From Candidatus Rokubacteria bacterium GWA2_73_35 (GTDB taxonomy: Bacteria > Methylomirabilota > Methylomirabilia > Rokubacteriales > CSP1-6): 37,688 bases of DNA. The stretch covers positions 1-37,688 of the forward strand of contig MGBU01000233.1 in the NCBI GenBank assembly GCA_001790205.1, given 5' to 3'. Below the pieces are notes generated by a model. The model was not told the origin of the DNA. It saw only the letters and a program-made list of their open reading frames with translations, and ran no database searches. Made by a program: the position numbers and the translations under genes. The number at the start of each line of letters is the position of its first letter. Position 1 is the stretch's first letter. Of this stretch, positions 1 through 37,688 are shown piece after piece.

Positions 1-399
1 CTGCATCCCGGTGAACGACTCGCCGCCCGGGAAGCGGAAGCCGCTCGGGTGCCGCTGCGCGGCCTGCCACTCGGGCCGCCGCACGAGCCGCGCGAGCCTG
101 CGTCCCGTCCAGTCGCCGAAGTCGCACTCGATCAGCCCCCGCTCGGCGCGGAGCGGGAGCCCGAGCGCCTGCGCGACGGGCCGCGCGGTCTCGCGCGCGC
201 GCTCGAGGGGCGAGGTGTACACGGCGGCGATGCGCCGGAGCGCGCCGAGCCGGCGGGCGAGGGCCTCGGCCTGCCGCCGCCCCTCGTCGGAGAGGTGCAG
301 GCCGGGCGCGCGCCCCGGCAGCACGATGCCGGTCGCCCCCGTCAGGGCGTGGCGGCACAGGAGCACGAGCGTCGGTCGCGGCGGGCGCCGGGTTCCCAC
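1..399 (-). CDS. histidine phosphatase (phosphoglycerate-mutase-like) family protein; 3' end lies outside the window
   Basis: My own minus-strand translation from GTG (399-397) reads VGTRRPPRPTLVLLCRHALTGATGIVLPGRAPGLHLSDEGRRQAEALARRLGALRRIAAVYTSPLERARETARPVAQALGL...GGESFTGMQ. It has an RH-type catalytic motif near the N-terminus and an SPLxRxxET motif. The frame is open to nt 1, so it is absent from the ORF track. Confidence 0.7.
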   Translation of the reverse strand, partial: MGTRRPPRPTLVLLCRHALTGATGIVLPGRAPGLHLSDEGRRQAEALARRLGALRRIAAVYTSPLERARETARPVAQALGLPLRAERGLIECDFGDWTGRRLARLVRRPEWQAAQRHPSGFRFPGGESFTGMQ

Positions 400-407
400 G
401 GGAGGCT

Positions 408-1466
408 TCACGCCTCCCAGAGGACCGGCTCCCGCGTCAACCGGACGCCGAAGCGGTCCTCGACCGCGGCCGCGAGGCGCCGCGCGAAGGCGACGACGTC
501 GCTCGCGCGCGCGCCCTCGTGGGCGACGACTGCCAGCGCGTGGCGCGTCGAGAGGCCGACCGGCCCCTCGGAGAGGCCCCGCGCGAAGCCGGCGCGCTCG
601 ATGAGCCACGCCGCGGAGAGCTTCACGCGGCCGTCGGGCTGGGGCCAGCGCGGCATCCCCGGCTCGCCCGCCGCCCGCGCCACCCGCGCGGCGTCGGCGG
701 CGTCGACGAGCGGGTTCGTGAAGAACGAGCCGCAGCTCCGCCGGTTGGGGTCGGCCGGGTCGAGCACCATCGACTTCGCACGGCGAATCGCGAGCACGCT
801 CTCGCGCACGTCGGCGAGTGAGGGCGTCCCGACCCGCCGCGCCGCGAGGTCGCGCTCGACGTCGGCGTACGCGACGCGGGGCGCGCCGCCCGGCTGCAGC
901 CGGAAGGTCACGGCGAGCACCACGAAGCGTCCGGGCTCGCCGCTCCGGAAGCGGCTGTCCCGGTAGGCGAAGCCGCACGCGGCCGGGTCGAGCGTCGCGA
1001 GCGTACCGTCGCGCGTGTCGAGCGCGCGCACCGCGGTGATCGTGTCGCTCACCTCCTGGCCGTACGCGCCGACGTTCTGGATCGGCGTCGCGCCCACGAG
1101 GCCGGGGATGCCGCTCAGGCACTCGATCCCCGCCCAGCCGTGGGCGACCGCCCGCGCCACCAGCGCGTCCCACGGCTCGCCCGCCGCCGCCGTCAGCTCC
1201 ACCCCGCCGCCGGCCTCGCGCGCCTCGACGCCGCGCGTGACGAGCCGCACGACGAGCCCCTCCACGCCCGCGTCGGCGACGACCACGTTCGAGCCGCCGC
1301 CGAGCACGCGCAGCGGGAGGCCGCGCGCCCGCGCCCAGCCGAGCGCCTCGCGCACGGCGGCCTCGTCCGCCGCCTCGACGAACCAGCGCGCGGGGCCGCC
1401 CACGCCGAGCGTGGTGTACGGCGCGAGCGGAACGTGCTCGCGGAGGGTCACGCGCGCACACACCAT
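408..1466 (-). CDS. murB: UDP-N-acetylenolpyruvoylglucosamine reductase
   Basis: 352-aa ORF with MurB hallmarks: PLAPYTTLGVGGPARWF, LRVLGGGSNVVV, GIECLSGIPGLVGATPIQNVGAYG, SCGSFFTNP. Confidence 0.9.
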   Translation of the reverse strand: MVCARVTLREHVPLAPYTTLGVGGPARWFVEAADEAAVREALGWARARGLPLRVLGGGSNVVVADAGVEGLVVRLVTRGVEAREAGGGVELTAAAGEPWDALVARAVAHGWAGIECLSGIPGLVGATPIQNVGAYGQEVSDTITAVRALDTRDGTLATLDPAACGFAYRDSRFRSGEPGRFVVLAVTFRLQPGGAPRVAYADVERDLAARRVGTPSLADVRESVLAIRRAKSMVLDPADPNRRSCGSFFTNPLVDAADAARVARAAGEPGMPRWPQPDGRVKLSAAWLIERAGFARGLSEGPVGLSTRHALAVVAHEGARASDVVAFARRLAAAVEDRFGVRLTREPVLWEA

Positions 1467-1513
1467 GGACGGAGTTTATGCCCGGCCCCGGTTCCGTTAA
1501 AGTACGAAGCGGC

Positions 1514-2260
1514 ATGCTCGACCGGGTCCGGCGGTGGATCGACGAGGCCGAGCGCATCGTCGCGCTCACGGGGGCGGGGATCTCGACCGATTCGGGGATC
1601 CCGGACTTCCGCGGGCCCCAGGGCGTGTGGACCCGGAACCCCGAGGCCGAGCGGCTCGCGACGCTCCAGCACTACGTGGCCGACCCCGAGGTGCGCCGGC
1701 GCGCCTGGCAGGGCCGCCTCCACTCGCCCGCGTGGACCGCCCGGCCGAACGCGGGCCACCTGGCGCTCGTCACCCTGGAGCGCCGGGGCAAGCTCGACAC
1801 GCTGATCACGCAGAACGTGGACGGCCTCCACCAGCGGGCGGGCTCGTCGCCCGCGCGCGTCGTCGAGATCCACGGCACGCTGCACGAGGTCGCGTGCCTG
1901 GACTGCGGCGCGCGCGCGCCGATCGAGCAGGCGCTCGAGCGCGTCCGCGCGGGCGAGGCCGACCCGCCCTGCCGGGGCTGCGGCGGCATCCTCAAGACCG
2001 CGACGATCTCGTTCGGCCAGGGCCTCCTCGCCGAGGACCTGCGCCGCGCCCAGGACGCCGCCCGCCGCGCGGACCTCATGCTCGCGGTGGGCACCAAGCT
2101 CTCGGTCTGGCCGATCGCCGGCGTCGTGCCGACGGCGAAGGAGGCCGGCGCGCGCGTCGTGATCGTGAACGCGGAGCCGACCGACATGGACGGGCTGGCC
2201 GACGCCGTGCTCCGCGGCCCGATCGGCGAGCTCCTCCCCCGGATCGTCGGGGAGGCCTGA
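1514..2260 (+). CDS. cobB: NAD-dependent protein deacylase, Sir2 family
   Basis: Sir2 motifs TGAGISTDSGIPDFRGP and QNVDGLH, a Zn ribbon CLDCG...CRGCGG, then ISFGQ and VIVNAEPT. The ORF track starts at 1478. The ATG at 1514 (MLDRVRRW) gives a more typical N-terminus. Start is uncertain (1478 or 1514). Confidence 0.88.
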   Translation: MLDRVRRWIDEAERIVALTGAGISTDSGIPDFRGPQGVWTRNPEAERLATLQHYVADPEVRRRAWQGRLHSPAWTARPNAGHLALVTLERRGKLDTLITQNVDGLHQRAGSSPARVVEIHGTLHEVACLDCGARAPIEQALERVRAGEADPPCRGCGGILKTATISFGQGLLAEDLRRAQDAARRADLMLAVGTKLSVWPIAGVVPTAKEAGARVVIVNAEPTDMDGLADAVLRGPIGELLPRIVGEA

Positions 2261-2264
2261 CGGG

Positions 2265-2906
2265 ATGGCGCTCCTGCCCCCGCTGACGCGCGAGCAGTGC
2301 CCCGAGGAGCTGCGTCCGCTCTGGGACGAGTGCGCCCGGACCTACCCGCGCTTCCGCCACCTCTGGGCGACGATGGCGCACTCGCCGACGATCTTCCGGC
2401 ACATCTGGGGCGAGCTGCTCGAGCTCAAGCGCTCGAGCCCGGTCGCGGCGCGCCACTTCGAGCTGGCGATCGTTGCCGTCTCGAGCCTGAACCGCTGCGG
2501 CTACTGAGTGGCCCACCACACGCCGCTGGCAGCGGCGACGGGCCTCACCCCGGCGCAGCTCGACGCGCTCGCCGCGCTCGGGCTGGGCCCGCTGCCCGAG
2601 GACTGGGACTTCCCGCCGCGCCCGGGCTTCACGCGCGAGGACGGCCTCGTCGTGGACCTCGCGCACTTCCTGGCGTGGTGCGGGATCCACGCGGTCGCCG
2701 CCGGCGTCCACCCGCGCGTCGTGCACCGGCTCCGCCGGCGGCTCTTCGGCCTCCTCGCCGAGCGCTTCTCCCCGCGGCAGCTCGAGGAATTGGTGTGGCG
2801 CACGACCCAGTGCGTCGCGTTCAACTGGCACAACGACTTCTTCGAGCTGGACCTGGAGCCCGGGGTCGTCCCTACGCCCACGGCGGCGGCGTACCCCAGC
2901 GGTTGA
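2265..2906 (+). CDS. AhpD-like / carboxymuconolactone decarboxylase family protein read through an in-frame TGA (2505-2507); candidate selenoprotein with a C-x-x-U redox motif
   Basis: The track ORFs 2265..2507 and 2508..2906 are in the same frame, separated only by TGA. The junction reads SSLNRCGY-TGA-VAHHTPL. In the AhpD-family core motif C-x-x-C-x-x-H this puts the TGA exactly at the second Cys. A stem-loop follows (next feature). Confidence 0.6.
2510..2544 (+). promoter_or_regulatory. candidate bacterial SECIS-like stem-loop just 3' of the in-frame UGA
   Basis: GGCCC(2510-2514)/GGGCC(2540-2544) forms an outer stem. CGCCGCT(2521-2527)/AGCGGCG(2531-2537) forms an inner stem, with an apical GGC (or UGGCA) loop about 21-25 nt after the UGA. 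Folded by eye only. Confidence 0.4.
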
Positions 2907-3510
2907 CGAAGGTCGTCTCCGCGGTCGGCCGCCGCCGGGTGGGGCCGAAGCTCCCGCGCGGGTAGCCGAGCGGGATACAGAAGTGGAAGGTCACGTCTCC
3001 GGGGATCCCGAGCAGCGCGTGGACCCGGTCCATCACCGTGGGGTGCAGCGTCGTCGGGACCGAGCCGATGCCGAGCGCGCGCGCGGCGAGCATCAGGTTC
3101 TGCGCCGCCGGGATCACCGAGTTGGCCCACCCGGGCGGCTCCGCGAGGGCGAGCACGATGCAGGGCGCGTCCTTCATCTCGTCCGCGAGCCCGGCCGCGG
3201 CCCGGTAGGTCTTCTCCTCGGGCGGGATGTCCTCGGGCCGCGTCCAGCCGCGCTCGTCCCGCCGCTTGGCCCACCACGCCTCGCGATAGAGCGCGCCGAA
3301 CTCGCGGATCACCGCGTGGTCGGTGAGGACGAGGAAGCGCGCGATCTGGCGGTTGCCGCCGTTCGGCGCGCGCACCGCCGCCTCCAGGCAGAGCCGGAGG
3401 TCCGCCGGCGGGATCGGGTCGGGCCGGAAGCGGCGGATCGAGCGCTGGGTGAACATGGCCTCGCCGATCGGCATCGCGAGCCGCGTGGAGTCCACTGGGA
3501 TCGCTGTCAC
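2872..3510 (-). CDS. nitroreductase family protein
   Basis: Motifs FTQRSIRRFRPDPIP, LEAAVRAPNGGNRQ, IPAAQNLMLAARALGIGS. GTG (3510-3508) forms a GTGA overlap with the amidase stop (3509-3507). An alternative ATG lies at 3474. The rest of the 535-aa track ORF (up to 4479) is a shadow frame over the amidase. Confidence 0.85.
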   Translation of the reverse strand: MTAIPVDSTRLAMPIGEAMFTQRSIRRFRPDPIPPADLRLCLEAAVRAPNGGNRQIARFLVLTDHAVIREFGALYREAWWAKRRDERGWTRPEDIPPEEKTYRAAAGLADEMKDAPCIVLALAEPPGWANSVIPAAQNLMLAARALGIGSVPTTLHPTVMDRVHALLGIPGDVTFHFCIPLGYPRGSFGPTRRRPTAETTFVNRWGTPPPWA

Positions 3511-4916
3511 GGGATCGCTCCTGTCAGGGGGGTGAGAGGGGGACGGCGGCGGTGCCACGCGGTCGCCTGCTCGTAGGCGTGGCCGACGCGCAGCACCGTG
3601 GTCTCGTCGAAGGGACGCCCGGCGAGCTGGAGCGAGAGCGGCAGCCCGCTCGCCGAGAACCCGCACGGCAGGGCGAGCGCCGGCAGCCCGCTCATGTTGA
3701 ACGGCGCCATGTTGCTGCGCGCGAACGGGAAGTCGGGGTCGTGCACGGTCGCGAACGTCGGCGCCGGCTTCGGGGTGGTCGGCGTGGCGAGCACGTCCAC
3801 CCGCCGGAGCACGGCGGCCATCGCGCCGGCGAGCCGGGCGCGCAGCCGTTGCGCCTGCACGTATTCGCTCGCGCTGACGAGCGCCCCGGCGAGCATCTTC
3901 TCGCGCAGCACCTCGCCGTAGAGCCCCGGGCGCTCGCGCAGGTCGCGCTCGTGGTACGCGAAGGCTTCGGCGAGCATGATCGCCATGAACGCCCACGCGT
4001 CCCAGATGTGCGGGATCTCGACGTCCTCCACGAGCGCCCCGAGCCCGCGGAGCGCGGCGAGCGCCTCCTCGAACGCCCGCGCGACCTCCGGGTCGAGCCC
4101 GTCGTGGAAATAGTCGCGGGGCACGCCGATCCGGAGGCCGCGGACCGGCTGGCCGAGCCCGGCCGTGTAGTCGGCGACCGGGGCCCGGCTGGACGCCGGG
4201 TCGGCCGGGTCGTGGCCGGCCAGCGCCCCGAGCAGGAGCGCCACGTCCTCGACGGTGCGCGCCATCGGGCCCGTGTGGTCGAGCGTCCACGAGAGCGTGA
4301 CGACGCCCGCGCGGCTCGCGCGCCCGTACGTGGGCTTGAGCCCCACGACCCCGCAGAACGCCGCGGGGCCGCGGATCGAGCCGCCGGTGTCCGAGCCGAG
4401 CGAGCCCGCGACGAGCCCCGCGGCCAGCGCCGCGCCAGAGCCGCTCGACGAACCCCCGGGGATGTGGGCGGCGTTCCACGGGTTCCGCGCCGGGCGGAAG
4501 CGGTGGCCCGGGAACTGGATGCCGAAGGCGAACTCGTGGGTGATCAGCTTGCCCAGCATGACCACCCCGGCGCGCGCGAGGCGCGCGACGCAGGTGGCGT
4601 CGTGGTCCGGGACCCAGTCGGCGAGGAGCGCGGAGCCCGCGGTCGTGCGCACGCCGCGGGTCGCGTAGAGGTCCTTGTACGCCACCGGCACGCCGGTGAG
4701 CGGCCCCGGGTCCCCGCGGCGGAGCGCCGCCTCCGCCGCCCGCGCGTCGGCGAGCGCCTGGTCCGCCGTCAGCGTGACGAACGCGGAGAGCGCCGGGTCG
4801 AGCGCCTCGATGCGCGCGAGCTGCGCGCGGACCAGCTCGACCGGCGACAGCTCGCGCCGCCGGAAGCGCGCGCCGAGCTCGCGGATCGTCGCGTACGCCA
4901 GCTCGTCACCCACCAT
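3507..4916 (-). CDS. amidase-signature family amidase (AtzE/GatA-like)
   Basis: 469 aa with the amidase signature GGSSSGSGAALAAGLVAGSLGSDTGGSIRGPAAFCGVVGLKPTYGR. Confidence 0.9.
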   Translation of the reverse strand: MVGDELAYATIRELGARFRRRELSPVELVRAQLARIEALDPALSAFVTLTADQALADARAAEAALRRGDPGPLTGVPVAYKDLYATRGVRTTAGSALLADWVPDHDATCVARLARAGVVMLGKLITHEFAFGIQFPGHRFRPARNPWNAAHIPGGSSSGSGAALAAGLVAGSLGSDTGGSIRGPAAFCGVVGLKPTYGRASRAGVVTLSWTLDHTGPMARTVEDVALLLGALAGHDPADPASSRAPVADYTAGLGQPVRGLRIGVPRDYFHDGLDPEVARAFEEALAALRGLGALVEDVEIPHIWDAWAFMAIMLAEAFAYHERDLRERPGLYGEVLREKMLAGALVSASEYVQAQRLRARLAGAMAAVLRRVDVLATPTTPKPAPTFATVHDPDFPFARSNMAPFNMSGLPALALPCGFSASGLPLSLQLAGRPFDETTVLRVGHAYEQATAWHRRRPPLTPLTGAIP

Positions 4917-5100
4917 CGGCGTCCCGCGGCGGCGCCGCGTCGAACGTCACCGCCGGCTCGAGCGCCCGCGCGGCGCGCGCGTCGAGCGCGCGGACCGGGC
5001 CCAGCGCGTCGGTGAGGAGCCGCCGCACCAGCTCGAGCCGCTCCTCGGGGATCTCGACGCCCGCCGCGCGCATCCGCGCCCGCACCTCGTCCAGGGTCAT
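4906..5100 (-). CDS. small AtzG-like (DUF4089-like) protein, putative amidase partner
   Basis: 64-aa ORF MTLDEVRARMRAAGVEIPEERLELVRRLL... overlapping the amidase start by 11 nt. The family assignment is from memory of small GatC-like partners of AtzE-type amidases and was not searched. Confidence 0.55.
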   Translation of the reverse strand: MTLDEVRARMRAAGVEIPEERLELVRRLLTDALGPVRALDARAARALEPAVTFDAAPPRDADGG

Positions 5101-5203
5101 CGCCGCCTCCTCGGGTTCCGGGGCACGCTACCCCGGGCGCTTCACCCGCGCAACCCGCTGTGCGAGAATGCGCGGTGCCCGGCCGCCGGGCAGGGGGCGC
5201 CGC

Positions 5204-5998
5204 ATGGACTACACGTGCCTGCTCTACGAGGTCGAGGACGGCATCGCGACGCTCGTGCTGAACCGGCCCGAGCGCCTGAACGCGCTCGGCGACACGCTCC
5301 GCGAGGACCTCTGCGACGCGGTGCTCCGCGCGAGCGCGGACCCCGCGGTGCGCTGCCTCATCCTCACGGGGGCGGGCCGCGGGTTCTGCGCGGGCGGCGA
5401 CGTCAAGGCGATGGACGACGCCGCCGCGCGCGGCGTCGCGCGGCCCGTGCTCGAGAAGATCGCGCCGGTCCGCGACCGCGTGGTCCTCGCGCTGCGCGAG
5501 GCCCCGCAGCCCGTCATCGCCGCCGTGAACGGCGCCGCCGCGGGCGCGGGCATGAACCTGGCGCTCGCGTGCGACATCCGCCTCGCGTCCACGACCGCCC
5601 GGTTCGCCGAGGCGTTCGTCAAGCGCGGCCTGCACGTGGACTGGGGCGGCACGTACTTCCTGCCCCGGGTCGTCGGCATGGCGCGAGCGTGCGAGCTGAT
5701 CTTCACGGGCGACGCGATCGACGCCGAGGAGGCGCTGCGCCTGGGCCTCGTGAGCGCCGTCCACCCGCCCGAGCGGCTCCTGCCGGCGGCGCGCGAGCTC
5801 GCGCGGCGGATCGCCGCCGGCCCGCCGCTCGCGATCCGCCTGGCCAAGCGCGCGCTCTACCACAACCAGGAGGCGGACCTCCGCGCCGCCCTCGAGTTCG
5901 AGACCTTCGCGCAGAACGTGTGCCTCGAGACCGAGGACGCGCGCGAGGGCCTCCGCGCGTTCGTCGAGAAGCGCGCGCCGGTGTTCCGCGGCCGATGA
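5204..5998 (+). CDS. enoyl-CoA hydratase/isomerase (crotonase) family protein
   Basis: Internal ATG of track ORF 5012..5998. Reads MDYTCLLYEVEDGIATLVLNRPERLNAL, FCAGGDV, AAVNGAAAGAGMNLALACD, EGLRAFVEKRAPVF. Confidence 0.9.
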   Translation: MDYTCLLYEVEDGIATLVLNRPERLNALGDTLREDLCDAVLRASADPAVRCLILTGAGRGFCAGGDVKAMDDAAARGVARPVLEKIAPVRDRVVLALREAPQPVIAAVNGAAAGAGMNLALACDIRLASTTARFAEAFVKRGLHVDWGGTYFLPRVVGMARACELIFTGDAIDAEEALRLGLVSAVHPPERLLPAARELARRIAAGPPLAIRLAKRALYHNQEADLRAALEFETFAQNVCLETEDAREGLRAFVEKRAPVFRGR

Positions 5999-6486
5999 CG
6001 GAGGCGATCGAGCGGCGCGTCGCCGAGGCGCTGGACGGCCTCAGCGTGCCGTGGGAGCGGCTCCCGATCGACCCCGCCTTCGCCGACACCGCGCAGTTCT
6101 GCGCGCAGTACGGCGTGCCGCTCGACCGCTCCGCGAACACGATCCTCGTGGCGTCGAAGAAGGAGCCCCGGCAGTATGCGGCGTGCGTCGTCCGGGCGAC
6201 GCGGCGGCTCGACGTGAACCACGCGGTCCGGCAGCTCATGGGCGTCTCGCGGCTCTCGTTCGCGTCGGCCGAGGAGACCCAGGCGCTGACCGGCATGGCG
6301 CTCGGCGGCGTCACGGTCTTCGCGCTGCCCCCGGAGCTGCCGGTCTACGTGGACGCGACGCTGCTCGAGCCCGACTGGATCATCCTGGGCAGCGGCAGCC
6401 GGAGCTCGAAGATCAAGGTCGCGCCCCGCGTCCTCGAGCGCGTGCCGAACGCGCGCGTCGTCGCGGGGCTCACCCTCGCCGTCTAG
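5995..6486 (+). CDS. YbaK/ProX-type aminoacyl-tRNA deacylase domain protein
   Basis: ATG 5995 overlaps the upstream stop (ATGA). Reads MTEAIERRVAEALD...NTILVASKKEPRQYAACVV...GMALGGVTVFALP...ILGSGSRSSKI. Confidence 0.8.
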   Translation: MTEAIERRVAEALDGLSVPWERLPIDPAFADTAQFCAQYGVPLDRSANTILVASKKEPRQYAACVVRATRRLDVNHAVRQLMGVSRLSFASAEETQALTGMALGGVTVFALPPELPVYVDATLLEPDWIILGSGSRSSKIKVAPRVLERVPNARVVAGLTLAV

Positions 6487-6514
6487 CGCCGTCGCCGAGA
6501 CACAGGAGGAGCCC

Positions 6515-7243
6515 GTGGAGCGCACGCAGAGCGTCGTCACGCCGGAGCGGTTCGCGTCGGGCATGACCTTCGAGCGGTACCTCGCCTGGACCGGGACGCC
6601 CGAGAACCTCGCGCGCGAGGCCTCGCAGGGCGGCGCGCGCCGCGACTGGAGCGGGTGGCTGCGGCAGGCGTACGAGCGGGCGCGGCTGACGGACGGCCAG
6701 GCGGCCGCGATCCGCTGGCTCGCGGCGCAGCCGGGCGGCCCGGCGAAGGTCCTCGTGCTCGCCGAGGAGTGGTCGTCGGACTGCCGGCGCGACCTGCCGA
6801 TGCTGGCGCGCCTGGCGGAGGCGGGCGGCCTCGAGCTCCGGATCTTCCGGCGCGACGGCGCGCGCTTCATGCGGAGCCAGGCGCCGACGCTCGCCGAGTA
6901 CCCCGACAGCAACGCCGACCTCATGGCCGGGCTCATGAACGTGAAGGGCGGGCAGGCCTGGGCCTCGATCCCCGTCGCGGCCTTCTACACGAGGGACCTC
7001 CGGCTCCTCCACCGCTACGTCGAGTACCCGGCCATCTATCACAAGGACCGCCTCGTGGCGACCCTCCGCGCGCCGCTCCCCGGCGAGACGCCCGAGGCGA
7101 CCCGGGCGCGCGGCGACCGAGCGTTCATGGCGATGCTCGAGAGCCCGTTCTTCCACGTCTGGGCGTGCGCGGCCGTCGACGAGATCCTGAGCGCGCTCCA
7201 CGAGCGGCTGGTCGTGGGCCCGCCCCCGGCGGGGCCGGCATGA
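6515..7243 (+). CDS. thioredoxin-like fold protein (SxxC variant)
   Basis: GTG start preceded by AGGAGGA (6503-6509). VLVLAEEWSSDCRRDLPMLARLAE resembles thioredoxin-family proteins, with WSSDC in place of WCxxC. Confidence 0.65.
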   Translation: MERTQSVVTPERFASGMTFERYLAWTGTPENLAREASQGGARRDWSGWLRQAYERARLTDGQAAAIRWLAAQPGGPAKVLVLAEEWSSDCRRDLPMLARLAEAGGLELRIFRRDGARFMRSQAPTLAEYPDSNADLMAGLMNVKGGQAWASIPVAAFYTRDLRLLHRYVEYPAIYHKDRLVATLRAPLPGETPEATRARGDRAFMAMLESPFFHVWACAAVDEILSALHERLVVGPPPAGPA

Positions 7244-7386
7244 CGCGGCCCACGCCGGCGCGCGTCGAGGGCTTCTTCAAGGAGCTCCGCAACTGGGGGC
7301 GCCACCTTAAGGAGTTCCGCACGGCCCTCGTCTCCGCCGCGGTGACGGAGAAGATCTACGTCCGAGAGGCCCGAGCGGCTCCCTGA
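7240..7386 (+). CDS. small hypothetical protein (48 aa)
   Basis: ATG 7240 overlaps the upstream stop (ATGA). The sequence MTRPTPARVEGFFKELRNWGRHLKEFRTALVSAAVTEKIYVREARAAP has ordinary protein-like composition, unlike the Arg/Pro shadow frames. No recognisable family. Confidence 0.4.
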   Translation: MTRPTPARVEGFFKELRNWGRHLKEFRTALVSAAVTEKIYVREARAAP

Positions 7387-7417
7387 AAATCGAACGGCGA
7401 CTTTTCGATTTTCAGGG
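7381..7417. promoter_or_regulatory. perfect 14-bp inverted repeat (CCCTGAAAATCGAA-9 nt-TTCGATTTTCAGGG); hairpin or operator
   Basis: Read directly. AT-rich arms in a very GC-rich context. It overlaps the stop of the 48-aa ORF and ends 13 nt before the ATPase ATG (7430). No U-tract follows. Confidence 0.5.
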
Positions 7418-7429
7418 TAACGTAGGTCC

Positions 7430-8599
7430 ATGGTCGAGCGCCCGCGCTGGCTGGCCAAGATCCGAGCTGCCCTGAAGCGGAGCCGGGTGACCGCTCTGAT
7501 CGGGCCCCGCCAGTCCGGCAAGACCACGCTGGCCAGGCAGATCGTGGCCCCGCACTCGCCGGCATACTTCGACCTGGAAGACCCCCGAAGCCTCGCCCGC
7601 CTAGCGGAGCCCATGACCGCCCTGGCGCGGCTGCGGGGCGTGGTGGTCATCGACGAGATCCAGCGACGCCCCGACCTCTTCCCTATCGTACGGGTGCTGG
7701 CCGATCGGCGCCCGCCTCCGGCTCGCTTCCTGATCCTCGGGAGCGCCAGCCCGGACCTGCTCCGCCAGTCGTCGGAGACGCTGGCGGGGAGGCTGGAGAC
7801 GGTCACGCTGAGCGGATTCGGGCTGGACGAGCTGGGCGCGGCTGCGCTTCGACGGCACTGGAGGCGGGGAGGGTTTCCGCCCGCGTACCTGGCGGGCTCG
7901 GAGCACGCGAGTTTCGTCTGGCGCCAGCAGTTCATCCACACCTACCTCGAGCGCGACCTGCCGCAGCTCGGCATCAGCATCCCCGCCGCCACCCTGCTCC
8001 GGTTCTGGACGATGCTCGCCCATTACCATGGAGGCATCTGGAATGCGGCCGAGGCGGCCCGTTCCCTCGGCGTCACCGAGCCGACCGCGCGGCGCTACGT
8101 GGACCTCCTGGCCGGGCTGTTCATGGTCCGGCAGCTCCAGCCCTGGCACGAGAACCTCACAAAGCGACAGGTCAAGGCTCCGAAGGTCTACGTGCGGGAC
8201 AGCGGGCTGCTGCACGCGCTGCTCGGTCTCGCCTCCGAGCGGGAGATTGCCTTCCACCCAAAGGTGGGCGCCTCGTGGGAGGGGTACGCCATCGAGGAGA
8301 CCCTGAGGATGGTCCGGCCGGAGGCCGCGTACTTCTGGGCCACGCATACCGGAGCCGAGCTGGACCTGCTCCTCCTCAAACGCGGGCGCCGTTACGGCGT
8401 GGAGGTGAAGTTCCAGGACGCCCCCCGCCTGACGGCCTCCATGCGCATCGCCCTCACGGACCTCCGGCTGGAACACCTCACGGTCCTCTATCCCGGGGAT
8501 CTGCGCTACGATCTGGACCGCCGTGTGGCGGTCGTCCCTCTCGCGCAGCTTGCAAGCGGCAAGGCCGAATTGATGCGAAAGCGACGCCGCGTGACATAG
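7430..8599 (+). CDS. AAA+ ATPase with DUF4143-type C-terminal domain
   Basis: Walker A GPRQSGKTTL and Walker B VVVIDEIQ, then YLERDL...LLRFWTMLAHYHG...KVYVRDSGLLH typical of the AAA_14/DUF4143 architecture. A paralogue lies at 19311..20591. Confidence 0.85.
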   Translation: MVERPRWLAKIRAALKRSRVTALIGPRQSGKTTLARQIVAPHSPAYFDLEDPRSLARLAEPMTALARLRGVVVIDEIQRRPDLFPIVRVLADRRPPPARFLILGSASPDLLRQSSETLAGRLETVTLSGFGLDELGAAALRRHWRRGGFPPAYLAGSEHASFVWRQQFIHTYLERDLPQLGISIPAATLLRFWTMLAHYHGGIWNAAEAARSLGVTEPTARRYVDLLAGLFMVRQLQPWHENLTKRQVKAPKVYVRDSGLLHALLGLASEREIAFHPKVGASWEGYAIEETLRMVRPEAAYFWATHTGAELDLLLLKRGRRYGVEVKFQDAPRLTASMRIALTDLRLEHLTVLYPGDLRYDLDRRVAVVPLAQLASGKAELMRKRRRVT

Positions 8600-8698
8600 A
8601 CGATGCCCGACGTCTGCGAGCTGACAGAATCCGTGGCTGACACCGCTGCTCGAATCTACCGGAGCCGCCTGACCGAGCGCCGCTCGCGGTAGCCTGTC

Positions 8699-9019
8699 AT
8701 GGGCGATGTGTGGATTACCGACATAAGGCACTACCTCGATGGCAACGGCGATCTGGCCGCCATGCCGGGGCCCGCCATGAACCTGGCGTTACACCTCGGT
8801 TCCATCGTGGCGTGGGTCACCAGCCGGCCTGCACGAGGAGTGGAACGCACGAACGTTCCGTGCCGCCGGAGCCCGGGGCGGAAGAGATGTCCGGGGGAAG
8901 TCGTCGCGACTTGCGACCTGGTGGCCGGCGAAGTGGAGTGGCGCTGCGAGCGCTGTGGCGACAATGGCGTGATCAGTGGATGGGAAGGAACGCGTTGGGA
9001 TCGAAGAGAGGAGCCCTGA
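8699..9019 (+). CDS. hypothetical protein with C-terminal Cys-rich (zinc-ribbon-like) region
   Basis: 106-aa ORF MGDVWITDIRHYLD... with C-x9-C ... C-x2-C (CRRSPGRKRC...CERC). Protein-like composition. Its stop and the GlcG ATG overlap by 1 nt. Confidence 0.5.
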   Translation: MGDVWITDIRHYLDGNGDLAAMPGPAMNLALHLGSIVAWVTSRPARGVERTNVPCRRSPGRKRCPGEVVATCDLVAGEVEWRCERCGDNGVISGWEGTRWDRREEP

Positions 9020-9483
9020 TGGCCAGGCTGACCCTGCAGGCCGCCTCGCAGATCGTGGACACGGCGCTCGCGCGCGGGCGCGAGCACCGGATGCTGCGGC
9101 TCACCGTGGCCGTGCTGGACGCCGGCGGCCACCTGGTCGCGCTCAAGCGCGAGGACGGCTCGGGGATCCTCCGGCCCGAGATCGCGATCGGCAAGGCGTG
9201 GGGCGCGCTCGGGATGGGCTTCTCGAGCCGGCTGCTCCGCGACCGGCTGACGGACCGCCCGACGTTCGTCACGGCGCTGGCGGCGGCGTCGGAGGGCCGG
9301 TTCGTGCCGGTGCCGGGCGGCGTGCTGATCCGCGCCGCCGACGGTGAGGTGCTCGGCGCCGTCGGCATCAGCGGCGACACCTCGGACAAGGACGAGTACT
9401 GCGCGATCGAGGGCGTCAGGGCCGCCGGGCTCGCGCCGGACCCGGCTGAGCCCGCGCCCGGCTGGGCCGAGTCGAAGCTCTGA
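9019..9483 (+). CDS. GlcG/HbpS-like (DUF336) heme-binding protein
   Basis: Internal ATG of track ORF 8710..9483. Reads MARLTLQAASQIVDTALARGRE...AVLDAGGHLVAL...IAIGKAWGALG...GGVLI...GAVGISGDTSDKDEYCA. Confidence 0.85.
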   Translation: MARLTLQAASQIVDTALARGREHRMLRLTVAVLDAGGHLVALKREDGSGILRPEIAIGKAWGALGMGFSSRLLRDRLTDRPTFVTALAAASEGRFVPVPGGVLIRAADGEVLGAVGISGDTSDKDEYCAIEGVRAAGLAPDPAEPAPGWAESKL

Positions 9484-9656
9484 GCGGCGCCGTCCGCATC
9501 CGCCTCGGCGGCTACCAGGGGCCCGCGTCGGTCCACACGCGCGGCGCCGAGGCCTTCGGGCGCGCGCTCGCCGCGCGGCTCGGCGCCGCCGTCCGCGTCG
9601 AGCTCGAGGCCGACGTCACCGCCGCCGGGCGCCGCGCGGCGGATCTCCTCGCACTG

Positions 9657-10421
9657 GTGGAAGGCGGCGCGCTCGAGCTCGGCTACTTCTCGACGAGCTA
9701 CCTGGCCGAGCGCGCGCCGGAGCTGGCCGTGCTCGACCTGCCCTTCGCCGTCGCGCGCCGGGAGGCCGTGTACGCGGCGCTCGACGGCGAGCTCGGCCGC
9801 CGCCTCGCCGACGGGCTCGCGGCGCGGAGCGGCTTCCGCGTCCTCGGCTGGTGGGACAACGGCTTCCGCCACCTCACCAACCGCGTGCGGCCGCTCCGCG
9901 CGCCCGCCGACTGCCGCGGCCTCCGGCTGCGCACGCTCGCGAGCGCGCTGCAGCAGGCGGTCTTCCGCGCGCTCGGCTTCGAGCCCGTGTTCCTCGACCC
10001 GAAGGACCTCGTCCCCGCCGTCCGGAGCGGTGCGGTCGACGCGCAGGAGAACCCGCTGACCAACATCTGGAACTTCGGGATCCACGCGGACCACCGCCAC
10101 CTGACGCTGTCCGCGCACGTCTTCGGCGTCGCGGCGCTCCTCTGCCACGCGGCGAGCTGGCGCGCCTGGCCGGCCGAGGTCCGGCAGGCCGTGGCGGAGG
10201 CGGCGGCCGAGGCGGGGGCCGCGCAGCGGCGGCTCGCCGCGGCGGAGGACGTGGACGTGCTCGCGAGGCTCGAGGCCGCGGGCGTCGCGATCGTGCGCCT
10301 CACCGACGACGAGCGGGGCGCCTTCGCACGGGCGGTCGAGCCGGCGGTCGCGCCCGCGCGTGACGGCCTCGACGCGCGGCTCCGGGCCCTCCTCCCCGCG
10401 CCCGCGGGTTTTCGCCGTTGA
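9657..10421 (+). CDS. DctP-type (TRAP) solute-binding-protein-like ORF; similarity continues upstream to about 9483 with no canonical start and no signal peptide
   Basis: First canonical start is GTG 9657. The same frame is open from 9450 and reads SGAVRIRLGGYQGPASVHTRGAEAFGRALAARLG..., which looks like the mature N-terminus of a DctP-family protein. There are no dctQ/dctM genes nearby. Confidence 0.6.
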   Translation: MEGGALELGYFSTSYLAERAPELAVLDLPFAVARREAVYAALDGELGRRLADGLAARSGFRVLGWWDNGFRHLTNRVRPLRAPADCRGLRLRTLASALQQAVFRALGFEPVFLDPKDLVPAVRSGAVDAQENPLTNIWNFGIHADHRHLTLSAHVFGVAALLCHAASWRAWPAEVRQAVAEAAAEAGAAQRRLAAAEDVDVLARLEAAGVAIVRLTDDERGAFARAVEPAVAPARDGLDARLRALLPAPAGFRR

Positions 10422-10457
10422 CGCACGGCTCCGAATTCGAGAGCATGAGGCCTCGCC

Positions 10458-11231
10458 ATGCCCGACGAGATCCGCTGCGCGACCGCCGACGGCGTCGCCA
10501 CCGTCACGCTCAACCGCCCTGACAAGCGCAACGCGCTGAACCGGGTGCTCCTCGACGCCCTCGTCGCCTGCTTCGGGCGTCTCGAGGAGGATCCCGCCGT
10601 GCGCGTCGTCGTCGTGCGCGGCGCGGGGCCCGCGTTCTGCGCGGGGATGGATCTCGACGAGCTGGCCCGACGCCAGGCCGAGGCCGCGGACCCCGAGAGC
10701 CCCGTCGTCGCCGCGCTCGGGCAGATCGAGCGGAGCCGCCACCCCACCATCGCGATGCTCCACGGCGACGCCTTCGCCGGCGGCTTGGAGCTGGCGCTCC
10801 ACTGCGACCTGCGGATCGCCGCCGAGCCCGCGCGCTTCGCGATGCCGCTCGCGCGCATCGGGCTGGTCGTCCCGTTCACGCTGGGCCAGAAGCTCGTCGA
10901 GATCGTCGGCCCGGCGCACACGCGGCACCTGCTCCTGACCGGGCGGTCGCTCCCGGCCCGCCGCGCGTGGGAGATCGGGATGGTCCACGAGGTCGTGCCG
11001 GCGGCCGACCTCGAGCGGGCGACGGGCGAGCTGGCGCGGACGATCGCCGACAACGCGCCGCTCGCGCTCGCCGGCCTCAAGGCGACGATCGCGCGCGCGA
11101 TCTCCGCGCGCACCGGGATCGAGCACGCGGACCTCGACGCGCTCGCCGCGCGGGCGCGCCGGAGCCGGGACGCCAGGGAGGGCGTGCGCGCGATGCTCGA
11201 GAAGCGCCGCCCGGTCTTCCGGGGGGAGTGA
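10458..11231 (+). CDS. enoyl-CoA hydratase/isomerase (crotonase) family protein
   Basis: ATVTLNRPDKRNAL, FCAGMDL, HGDAFAGGLELALHCD, EGVRAMLEKRRPVF. Confidence 0.9.
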   Translation: MPDEIRCATADGVATVTLNRPDKRNALNRVLLDALVACFGRLEEDPAVRVVVVRGAGPAFCAGMDLDELARRQAEAADPESPVVAALGQIERSRHPTIAMLHGDAFAGGLELALHCDLRIAAEPARFAMPLARIGLVVPFTLGQKLVEIVGPAHTRHLLLTGRSLPARRAWEIGMVHEVVPAADLERATGELARTIADNAPLALAGLKATIARAISARTGIEHADLDALAARARRSRDAREGVRAMLEKRRPVFRGE

Positions 11232-11233
11232 GC

Positions 11234-12277
11234 ATGCGATTCGGGATCCAGCAGCTCCTGACGTTCCGCGAGTGGCAGACGGAGGCCGAGGTCTACGCCC
11301 AGGCGCTCGCCGAGGCGCGCCTGGCCGACGAGGTCGGCTTCCACGCCGTCTGGCTCGCCGAGCACCATTTCTCGTCCTACGGCATCTGCCCCTCGCTCGG
11401 CGTGCTCGCCGCGGCGGTCGCGCGCGAGACGCGGCGCGTGCGCATCGGCACCGGCGTCGTGATCGCGCCCTTCGCCCACCCGATCCGCATCGCCGAGGAG
11501 TTCGGGATGGTCGACCTCCTCTCGGGCGGGCGGCTCGAGTTCGGGCTGGGGCGCGGCTACCAGCCGAAGGAGTTCCGCGGCCTCGGCGTCTCGATGGAGA
11601 AGACCCGCGAGCGCTTCGACGAGGCGCTCGAGGTGATCCGCCGCGCCTGGACCGAGGACGTCGTGAGCTTCGAGGGCGAGTTCTACCGCGTGCCGGGCCT
11701 GCGCGTGGCCCCCAAGCCGCTCCAGAAGCCGCACCCGCCGCTCTGGACCGCCGCGGTCTCGCCCGACACCTACACGCTCGCCGCGCGCCGCGGCCTCCGG
11801 ATCCTGGTCTCGCCCGCGTTCACGCCCTGGGACATCCTCCGGAAGAACTTCGACGCCTACCACGCGGCCTGGCGCGAGACGCACGGCACCGACGCGGGCG
11901 CGGAGATCTGCATGAACAAGATCATCCACGTCGCCGACTCCTCGCGGCAGGCGCGCGAGGACCTGCGCGAGCCGATCCGCTGGTTCTTCCGCGCCCAGGC
12001 CGACCTGATCGCCGACGCCGAGGGCGTGCCGCCCGACCAGTACAGGTTCTACCGCCGCGTGCGCGAGAACCTCCTGTCGCTCTCCGAGGAGACGGCGCTC
12101 GATCAGGCCGCGATCTGCGGCGACCCCGAGGAGGTCGCCGACAAGCTGCGCGAGCACCACGAGGCGCTCGGGATCGGGTACGTCATGGGCGCCTTCAACC
12201 GCGGCGGCGTCCCGCACGACAAGATCCTCCGGTCGATGCGCCTGTTCGGCGAGAAGGTCATCCCGAGGCTCGCGTGA
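11234..12277 (+). CDS. LLM-class (luciferase-like) flavin-dependent oxidoreductase
   Basis: Internal ATG of track ORF 10967..12277. Reads MRFGIQQLL...FHAVWLAEHHFSSYG...GRLEFGLGRGY...PKPLQKPHPPLW. Confidence 0.9.
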   Translation: MRFGIQQLLTFREWQTEAEVYAQALAEARLADEVGFHAVWLAEHHFSSYGICPSLGVLAAAVARETRRVRIGTGVVIAPFAHPIRIAEEFGMVDLLSGGRLEFGLGRGYQPKEFRGLGVSMEKTRERFDEALEVIRRAWTEDVVSFEGEFYRVPGLRVAPKPLQKPHPPLWTAAVSPDTYTLAARRGLRILVSPAFTPWDILRKNFDAYHAAWRETHGTDAGAEICMNKIIHVADSSRQAREDLREPIRWFFRAQADLIADAEGVPPDQYRFYRRVRENLLSLSEETALDQAAICGDPEEVADKLREHHEALGIGYVMGAFNRGGVPHDKILRSMRLFGEKVIPRLA

Positions 12278-13137
12278 CGCTGGCGCTCGGCGAGGTCACG
12301 CTCGACCGGGTCGTCGAGATCGGCCGCTCGGCCTACCCGACGACCTCGATGCTCCCGGACTCGACGCCGGAGGCCCTCGCCCGCCACCACGCCTGGCTCA
12401 AGCCCGACTTCTGGGACGACGCCGTCGGCGACCTCGGCGCGCGCATCCAGACCTGGATCGTGCGCACGCCCCGGACGACCGTGCTGATCGACACGGGCGT
12501 CGGCAACGGCAAGGCGCGCCCGGACTCCCCGGTCTGGCACATGCGCGAGGGCGCGTGGCTCGAGGACCTCGCGGCGGCGGGGCTCGGACCCGAGCAGGTG
12601 GACGTCGTCCTCTGCACGCACCTGCACGTGGACCACGTGGGCTGGAACACGCGCTGGGACGGCGCGCGCTGGGTGCCCACGTTCCCCCGCGCGCGCTACC
12701 TGTTCGCCGGCGAGGAGTGGGAGTTCTGGAAGTGGGAGGCCGCGAGCGGCCGCGAGCCGTACGGCTGCATCGCCGACAGCGTCGTGCCCGTGGTCGAGGC
12801 GGGCCAGGCCGAGCTGGTCGGCGCCACGCACGCGGTGGACCCCTGGCTCACGCTCGAGTCCTCGCGCGGCCACACGCCCGGCCACGTGTCCGTGCGCCTC
12901 CGGACGCGCGACGGCGAGGCCGTTTTCCCGGGCGACGTGATGCACCGCACCGTGCAAGTCGCCGAGCCCCAGTGGTCGAGCCGCTTCTGCTGGGACCCGC
13001 GCGCGGCGGCCGCCACGCGCCGCGAGTTCGTCGAGCGGCACGCCGACTCGGGCGTCCTCGTCCTGCCCGCGCACTTCCCCCGCCCCGGCTACGTCGTCCG
13101 CGAGGGCGCGGGCCACCGCTTCGTCCCCGCCGCCTGA
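12274..13137 (+). CDS. MBL-fold metallo-hydrolase
   Basis: GTG 12274 overlaps the LLM stop (GTGA). Has an HxHxDH motif (CTHLHVDHVGW) and GHTPGH. Confidence 0.85.
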   Translation: MTLALGEVTLDRVVEIGRSAYPTTSMLPDSTPEALARHHAWLKPDFWDDAVGDLGARIQTWIVRTPRTTVLIDTGVGNGKARPDSPVWHMREGAWLEDLAAAGLGPEQVDVVLCTHLHVDHVGWNTRWDGARWVPTFPRARYLFAGEEWEFWKWEAASGREPYGCIADSVVPVVEAGQAELVGATHAVDPWLTLESSRGHTPGHVSVRLRTRDGEAVFPGDVMHRTVQVAEPQWSSRFCWDPRAAAATRREFVERHADSGVLVLPAHFPRPGYVVREGAGHRFVPAA

Positions 13138-13177
13138 GGCACCGCACCTCCTCATCGGGGCCGCCGCTGCTCGTCTG

Positions 13178-15866
13178 CTTTCAGTCCCCTCCTCATCGGG
13201 GAACATCGTCGAACGTGTTCCAGCCGGCGCCCAAGCCAGCGGAGTTCCTGTTTCAGTCCCCTCCTCATCGGGGAACATCGTCGAACGATCATCGCCCTCG
13301 TGCTCTCGATCGTCAAGATGCTGTTTCAGTCCCCTCCTCATCGGGGAACATCGTCGAACGGCGAGCTGATCGCGGAGCTGCTCGCGGAGCGTCAGTTTCA
13401 GTCCCCTCCTCATCGGGGAACATCGTCGAGCCGTTCAGGGAGGCGATGTCGGGCAGCGCCGTATGCGACGTTTCAGTCCCCTCCTCATCGGGGAACATCG
13501 TCGAACTCGACCAGCGACTCGGCGAGTCCAGCAAACGCCTGGTTTCAGTCCCCTCCTCATCGGGGAACATCGTCGAACCCGGGCACTCCGGCGCGTCCTC
13601 GAGGGCGATGGTGGTTTCAGTCCCCTCCTCATCGGGGAACATCGTCGAACTCATGAAGCGGTGCATCCAGCCGCTCGCGCGCGTGCACGTTTCAGTCCCC
13701 TCCTCATCGGGGAACATCGTCGAACTTAATACAGCACTTCTTACGTTGCACGATGAGAGTACTTGTTTCAGTCCCCTCCTCATCGGGGAACATCGTCGAA
13801 CCTCTTCGTGTGCGCGATTCCGCGCCTGCCGCTTAGTCAGTTTCAGTCCCCTCCTCATCGGGGAACATCGTCGAACTTGAACGGCGCAAGCTGCGCCAAC
13901 AAAAACGTAGCCAGGTTTCAGTCCCCTCCTCATCGGGGAACATCGTCGAACTCGCCGACGATCGACGACGGGTCGTCGGACTGGAAAGCGTTTCAGTCCC
14001 CTCCTCATCGGGGAACATCGTCGAACGATAGTCCTTCCGGGCGCCCGGGTCTCGGCCGTCCAGTTTCAGTCCCCTCCTCATCGGGGAACATCGTCGAACG
14101 CACGGGGACGTTTGTGGTGTTTGCCATTTTGATCATGTTTCAGTCCCCTCCTCATCGGGGAACATCGTCGAACTGGAGTCGCCGGGTCAAGGAATTCAGC
14201 CTGACGACGGGTTTCAGTCCCCTCCTCATCGGGGAACATCGTCGAACGCCGCGCCCACGCCGCCTCCGCCGCCGCAGAGCGGGTTTCAGTCCCCTCCTCA
14301 TCGGGGAACATCGTCGAACTCCGACGCCCGAGGAAGATCGTAGAGGCCTGATCCAGCGTTTCAGTCCCCTCCTCATCGGGGAACATCGTCGAACCCCGGG
14401 GACTTCGTCGCGGGGTCGCTCCGCACGGTGGTTTCAGTCCCCTCCTCATCGGGGAACATCGTCGAACTCGTCCGGGGCGGTCGGATCTTCGTCGTCCCGC
14501 TCTGCCGTTTCAGTCCCCTCCTCATCGAGGAACATCGTCGAACCAGGTAGGGCCAGGCGGGCGGCACCCACTCGACGCGCGTTTCAGTCCCCTCCTCATC
14601 GGGGAACATCGTCGAACCAGATGAGCACCTGCTCTAAGCCCGGCTGTGCCTGGTTTCAGTCCCCTCCTCATCGGGGAACATCGTCGAACCGTGATCATCG
14701 TGCGGATGCGCGCGGCGTCGGCGCGTTTCAGTCCCCTCCTCATCGGGGAACATCGTCGAACTCGGCGCGTACCTCGATCATACGCTGGGGATGGAGGACA
14801 GTTTCAGTCCCCTCCTCATCGGGGAACATCGTCGAACGATGCCGCCCCGGCCGAGGCGCGGCGCGTCCGGTACTGTTTCAGTCCCCTCCTCATCGGGGAA
14901 CATCGTCGAACACTCATCGACCCGCCCCGCAGCGACCGCCCGCACGAGTTTCAGTCCCCTCCTCATCGGGGAACATCGTCGAACCGTACAGGGACCGCAT
15001 CCCGGCCTGCACCAGCTCCTGTTTCAGTCCCCTCCTCATCGGGGAACATCGTCGAACTCGGCGCGCTCCTCGAGCAGCCGGAGACCTGGGAGGTTTCAGT
15101 CCCCTCCTCATCGGGGAACATCGTCGAACGTGGAAGGCAGCGTAGCGGAATCAGCGACTACGTGTTCTGTTTCAGTCCCCTCCTCATCGGGGAACATCGT
15201 CGAACTCCCCCGAGGGACTGCGGGCGCGGGCCATGGAGATCAGTTTCAGTCCCCTCCTCATCGGGGAACATCGTCGAACCGGGTTGCGCGGGTAGAGGAC
15301 CAATAAGCGCGCCTACTAGTTTCAGTCCCCTCCTCATCGGGGAACATCGTCGAACCACGGACGACTTCGGGGTCCGCATCCTGAAGTATGTCGTTTCAGT
15401 CCCCTCCTCATCGGGGAACATCGTCGAACCCCGCACGTGGTAGCCCCCCAGCACCGGATGCATCGTTTCAGTCCCCTCCTCATCGGGGAACATCGTCGAA
15501 CGCCGGCTTCCTGGCGCGCCCGACCGTGCGGCTGCGTTTCAGTCCCCTCCTCATCGGGGAACATCGTCGAACCGCGGACGCTGGACCGGCTGATCCGTGA
15601 CTTCATCCGTTTCAGTCCCCTCCTCATCGGGGAACATCGTCGAACGGTGCCAGACCTCCTCATAGCCGCTTCGCCGATACAGGTTTCAGTCCCCTCCTCA
15701 TCGGGGAACATCGTCGAACGCTACGGCATGCCCCCGGCCGCCGCGAGCTTCGGCAGTTTCAGTCCCCTCCTCATCGGGGAACATCGTCGAACAGGCGGCG
15801 GCGGCCCGCGAGCAGCAGCAGATCTACGCGTTTCAGTCCCCTCCTCATCGGGGAACATCGTCGAAC
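13178..15866 (-). CRISPR. CRISPR array: 37 repeats of 37 nt and 36 unique spacers of 34-39 nt; inferred transcription on the minus strand
   Basis: Plus-strand repeat is GTTTCAGTCCCCTCCTCATCGGGGAACATCGTCGAAC. Minus-strand form is GTTCGACGATGTTCCCCGATGAGGAGGGGACTGAAAC, ending in the GAAAC typical of Cas6-processed repeats. Repeat starts: 13178, 13250, 13323, 13395, 13470, 13542, 13614, 13689, 13765, 13840, 13915, 13990, 14063, 14137, 14211, 14283, 14358, 14431, 14507, 14581, 14653, 14725, 14801, 14875, 14948, 15021, 15093, 15169, 15243, 15319, 15393, 15465, 15536, 15609, 15683, 15756, 15830. Variant repeats are at 13178 (first base C), 13395 (GTCGAGC) and 14507 (ATCGAGG). Confidence 0.97.
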
Positions 15867-15981
15867 CGCAGTTTTCCCGCACAAAAATCGATAGGTTGCG
15901 CCCCCTCGCAGGACTCCGGGGTTCGCAAGGGCACTATCCACACCAGAGCGGGCTCGATCTGCGAACCTCGTACCCACAATC
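15867..15981 (-). promoter_or_regulatory. putative CRISPR leader between the cas4 stop and the first (newest) repeat
   Basis: 115-nt non-coding stretch, locally AT-richer next to the repeat (minus strand ...TATCGATTTTTGTGCGGGAAAACTGCG-repeat). Its position next to the perfectly conserved end of the array, with degenerate repeats at the far end, supports the polarity. No promoter was mapped. Confidence 0.5.
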
Positions 15982-16602
15982 TCACCATATGTCCCCGCAG
16001 TAATTCCGAAACTCGCAGACCTCGCAGCGGCTGCGCAGGGAAGTAGGTGGCGGCAGCTCCTCGCGCTCCATCATCCGCCGCAGCTCCACAATCGCCGAGC
16101 GCACTCCGTTACGATCGGCCTCGGTGAGCGCGAGGCTGACCACGCGCTTCTCGGGCACGAGGTAGATGAACCCGTCCGGAGCCGGGCGTGCGAACGCTTC
16201 CTCGGCCAGGAGCGCATAGGCCGCAACTTGGAGTCGATGGTTCCTTCGCGGCCCGCCCTCCGTGTCCTTGAAGTCCACAGGGTAGCAGGCCTCGGGTGTC
16301 AGGATGAGCAGATCGAGCTTGCCGGAGAGTCCCAGGCGGTCGGACTGAAGCCAGAGGCCGAAGCGGCGCTCGCCCTCCCGCATCCCGTAGGCGCGGAAGC
16401 CGCGGCGCCGCTCGAGCGCCTCCACGGCGGCCTGGACGTCTTTGCCGCGCCTCATCTTGTACGTTGGCGTCGGCCGCACCGGCAGCACGTAGCGGTAGAA
16501 CGGGATGCGGGGGCAATACGCCCATTGCTTGAGGTCCGTCGCAGTCACCGTGACCGGCGCGGCCGCGACAGCCGCGCCCGCCTCCGGCCCCGTCTCACCC
16601 AT
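15982..16602 (-). CDS. cas4: CRISPR-associated exonuclease Cas4
   Basis: RecB-like nuclease with N-terminal Cys (WAYCPRIPFY), DFKD, QVAAYALL and a C-terminal CEVCEFRNYC cluster. ATG 16602 (MGETGPE...) overlaps the cas2 stop by 8 nt. The track ORF extends to 16656. Confidence 0.85.
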   Translation of the reverse strand: MGETGPEAGAAVAAAPVTVTATDLKQWAYCPRIPFYRYVLPVRPTPTYKMRRGKDVQAAVEALERRRGFRAYGMREGERRFGLWLQSDRLGLSGKLDLLILTPEACYPVDFKDTEGGPRRNHRLQVAAYALLAEEAFARPAPDGFIYLVPEKRVVSLALTEADRNGVRSAIVELRRMMEREELPPPTSLRSRCEVCEFRNYCGDIW

Positions 16603-16924
16603 CGGCGCGTTCCTCCGCCTTCGGCTCGTTGACGAACTCGCGCTTGGCCGCGACATCCTTCTCGCACACGGGGAGCAACAGGATCTTCCCCACGTCTTCG
16701 CCGAGCGTGTCGGCCAGCCGGGCCGTCAGCTCGCCCCGCCGGCTCGCGTCGAGCGCGCCGCAGAAAGCGCTGTACTGGATGCGCTCGAGCCCGTAGTCCT
16801 TGCAGGCGTTGGCCACTCGGCCGCGCACGCGGTCGTCCTGGATGTCGTAGACCACGAAGGTCAGGAGCTGCTGGCCCCGCAAGGCCCGCTCACCACTTGA
16901 AGGCGAAGCAGCGGTACGGCTCAC
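16595..16924 (-). CDS. cas2: CRISPR-associated endoribonuclease Cas2
   Basis: LLTFVVYDIQDDRVRGRVANACKDYGLERIQYSAFCG...ILLLPVC. The true start may be the TTG a few nt after the cas1 stop rather than ATG 16924. Confidence 0.85.
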   Translation of the reverse strand: MSRTAASPSSGERALRGQQLLTFVVYDIQDDRVRGRVANACKDYGLERIQYSAFCGALDASRRGELTARLADTLGEDVGKILLLPVCEKDVAAKREFVNEPKAEERADG

Positions 16925-18062
16925 CGCCGCGCAACGAACTCGCCAGATTTCGCGCCTGGATCTGGACGACCGATTTCACCCGGTGCCGGCGTCCACGGAA
17001 GCCAACTTCGCCCTCCAGCCGTTCCAGCACGGCGCCGGCCACCACGCGCCGGCTCTCGTCCGTCAGCAGCCCCTCGCGCGTCTCGATCGTCACGCCTCGG
17101 GTCAGGGCCGCGATCACCGCGCGGTCCACGACGGGCTGGCGGAACTCCTCGATGAGGTCGAGCACCAGCGAGGGCTTGCCGGGACGGTCCACGTGCAGGA
17201 AGCCGGCGAAGGGCTCGAGGCCGGCGTTCATCAGGGCGCCCCACACCTGCGTGTAGAGGATGCCGTAGCCGTAGTTCAGGGCCGAGTTCACCGGATCGGG
17301 CGCCCCGCGGTGCTCGCGCGACTCGAAGGGCGCGTGGCCCTCCAGCAGCGTCCGCACGCCCGCCCAGTACTGGCGCCCCGCGCCGCCCTCGATCGAGAGC
17401 AGCGCCGGGCGCGCGTCGTCGATACGCTCGCCGGTCACGCCGTCCACTTCGCGACGGCGCGTGGCGATCCCGCGGACGGCCGCGTCGAGCCGCTCGAACG
17501 CAGCCGGATCGGCCGTCTTGAGGTACTTGCCGAAGTACTTCAGGAGCGCGGCCTGGTTGCCGAGCTTGCCGCGCACGATCGCCCTGGCCAGCTCGAGGCC
17601 CCGCGCGTCGCCGTAAGCGGCCATCTGCTCCCGCCGCGTCAGCACGGTCGCGGTCAGCATCGGCGACGAGAGCATCGCGAACGGGCGCCCCCCCGGCGTG
17701 AGGAACGACAGGTGGATGCCTCGCTCGCAGCACTCCTCGATGAGATCCGTGGAGATGGAGACGCCCTTGGCCGCGACGACGATCTCGCTCACCTGGAAGA
17801 GCGGCAGCTCCACCTGCTCCGGCTTCGTCCGCGGCGCCGCGCCGCCGTTCGCCGCCTTTGGCCGGCGCAGCGGGACCTGAGGCGTCTTCACGCCATCGGA
17901 CGTCAGCACGCCGAGTGGGGGGCGCGCCGGCAGATCCAGCGCCAGGTGGAGCTGCGGTCCGCCCTCGAGCAGCTCCAGCCGCGGCCGCGGTCCACGGACG
18001 ACCAGGCGCTCGCTCGTCTTGCCCAGCATCACGCCGTGGTCGCTGACAACGACACTGTTCAT
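16890..18062 (-). CDS. cas1: CRISPR-associated endonuclease Cas1 (390 aa, with an extra Pro/Ala-rich segment in the N-terminal domain)
   Basis: GVSISTDLIEECCERGIHLSF, AIVRGKLGNQAALLKY, EGGAGRQYW, DPVNSALNYGYGILY, HVDRPGKPSLVLDLIEEFR. GGAG precedes ATG 18062. Confidence 0.95.
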   Translation of the reverse strand: MNSVVVSDHGVMLGKTSERLVVRGPRPRLELLEGGPQLHLALDLPARPPLGVLTSDGVKTPQVPLRRPKAANGGAAPRTKPEQVELPLFQVSEIVVAAKGVSISTDLIEECCERGIHLSFLTPGGRPFAMLSSPMLTATVLTRREQMAAYGDARGLELARAIVRGKLGNQAALLKYFGKYLKTADPAAFERLDAAVRGIATRRREVDGVTGERIDDARPALLSIEGGAGRQYWAGVRTLLEGHAPFESREHRGAPDPVNSALNYGYGILYTQVWGALMNAGLEPFAGFLHVDRPGKPSLVLDLIEEFRQPVVDRAVIAALTRGVTIETREGLLTDESRRVVAGAVLERLEGEVGFRGRRHRVKSVVQIQARNLASSLRGGEPYRCFAFKW

Positions 18063-18493
18063 TCTCCTGGCTCCCGTGCTGCGCCGAGCAGCCGACGATA
18101 CAGATCGAGAAGACGATCCGCGATTCCCAAGGCCTTCCGCGCATCCTCCTCCCCGAAGAGTTCTGACGCCGGGATCCCTCGTTCCTCGTCGCCGTAGAAC
18201 GCGGGCGCCCGGTCGTCGGCCAGGTCGTCCAGACTCTCCCTGAGCTCATCGAGGGCGTGTTGCCACTCGCCGGGGAAACGGTCGGATGAAACGGCCCATC
18301 ACGCCATGCACGTCATGGCGCTTGGGCGGATCGACGCCCACGAACCGTAACGCCCCTTGAGAACCAGCTCCACCACGTCCTGGCTTTCCCGCACGACATC
18401 GGCGTGTACGCCAGCGCCCCAAAGCGTCTCCAGCATCAATCGCCGCGCCTCCGCCCGCCTGAGGTAGTCACGCGCGACGCGATCGGACGTCAC
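18059..18493 (-). pseudogene. HEPN-domain gene with a disrupted reading frame (in-frame TGA at 18301-18299); cognate of the upstream MNT
   Basis: GTG 18493 forms a GTGA overlap with the MNT stop. Frame A reads ...ARDYLRRAEARRL...VVELVLKG, then non-HEPN residues and TGA. An alternative frame between about 18352 and 18276 reads ALRFVGVDPPKRHDVHGVMGRFIRPFP, which is HEPN-like (G-x-PPK-x-HD). Frame A resumes with GEWQHALDEL...RAPAFYGDEERGIPASELFGEEDARKALGIADRLLDLYRRLL and ends in a TGA (18061-18059) overlapping the cas1 ATG. The switch points coincide with G4/C4 runs (18353-18356 and 18272-18275). Confidence 0.6.
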
Positions 18494-18978
18494 AGCGACA
18501 CCACGTCCCCGGGCTTCCAGTCGGGCTTCAGGTCCCAGTATTCGTAGCCGTCCTCGTCGACGTACCGGCGCGCCCCGAGCTCCGCAAGGCGTCGGCCGAG
18601 CCGCACGAGAATCGCAGCAAAGAAACCTCCCACGTCGTGCAGGATCAGGTGGCCCGACAGCATGCCCAGGTAGTATGATTTGACTTCCTGAGCCTCCTCC
18701 GGCGTCAGGAGAATAAGCGCCACCGTCTCGGCAAACTCTTCGGAAACTTCACGCGCCACGGCTCGGAGGCCCCCGTAGCGTGCGAAGCGCCTCTTCGGGA
18801 GCCCGCGGACGATGACGAGCACGTCAAGATCGCTCTCCGGCCGCGCTTGCCCGCGGACCCGAGAGCCGAAGGCGACCACGCTGACGAGGTCGTCGCCGAA
18901 GCGCACCTTCAGCCGCTCGACGTAGCGGTCGAGGCCAGCGCGCAGCGCGTCAGCCAGCATCATGCGGTCCGCGCTCAT
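18490..18978 (-). CDS. minimal nucleotidyltransferase (MNT) domain protein
   Basis: VVAFGSRVRGQARPESDLDVLVIV is the GS-x9-D-x-D NTase motif. 162 aa, directly followed by the HEPN gene. Confidence 0.85.
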   Translation of the reverse strand: MSADRMMLADALRAGLDRYVERLKVRFGDDLVSVVAFGSRVRGQARPESDLDVLVIVRGLPKRRFARYGGLRAVAREVSEEFAETVALILLTPEEAQEVKSYYLGMLSGHLILHDVGGFFAAILVRLGRRLAELGARRYVDEDGYEYWDLKPDWKPGDVVSL

Positions 18979-19281
18979 GCAAATCCTTCTCGAAATCTCG
19001 CAGTGGCACTGAAATCCTCCCCGCGCTCGCCCGTCTCCTCGCCAAGAACGAGGGCGCGGGCAACGGCGCCCTCGTCGAGACGGCCGACCTCGACGACGCG
19101 CTCCGCTGGTCCTCCCGGCAACCGGAGAGTCCCGCGCTCCACTTCTTCCGACCCATGCCGGACGCCAGGTCGATCTGGTCCTTCATGCCCCGGACCGCCT
19201 CCTGGCCATCGAGGTCTCCGTCGCTCCCTCAGCTACGGTCGTCCTCGGACCCGCGCTGGTCATGCAAGTATTCCTTGAAAT

Positions 19282-19300
19282 TTTGCAGCATCGCTGCAAA
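19282..19300. promoter_or_regulatory. perfect 8-bp inverted repeat TTTGCAGC-ATC-GCTGCAAA upstream of the second DUF4143 ATPase
   Basis: Read directly. It lies in a locally AT-rich stretch (19262-19305), 10 nt before the proposed GTG start at 19311. Confidence 0.4.
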
Positions 19301-19310
19301 TACTACCGGC

Positions 19311-20591
19311 GTGGGGTTCCATCCCCGCCGCCTGCTCGCGCTGCTCCGGGCCCGCCTGGCCGCCCGGCCGATCACGGTCCTGACGGGCGCGCGCCAGACG
19401 GGCAAGACGACGATCGTCCGCGACCTCCTGCCCGCAGGCGGTGACCTGCCGAGCGTCTATTTCTCGCTCGACGATCCCGACGAGCGCCTGCGCCTCGCGG
19501 CCGATCCCGTGCGGCGGCTCGATCACGGCGCGCGCATCGTGGTGCTCGACGAGATCCAGAAGCAGCCCGCCCTGCTCGACGCGGTGAAGCTGCTCGCCGA
19601 CCGCGGCGAAGGGCGGCGCTTCCTGCTGCTCGGCTCGGCGCAGGTGCTGCTGCTCCGGCAGGTCCGCGAGACGCTCGCCGGCCGCGCCGCGTTGCTGGAG
19701 CTGTGGCCGCTCGGCCTGGTCGAGCGCGTCGAAGGCCCGGAGGCTCCGCTCTCCGGCCTCGATCAGATCTGGCGCGAGGGCGAGGCCGCGGTGCGCCGCA
19801 TGGCCGAATCGCCGCCCAGCGCGGACGACGCCCGCCTCTGGCGCGGGCGCGCCGAGGAGCACTTCCTCTGGGGCGGCTACCCGGCGCTGGAGCCGATGCC
19901 GCCCGAGGAGCGCCGCGCCTGGCTGCGCGATTTCCGGCGCACGTACCTCGAGCGCGACCTGGCCGACCTCGGCCGCGTGGCCGATCTCGACCAGTTCGCC
20001 CTCGCGCAGAACCTCCTGGCCGCCCGCACCGGCCAGCTCCTCTCGCACTCGGAGGTAGCGCGCGAGCTGGGCGTCGCCGTCAACACCGTCAAGCGCTACG
20101 TACGCTTCCTGGAGATCTCCTACCAGCTCTTCCTCCTGCGACCGCTCCAGCCGACCGTGACCGCGCGGCTGGTCAAGAGCCCCAAGCTCTACTGGACCGA
20201 CCCGGCGCTGGCGAGCCTGCTCGGCGAGCGCGCCGGCGCCGCCGACGGCGCGCTCTTCGAGACCGCCGTGCTCGACGAGCTGCTCCGCTGGTCGTCCTGG
20301 CAGCCGGAGCCGCCGGCACTGCACTTTTTCCGCACGCACGCCGGCCGCGAGGTGGACTTCATCCTCCACGCTCCCGACCGCGTCGTCGCCCTCGAGGCCA
20401 AGTCGAGCGAGCGCGCCCACCGCACCGACGCGCGCCCGCTGACCGAGGTGCTGGGCGCCCTCACCCTGCGCGGTGTCGCGCGCGACGCCTGGCGGGTGGG
20501 GTTGGTGGTCACGCGCGGCCGCGAGGTGGAGCCGCTCGCGCCGGGCGTGTGGGCCGTGCCCGACTGGCGGCTGTTCGGGCCGGGGGGATGA
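19311..20591 (+). CDS. AAA+ ATPase with DUF4143-type C-terminal domain (paralogue of 7430..8599)
   Basis: Walker A GARQTGKTTI and Walker B VVLDEIQ, then YLERDL...KLYWTDPAL. I chose GTG 19311 (VGFHPRRLLALLRARL...) by alignment with the N-terminus of the 7430 paralogue. The track ORF starts at 19155. Confidence 0.85.
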   Translation: MGFHPRRLLALLRARLAARPITVLTGARQTGKTTIVRDLLPAGGDLPSVYFSLDDPDERLRLAADPVRRLDHGARIVVLDEIQKQPALLDAVKLLADRGEGRRFLLLGSAQVLLLRQVRETLAGRAALLELWPLGLVERVEGPEAPLSGLDQIWREGEAAVRRMAESPPSADDARLWRGRAEEHFLWGGYPALEPMPPEERRAWLRDFRRTYLERDLADLGRVADLDQFALAQNLLAARTGQLLSHSEVARELGVAVNTVKRYVRFLEISYQLFLLRPLQPTVTARLVKSPKLYWTDPALASLLGERAGAADGALFETAVLDELLRWSSWQPEPPALHFFRTHAGREVDFILHAPDRVVALEAKSSERAHRTDARPLTEVLGALTLRGVARDAWRVGLVVTRGREVEPLAPGVWAVPDWRLFGPGG

Positions 20592-20620
20592 GAGCCTCGA
20601 GCATCTTCGCCTTCGGGCCA

Positions 20621-20854
20621 TCACTTGCCGAGCGACTCGATCAGCCTGGCCCGTATACCCAAGATGGTCAGTCCCACAACCTCCTTCTTCTTCTCGTCGT
20701 ACCGGACCACCACCCCCTGACTGAGGTCGACTCCAGCAGCCTTCCGCGGCTTCCCCAGGCTCAGGTAGAGCACGTCGGCTTCCTCGTCGTAATACCAGTC
20801 GAGCCGCTCTTTCTTCTCAAGGATCTTCACCGTGTCGACAGGCGTTGCCTCCAT
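20621..20854 (-). CDS. DUF2283-family small protein (antitoxin-like)
   Basis: Internal ATG 20854 of track ORF 20621..21031. Reads MEATPVDTVKILEKKERLDWYYDEEADVLYLSLGKPR...VVVRYDEKKKEVVGLTILG, with the YDxEADxLY signature. No DUF4258-type partner is recognisable next to it. Confidence 0.7.
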   Translation of the reverse strand: MEATPVDTVKILEKKERLDWYYDEEADVLYLSLGKPRKAAGVDLSQGVVVRYDEKKKEVVGLTILGIRARLIESLGK

Positions 20855-20925
20855 CTCGCCAGTCGCCTGGCGAAGTATGCCGTGGCGACGAATCCGTCGT
20901 CGGCGCCTGCTTCCTTGTTCCTCGA

Positions 20926-23175
20926 TCATAAGCGGAGGCCGAGTTCGCTCGAATACGGGGCATCGATTACCCAGATGCCATCCGCCCGATCGTGTCTCAG
21001 GTCGTATTGCCGGTATCGCAGGGATCGCCACCGTACCGGGATGAGCAAGGCATTTGCCTCTAGCCAGAGTCCATTCGCCATCAGATCGCGGTATTCAGCT
21101 TCGAGACAGGCCGGGAGAACGTCGACCGACGAATCAGCAGATTCGATCACGCTCTCCACCCAGTCTTCGTGGGCACCAGCGAGCGCGCGATCCTCGAATT
21201 CCGTGAGTCCTGAGTGATTCAGCCCCGCTAGAAACTCTGTCTCCTCCTCACCGGTGTAGCCACCAGCGTAGACGCGGTCCGCACGTTGGACGAGATCCGA
21301 CTCACTGACCAGTCCTGCCGCACCGGCTTCGAGCAGTTCGACGACGGATCGGCGAACGAGATCCTGTGGGTAGAGCGGATGTGCAGACGATTGCGCCTCG
21401 AGGAGTTCGACCGTCGCTGGAGACACCTGGGACCCGAAGCGGTTGACGCGCCCCATGCGCTGCACCAGAGCATCGATGGGCGCGGGCTCGGTAATGAGGC
21501 GCTCGAAATCGATATCCAGGCTGACCTCGACGACTTGCGTGGCGACGAGCAGGCTGGGTAACGGACCGCCACCGGTGAGTGCCCGCTCTTTACAGACACG
21601 GTCGCGGCGGTTGAAGCGCCCATGCAGGAGCATAGGGCTCGCCTCACCGGACAGCTGACCCCGTAACCGCTCGTACGCATCCTGTGCAGTGCGGACGTGG
21701 TTGCAGACAAGAAGGGTGGCCGCACTCCGACGCAGCTCGGAGGCAGAAATCTCCGCCACCGTCCCAGGACGGTGGACTACCCGATGACGGGCGCGAAGCA
21801 GCACGTCGCGGTCCGTCGCGTCACTCTCCAAGGGTACGACGGTAGGCCCGATCCGTGAGAGCGCCTGACGAATGAGCCGTTCAAGAAACGCGGGGAGCGT
21901 GGCCGACACGAACGCGCAGCGCCCGCCCCACCGCTCAACCAGCTGCGTTGTAGCGAGCACGAGTCCGGCGATCCGCGGCTCGTAGGCGTGCACCTCGTCG
22001 AAAATGAAGAGCGCCCCGCGGAACTCTCCGAGCGCCAGTTCCCAGCCTTTGCCGCGGAGCGCCTGGCGCAGGATCTGGTGGGGGGTACATACCCGAAACG
22101 TGAAACCCATCTCTCGCGCGAGTGTCGCAACCTGCTTCGCGACGGCCTGCTGACCCAGCCGGGCGGACAGATCGTCCGGTCGCTCGCGCAGCCCGTAGAT
22201 CGACTCTGCCGCGCGACCATGCAGGATGCCAGCGGGGAAATGCCGCCCGCAGTCACTCGGGCAGTCTGGTCGGTGTTCGGCAAGCCTGCGCCGCATGGCA
22301 TCTATGCTTGCGGTGTGCGGCAGGACGTAATACACGCGACCCGCCCGTGCTTGATTAGCTTGTGCCCACATCAGCGCGGCCTCGGTCTTCCCGCTTCCGG
22401 TGGGCGCGCGGAGCAGCAGGTGGCCGCGCACCTCTGCGGCACGCTGTTGAAAACCACGAGACTGGACCGGAGCGATGTCAATGCGCTTGAGGTCAACCGG
22501 GGGCGGCGGGTCGACGTGCGCGCTCGCCATGTGATCGCACGTCACGAGCAGCCCACGCAGCAACGCGGCGCGCAAGCGCTCCTCGGCCCGGAAGCTTCGG
22601 CGCTGCGAAGCGGCATGCGTCCCGCGCACGAGCCACCTGAGGTCAAGGCGAAGCGCAACGGGAGTCAATGTGGCAGGGAGACCGAGCTCAGGAGCAATTG
22701 CACGCAGATCCGCCCAGCACCGTCGCCAAGCACGGTCGTTCTCTTGCAGTTCCCTGGTCATGCGGTCAAAGGCCCCTGACGACTCCCCTTCCAGTGGTAG
22801 CTGTTCCCATGGTAGTTGCCCCGCCTCGACTTCTATCCCGTTACCGGGAAGCGTCTTGTGGTGTGTCAGCACTGCGAGCAGAACCTCAGGGGCCAAGCTG
22901 GGAACGGAGGATGCGAGCGAGGCCGACAGGATCTCGTGGCGTAGACCATCCCACCCAGGCCGCTGGCCTCGTAGCACCTCCTGGAAGCCGAGCGCGGCCT
23001 TGCCCACGTCATGGAACAGGATCGCGAGGCGGAGATCGGCGGAGAGCCGTTGCTTCTGGTCCTCGTCGAACGGCAGCCCTTCGATTACTCGGTCGGCCAC
23101 GTGCAGGCCTCGCCGCACGTGGTCGACGAGCGGTTCGCCCGTACTCTTCGCCAGCACAGAAACCTCGGGGGTCAT
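20926..23175 (-). CDS. cas3: CRISPR-associated helicase/nuclease Cas3 (HD + DExH helicase)
   Basis: HD domain (LAILFHDVGKAALGF, LTHHK). Helicase motif I APTGSGKTEAAL and motif II FIFDEVHAYE. ATG 23175 sits just after GGAGG and shares ATGA with the cas5 stop. The upstream part of the 837-aa track ORF is read-through. Confidence 0.9.
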   Translation of the reverse strand: MTPEVSVLAKSTGEPLVDHVRRGLHVADRVIEGLPFDEDQKQRLSADLRLAILFHDVGKAALGFQEVLRGQRPGWDGLRHEILSASLASSVPSLAPEVLLAVLTHHKTLPGNGIEVEAGQLPWEQLPLEGESSGAFDRMTRELQENDRAWRRCWADLRAIAPELGLPATLTPVALRLDLRWLVRGTHAASQRRSFRAEERLRAALLRGLLVTCDHMASAHVDPPPPVDLKRIDIAPVQSRGFQQRAAEVRGHLLLRAPTGSGKTEAALMWAQANQARAGRVYYVLPHTASIDAMRRRLAEHRPDCPSDCGRHFPAGILHGRAAESIYGLRERPDDLSARLGQQAVAKQVATLAREMGFTFRVCTPHQILRQALRGKGWELALGEFRGALFIFDEVHAYEPRIAGLVLATTQLVERWGGRCAFVSATLPAFLERLIRQALSRIGPTVVPLESDATDRDVLLRARHRVVHRPGTVAEISASELRRSAATLLVCNHVRTAQDAYERLRGQLSGEASPMLLHGRFNRRDRVCKERALTGGGPLPSLLVATQVVEVSLDIDFERLITEPAPIDALVQRMGRVNRFGSQVSPATVELLEAQSSAHPLYPQDLVRRSVVELLEAGAAGLVSESDLVQRADRVYAGGYTGEEETEFLAGLNHSGLTEFEDRALAGAHEDWVESVIESADSSVDVLPACLEAEYRDLMANGLWLEANALLIPVRWRSLRYRQYDLRHDRADGIWVIDAPYSSELGLRL

Positions 23176-23960
23176 ACGCCTCCGGCTGCCTGCGACCAGG
23201 CGTGAAGGTAGACCGCATCGTCCGAGCCCTTGGCGTTCGAGGGATGAAAGAGATCGTTGCCCTGGACGTGGTGCAGATCCTCTGCGCGCTCCTGCGCCGA
23301 GAGGTCCGCGTCCGAGGGATGAAAGAGATCGTTGCCCTGGACGTCGAAGCGCATGCCGTCTGCCGTCGGCGGCAGGCTGATGAAGCGCCCAACCGCTCCA
23401 ACGCGACGAGGCTGACCGAAGGGCCCTGCCTCGAACCACTCGGCCAGGGTGAGCGGCAGCCCGTGGCTCTGAACGGCGTCACGAGCAACGAGAGTCGCGC
23501 CGATGGCACCGCGCTGCACCGGGACCAGCGACACAGGGCGCACGAAGACGACCCAGGCGACGTCCTCCGAGCGCCCAAACCTCGGCGTGGCCACCGGAGA
23601 CTCGAACACCGCACTCATCGCGGCCGGAACCACGTACAGATCGAGACTCGGCGCGACATGAAACTGCCTGCGTAGCAGGCCAGGACCTTTGCGATGCTCC
23701 CTGAGCCGCCCACGCTCCAGCGTCCAGCGTCGCGTCCTTTGGAGATCCATCGCTTGGCCGCGATAACGGTACTCGAAGCCCACTCGCACCTCGTGCGGCG
23801 ACACAACCCGTCCCGCGCACGCACTGATCATCCCGAGGACGTTCGTGTATGCGGGGACGGGAAGACTCGCTTGCGTCCCGCTGATGAGCAGAGGCTGCCG
23901 AAACGAGGCCGTCAGGCCCTCGAGCCGGACATGGACGCCGTGCAGCGTCAGCGGAGGCAT
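23172..23960 (-). CDS. cas5: CRISPR-associated protein Cas5 (type I-B/Cas5t-like)
   Basis: MPPLTLHGVHVRLEGLTASFRQPLLISGTQASLPVPAYTNVLGMISACAG is a typical Cas5 N-terminus. ATG 23960 overlaps the cas7 stop by 13 nt. The track ORF begins at TTG 23996. The C-terminal tail contains the duplicated peptide VQGNDLFHPS (next feature). Confidence 0.75.
   Translation of the reverse strand: MPPLTLHGVHVRLEGLTASFRQPLLISGTQASLPVPAYTNVLGMISACAGRVVSPHEVRVGFEYRYRGQAMDLQRTRRWTLERGRLREHRKGPGLLRRQFHVAPSLDLYVVPAAMSAVFESPVATPRFGRSEDVAWVVFVRPVSLVPVQRGAIGATLVARDAVQSHGLPLTLAEWFEAGPFGQPRRVGAVGRFISLPPTADGMRFDVQGNDLFHPSDADLSAQERAEDLHHVQGNDLFHPSNAKGSDDAVYLHAWSQAAGGV
23233..23344. repeat. two 37-nt direct repeats (36/37 identical) separated by a unique 38-nt segment, inside the cas5 3' end
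   Basis: Copy A at 23233-23269 is GCGTTCGAGGGATGAAAGAGATCGTTGCCCTGGACGT. Copy B at 23308-23344 is GCGTCCGAGGGATGAAAGAGATCGTTGCCCTGGACGT. Identity stops abruptly on both sides. The 75-nt period has the same repeat/spacer geometry as the main array. Confidence 0.6.
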
Positions 23961-25306
23961 TCGGTCAGCCACGAGGCCGCCTGAAGAGGGGTGCAAACCA
24001 CGAACGACGCTCGAGCAAGCTTCGCGCGGAGCTCGTCGGTCGAGACATCGAGGCCCCCGGGGGACAACTGCCGGACCTCATGCTGGTTGTCGAGGTAACC
24101 CTCGCGGATCCCGACGAACACGGGCGTCGCGATCCTGCTCGCGTAGTCGCCGACGACCTCCGTGAGCCGCTGGGTGTTCAGCCGGGGACCGTCTTCGCTG
24201 TCGGTGAACAGACGGTTGAAGATGGGATTCCCGCACGACAGCCCGGCCAGGATCAGGGCCTTGGGCGCCACGTCGGTTGCGAAGGCCGCCTGCTTGGCGC
24301 CGCCGCGCAACACCGCGAGCGCTTGGATCAGCCGTCGGCTCCGTTCTCCGGCCACTGAGCGATCCTTGAGGCGGTAGATCCTACCGAGCGGGCCGCGGTC
24401 CTCGGCAAGCTCGATCTTCCCCTCCTTCATCCATGTGTCTACCCGATGCGGGTCGAGTTCCTTCCGGTCCCCGAGGTTCCAGAAGACGCCGACACGCGCG
24501 CGGTCTAGACAGAAGATGCCCTCGAGATGGCTGTTGAAGAACCGGGTGCTGTATGGCAACGGTGATTGCGGATTCGGCATCGGCGAGCGGTCCGCGATCG
24601 AGTGTTCCTTGACGAACCCGCGCGCAATTGCCAGAGCGTCCGTGACGGGCTTGCCCCTGATCTGTTTCTTGAAGGCTTCTTTCTTCGCCCTCGGAACATC
24701 GGCGATGTCGGCGGTGTCTATCGCTCGCTTCCACTCTTCAAGCTCGAGCGCGGCCGGATCATGAGACTGCACGTGGACGAAGCCATCGTCCCGCCCCTGC
24801 CAACCGTCGGACCGAATGGACGCAAGGACTGAGGCGGCAAGCGGAGAAGCCCGCATGACGGCCGCGATCGTGTCGGTGCCCGCGTCGGGCACGACATCCT
24901 CGTCAGTGGCATCGTCATCGCCGACGGCCGCTTCGCCAGCGCTGAGACGCCTACCCTGGCCTTCGGCAGCGCGCATGTAGCCGAAGAGGTCGTCCTCGGC
25001 GTAGTCGATGGGGTTCACCTGTCCCGCTACCTTGCTGGTGTTGCCTTGAGCGTTCCACGCGATCGCACGAATCTCGCTCGTGGGCCAGCCGGTCTCTTCG
25101 ATCAGTGTGTTCCGCAGCCACCGCCGCCACGCCTGTGCGGAAACGTAGGGCACTGAGCGCTGTCCTTCCCTGAAGCTCTTATGAACCGTCGTCGTCCGGT
25201 CTTCCCCTGACCCGAGGCCGGCCCCATTGAGGAACGCGGCGCGGGCTTCGATGAGAAGTGTGCCTGCGACATGTTGCAGTGAGGGTCGTCCAGGTGCCTG
25301 GTTCAT
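23948..25306 (-). CDS. cas7: CRISPR-associated protein Cas7 (Cst2/DevR-like), unusually long (452 aa)
   Basis: AAFLNGAG, SVPYVSAQAWRRWLRNTL, EDDLFGYM, LAVLRGGAKQAAF. ATG 25306 shares ATGA with the cas8b stop. Confidence 0.8.
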   Translation of the reverse strand: MNQAPGRPSLQHVAGTLLIEARAAFLNGAGLGSGEDRTTTVHKSFREGQRSVPYVSAQAWRRWLRNTLIEETGWPTSEIRAIAWNAQGNTSKVAGQVNPIDYAEDDLFGYMRAAEGQGRRLSAGEAAVGDDDATDEDVVPDAGTDTIAAVMRASPLAASVLASIRSDGWQGRDDGFVHVQSHDPAALELEEWKRAIDTADIADVPRAKKEAFKKQIRGKPVTDALAIARGFVKEHSIADRSPMPNPQSPLPYSTRFFNSHLEGIFCLDRARVGVFWNLGDRKELDPHRVDTWMKEGKIELAEDRGPLGRIYRLKDRSVAGERSRRLIQALAVLRGGAKQAAFATDVAPKALILAGLSCGNPIFNRLFTDSEDGPRLNTQRLTEVVGDYASRIATPVFVGIREGYLDNQHEVRQLSPGGLDVSTDELRAKLARASFVVCTPLQAASWLTECLR

Positions 25307-27291
25307 GCCGGCTCCTCCACTGGAGTTGGCTGCACGGCGATGAGCCGTCGTGCGGCGTTGCATACTGCGAGTCCGAGCTGGAACGCCCGCCGCGTCCCGT
25401 CAGGCTCTTCGAGCCAGTCGCGCCAAGTGCGCGAAGAGAGCGGGGCTCGTCGTTGGGGCGAACTGAGACGCTCGCCCAGCCACTGTGTGCCCAGGCGCCG
25501 CGCCAGCCACGGCCGGACGATGTCTCGTTCGAGCCGGTGCGCTCCCCGCACCGTGACGTACTCGACGAGATAATTCTGGAGTGCGGCCGCGACGACGCCA
25601 GGAAGGGCCGAATCGGACATTGGCGTCGCGGCCGGCTCGGGCCACGGCGGTCGTAGGACGCGCCGAAGCGCGTCCTCACTGAGCCGGGCCGCCAGGTGTA
25701 GCCGGGTCTGGAACACCCACTCTCGCGCGGCGAGTCGCCCATGCCCATCGAGCGCCAATGCGCTCCAGGCGACGAAGGTGAATCCCTCCTCGCGCCACGC
25801 GCAGGCCAGGAACTGGTCCCGCAGCCATCCGTCGTCCGTCCGTTCGGCACGCGCGACGAGATCGCGGACGAACTGCGCGCCGCGAACCGTGAGCAGTCGA
25901 TCGAGGACGCGGTCGGCGATGAAGGACACCGTGTCGGTATCAGCAAGTGCCGAAGGCGGCTCGCCATGTTTGCGCCCGTTCCTGGCGGTCTGGTGAACGT
26001 AGTACCCCAGCACTTTCCACCCATCTCCGGCCACAGCGACGCCTGGCCCGTCGCGCACCGGAAACAGAGACCGATAGTCGGCGAGCGAAAACCGCCCTTC
26101 GCCGGCCATCGCGACCATCGCCAGGCGAACGCGAGCCCGAAGCTCGGAGCGCCGGAACGCCTCGGGCTTGCGGAGGCTGTCGAGATCGTCCTTGCGACGC
26201 ACGGCGCCAGTCAGTGCGGTCGCGATCGCGTGAGCCACTTCCAGCGCGCAAGTCGTACGCCCCAGGACACGCGTCTGGTAGAGTTCGAACAATGGGACGG
26301 ATGCACCGGGGTGTTTTGCGCGCGGGTACAGCGGATCATAGTCACGACCTTCCTCGAGGCACCTCAGCATCCCCGGCGTCCATTCAGTGTCCTTTCGCGG
26401 CTCGCTGGCCATGAGGCGTTCGATTTCCGGGCCGAGCCCGGCGTGCACAACGTCGCGAAGGAACAGAAGCGCCCGACTGGGAAGCTCTTCGAGCGCGACG
26501 TCCGCCCGATCGCCGGCATTCGTGAAGTACCAGGCGAAGACGCGTGTCTTGGAATCCACGACGCCGAGCCGCTGCTGGAGTCGCAGCGCGTCAAGGACGC
26601 TGAGGAGCCGCCGTGCGAGCGCCCGCTTCCCCTCCTTAGTGCCGACCGTCGCCACGTCTCCTGCCTGTTCTCGGACCCGTACGTGGTCGTACAGATCCCG
26701 AACGAAGATGTCTGCGAAGTCCGGCGGCGCAGACTGCAAAACCGTCAGGCGTCCGTCGACCAGCAGGAGAGCGGATGGGAGCAGCCGGACCGCGAGCAGG
26801 CAGCGCGCGCAGGTGTGCGGACTGCCGCTAGCCGCCGGCCATAAGTTGGCCTCGGTGGCGGCGCCCGCAAGTGGGAGCCAATCACGCCCGAACGAGGGCG
26901 TCCTCCCGGCCGAATCTTTCAGTTGACGGGCATCCAAGCTGCGCGGGGCGCCGCACACCTCGCAAGGAACATTGTTGGCTTCCCGGCCCATCGCGTCGCG
27001 GATCCTGACGAGGAGGGACGCATAGTTCTGGACGTGAGCCTCGCCTGGCTTCTGTCCCTTCAATTTCGGATTGTGCAGTGGCGTGTTGCTCCCGAAGACC
27101 GGGATGAAGGCCTTGAGCGGCTGCTGCCGGCGAGCCAGCGCAATGCCGTCGCCGACTATGTTCTTCAGGTGCTCATCCGTGAGCACCTCCACGCTGTCGA
27201 GGTGAGCCATAGCGGCCGCAATCGACAGGCCCCAATCGACGAAGGGATTGCCAGTCAGGACTCCGAAGGCCTTCGGAGGACGATCACCCAT
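25303..27291 (-). CDS. cas8b: type I-B large subunit, Cas8b (Cst1-like)
   Basis: 662 aa. The N-terminus FGVLTGNPFVDWGLSIAA and the Cys pairs CEVCG...CARC recall Cst1/Cas8b1. It occupies the canonical slot directly upstream of cas7-cas5-cas3. ATG 27291 overlaps the upstream ORF by 8 nt. The family call is by recollection only. Confidence 0.7.
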   Translation of the reverse strand: MGDRPPKAFGVLTGNPFVDWGLSIAAAMAHLDSVEVLTDEHLKNIVGDGIALARRQQPLKAFIPVFGSNTPLHNPKLKGQKPGEAHVQNYASLLVRIRDAMGREANNVPCEVCGAPRSLDARQLKDSAGRTPSFGRDWLPLAGAATEANLWPAASGSPHTCARCLLAVRLLPSALLLVDGRLTVLQSAPPDFADIFVRDLYDHVRVREQAGDVATVGTKEGKRALARRLLSVLDALRLQQRLGVVDSKTRVFAWYFTNAGDRADVALEELPSRALLFLRDVVHAGLGPEIERLMASEPRKDTEWTPGMLRCLEEGRDYDPLYPRAKHPGASVPLFELYQTRVLGRTTCALEVAHAIATALTGAVRRKDDLDSLRKPEAFRRSELRARVRLAMVAMAGEGRFSLADYRSLFPVRDGPGVAVAGDGWKVLGYYVHQTARNGRKHGEPPSALADTDTVSFIADRVLDRLLTVRGAQFVRDLVARAERTDDGWLRDQFLACAWREEGFTFVAWSALALDGHGRLAAREWVFQTRLHLAARLSEDALRRVLRPPWPEPAATPMSDSALPGVVAAALQNYLVEYVTVRGAHRLERDIVRPWLARRLGTQWLGERLSSPQRRAPLSSRTWRDWLEEPDGTRRAFQLGLAVCNAARRLIAVQPTPVEEPA

Positions 27292-28021
27292 TGGCAGTTC
27301 CTTCCTCCAGCGGCTGCGTCGTCGGCTCGATCCCCTGCTCGGCCAGCCACTCGCGCGCCGCCGCGTGCAGCCGCTCGTCCCGGAACGCGAACCAGCGCTC
27401 GCGCTCGGCGGGGAAATCGAGCAGGACGTTCTTGAACCGCCGGAAGGCGCCGCGGCCGTCGAGGGCGACCTCCAGTCGGTCGCGCAGCCGCGCATCGCCC
27501 ACCGTCTCGGCGAATTCCGCCATCCACCCGTACTCGATCCGCGAACCCAGCGGCTCGACGGGGATCAGGTGGCCTGCGGCCAGCGCGTCGTCGAGATCCT
27601 CCTCCGACGGCCAGTCGTCGTCTTCGCCGAGGCGGTCAATGGGGACCATCTGGACCTCGCCCGTCCGCACGTCGAGATAGAAGCTCCACTCGGCGGGATT
27701 CGAGGTCAGCGCCATCTCGAGATCGTCCCAGTTCACCGGGACCCGCCTGGGCAAGCCCGCGGGTCGAGGTTCGTCCCGTCCCAGCCACGCCAGAATCCTC
27801 TCCCGCGCGGTCGCCTCGAACTCGTCGCCGTAGAAGCGCAGGAACAGGGCGCGGCGCACCGCGGCCGGCGAGGCGTGCGGGTCCCGCGCCAGCACCGAGG
27901 CGCGCACCAGGGCCCGCGCCGTCGCGCCCATCGAGCAGCCCATCTTCAGGCGTTCCTCGGGCGAGCGCGCGAGGAGCATCGCCCGGTAGCGCTGCATGAC
28001 CTCGGGCGGGGTGTCAGTCAC
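27284..28021 (-). CDS. two-domain protein: N-terminal helical module fused to a UPF0158-like C-terminal domain
   Basis: GTG 28021 overlaps the NTase stop by 8 nt. The N-terminal part is MTDTPPEVMQRYRAMLLARSPEERLKMG...LFLRFYGDEF. The C-terminal part is WSFYLDVRTGEV...IEYGWMAEFAETVGD...LDGRGAFRRFKNVL...WFAFRDERL...WL, matching my memory of the UPF0158 family. Confidence 0.7.
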   Translation of the reverse strand: MTDTPPEVMQRYRAMLLARSPEERLKMGCSMGATARALVRASVLARDPHASPAAVRRALFLRFYGDEFEATARERILAWLGRDEPRPAGLPRRVPVNWDDLEMALTSNPAEWSFYLDVRTGEVQMVPIDRLGEDDDWPSEEDLDDALAAGHLIPVEPLGSRIEYGWMAEFAETVGDARLRDRLEVALDGRGAFRRFKNVLLDFPAERERWFAFRDERLHAAAREWLAEQGIEPTTQPLEEGTANG

Positions 28022-28583
28022 CGAGCGCCTCCCGGTACAGGGCGCCGAGCCCGAGGCGCTCGGTCCAGTGCGCCAGGTACTGCCTGTCCAGGTCGGGCAC
28101 CGACCTCAGGAGGTTCCTGACGTCGGCGAGCTGGACCTCCGAGCGGCTCTCCCGCATCCAGTCGAGCTTGGAGATGATCAGGTCCTCGGGCGCGACGAGG
28201 GCGATCCCGTGGCCCTCGATGGAGCCGCGCCGCTGCCGCGCGAACTCCGTACTGCGGTACTCGCTGTCCTTGCGGACGATGCAGTCCACCTTGATCACGT
28301 AGGCCTGGTGGATCAGGTTGAACGCGCTCCGGCCGGCGATGGCGGCGCCCACCGCGTCCCGGTCGAGATAGAAGTCGTCCTCGAAGAGGGCGCAGAACCG
28401 CTCGGTGTCGCCGGGGGACAGCTCGACCACGAGGTCGATGTCGCGCGTCATGCGTGGCACGGCGTAGTAGTTGGCCGCGAACGATCCGGTCACCATGTAG
28501 GCGATCCCGGCAGCCTCCAGGCGCCCGGCCATCATCGCGAGAACCTCCAGCTCTTCGGTCACCCGCGTGCCCCAGCGTCCCAC
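28014..28583 (-). CDS. nucleotidyltransferase-fold protein (DUF6036-like)
   Basis: IAYMVTGSFAANYYAVPRMTRDIDLVVEL is a G[SG]-x(9-12)-D-x-D pol-beta-type NTase motif. 189 aa from GTG 28583; the start could be a few codons downstream. Confidence 0.65.
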   Translation of the reverse strand: MGRWGTRVTEELEVLAMMAGRLEAAGIAYMVTGSFAANYYAVPRMTRDIDLVVELSPGDTERFCALFEDDFYLDRDAVGAAIAGRSAFNLIHQAYVIKVDCIVRKDSEYRSTEFARQRRGSIEGHGIALVAPEDLIISKLDWMRESRSEVQLADVRNLLRSVPDLDRQYLAHWTERLGLGALYREALGD

Positions 28584-28620
28584 CGACCTCTGACAGGGAA
28601 GGTCACAGCAGGCGCCATCC

Positions 28621-30012
28621 TCACCCCGGCCGCGGGAGTCCCAGCTCGCCCCACATCCAGCCGAAGTCGTAGGCGGGGCGGCCCTCCAGGCGCTCGCGGG
28701 CCGAGAGGTTCTCCATGTCCTTGAGGAGCGCGATCAGCTTGGGGCGCGCGGACTTGAGGCCCGCGGCCTCGCGCGGCGTGCGGCCGCCGAGGGCGGGCAG
28801 CGGCTCGTCAAGCCAGCCGCGGTAGTGGCGCTCGTAGAAGGCCTGCACGATCTCGGCGGCAACTTCAGGCGGCACCTCGTCCACGGGCCGGGCGGGCCGG
28901 CGGTCGCGGGCGCCCGGCCGGGCGCGCCGGCGGTCGAGCGCCCGCGCGACGCTCTCGGAACTCGTGGCCCGGTACGCGACCGCGGGGCCGGCCGCCGCCT
29001 CGAGCAGCGCGCGCCCGCGCTCGGCGCGCTGGCGCGACATGGTCTCCAGCGCGACGCGCCCCTTCTCGAGCACGAAGGTGCCGAAGCCGCGGCGAAAGCC
29101 GGCCTCGTCGGCTTTCTCGGCGAGCCAGGCGTAGCTGCCGTCGTCCTGGCGCTCCAGCTCGGGGTGATTCGCGAGCGCGGCCTCCAGCGCCGCGCGGTCG
29201 CGCACGTCGAAGACGGCGCGGCACAGCACCACCTCATCCCCTTCGGCGGTCACCGAGGTCGGCAGCGGGCGCCGGGCGACCAGCTCGAGCCAGAGGTCGT
29301 GGAAGACCATGCCGATGTTCTTGAAGAAGGTCGGCTCGTCGCGGCGGGGCAGCTTGCCGCGCAGCGAGCGGCTGAGCCGTCGCAGGAGGCGGAGGATCAG
29401 CTCCTTCGCGCTGGCCGGGTAAAGGTAAGGCGAGCCGTCGAGGATCGGCTCGCCGTCGGGCCCGAGGACGACGCGCGCGGCGAGCACGTCCCACTGGACG
29501 AGCTGGCGCGTGGCGAGACGCTCCCGCACCCGGACGCGCTTCTTGGCCCAAAGGTCGAGGAGGTCGAGCCCCTCGTCGAGCCGCACGGCCTGGACCTCGT
29601 AGGGCCGGAGGTGCGAGAGGCGCATCCGCTCGAGGTAGCGCCGCTCGCCCGAGCGGAGGCCCCTGCCCTCGCGCGCGAGAAATCTCTCGACGATGGTCCC
29701 GCCCCCGTGGAGCGGGCAGTCGAAGGCGAACCACTCGTGGAAGCCGATCCGGCTCTGCTCGAAGTCCATGGCCTCGCGCGCCTCGGCCTCTGTCAGCCTG
29801 GCGAGGCGCCGGCCCCAGAACGTCAGCTCGGCGGCGGCGCGGTCGCCGTCCAGCTCGGCGCGCCGCGAGAACCGCATCAGGCGCTGGAGCGCGCTGTCCC
29901 GCTCCGCCGCCGTCCACGCGCCCGGCGCGGGCGCGTCCTTCCCCAGGCAGCACCGCTTGTACTTCTTGCCGCTGCCGCAGGGGCACGGGTCGTTCCGGCC
30001 GACGGCGCTCAT
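28621..30012 (-). CDS. SEC-C metal-binding-motif protein (463 aa) of unknown function
   Basis: The N-terminal NDPCPCGSGKKYKRCC is the SEC-C zinc motif. The C-terminal LGGRTPREAAGLKSARPKLIALLKDMEN resembles DUF2384/Xre-antitoxin-type tails. ATG 30012 shares ATGA with the cas6 stop. Confidence 0.8.
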   Translation of the reverse strand: MSAVGRNDPCPCGSGKKYKRCCLGKDAPAPGAWTAAERDSALQRLMRFSRRAELDGDRAAAELTFWGRRLARLTEAEAREAMDFEQSRIGFHEWFAFDCPLHGGGTIVERFLAREGRGLRSGERRYLERMRLSHLRPYEVQAVRLDEGLDLLDLWAKKRVRVRERLATRQLVQWDVLAARVVLGPDGEPILDGSPYLYPASAKELILRLLRRLSRSLRGKLPRRDEPTFFKNIGMVFHDLWLELVARRPLPTSVTAEGDEVVLCRAVFDVRDRAALEAALANHPELERQDDGSYAWLAEKADEAGFRRGFGTFVLEKGRVALETMSRQRAERGRALLEAAAGPAVAYRATSSESVARALDRRRARPGARDRRPARPVDEVPPEVAAEIVQAFYERHYRGWLDEPLPALGGRTPREAAGLKSARPKLIALLKDMENLSARERLEGRPAYDFGWMWGELGLPRPG

Positions 30013-30971
30013 GCGCCGCGTCCGTCCCCGGCGTCGCCAGGCTCAATCCGGTAGCCGCCGAGACCGAAGGTGGTCGCGCTGCCGACGTGGGTCCATTGGC
30101 CGAACACGAGGTACGGCCAGAACGGCTTCAGGTCGCCCCGATACGTGACCGCGCCGGCCAAACCCTCCCACTCCATGCGCCGGTCCTGGCGGCCGGAGTA
30201 GCGCACCCAGCGCGTCCAGCGCGTCTCGTCCCGCTCGATCACGACGGACTGCGCCCGCTCGATGAAGTCGCGGAAGTCCAGGTCGAGCGGCCCCGGCCCG
30301 TGAAACCGCGCGAGCGACGACAGGCGCCCCAGCAAGCGGCGGAAGACGACGTGGAAGTCGGGCCGGCGCGCGAAGCCGCCGTCGTGCTTGAGCCGGGTCT
30401 GGGTCACGAAGCGGACGCGGACGATGTCGCCCGGGCACGGCACGTCGAGACAGTCCGCGAGGCTCAGGCTCAGATCGTGAGGCCGGACCAGGTTGTCGTT
30501 CCGATCGTACACGGTCGCGGCGAGATCCGTCAGGGGATGGACCGCCTCGATTCGCCGCAGCGCCACCGCGCGGCGGCCCCGGCCGATCCGGTCCACCTCG
30601 CGGAGCGTCACCACGAAGTGCGGGAGGAGCTCGCGCGCCCGGCCGACGAGCGTGAGATCGAACGCCACCCGGCTCCCCGGCGGATAGTCCGGCGCGCCCG
30701 CGGGCGGCGGCGCGATCACAAAGGGACGGGGGATCTCGTCATGGGTCCGGAGCGCCTCGGCGTCCGGCGGCGGCGCCGTCTCGAAGACCAAGTGATACGG
30801 GCAGGACGCGGGCGCGGGGCACGGCTCGCCGTCGCGGGCGAGACAGCAGAGGCGGCGGAACGCCCGGCCGAACGCGCCGCGCAGGGTGGAGCCGAGGTAG
30901 GCGGGAAGCTCGAGCGGCTCGAGAGCCTCGAGCGTGACGCGGTAACGGGCGAGCGCGAGCGAGGCGCTCAT
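30009..30971 (-). CDS. cas6: CRISPR pre-crRNA endoribonuclease Cas6 (RAMP)
   Basis: LPAYLGSTLRGAFGRAF near the N-terminus and a C-terminal glycine-rich loop HVGSATTFGLGGYRI. ATG 30971 shares ATGA with the WYL regulator stop. Confidence 0.85.
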   Translation of the reverse strand: MSASLALARYRVTLEALEPLELPAYLGSTLRGAFGRAFRRLCCLARDGEPCPAPASCPYHLVFETAPPPDAEALRTHDEIPRPFVIAPPPAGAPDYPPGSRVAFDLTLVGRARELLPHFVVTLREVDRIGRGRRAVALRRIEAVHPLTDLAATVYDRNDNLVRPHDLSLSLADCLDVPCPGDIVRVRFVTQTRLKHDGGFARRPDFHVVFRRLLGRLSSLARFHGPGPLDLDFRDFIERAQSVVIERDETRWTRWVRYSGRQDRRMEWEGLAGAVTYRGDLKPFWPYLVFGQWTHVGSATTFGLGGYRIEPGDAGDGRGA

Positions 30972-32026
30972 CGGGTTCGTGCGAGCGGGCGGCGCCCGGC
31001 CGGCCGCCGCACCGAGCCTGCCTGCGCCCTCGCGGCACGGGCGAGCGGCTTGCGGGCGAGCGCCAGCGCCAGGCGCTCGGCCTCGCGGCGGATGGCCTCG
31101 CGCAGCGCCGGGGGCGCCAGCACCTCGACCTCGCTACCGAAGCCGAGCAGCCACCGGCGCACCTCGAGCGTGTCGGCGACCGTCATCCGCAACTCCAGCC
31201 GGCCACCGGGAAGCTCGCGCAGCTCCTGGCTGGCATGCCAGAGCCGCCCGCGCACGTGGGGCGCCGCGGCGCGGGAGAAGACGGCGCGCACGCCGACCAG
31301 ATCCCCACGCACGATGCCCCACGCGCCACGCAGGTACGCCTCGGCGTCGAAGTCCGCCGGCATCGCGAACGTGTCGCGCAGCGCCGTGACGGTGCGGATG
31401 CGCTCCACGGCGAAGATCCTCACGTCGCGGCGGAGATGGCAGTGGCCGACCAGGTACAGGCCACCGTTGAAGAACGTCAGATGGTAGGGATCGACGCGTC
31501 GATCGGTCTCGGCGTCGCGGCTCAGCGAGTAATAACGCATCTGGAGCGTGCGCCGCTCGGCGAGCGCTCGCTGGATCTCGGCAAGGTGTCCGCTGCCGGC
31601 CGACTGGAGCTTGGCACCGACGGCGCGGGCGCCGATGCTGGCGCGCAGGCGGTCGACCAGCTCGAGGGCCCGTGGCGCGAGGAGCGCCCGGATCTTCCCG
31701 AAGGCGGAGGCCAGGGCGGAGCTGAAGGGGCCGGCGCCGCCGTGATCGAGCAGGTCGCGGCTCACCAGCAGCGCCACGACCTCGGGGAGCGACAGGGGCA
31801 CCGGCAGCCGATCGCGGAAGGCCACCTCGACCTTCCAGAGGCCGCGGCGGCCTTCGCGCTCGTCGTAGATCGGGAAGCCAACCTCCTGAAGGACCCGGAG
31901 GTCGCGCCAGACCGTGCGGACGGTGCAGCCGAGCTCCCGGGCGGCGTCCTCCACCGCGAGGCCCGGCGGCCGGCCGAGGAACTGTAGCAGGCGCCACTGG
32001 CGTGCGAGCTGGTCCCCCCGCGGCAT
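30968..32026 (-). CDS. HTH + WYL domain transcriptional regulator (YafY-like), CRISPR-linked
   Basis: The N-terminal winged HTH reads RQWRLLQFL...LGCTVRTVWRDLRVLQEVGFPI. The WYL region reads RRVDPYHLTFFNGGLYLVGHCHLRRDVRIFAVERI. Confidence 0.85.
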   Translation of the reverse strand: MPRGDQLARQWRLLQFLGRPPGLAVEDAARELGCTVRTVWRDLRVLQEVGFPIYDEREGRRGLWKVEVAFRDRLPVPLSLPEVVALLVSRDLLDHGGAGPFSSALASAFGKIRALLAPRALELVDRLRASIGARAVGAKLQSAGSGHLAEIQRALAERRTLQMRYYSLSRDAETDRRVDPYHLTFFNGGLYLVGHCHLRRDVRIFAVERIRTVTALRDTFAMPADFDAEAYLRGAWGIVRGDLVGVRAVFSRAAAPHVRGRLWHASQELRELPGGRLELRMTVADTLEVRRWLLGFGSEVEVLAPPALREAIRREAERLALALARKPLARAARAQAGSVRRPAGRRPLARTR

Positions 32027-32035
32027 GGTGCGCCG

Positions 32036-32065
32036 ATTGTGCGGGGCTCACCCGTGCGCTGTCAA
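32036..32065 (-). promoter_or_regulatory. candidate sigma70-type promoter for the WYL-cas operon
   Basis: Minus strand reads TTGACA (32065-32060), 18 nt, then CACAAT (32041-32036), 9 nt before the ATG at 32026. Sequence match only. Confidence 0.3.
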
Positions 32066-32090
32066 CGCCGCCGGATAAGATCAGGCGGCG
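32066..32090 (-). terminator. GC hairpin downstream of the nitrile hydratase operon (weak intrinsic terminator candidate)
   Basis: CGCCGCC(32066-32072)/GGCGGCG(32084-32090) forms a 7-bp stem with an 11-nt loop, 8 nt after the accessory-gene stop. Only two U residues follow on the transcript. Confidence 0.3.
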
Positions 32091-32097
32091 CAGCGCG

Positions 32098-32475
32098 TCA
32101 GCTCCGGGCCCCGCCGGGCTCCTGACCGCGCGCGAGCTCGATCGGCCGGCCGTGCGGCGTGGCGCGCACGGCGCGGTCCCACTCGTCGTGGCGGCGCCGC
32201 TGCGCCTCGCGGGAGGCGAGCCCCTTGGCCGCCACGAGCGTCTCGAGCGCGGCGAGCCAGTGCTCGTAGTAGCCGGTGGCCGTGTCGCCCCGCTGCCGGG
32301 CGGCGCCGATCTCGGCGGCGAGCGCGTCGGTCCATTCGCGCCAGGTGAAGCAGCCCCGCTCGTGGAGCCGCACCGCGAGCGCGAAGGCCTGCGCCTCCCA
32401 CGGCTCGGCGAAGACCGGGCCCTCCCGGTCCCGCGGGATCGCGGGCAGCGCGTCGAGGTCGGGGCGCTCGCTCAC
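32098..32475 (-). CDS. nitrile hydratase accessory (activator) protein
   Basis: GTG 32475 forms a GTGA overlap with the upstream stop. Reads VSERPDLDALPAIPRDREGPVFAEPWEAQAFALAVRLHERGCFTWREWTDAL, typical of beta-homologous NHase activators. Confidence 0.75.
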   Translation of the reverse strand: MSERPDLDALPAIPRDREGPVFAEPWEAQAFALAVRLHERGCFTWREWTDALAAEIGAARQRGDTATGYYEHWLAALETLVAAKGLASREAQRRRHDEWDRAVRATPHGRPIELARGQEPGGARS

Positions 32476-32831
32476 CGGTCGCCCTCGGGGTCGAGGTAGT
32501 CGTCCCAGAGGTCCACGTAGATCGCGTCGCGTGGCGAGGCGTCCGGCCCCCACAGATCGCGCGCGGCGAAGCGGACGCTGTAGACGTGCTGCGGCTTCCG
32601 CCCGAGCCCGGCGGCGTGCGTGTCGGGGAAGACGAACACGCCGTGGTCGCGGGCCACCACGCCGCGCCGCCCGCGCACGTAGCGCGGCAGCCGCGTGTGC
32701 CCGACGGGGTTGACGTTCTTCGCGATCACGCGGTCGCCCGGTGCGAACCTCGCCGCGAGGGGCTCGTGGACGCGCGCGCTCCCGCCCTTGAGGATCATGC
32801 GCCCGACGTCGGCGACCGCCAGCACGCGCAT
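32472..32831 (-). CDS. nitrile hydratase beta subunit, C-terminal half as a separate ORF
   Basis: ATG 32831 overlaps the upstream TGA by 1 nt. Reads RFAPGDRVIAKNVNPVGHTRLPRYVRGRRGVVARDHGVFVFPD...HVYSVRF. Confidence 0.85.
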   Translation of the reverse strand: MRVLAVADVGRMILKGGSARVHEPLAARFAPGDRVIAKNVNPVGHTRLPRYVRGRRGVVARDHGVFVFPDTHAAGLGRKPQHVYSVRFAARDLWGPDASPRDAIYVDLWDDYLDPEGDR

Positions 32832-33145
32832 CAGCGCGCCTCCCCCCGCCGCAGCACGGCCACGCGTGCCTCGAGCTCCTCGCGCGTCAGGAGACCGCGT
32901 TCGACCAGGAGGTGCTCGAGGCCCCAGAGCCAGTGCTCGTAGTAGCTCGCGGCCAGGTACCGGGCGGGCGGCATCTGCTCGCGGGCCCAGCGCGACATGT
33001 CGATGTTCCACTCGCCGAGGAAGCCCGCCGCGAGCGTGAGCGCGAACGCGCGCCGTTCCCACTCGGCGTGGAAGACCGGCTCGTCGGCCTCGGCGACGAC
33101 GGGCCCGAAGCCGTGCAGGCCGCCGAGGTCGTGCACGCCGTTCAC
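32831..33145 (-). CDS. nitrile hydratase beta subunit, N-terminal half as a separate ORF
   Basis: GTG 33145 forms a GTGA overlap with the alpha stop. Reads [16 protein letters not shown]...[18 protein letters not shown]...YYEHWL. Confidence 0.85.
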
Positions 33146-33777
33146 CGCGGCCTCCGCTCGGGCGCCTTCGGCCGGCCGACGCCGATCATCGAGTCGCGCG
33201 TGACGAGCGCCGCCAGCTCCTCCTCGCTCCGCCCCTCGGTGTCGGGCGGGCGCTCGGGCAGCACGAGGTAGCGCACCTCGGCGGTCGAGTCCCACACGCG
33301 GACCTCGACCTCGTCGCCCACGGCGACGCCGAACTCCCTCAGCACGCCGCGCGGGTCCAGGACCGCGCGCGACCGGTACGGGGGCGACTTGTACCAGACC
33401 GGCGGCAGGCCGAGCACGGGCCACGGGTAGCAGGAGCAGAGCGTGCACACCACCATGTTGTGCACGCGGGGCGTGTTCTCGAGGACGACCATGTCCTCGC
33501 CCTGCCGCCCGGTGAAGCCGAGCTCGGCGATCGCCGCGCTGGCGTTCTCGAGCAGGCGCTTGCGGTACGCGGGGTCCACCCAGGCGCGCGCGACCACCCT
33601 GGCGCCGTTGCGCGGCCCCACCCTGGCCTCGTAGAGGTCGATCAGCTCGTCGAGCGCCCGCGGGTCCACGAGCCCCTTCTCGGTCAGCAGGGACTCGAGC
33701 GCCTTGACGCGGAGCTCGGTCTCCCCGAGCGGCGCGGTGTACTCGACGTCGTGCTCGTGCTCGTGACCGCCGCTCAT
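33142..33777 (-). CDS. nthA: nitrile hydratase alpha subunit, cobalt-type metal site
   Basis: [10 protein letters not shown] metal-binding claw (Thr variant = Co type). Reads [10 protein letters not shown]...[19 protein letters not shown] 33777 shares ATGA with the upstream stop. Confidence 0.9.
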
Positions 33778-36377
33778 CCGCTCTCTCCTCCGTAGATCCG
33801 CCGGTACTCGTCCCAGGCGAGGATCACGCGCTTCACGAAGTGGCGCGTCTCGTCGTACGGGATCTGCTCGACGAACGCCTCGACGTCGTCGGTCCGCCGC
33901 GCGCTCCACCACCGGCGCAGCCGCGCGGGCCCCGCGTTGTACGCCGCCAGCGCGAGCCGGGGGTCTCCGAATTCGCGCAGGAGGGCCGCGAGGAAGCGCG
34001 TGCCGAGCCTGAGGTTGACCGTCGGGTCCTCCAGGTCGCCCGTCCGCCCGAGGGGCCGGACCGTGGCCGGCATGAGCTGCATGAGGCCGCGGGCGCCCGC
34101 GGGCGAGACGGCTCCCGGATGATAGCTCGACTCCTCGCGCACGACCGCGGCCACGAGGTAGGGGTCGAGGCCGGCCGCCCGCGCCGCCTCGACCATCGCC
34201 TCCCGCCAGCCGAACGGGTAGAGCATCCGCCAGAACGCGGCTGGCAGCGCGGGGTCGCCGGTGGCGGCGGGCGCCGCGAACCAGCGCCGGAGGATCCTGA
34301 GCGCCAGGTGGTAGCGCTCCGCCTGCGCGTACGCGCCCGACAGACCGTAGAGCCGCACGAGATCGCCCGCCGCGCGCTGCACGACGTCCTCCGTCTCTTG
34401 CCACGCGGGCTCGGCGAGGCCGATCCGCCGCAGCAGCTCGATGCGCGCCCACCGCGGGTCGTTCGCGAGCGCCGCGGCCGGCTCCGCCGGCAGGCTGATC
34501 GACGCCCGTGCCGCCGGGCCGGCGGGCGCCGCGGCCCGCGCGGCGGCGAGCACGCCGTAGTAGCTCCGCGGCGCCGTGGCGAGCACCCGCGCGTAGGCGC
34601 GCGCCGCCTCCGCGGCCTCGCCGGTCTGCTCATGCGCGCGCGCCGCCCAGTAGAGCGCGGGCAGCCGCCACGCCGGCGCGGCGGCGCCCTCCGCGACCCG
34701 GTCCCAGCTCTGCGCGGCCTCGCGGCCGGCGCCCCCGAGGTAGGCGAGCCAGCCGAGGCGCCAGAGCGCGGCGCTGGCGGCGTCGCGGCCCGGCAGGCGC
34801 GCCGCCGCCGCGCGATAGGCGTCGGCAGCCTCCGCGCCGCGGTCGAGGTCCTCGAGCAAGCGCCCGCGCTCGTAGAGGGCGTCCGCCGCCTCGGCCGCGG
34901 CCCCGCCCGCGCCCACCTCGGCGTAGAGGCGGAGCGCCCGCGCCTGCTTGCCCGCGCGTGCGAGGAGGCGCGCCTGCTCGAGGCGCAGCGCGGGGCGCTC
35001 CGGGGCGGGCGCGCGCGCCAGCATCAGCTCGAGCGCCCGCGTCGCGAGGTCCCACCGGCGCAGGCGCCGGGCGCCGTCCACGACGATCCGGAGCGCGCGG
35101 AAGGCCAGGCCGCCCGTCCGCGTCTCGTCCACGATACGCTCGGCCTCGGTCGTGGCGGCGTCGGCAACCCCGCCGCGGAGCAGCCGTTCGGCGCGCTCCA
35201 GGCGCTCGGCGAGAGTGAGGGGCGGCAGCCGCACGCCGAGCCCGTCGAGCGCGCGCAGCCGGTCGCCGGCGCCGTCGGCCCAGTCGCTCGCCGGGGCCAG
35301 GAGGCGGAGCTGCCGGTACGTCCGTGCGGCCAGCTCGAGCCGGCCCTCGGCCTCGGCCGACGCGCCGAGGAGGTAGAGCGCCCCGGGAACCTCCGGCGCG
35401 TCGGGGTAGTCGCCGATCAGGCGCGCGAGCACGGGCTGCGCGGCGGCGTCGCGGCCGGCCCCGAAGTCGAGCGTCGCGGCGAGCAGCAGCGCCTGCGGCG
35501 CGAGCCGGCTCTCGCGCCAGCGGTCGCCGACGCTCAGGGCCAGCGCGCGCGCGCGGCTCGGCTCGCCACGCGTCGCGAGCGCCTGCGCCAGCGCGAAGCG
35601 CACGTGGTCGCCGATCGGGCTCGCGAGCGCCGCCTCGCGGCCGAACTCGCGGATGAGCGGGTCCGGGTCGCCGCCCTGCCACGCCGCGACCGCCGCCGCC
35701 CACGCGCGCTCGAGCTCGGGCGTGACCGCCCGCGGCGGGCCGGCCAGCGCCGGCGCCGCGCCGAGGAGCAGCGCCGCGGCCGCGAGGGCGGGGAGGACCG
35801 TCGTGCCGCGGGTCGCCCGCCGCGTGAACGCGATGCGCTGCAGCGCGGTGAGGTTCGAGAGGACCGCGAGCGTCCAGAGCGCCGGCTCGAGCAGGCCGAG
35901 GAGGGCGCCGGCGATCAGGCAGATCATCCGCTCGGGCCGCTCCATCATCCCCACGGTGCACGCGACGCCGATCGACTCCGCGCGCGCCTTCGTGTAACTC
36001 ACCATGATCGAGCCGATCAGGCTCACCATCGCGACGATCGCGCCGCGCGTGTGCGGCACCCGGACGAAGAGCACGACGATGCCCAGGAGCACCACGAGGT
36101 CCGAGTAGCGGTCGATGACCGAGTCGAGGAAGGCGCCGAACGCCGTCACCTGACCGGAGGCGCGCGCGAGCGAGCCGTCGAGGAAATCGCAGAGGCCCGC
36201 CACGATCAGCAGCAGGCCGCCCGCGCGGACGTGCGCGGCGGAGAACGCCGCTGCGGCCAGGCCGCTCACGCCGAGGCCGATGACCGTCAGGTGGTTCGGC
36301 CGGAGGCGGAGCCGGAACAGCGCGCGGCCGACGGGGTCGGTCCACGCGCGCACGGGTTCGCGATAGCGGCCGAGCAT
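33774..36377 (-). CDS. single 867-codon frame encoding a CDP-alcohol phosphatidyltransferase domain followed by a signal-like segment and a soluble lytic transglycosylase (Slt70-like)
   Basis: The N-terminal part has the motif [30 protein letters not shown], i.e. D-x2-DG-x2-AR-x8-G-x3-D-x3-D. Then comes [27 protein letters not shown], a helical repeat region, and the SLT domain ([32 protein letters not shown]). There is no stop and no ATG/GTG/TTG between the two parts. Confidence 0.7.
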
Positions 36378-36379
36378 CG

Positions 36380-37159
36380 TCAGATGGGTTGCACCAGCGC
36401 CTCGGCGAGCGCCCCGCGCACGCGCGCGAGCGTCTCCGCGCCCTCGATCTTCCGGCCCTGCCGGTCGTGCACGTAGAAGGTGTCGAGCGCCTGGTCGATC
36501 TCCGTCGCGATGCGCGCGCTCGCGATGTCGAGATCGAGCGCGGACAGCGTGCGCGTGATCAGGTACAGGAGGCCGAGCCGATCGGGGCACTTGACCTCGA
36601 GCACGGTGGCCACGTCGGAGAGCTGGTTGTCGAGCGAGATCTTCGGCGGGCCGGCCGCGCCCGTCGCCGCGCGCCCCGCCGCCCGGCGCCGCTCGAGCAG
36701 CGTCTCGACGCGCTCCTCGCCGGTCAGCACCGCGCGCAGCGCCTCCAGCAGGCGCGTCCAGCTCGCGTGCGACGTCACGGTCTCGCCGAGCGGGTCGTTG
36801 ACCTGGAACGTGTCGATCGCGATCCCGTCGGCGCGCGTGTGGATCTGCGCCGAGATGATGTTGACCCCGTGGGCCGCGAGCGTCCCCGCGATGAGCGAGA
36901 AGAGGCCGGGCACGTCGCGGGTGACGACCACCAGGTCGGACGAGCCGAGGTCGGGGTGGTGGAACAGCCGGGTCACCACCGACGCGCCCTCGAGCCGCCG
37001 CAGCATCCGGAGGTGCTCGGCCATCCGCTGCACCCCCGTGGACGCGAGGTAGCGGTCGGTCACCATCGCGAGGTGCGCCTTCACCGCCTGCACCTCCACG
37101 TCCTCCCCCGCCGCCGCGTGCAGCCGGCCCGCGAGCTGCGTCCGGTTCGGCCGCGCCAC
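36380..37159 (-). CDS. glnD: [protein-PII] uridylyltransferase GlnD, 3' terminal part (two ACT domains), copy 1 of the duplicated block plus the unique end
   Basis: ACT-like segments SDLVVVTRDVPGLFSLIAGTLAAHGVNIISAQIHT and TVLEVKCPDRLGLLYLITRTLSALDLDIASARIAT. The apparent GTG start at 37159 is an internal Val of GlnD. Confidence 0.75.
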   Translation of the reverse strand: MARPNRTQLAGRLHAAAGEDVEVQAVKAHLAMVTDRYLASTGVQRMAEHLRMLRRLEGASVVTRLFHHPDLGSSDLVVVTRDVPGLFSLIAGTLAAHGVNIISAQIHTRADGIAIDTFQVNDPLGETVTSHASWTRLLEALRAVLTGEERVETLLERRRAAGRAATGAAGPPKISLDNQLSDVATVLEVKCPDRLGLLYLITRTLSALDLDIASARIATEIDQALDTFYVHDRQGRKIEGAETLARVRGALAEALVQPI

Positions 37160-37660
37160 GCGCCGCGCGCCCCGCCGCCCGGCGCCGCTCGAGCAGCGTC
37201 TCGACGCGCTCCTCGCCGGTCAGCACCGCGCGCAGCGCCTCCAGCAGGCGCGTCCAGCTCGCGTGCGACGTCACGGTCTCGCCGAGCGGGTCGTTGACCT
37301 GGAACGTGTCGATCGCGATCCCGTCGGCGCGCGTGTGGATCTGCGCCGAGATGATGTTGACCCCGTGGGCCGCGAGCGTCCCCGCGATGAGCGAGAAGAG
37401 GCCGGGCACGTCGCGGGTGACGACCACCAGGTCGGACGAGCCGAGGTCGGGGTGGTGGAACAGCCGGGTCACCACCGACGCGCCCTCGAGCCGCCGCAGC
37501 ATCCGGAGGTGCTCGGCCATCCGCTGCACCCCCGTGGACGCGAGGTAGCGGTCGGTCACCATCGCGAGGTGCGCCTTCACCGCCTGCACCTCCACGTCCT
37601 CCCCCGCCGCCGCGTGCAGCCGGCCCGCGAGCTGCGTCCGGTTCGGCCGCGCCACGCGCC
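36665..37660. repeat. perfect tandem duplication, period 496 bp (36665-37160 = 37161-37656) with 4-bp junction microhomology CGCC
   Basis: Both junctions were compared base by base and internal stretches were spot-checked. Translations of both strands are identical in the two copies (for example track ORF 37294..37548 equals part of 36480..37052). Confidence 0.9.
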
Positions 37661-37688
37661 CGCCGGTGAGCCGCGCCAGCGCGCGCGC
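37161..37688 (-). CDS. glnD: GlnD internal segment continuing from beyond the window (copy 2 of the duplicated block); out of frame with the 36380..37159 part
   Basis: The frame is open to nt 37688 (…RALARLTGGRVARPNRTQLAG…). It repeats the protein sequence of 36665-37159 exactly, then shifts frame at the duplication junction. Confidence 0.6.

Follow-up and report, generated by a model that had tools for sequence, protein, structure and literature searches.

Makarova et al. are said to have described, in 2011-2013, that toxin-antitoxin (TA) and MNT/HEPN modules are common in defence islands and CRISPR-cas loci. Two other described systems are relevant for comparison. MenAT1 is the Rv0078B-Rv0078A toxin-antitoxin system of Mycobacterium tuberculosis (PMC10435456; PDB 8AN4/8AN5). 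CreTA elements, first described for subtype I-B, are CRISPR-regulated pairs of small RNAs through which cells become addicted to type I Cascade: a crRNA-like guide with degenerate repeats serves as the antitoxin, and Cascade is required to repress the toxin (PMC9458426, PMC10097628).

The window analysed here is the whole 37,688-nucleotide stretch of contig MGBU01000233.1 from Candidatus Rokubacteria bacterium GWA2_73_35. In its type I-B operon, an insert of 2.7 kb containing three non-cas genes is found between cas6 and cas8b. Because of the comparison with related soil-bacterial DNA, the evidence suggests that this trio is an exchangeable cassette built around a MenT-like, putative tRNA-modifying toxin and its partner, rather than a set of new Cascade subunits. 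The features of the region are the following:

13175..15868, plus strand: CRISPR array, 37 repeats of 37 nt
15982-16656, minus strand: adaptation gene cas4
16595-16924, minus strand: adaptation gene cas2
16890-18062, minus strand: adaptation gene cas1
20621..21031, minus strand: DUF2283 small protein, operon end (Pfam DUF2283 E=2e-7)
20926..23439, minus strand: cas3, HD + helicase (TIGR01587, cas3_core, E=9.6e-61; cas3_HD E=1e-15); true start probably downstream of the longest-ORF start
23172..23996, minus strand: cas5 (TIGR01895 E=3.4e-16)
23948..25363, minus strand: cas7, Cst2/DevR (TIGR02585 E=1.1e-31)
25303..27291, minus strand: cas8b, large subunit (PADLOC Cas8b E=9.3e-20)
27284..28021, minus strand: 245-aa fusion protein (Pfam UPF0158 E=3.5e-12, residues 107-234)
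27284..27739, minus strand: UPF0158 domain (aa 95-245) of the 245-aa protein (Pfam UPF0158 E=3.5e-12)
27767..28021, minus strand: NTase partner, N-terminal helical domain (aa 1-85) of the 245-aa protein
28014..28583, minus strand: MenT1-like nucleotidyltransferase (NTase), putative toxin, 189 aa by longest ORF (Pfam DUF2204 E=8.4e-5)
28621..30012, minus strand: SEC-C protein, 463 aa (Pfam SEC-C E=1.1e-9, residues 6-23)
30009..30971, minus strand: cas6 (Pfam CRISPR_Cas6 E=1.2e-18; PADLOC Cas6 E=2.6e-93)
30968..32026, minus strand: WYL-domain transcription regulator, HTH_PafC + WYL + WCX (Pfam WYL E=1.3e-23, WCX E=1.1e-18; PADLOC CRISPR-associated WYL E=1e-39)
32036..32065, minus strand: sigma-70-like promoter site, TTGACA-18-CACAAT, upstream of the WYL gene

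The ORFs, motifs, overlaps and coordinates that an earlier note had described from the sequence were all found as claimed, on the minus strand, and so was its statement that the trio does not consist of known Cas subunits: the SEC-C protein, the NTase and the 245-aa protein gave no Cas-model match in Pfam, NCBIfam or PADLOC. The WYL stop and the cas6 start share 4 nt, the SEC-C ATG overlaps the cas6 TGA (ATGA), and the 245-aa ORF overlaps both the NTase stop (GTGACTGA) and the cas8b start (ATGGGTGA) by 8 nt. The largest gap between the WYL and DUF2283 genes is 58 nt or less. Since most NTase homologues have 182 aa, the GTG at 28562, which gives this length, is likely the true start of the gene; the SEC-C stop would then lie 58 nt before it (37 nt if the start is at 28583). 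Given this tight packing, co-transcription of the trio with the operon is the simplest reading, as had been proposed. Concerning separate signals, the site at 32036..32065 is the sole sigma-70-like site within positions 20000-32500 and is the probable promoter of the whole operon, and the seven terminator-like matches do not exceed the shuffled expectation (4.8 +/- 2.2). The promoter stretch is kept in a cas-less relic (locus L097 of the comparison set), whose homology to the window begins at ~32069.

The NTase appears to be a MenT1-like nucleotidyltransferase, that is, a putative tRNA 3'-end-extending toxin. Its family profile (A5) matches MenT1 (PDB 8AN4) over residues 8-177 with E=1.8e-5, a full-length alignment between proteins of the same size. 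The TRDxD motif is common to both, as are all four catalytic residues: T39, D41, K132 and D147 of the NTase, invariant across 30 homologues, align to T39, D41, K137 and D152 of MenT1. As in MenAT1, a short helical protein accompanies the enzyme, their genes overlap, and a free-standing pair also exists. In four loci (L090-L093) this pair, with a partner of only 82 aa (81% identical to the partner domain), is 80-81% identical to the window proteins, shows the same 8-nt overlap and has metabolic genes as neighbours. The suspicion that NTase and helical partner form a TA-like pair has thus gained ground. The partner can be regarded as a putative MenA1/Rv0078B-like antitoxin, although the resemblance is weak: the Pfam family Rv0078B is matched by 9 of 14 members of the partner family (best E=5.6e-4), but none of these matches reaches the cut-off, and no PDB entry matched the domain. 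There are further differences from MenAT1. The toxin gene comes first here, whereas menA1 precedes menT1 in MenAT1; the partner continues into a UPF0158 domain; a Cascade operon surrounds the pair; and the NTase scores in Pfam as DUF2204/NTP_transf_5, not as DUF1814. The 245-aa protein is a true in-frame fusion: both halves are found free-standing elsewhere, the partner as noted and UPF0158 as a 153-aa protein (78% identical) directly after SEC-C in L006, a locus which also carries UPF0175/DUF3368 TA-like genes.

The remaining two components are less revealing. The SEC-C protein carries at its N-terminus a zinc motif (CxC...CC) of the same ~20-residue CxC...C(C/H) metal-binding type as in the proteins YecA and YchJ and in the C-terminal zinc-binding domain of SecA (Pfam E=1.1e-9; PDB 1SX0, 9L6B), but the N-terminal position is a difference and the other ~430 residues are dissimilar; NCBIfam matches cover the motif alone, far below their cut-offs. 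The C-terminus weakly resembles Xre/MbcA/ParS-C (DUF2384; PF09722, 17.7 bits vs a 24.5-bit cut-off). The AF2 model (pLDDT 83.8) gave nothing at E<1e-3 among PDB and predicted viral structures, and that of the UPF0158 part (pLDDT 84.6) gave no match in the PDB. A basic motif, GRGAFRRFK, is conserved in UPF0158. The SEC-C family comprises 4502 clusters (E<=1e-3), and its body occurs mainly in non-CRISPR contexts; SEC-C body and UPF0158 are each found fused to PRiA4_ORF3 in other phyla, and relatives of both lie on plasmids amid TA and resolvase genes. No paper tying SEC-C or UPF0158 to CRISPR was found, in line with the earlier view that the trio had not been described as CRISPR-associated.

The association with cas genes is not an isolated event. 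The cassette recurs behind WYL-cas6 in Rokubacteria/Methylomirabilota-like contigs, followed by effector modules of type I-B (window), I-D (L002/L131) or I-G (L003/L147). This strong linkage of homologues to cas loci means that the trio is not a one-off, a doubt that the note itself had raised. Among metagenome contigs that are non-independent samples and come nearly all from one phylum, 12 of 13 loci preserve the 4-nt cas6/SEC-C overlap, and it survives down to a Cas6 identity of 39-40%; gene order and overlaps of the trio are constant over many diverged loci. SEC-C relatives also occur away from cas6 inside I-D and I-G-like loci (L169, L173). Together with the conserved overlap, these point to a possible real Cas-related function.

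Nonetheless, the conclusion that the trio is no self-contained insertion did not hold. Intact trios are also found without any cas gene, beside different neighbours: next to WYL/cas6 stumps, or within 3.3-kb units bounded by tRNA-Arg fragment repeats. The repeat, a 45-bp 3'-fragment of tRNA-Arg(TCT), lies beside the trio in 19 of 80 metagenome loci and is visible on both sides in six of these; a stretch of 3323 bp that takes in the repeats is 99.6% identical between L104 and L106, which differ outside it. In L097 and L098, only the promoter and WYL residues 1-~100 are retained ahead of the trio, joined to the SEC-C start and flanked by MacB/FtsX, LigB, Ldh_2 and xanthine dehydrogenase genes. 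At the very junction of cas6 and SEC-C, identity to L130 falls from 98-100% to 78-97%, which places a recombination breakpoint there. The components also occur in other combinations: L006 has SEC-C and stand-alone UPF0158 without the NTase, L094 has cas6, NTase and fusion without SEC-C, L132 and L008 have SEC-C alone, and L002 has gained an extra Phd/PIN pair. Between the window and the cas-less copies, dN/dS is 0.15-0.45 for all three genes, which indicates purifying selection. In the relics L095 and L096, situated at the site of the full locus in L007, NTase and partner persist while WYL, cas6 and SEC-C have decayed, and decayed loci preferentially retain this pair. Most cas-less copies keep the whole trio together, which a simple two-gene TA system does not explain. 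As so many loci keep the trio after losing their cas genes, the idea of an addiction module safeguarding the cas operon is undercut. Of the earlier interpretation as a whole, the non-Cas identity, the packing, the TA-like pair and the cas linkage stand.

With a probability of roughly 0.55, the trio is a composite, self-maintaining cassette of two parts, a MenAT1-like TA pair and the SEC-C protein. Most likely it is selfish or addictive, of the TA type, and it originated in, and is carried by, cas operons. Toxicity, neutralisation and tRNA as the target are inferred here, as are co-transcription and any bearing on CRISPR immunity. The NTase would block translation by adding nucleotides to the 3' ends of tRNAs; the small helical partner, whose coding sequence follows immediately and which in the window is fused in frame to UPF0158, would bind it directly and neutralise it. 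SEC-C and UPF0158 may be members of a domain network typical for mobile-element passenger genes. A single transcript from the WYL promoter would cover WYL-cas6-SEC-C-NTase-fusion-cas8b-cas7-cas5-cas3, with SEC-C translationally coupled to cas6, and the fusion to both NTase and cas8b. As long as the operon is expressed, antitoxin would be supplied; once the cassette is lost or silenced, the toxin would be set free and growth would stop. Addictive behaviour is the most likely outcome, and if true it would stabilise the cassette and, of the cas locus, no more than the head. The likeness to CreTA lies in a putative TA element in or beside a type I cas operon, with a toxin expected to hit translation or tRNA function. 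However, both components here are proteins, the window has no ectopic CRISPR repeats, and the pair persists without any cas gene, so that a CreTA-style addiction to Cascade is impossible. As with the modules of defence islands, a small NTase-type module of two genes has settled within a CRISPR-cas locus, but it lies inside the effector operon (cas6-cas8b) with overlapping frames, not beside the locus, travels with conserved SEC-C and UPF0158, and recurs ahead of three type I subtypes.

Other explanations account for part of these observations. The genes might be neutral hitchhikers, unrelated small mobile or TA-like genes piled up at a permissive defence-island junction, with incidental co-transcription, no effect on the stability or function of the CRISPR locus, and SEC-C and UPF0158 serving something unrelated such as housekeeping or regulation. 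The abundance of other TA-like genes (Phd/PIN, UPF0175/DUF3368, and MNT/HEPN, DUF2283 and a DUF4143 ATPase in the window itself), the varying combinations and positions, and the mainly non-CRISPR contexts of the SEC-C body fit such an accumulation. It is nevertheless unlikely in view of the exact order and overlaps conserved through many diverged loci, the invariant catalytic residues, the intact ORFs with dN/dS <1 and the preferential survival of the NTase pair. A dedicated CRISPR accessory or effector module is likewise unlikely. In such a module, SEC-C would be made in a fixed ratio with Cas6 and act with Cas6 or the crRNP, and NTase and antitoxin-UPF0158 fusion would provide abortive infection coupled to Cas, as a protein counterpart of CreTA in which inhibition or engagement of Cas6/Cascade releases the NTase or consumes the antitoxin. 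In its favour are the cas6/SEC-C and fusion/cas8b overlaps, the three effector modules behind the cassette, the SEC-C relatives in L169 and L173, and the intact or vestigial WYL or cas6 immediately upstream in 25 of the 33 SEC-C loci whose upstream sequence spans 2 kb or more. Against these stand the selected trios where every cas gene is gone, the free-standing NTase pair, the loci lacking SEC-C or NTase or having SEC-C alone, the absence of CreTA-type repeats from the window, and the distant SEC-C homologues (23-55% identity), often without defence neighbours.

Very improbable is that SEC-C and UPF0158 regulate the WYL-controlled operon, for example as a sensor or co-repressor tuning cas, into which the NTase pair was inserted later. 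Loci with SEC-C followed by stand-alone UPF0158 and no NTase (L158-L160 and L164, besides L006) fit such an older pair, as do the cas-less relics retaining promoter and WYL HTH stump joined to SEC-C, and the basic UPF0158 motif is compatible with it. But neither a DNA-binding nor a known regulatory domain was detected in the two proteins, a WYL gene is missing from many SEC-C loci, and nothing ties either protein to transcription.

Elsewhere in the window, a second NTase-type module, an MNT with a truncated HEPN, is found at 18299-18978. Homologues of the DUF2283 protein occur in the related loci L003, L008 and L173, at other positions.

The best-supported reading of the three genes encoded between cas6 and cas8b is that of a composite, self-maintaining cassette that originated at the WYL-cas6 head of type I operons and is usually carried there. 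It would comprise a toxin-antitoxin (TA) pair similar to MenAT1 of Mycobacterium tuberculosis, with the putative antitoxin fused to a UPF0158 domain, and a protein headed by a SEC-C motif. In the window, profile searches assign the genes of this minus-strand string as follows:

30968-32026, minus strand, WYL regulator
30009-30971, minus strand, cas6
28621-30012, minus strand, SEC-C protein (463 aa)
28014-28583, minus strand, nucleotidyltransferase (NTase)
27284-28021, minus strand, UPF0158-containing protein (245 aa; the fusion)
25303-27291, minus strand, cas8b
after cas8b, minus strand, cas7, cas5 and cas3
20621-21031, minus strand, DUF2283 gene, at the end of the string after cas3

The ORFs, motifs and overlaps described in the earlier note were correct throughout, and the profile searches agree with each of its assignments. 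The stop codon of cas6 overlaps the start codon of the SEC-C gene (ATGA), the NTase gene overlaps the fusion by GTGACTGA, and the fusion overlaps cas8b by ATGGGTGA. The sole gap in the string from WYL to DUF2283 is the spacer of 58 nt between the SEC-C and NTase genes (37 nt with the longer NTase ORF); since most NTase homologues have 182 aa, translation more likely begins at the GTG at 28562. A single sigma-70-like site was found, upstream of the WYL gene, and terminator-like matches were not above the chance level. Most simply, the trio would be transcribed together with the Cascade genes of the window and translationally coupled on both its sides. Downstream of the string are the adaptation genes and an array of 37 repeats, and the locus is of type I-B, with cas6, cas8b, cas7, cas5 and cas3 together with cas1, cas2, cas4 and the array, the cas2 and cas4 calls being made from position and sequence only. 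The three proteins are not known Cas subunits, as had been suspected: Cas8, Cas11, Cas5-7 and accessory subunits were considered and rejected, with no Cas match in Pfam, NCBIfam or PADLOC, nor any when the models of the SEC-C protein and the fusion were searched by fold.

The NTase matches DUF2204/NTP_transf_5 of Pfam weakly. As a single sequence it reaches the PDB entry 8AN4 with E=0.21, and as a profile of 30 homologues with E=1.8e-5 (query 8-177 vs chain 7-181). This entry is MenT1 (Rv0078A), a toxin that extends the tRNA acceptor stem and whose activity requires T39, D41, K137 and D152 (PMC10435456). These residues align to T39, D41, K132 and D147 of the NTase, all invariant in the alignment of its family (A5, 30 homologues). 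By similarity and catalytic residues, the NTase is a MenT1-like putative toxin. MenAT1 is the closest characterised system to the pair, and the catalytic side is alike in the tests run; however, the gene order is reversed, with the toxin first in the cassette, and the antitoxin-like partner of the cassette is fused to UPF0158. On present evidence, the NTase and its partner are best called a MenAT1-like pair with a putative MenA1-type antitoxin.

The 245-aa protein is a genuine fusion. A free-standing 82-aa protein, found in contigs without cas genes (L090-L093; L-numbers denote other contigs or loci carrying homologues), shares 81% identity with its residues 1-81 and overlaps by 8 nt an NTase that is 80% identical to that of the window. 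Residues 91-235 of the fusion have 78% identity to a UPF0158 protein of 153 aa that stands alone in L006. The N-terminal partner domain weakly resembles the Pfam family Rv0078B (MenA1), with E=0.016, and such matches occur in 9 of 14 relatives (best E=5.6e-4), all of them, like that of the fusion itself, under the 27.1-bit cut-off; no MenA1 match was obtained for the domain in the PDB. The C-terminal part scores 47.1 bits against UPF0158 (PF03682; cut-off 21.1 bits) over residues 107-234. The fusion sequence has no match in the PDB, and its AF2 model (pLDDT 84.6) found no solved structure at E<1e-3. In one cas-less copy (L117:3285-3996) an 85-aa partner and UPF0158 are separate ORFs, and the fusion was therefore made or broken more than once.

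The SEC-C motif (PF02810) of the 463-aa protein scores 38.5 bits, against a cut-off of 20.4 bits, at residues 6-23, and its cysteines C10, C12, C21 and C22 (CxC...CC) are invariant in 30 homologues. It is not a full-length YecA/YchJ protein, given that the NCBIfam matches cover the 20-residue motif only and reach 25-33 bits vs cut-offs of 140-158. The C-terminus gives 17.7 bits with PF09722 (Xre/MbcA/ParS, DUF2384-like), and this match recurs in distant homologues at 19-24 bits, always below the 24.5-bit cut-off. By sequence, the PDB yields the 20-residue zinc motif only; the AF2 model (pLDDT 83.8) found nothing at E<1e-3 among solved (PDB) and predicted viral structures, and the best fold matches of the SEC-C and fusion models, of Lrp/AsnC-type and eIF2-alpha-like, are marginal. 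The body of the protein belongs to a large family (4502 clusters at E<=1e-3, 414 at E<=1e-30), with relatives on Sphingomonad and Rhizobial plasmids beside resolvases and TA genes, some of them fused to PRiA4_ORF3, DUF7309+DUF6930 or HEAT repeats. UPF0158 is likewise fused to PRiA4_ORF3 on actinobacterial plasmids. These fusions and plasmid contexts place the SEC-C body and UPF0158 in one domain network of mobile-element passenger genes, in which the PRiA4_ORF3 fusions of the two are different proteins. A direct Rosetta-stone link was also sought, and the actinobacterial 'UPF0158 family proteins' proved to have no direct similarity to the SEC-C body. In L158 (3777-6967), SEC-C and UPF0158 are immediately preceded by a Fic/DOC-domain gene, and on a Rhodococcus plasmid (L179:1256-3432) a Fic-like fragment precedes a fusion of PRiA4_ORF3 with UPF0158; this may be a recurring link or a coincidence.

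The linkage to CRISPR loci claimed in the earlier note is borne out by recurrent WYL-cas6-SEC-C loci. Almost all close homologues come from high-GC soil contigs that are Rokubacteria/Methylomirabilota-like, and in sufficiently long contigs the order WYL-cas6-SEC-C-(NTase-fusion or UPF0158) precedes differing modules: type I-B in the window, type I-D in L002 and L131, type I-G in L003, L004 and L147, and a cas3-first, DevR-type module in L006, L007, L094 and L139. The 4-nt overlap of the cas6 end with the start of SEC-C is kept in 12 of 13 loci, two of which have a Cas6 just 39-40% identical to that of the window. More distant SEC-C relatives (44-51% identity) occur within the I-G-like locus of L169 and, in L173/L174, at the head of an I-D operon that has cas6 at its far end. 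In a genome scan based on the full SEC-C alignment, matches to the zinc motif predominated, and metagenomes were scanned with the motif removed. Of the metagenome loci, 33 extend for 2 kb or more upstream of SEC-C; an intact cas or WYL gene adjoins it in 12 of these, stumps of WYL or cas6 only in nine, and the last 80-100 nt of cas6 alone in four; the upstream sequence of the other 8/33 bears no cas or WYL trace. A divergent cas6 upstream of SEC-C was considered for six loci with no recognised cas6 (L149, L156, L161, L164, L167 and L168) and rejected, PADLOC searches of the upstream ORFs being negative. The cas6/WYL linkage of SEC-C loci is far above chance, for a set of non-independent contigs from essentially one phylum. 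The genome scan gave about eight usable full-length distant homologues; these, including those from other phyla at 23-31% identity, have no cas, NTase or UPF0158 neighbours.

The trio had also been described as something other than a self-contained insertion, and this is contradicted by cas-less copies, recombination at its boundaries and repeat-flanked units. Many loci hold an intact SEC-C-NTase-fusion trio with zero cas genes. For instance, in L097 and L098, whose neighbours are transporter and dehydrogenase genes, homology to the window extends from the promoter through WYL codon ~100 and then jumps directly to the SEC-C start, which is overlapped by the stop of the WYL stump (GTGA). In L099, L104, L106 and L111 it begins 80-100 nt before the SEC-C start and stops ~30 nt short of the fusion stop. 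A 45-bp direct repeat, corresponding to the 3' part of tRNA-Arg(TCT), lies beside the trio in 19 of 80 loci, with a copy on both sides in 6 of the 19 contigs (the others have it on one side only or are too short); the full tRNA gene is present in L114 (47-123). Adjoining repeat-delimited units hold a DUF433/DUF5615 pair or a beta-helix protein, and no integrase was found in the units flanked by tRNA fragments. L104 and L106 are 99.6% identical over a 3.3-kb unit that includes the repeats and differ outside it. L095 and L096 occupy the site of the full locus of L007 and retain as relics a 29-aa WYL stump, a cas6 tail, the last 84 SEC-C residues, and a complete NTase with its small partner. Between the window and cas-less copies, dN/dS is 0.15-0.45 for all three genes.

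L130 (1027-4036) and the window (32100-29067) represent two near-identical strains with 98-100% nucleotide identity in WYL and cas6, which falls to 78-97% exactly at the cas6/SEC-C boundary (window ~30001); this junction is a sharp recombination breakpoint. Divergence between loci can also be discordant, with SEC-C at 52-65% identity where the NTase and fusion remain at 70-87%. The composition varies as well: SEC-C and UPF0158 occur without the NTase in L006, the NTase and fusion without SEC-C in L094, and SEC-C alone in L008 and L132, and an extra Phd/PIN pair is inserted after SEC-C in L002.

A cassette that outlasts its cas neighbours, recombines at its boundaries and sits in repeat-flanked units behaves as an addictive or selfish element. 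The TA idea put forward earlier for the NTase pair thus gains from the similarity to MenT1, the free-standing pair and this selfish-like evolution, and the accompanying idea that the cassette safeguards the cas operon is weakened, since the cas genes that flank it are easily lost. A Cas-linked role of the trio is the minority reading. In its favour, a plain two-gene TA system leaves unexplained the conserved coupling of cas6 and SEC-C, the presence of SEC-C in three subtypes, and its retention with the TA pair. In its specific form, the SEC-C protein, the MenT-like NTase and the antitoxin-UPF0158 fusion would constitute a new protein-based guard of type I CRISPR, which seems rather improbable. 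SEC-C, made in step with Cas6, or UPF0158 would monitor Cas6, the crRNP or Cascade; inhibition of these by a phage would release the NTase, and the freed enzyme would modify the 3' ends of tRNA (or crRNA) and stall translation. Such a guard would be a mobile, subtype-independent counterpart of CreTA, able to plug into I-B, I-D and I-G operons. CreTA itself has a crRNA-like antitoxin with degenerate CRISPR repeats beside a small RNA toxin; outside the array, neither strand of the window has an ectopic copy of the 37-nt repeat, even when 10 mismatches are allowed, and the cassette is therefore not a CreTA.

That defence islands contain TA and MNT/HEPN modules is well established. The novelty here lies in a position inside the operon with reading frames that overlap, in the fusion of the putative antitoxin to UPF0158, in the recurrence of SEC-C as a partner, and in a cassette that is portable among I-B, I-D and I-G. 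No paper describing the cassette as such was found in the literature, nor anything relevant on UPF0158 with CRISPR or SEC-C with Cas6; a 2018 preprint on CRISPR-linked genes, its supplements aside, likewise held nothing relevant. If the reading as a self-maintaining cassette is true, it provides a clear natural case of a protein TA cassette whose reading frames are interlocked with those of a Cascade operon, and a record of cas decay or of I-B/I-D/I-G module swaps while the cassette survives, with implications for how uncultured soil phyla keep, lose and reshuffle their costly CRISPR loci. The known range of MenT-type toxins would grow by a new phylum and by a new architecture (toxin first, putative antitoxin fused to UPF0158), and two families of unknown function, UPF0158 and the SEC-C-headed family with its thousands of members, gain a testable context. 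If the minority reading is true, type I CRISPR systems would have a new portable abortive-infection arm.

Several minor features accompany these loci. Arrays of identical 45-bp repeats delimit small units (L114:47-5171; L104:297-8277; L106:4120-7447; L121:480-1371) that hold the trio (3.1-3.3 kb), the DUF433/DUF5615 TA pair (0.85 kb) or the beta-helix protein (1.9 kb), and look like a tandem accretion of mini-islands at one tRNA gene. The position of DUF2283, a candidate for a further small accessory or TA-like gene, varies: after cas3 in the window (20621-21031), after the fusion in L003 (8740-8970), and before SEC-C in L173 (9448-9729). The stretch 18299-20591 of the window contains a second NTase, of the MNT type (18490-18978; Pfam NTP_transf_2, E=4e-10; PADLOC PDC-S09), followed by a 64-aa ORF (18299-18493) that is, as a guess from its sequence alone, a putative truncated HEPN partner. 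On the opposite strand between cas3 and cas1 is a DUF4143-type AAA ATPase (PADLOC PDC-S01, E=4.5e-88), and these genes recur in the related loci L006, L008 and L139. The flanks of the window (1-13000 and 32100-37688) have 74-80% GC vs 63-69% in the cas region (13000-27000), a contrast consistent with the CRISPR-cas module having been acquired horizontally; the trio and WYL-cas6 region is intermediate (72-74%). At window 36652-37660 there is a 496-bp tandem duplication (2.0 copies, 99% identity), which may be real and recent or an assembly artefact, and the ORFs 36380-37159 and 33774-37655 share the N-terminal sequence MARPNRTQLAGRL...
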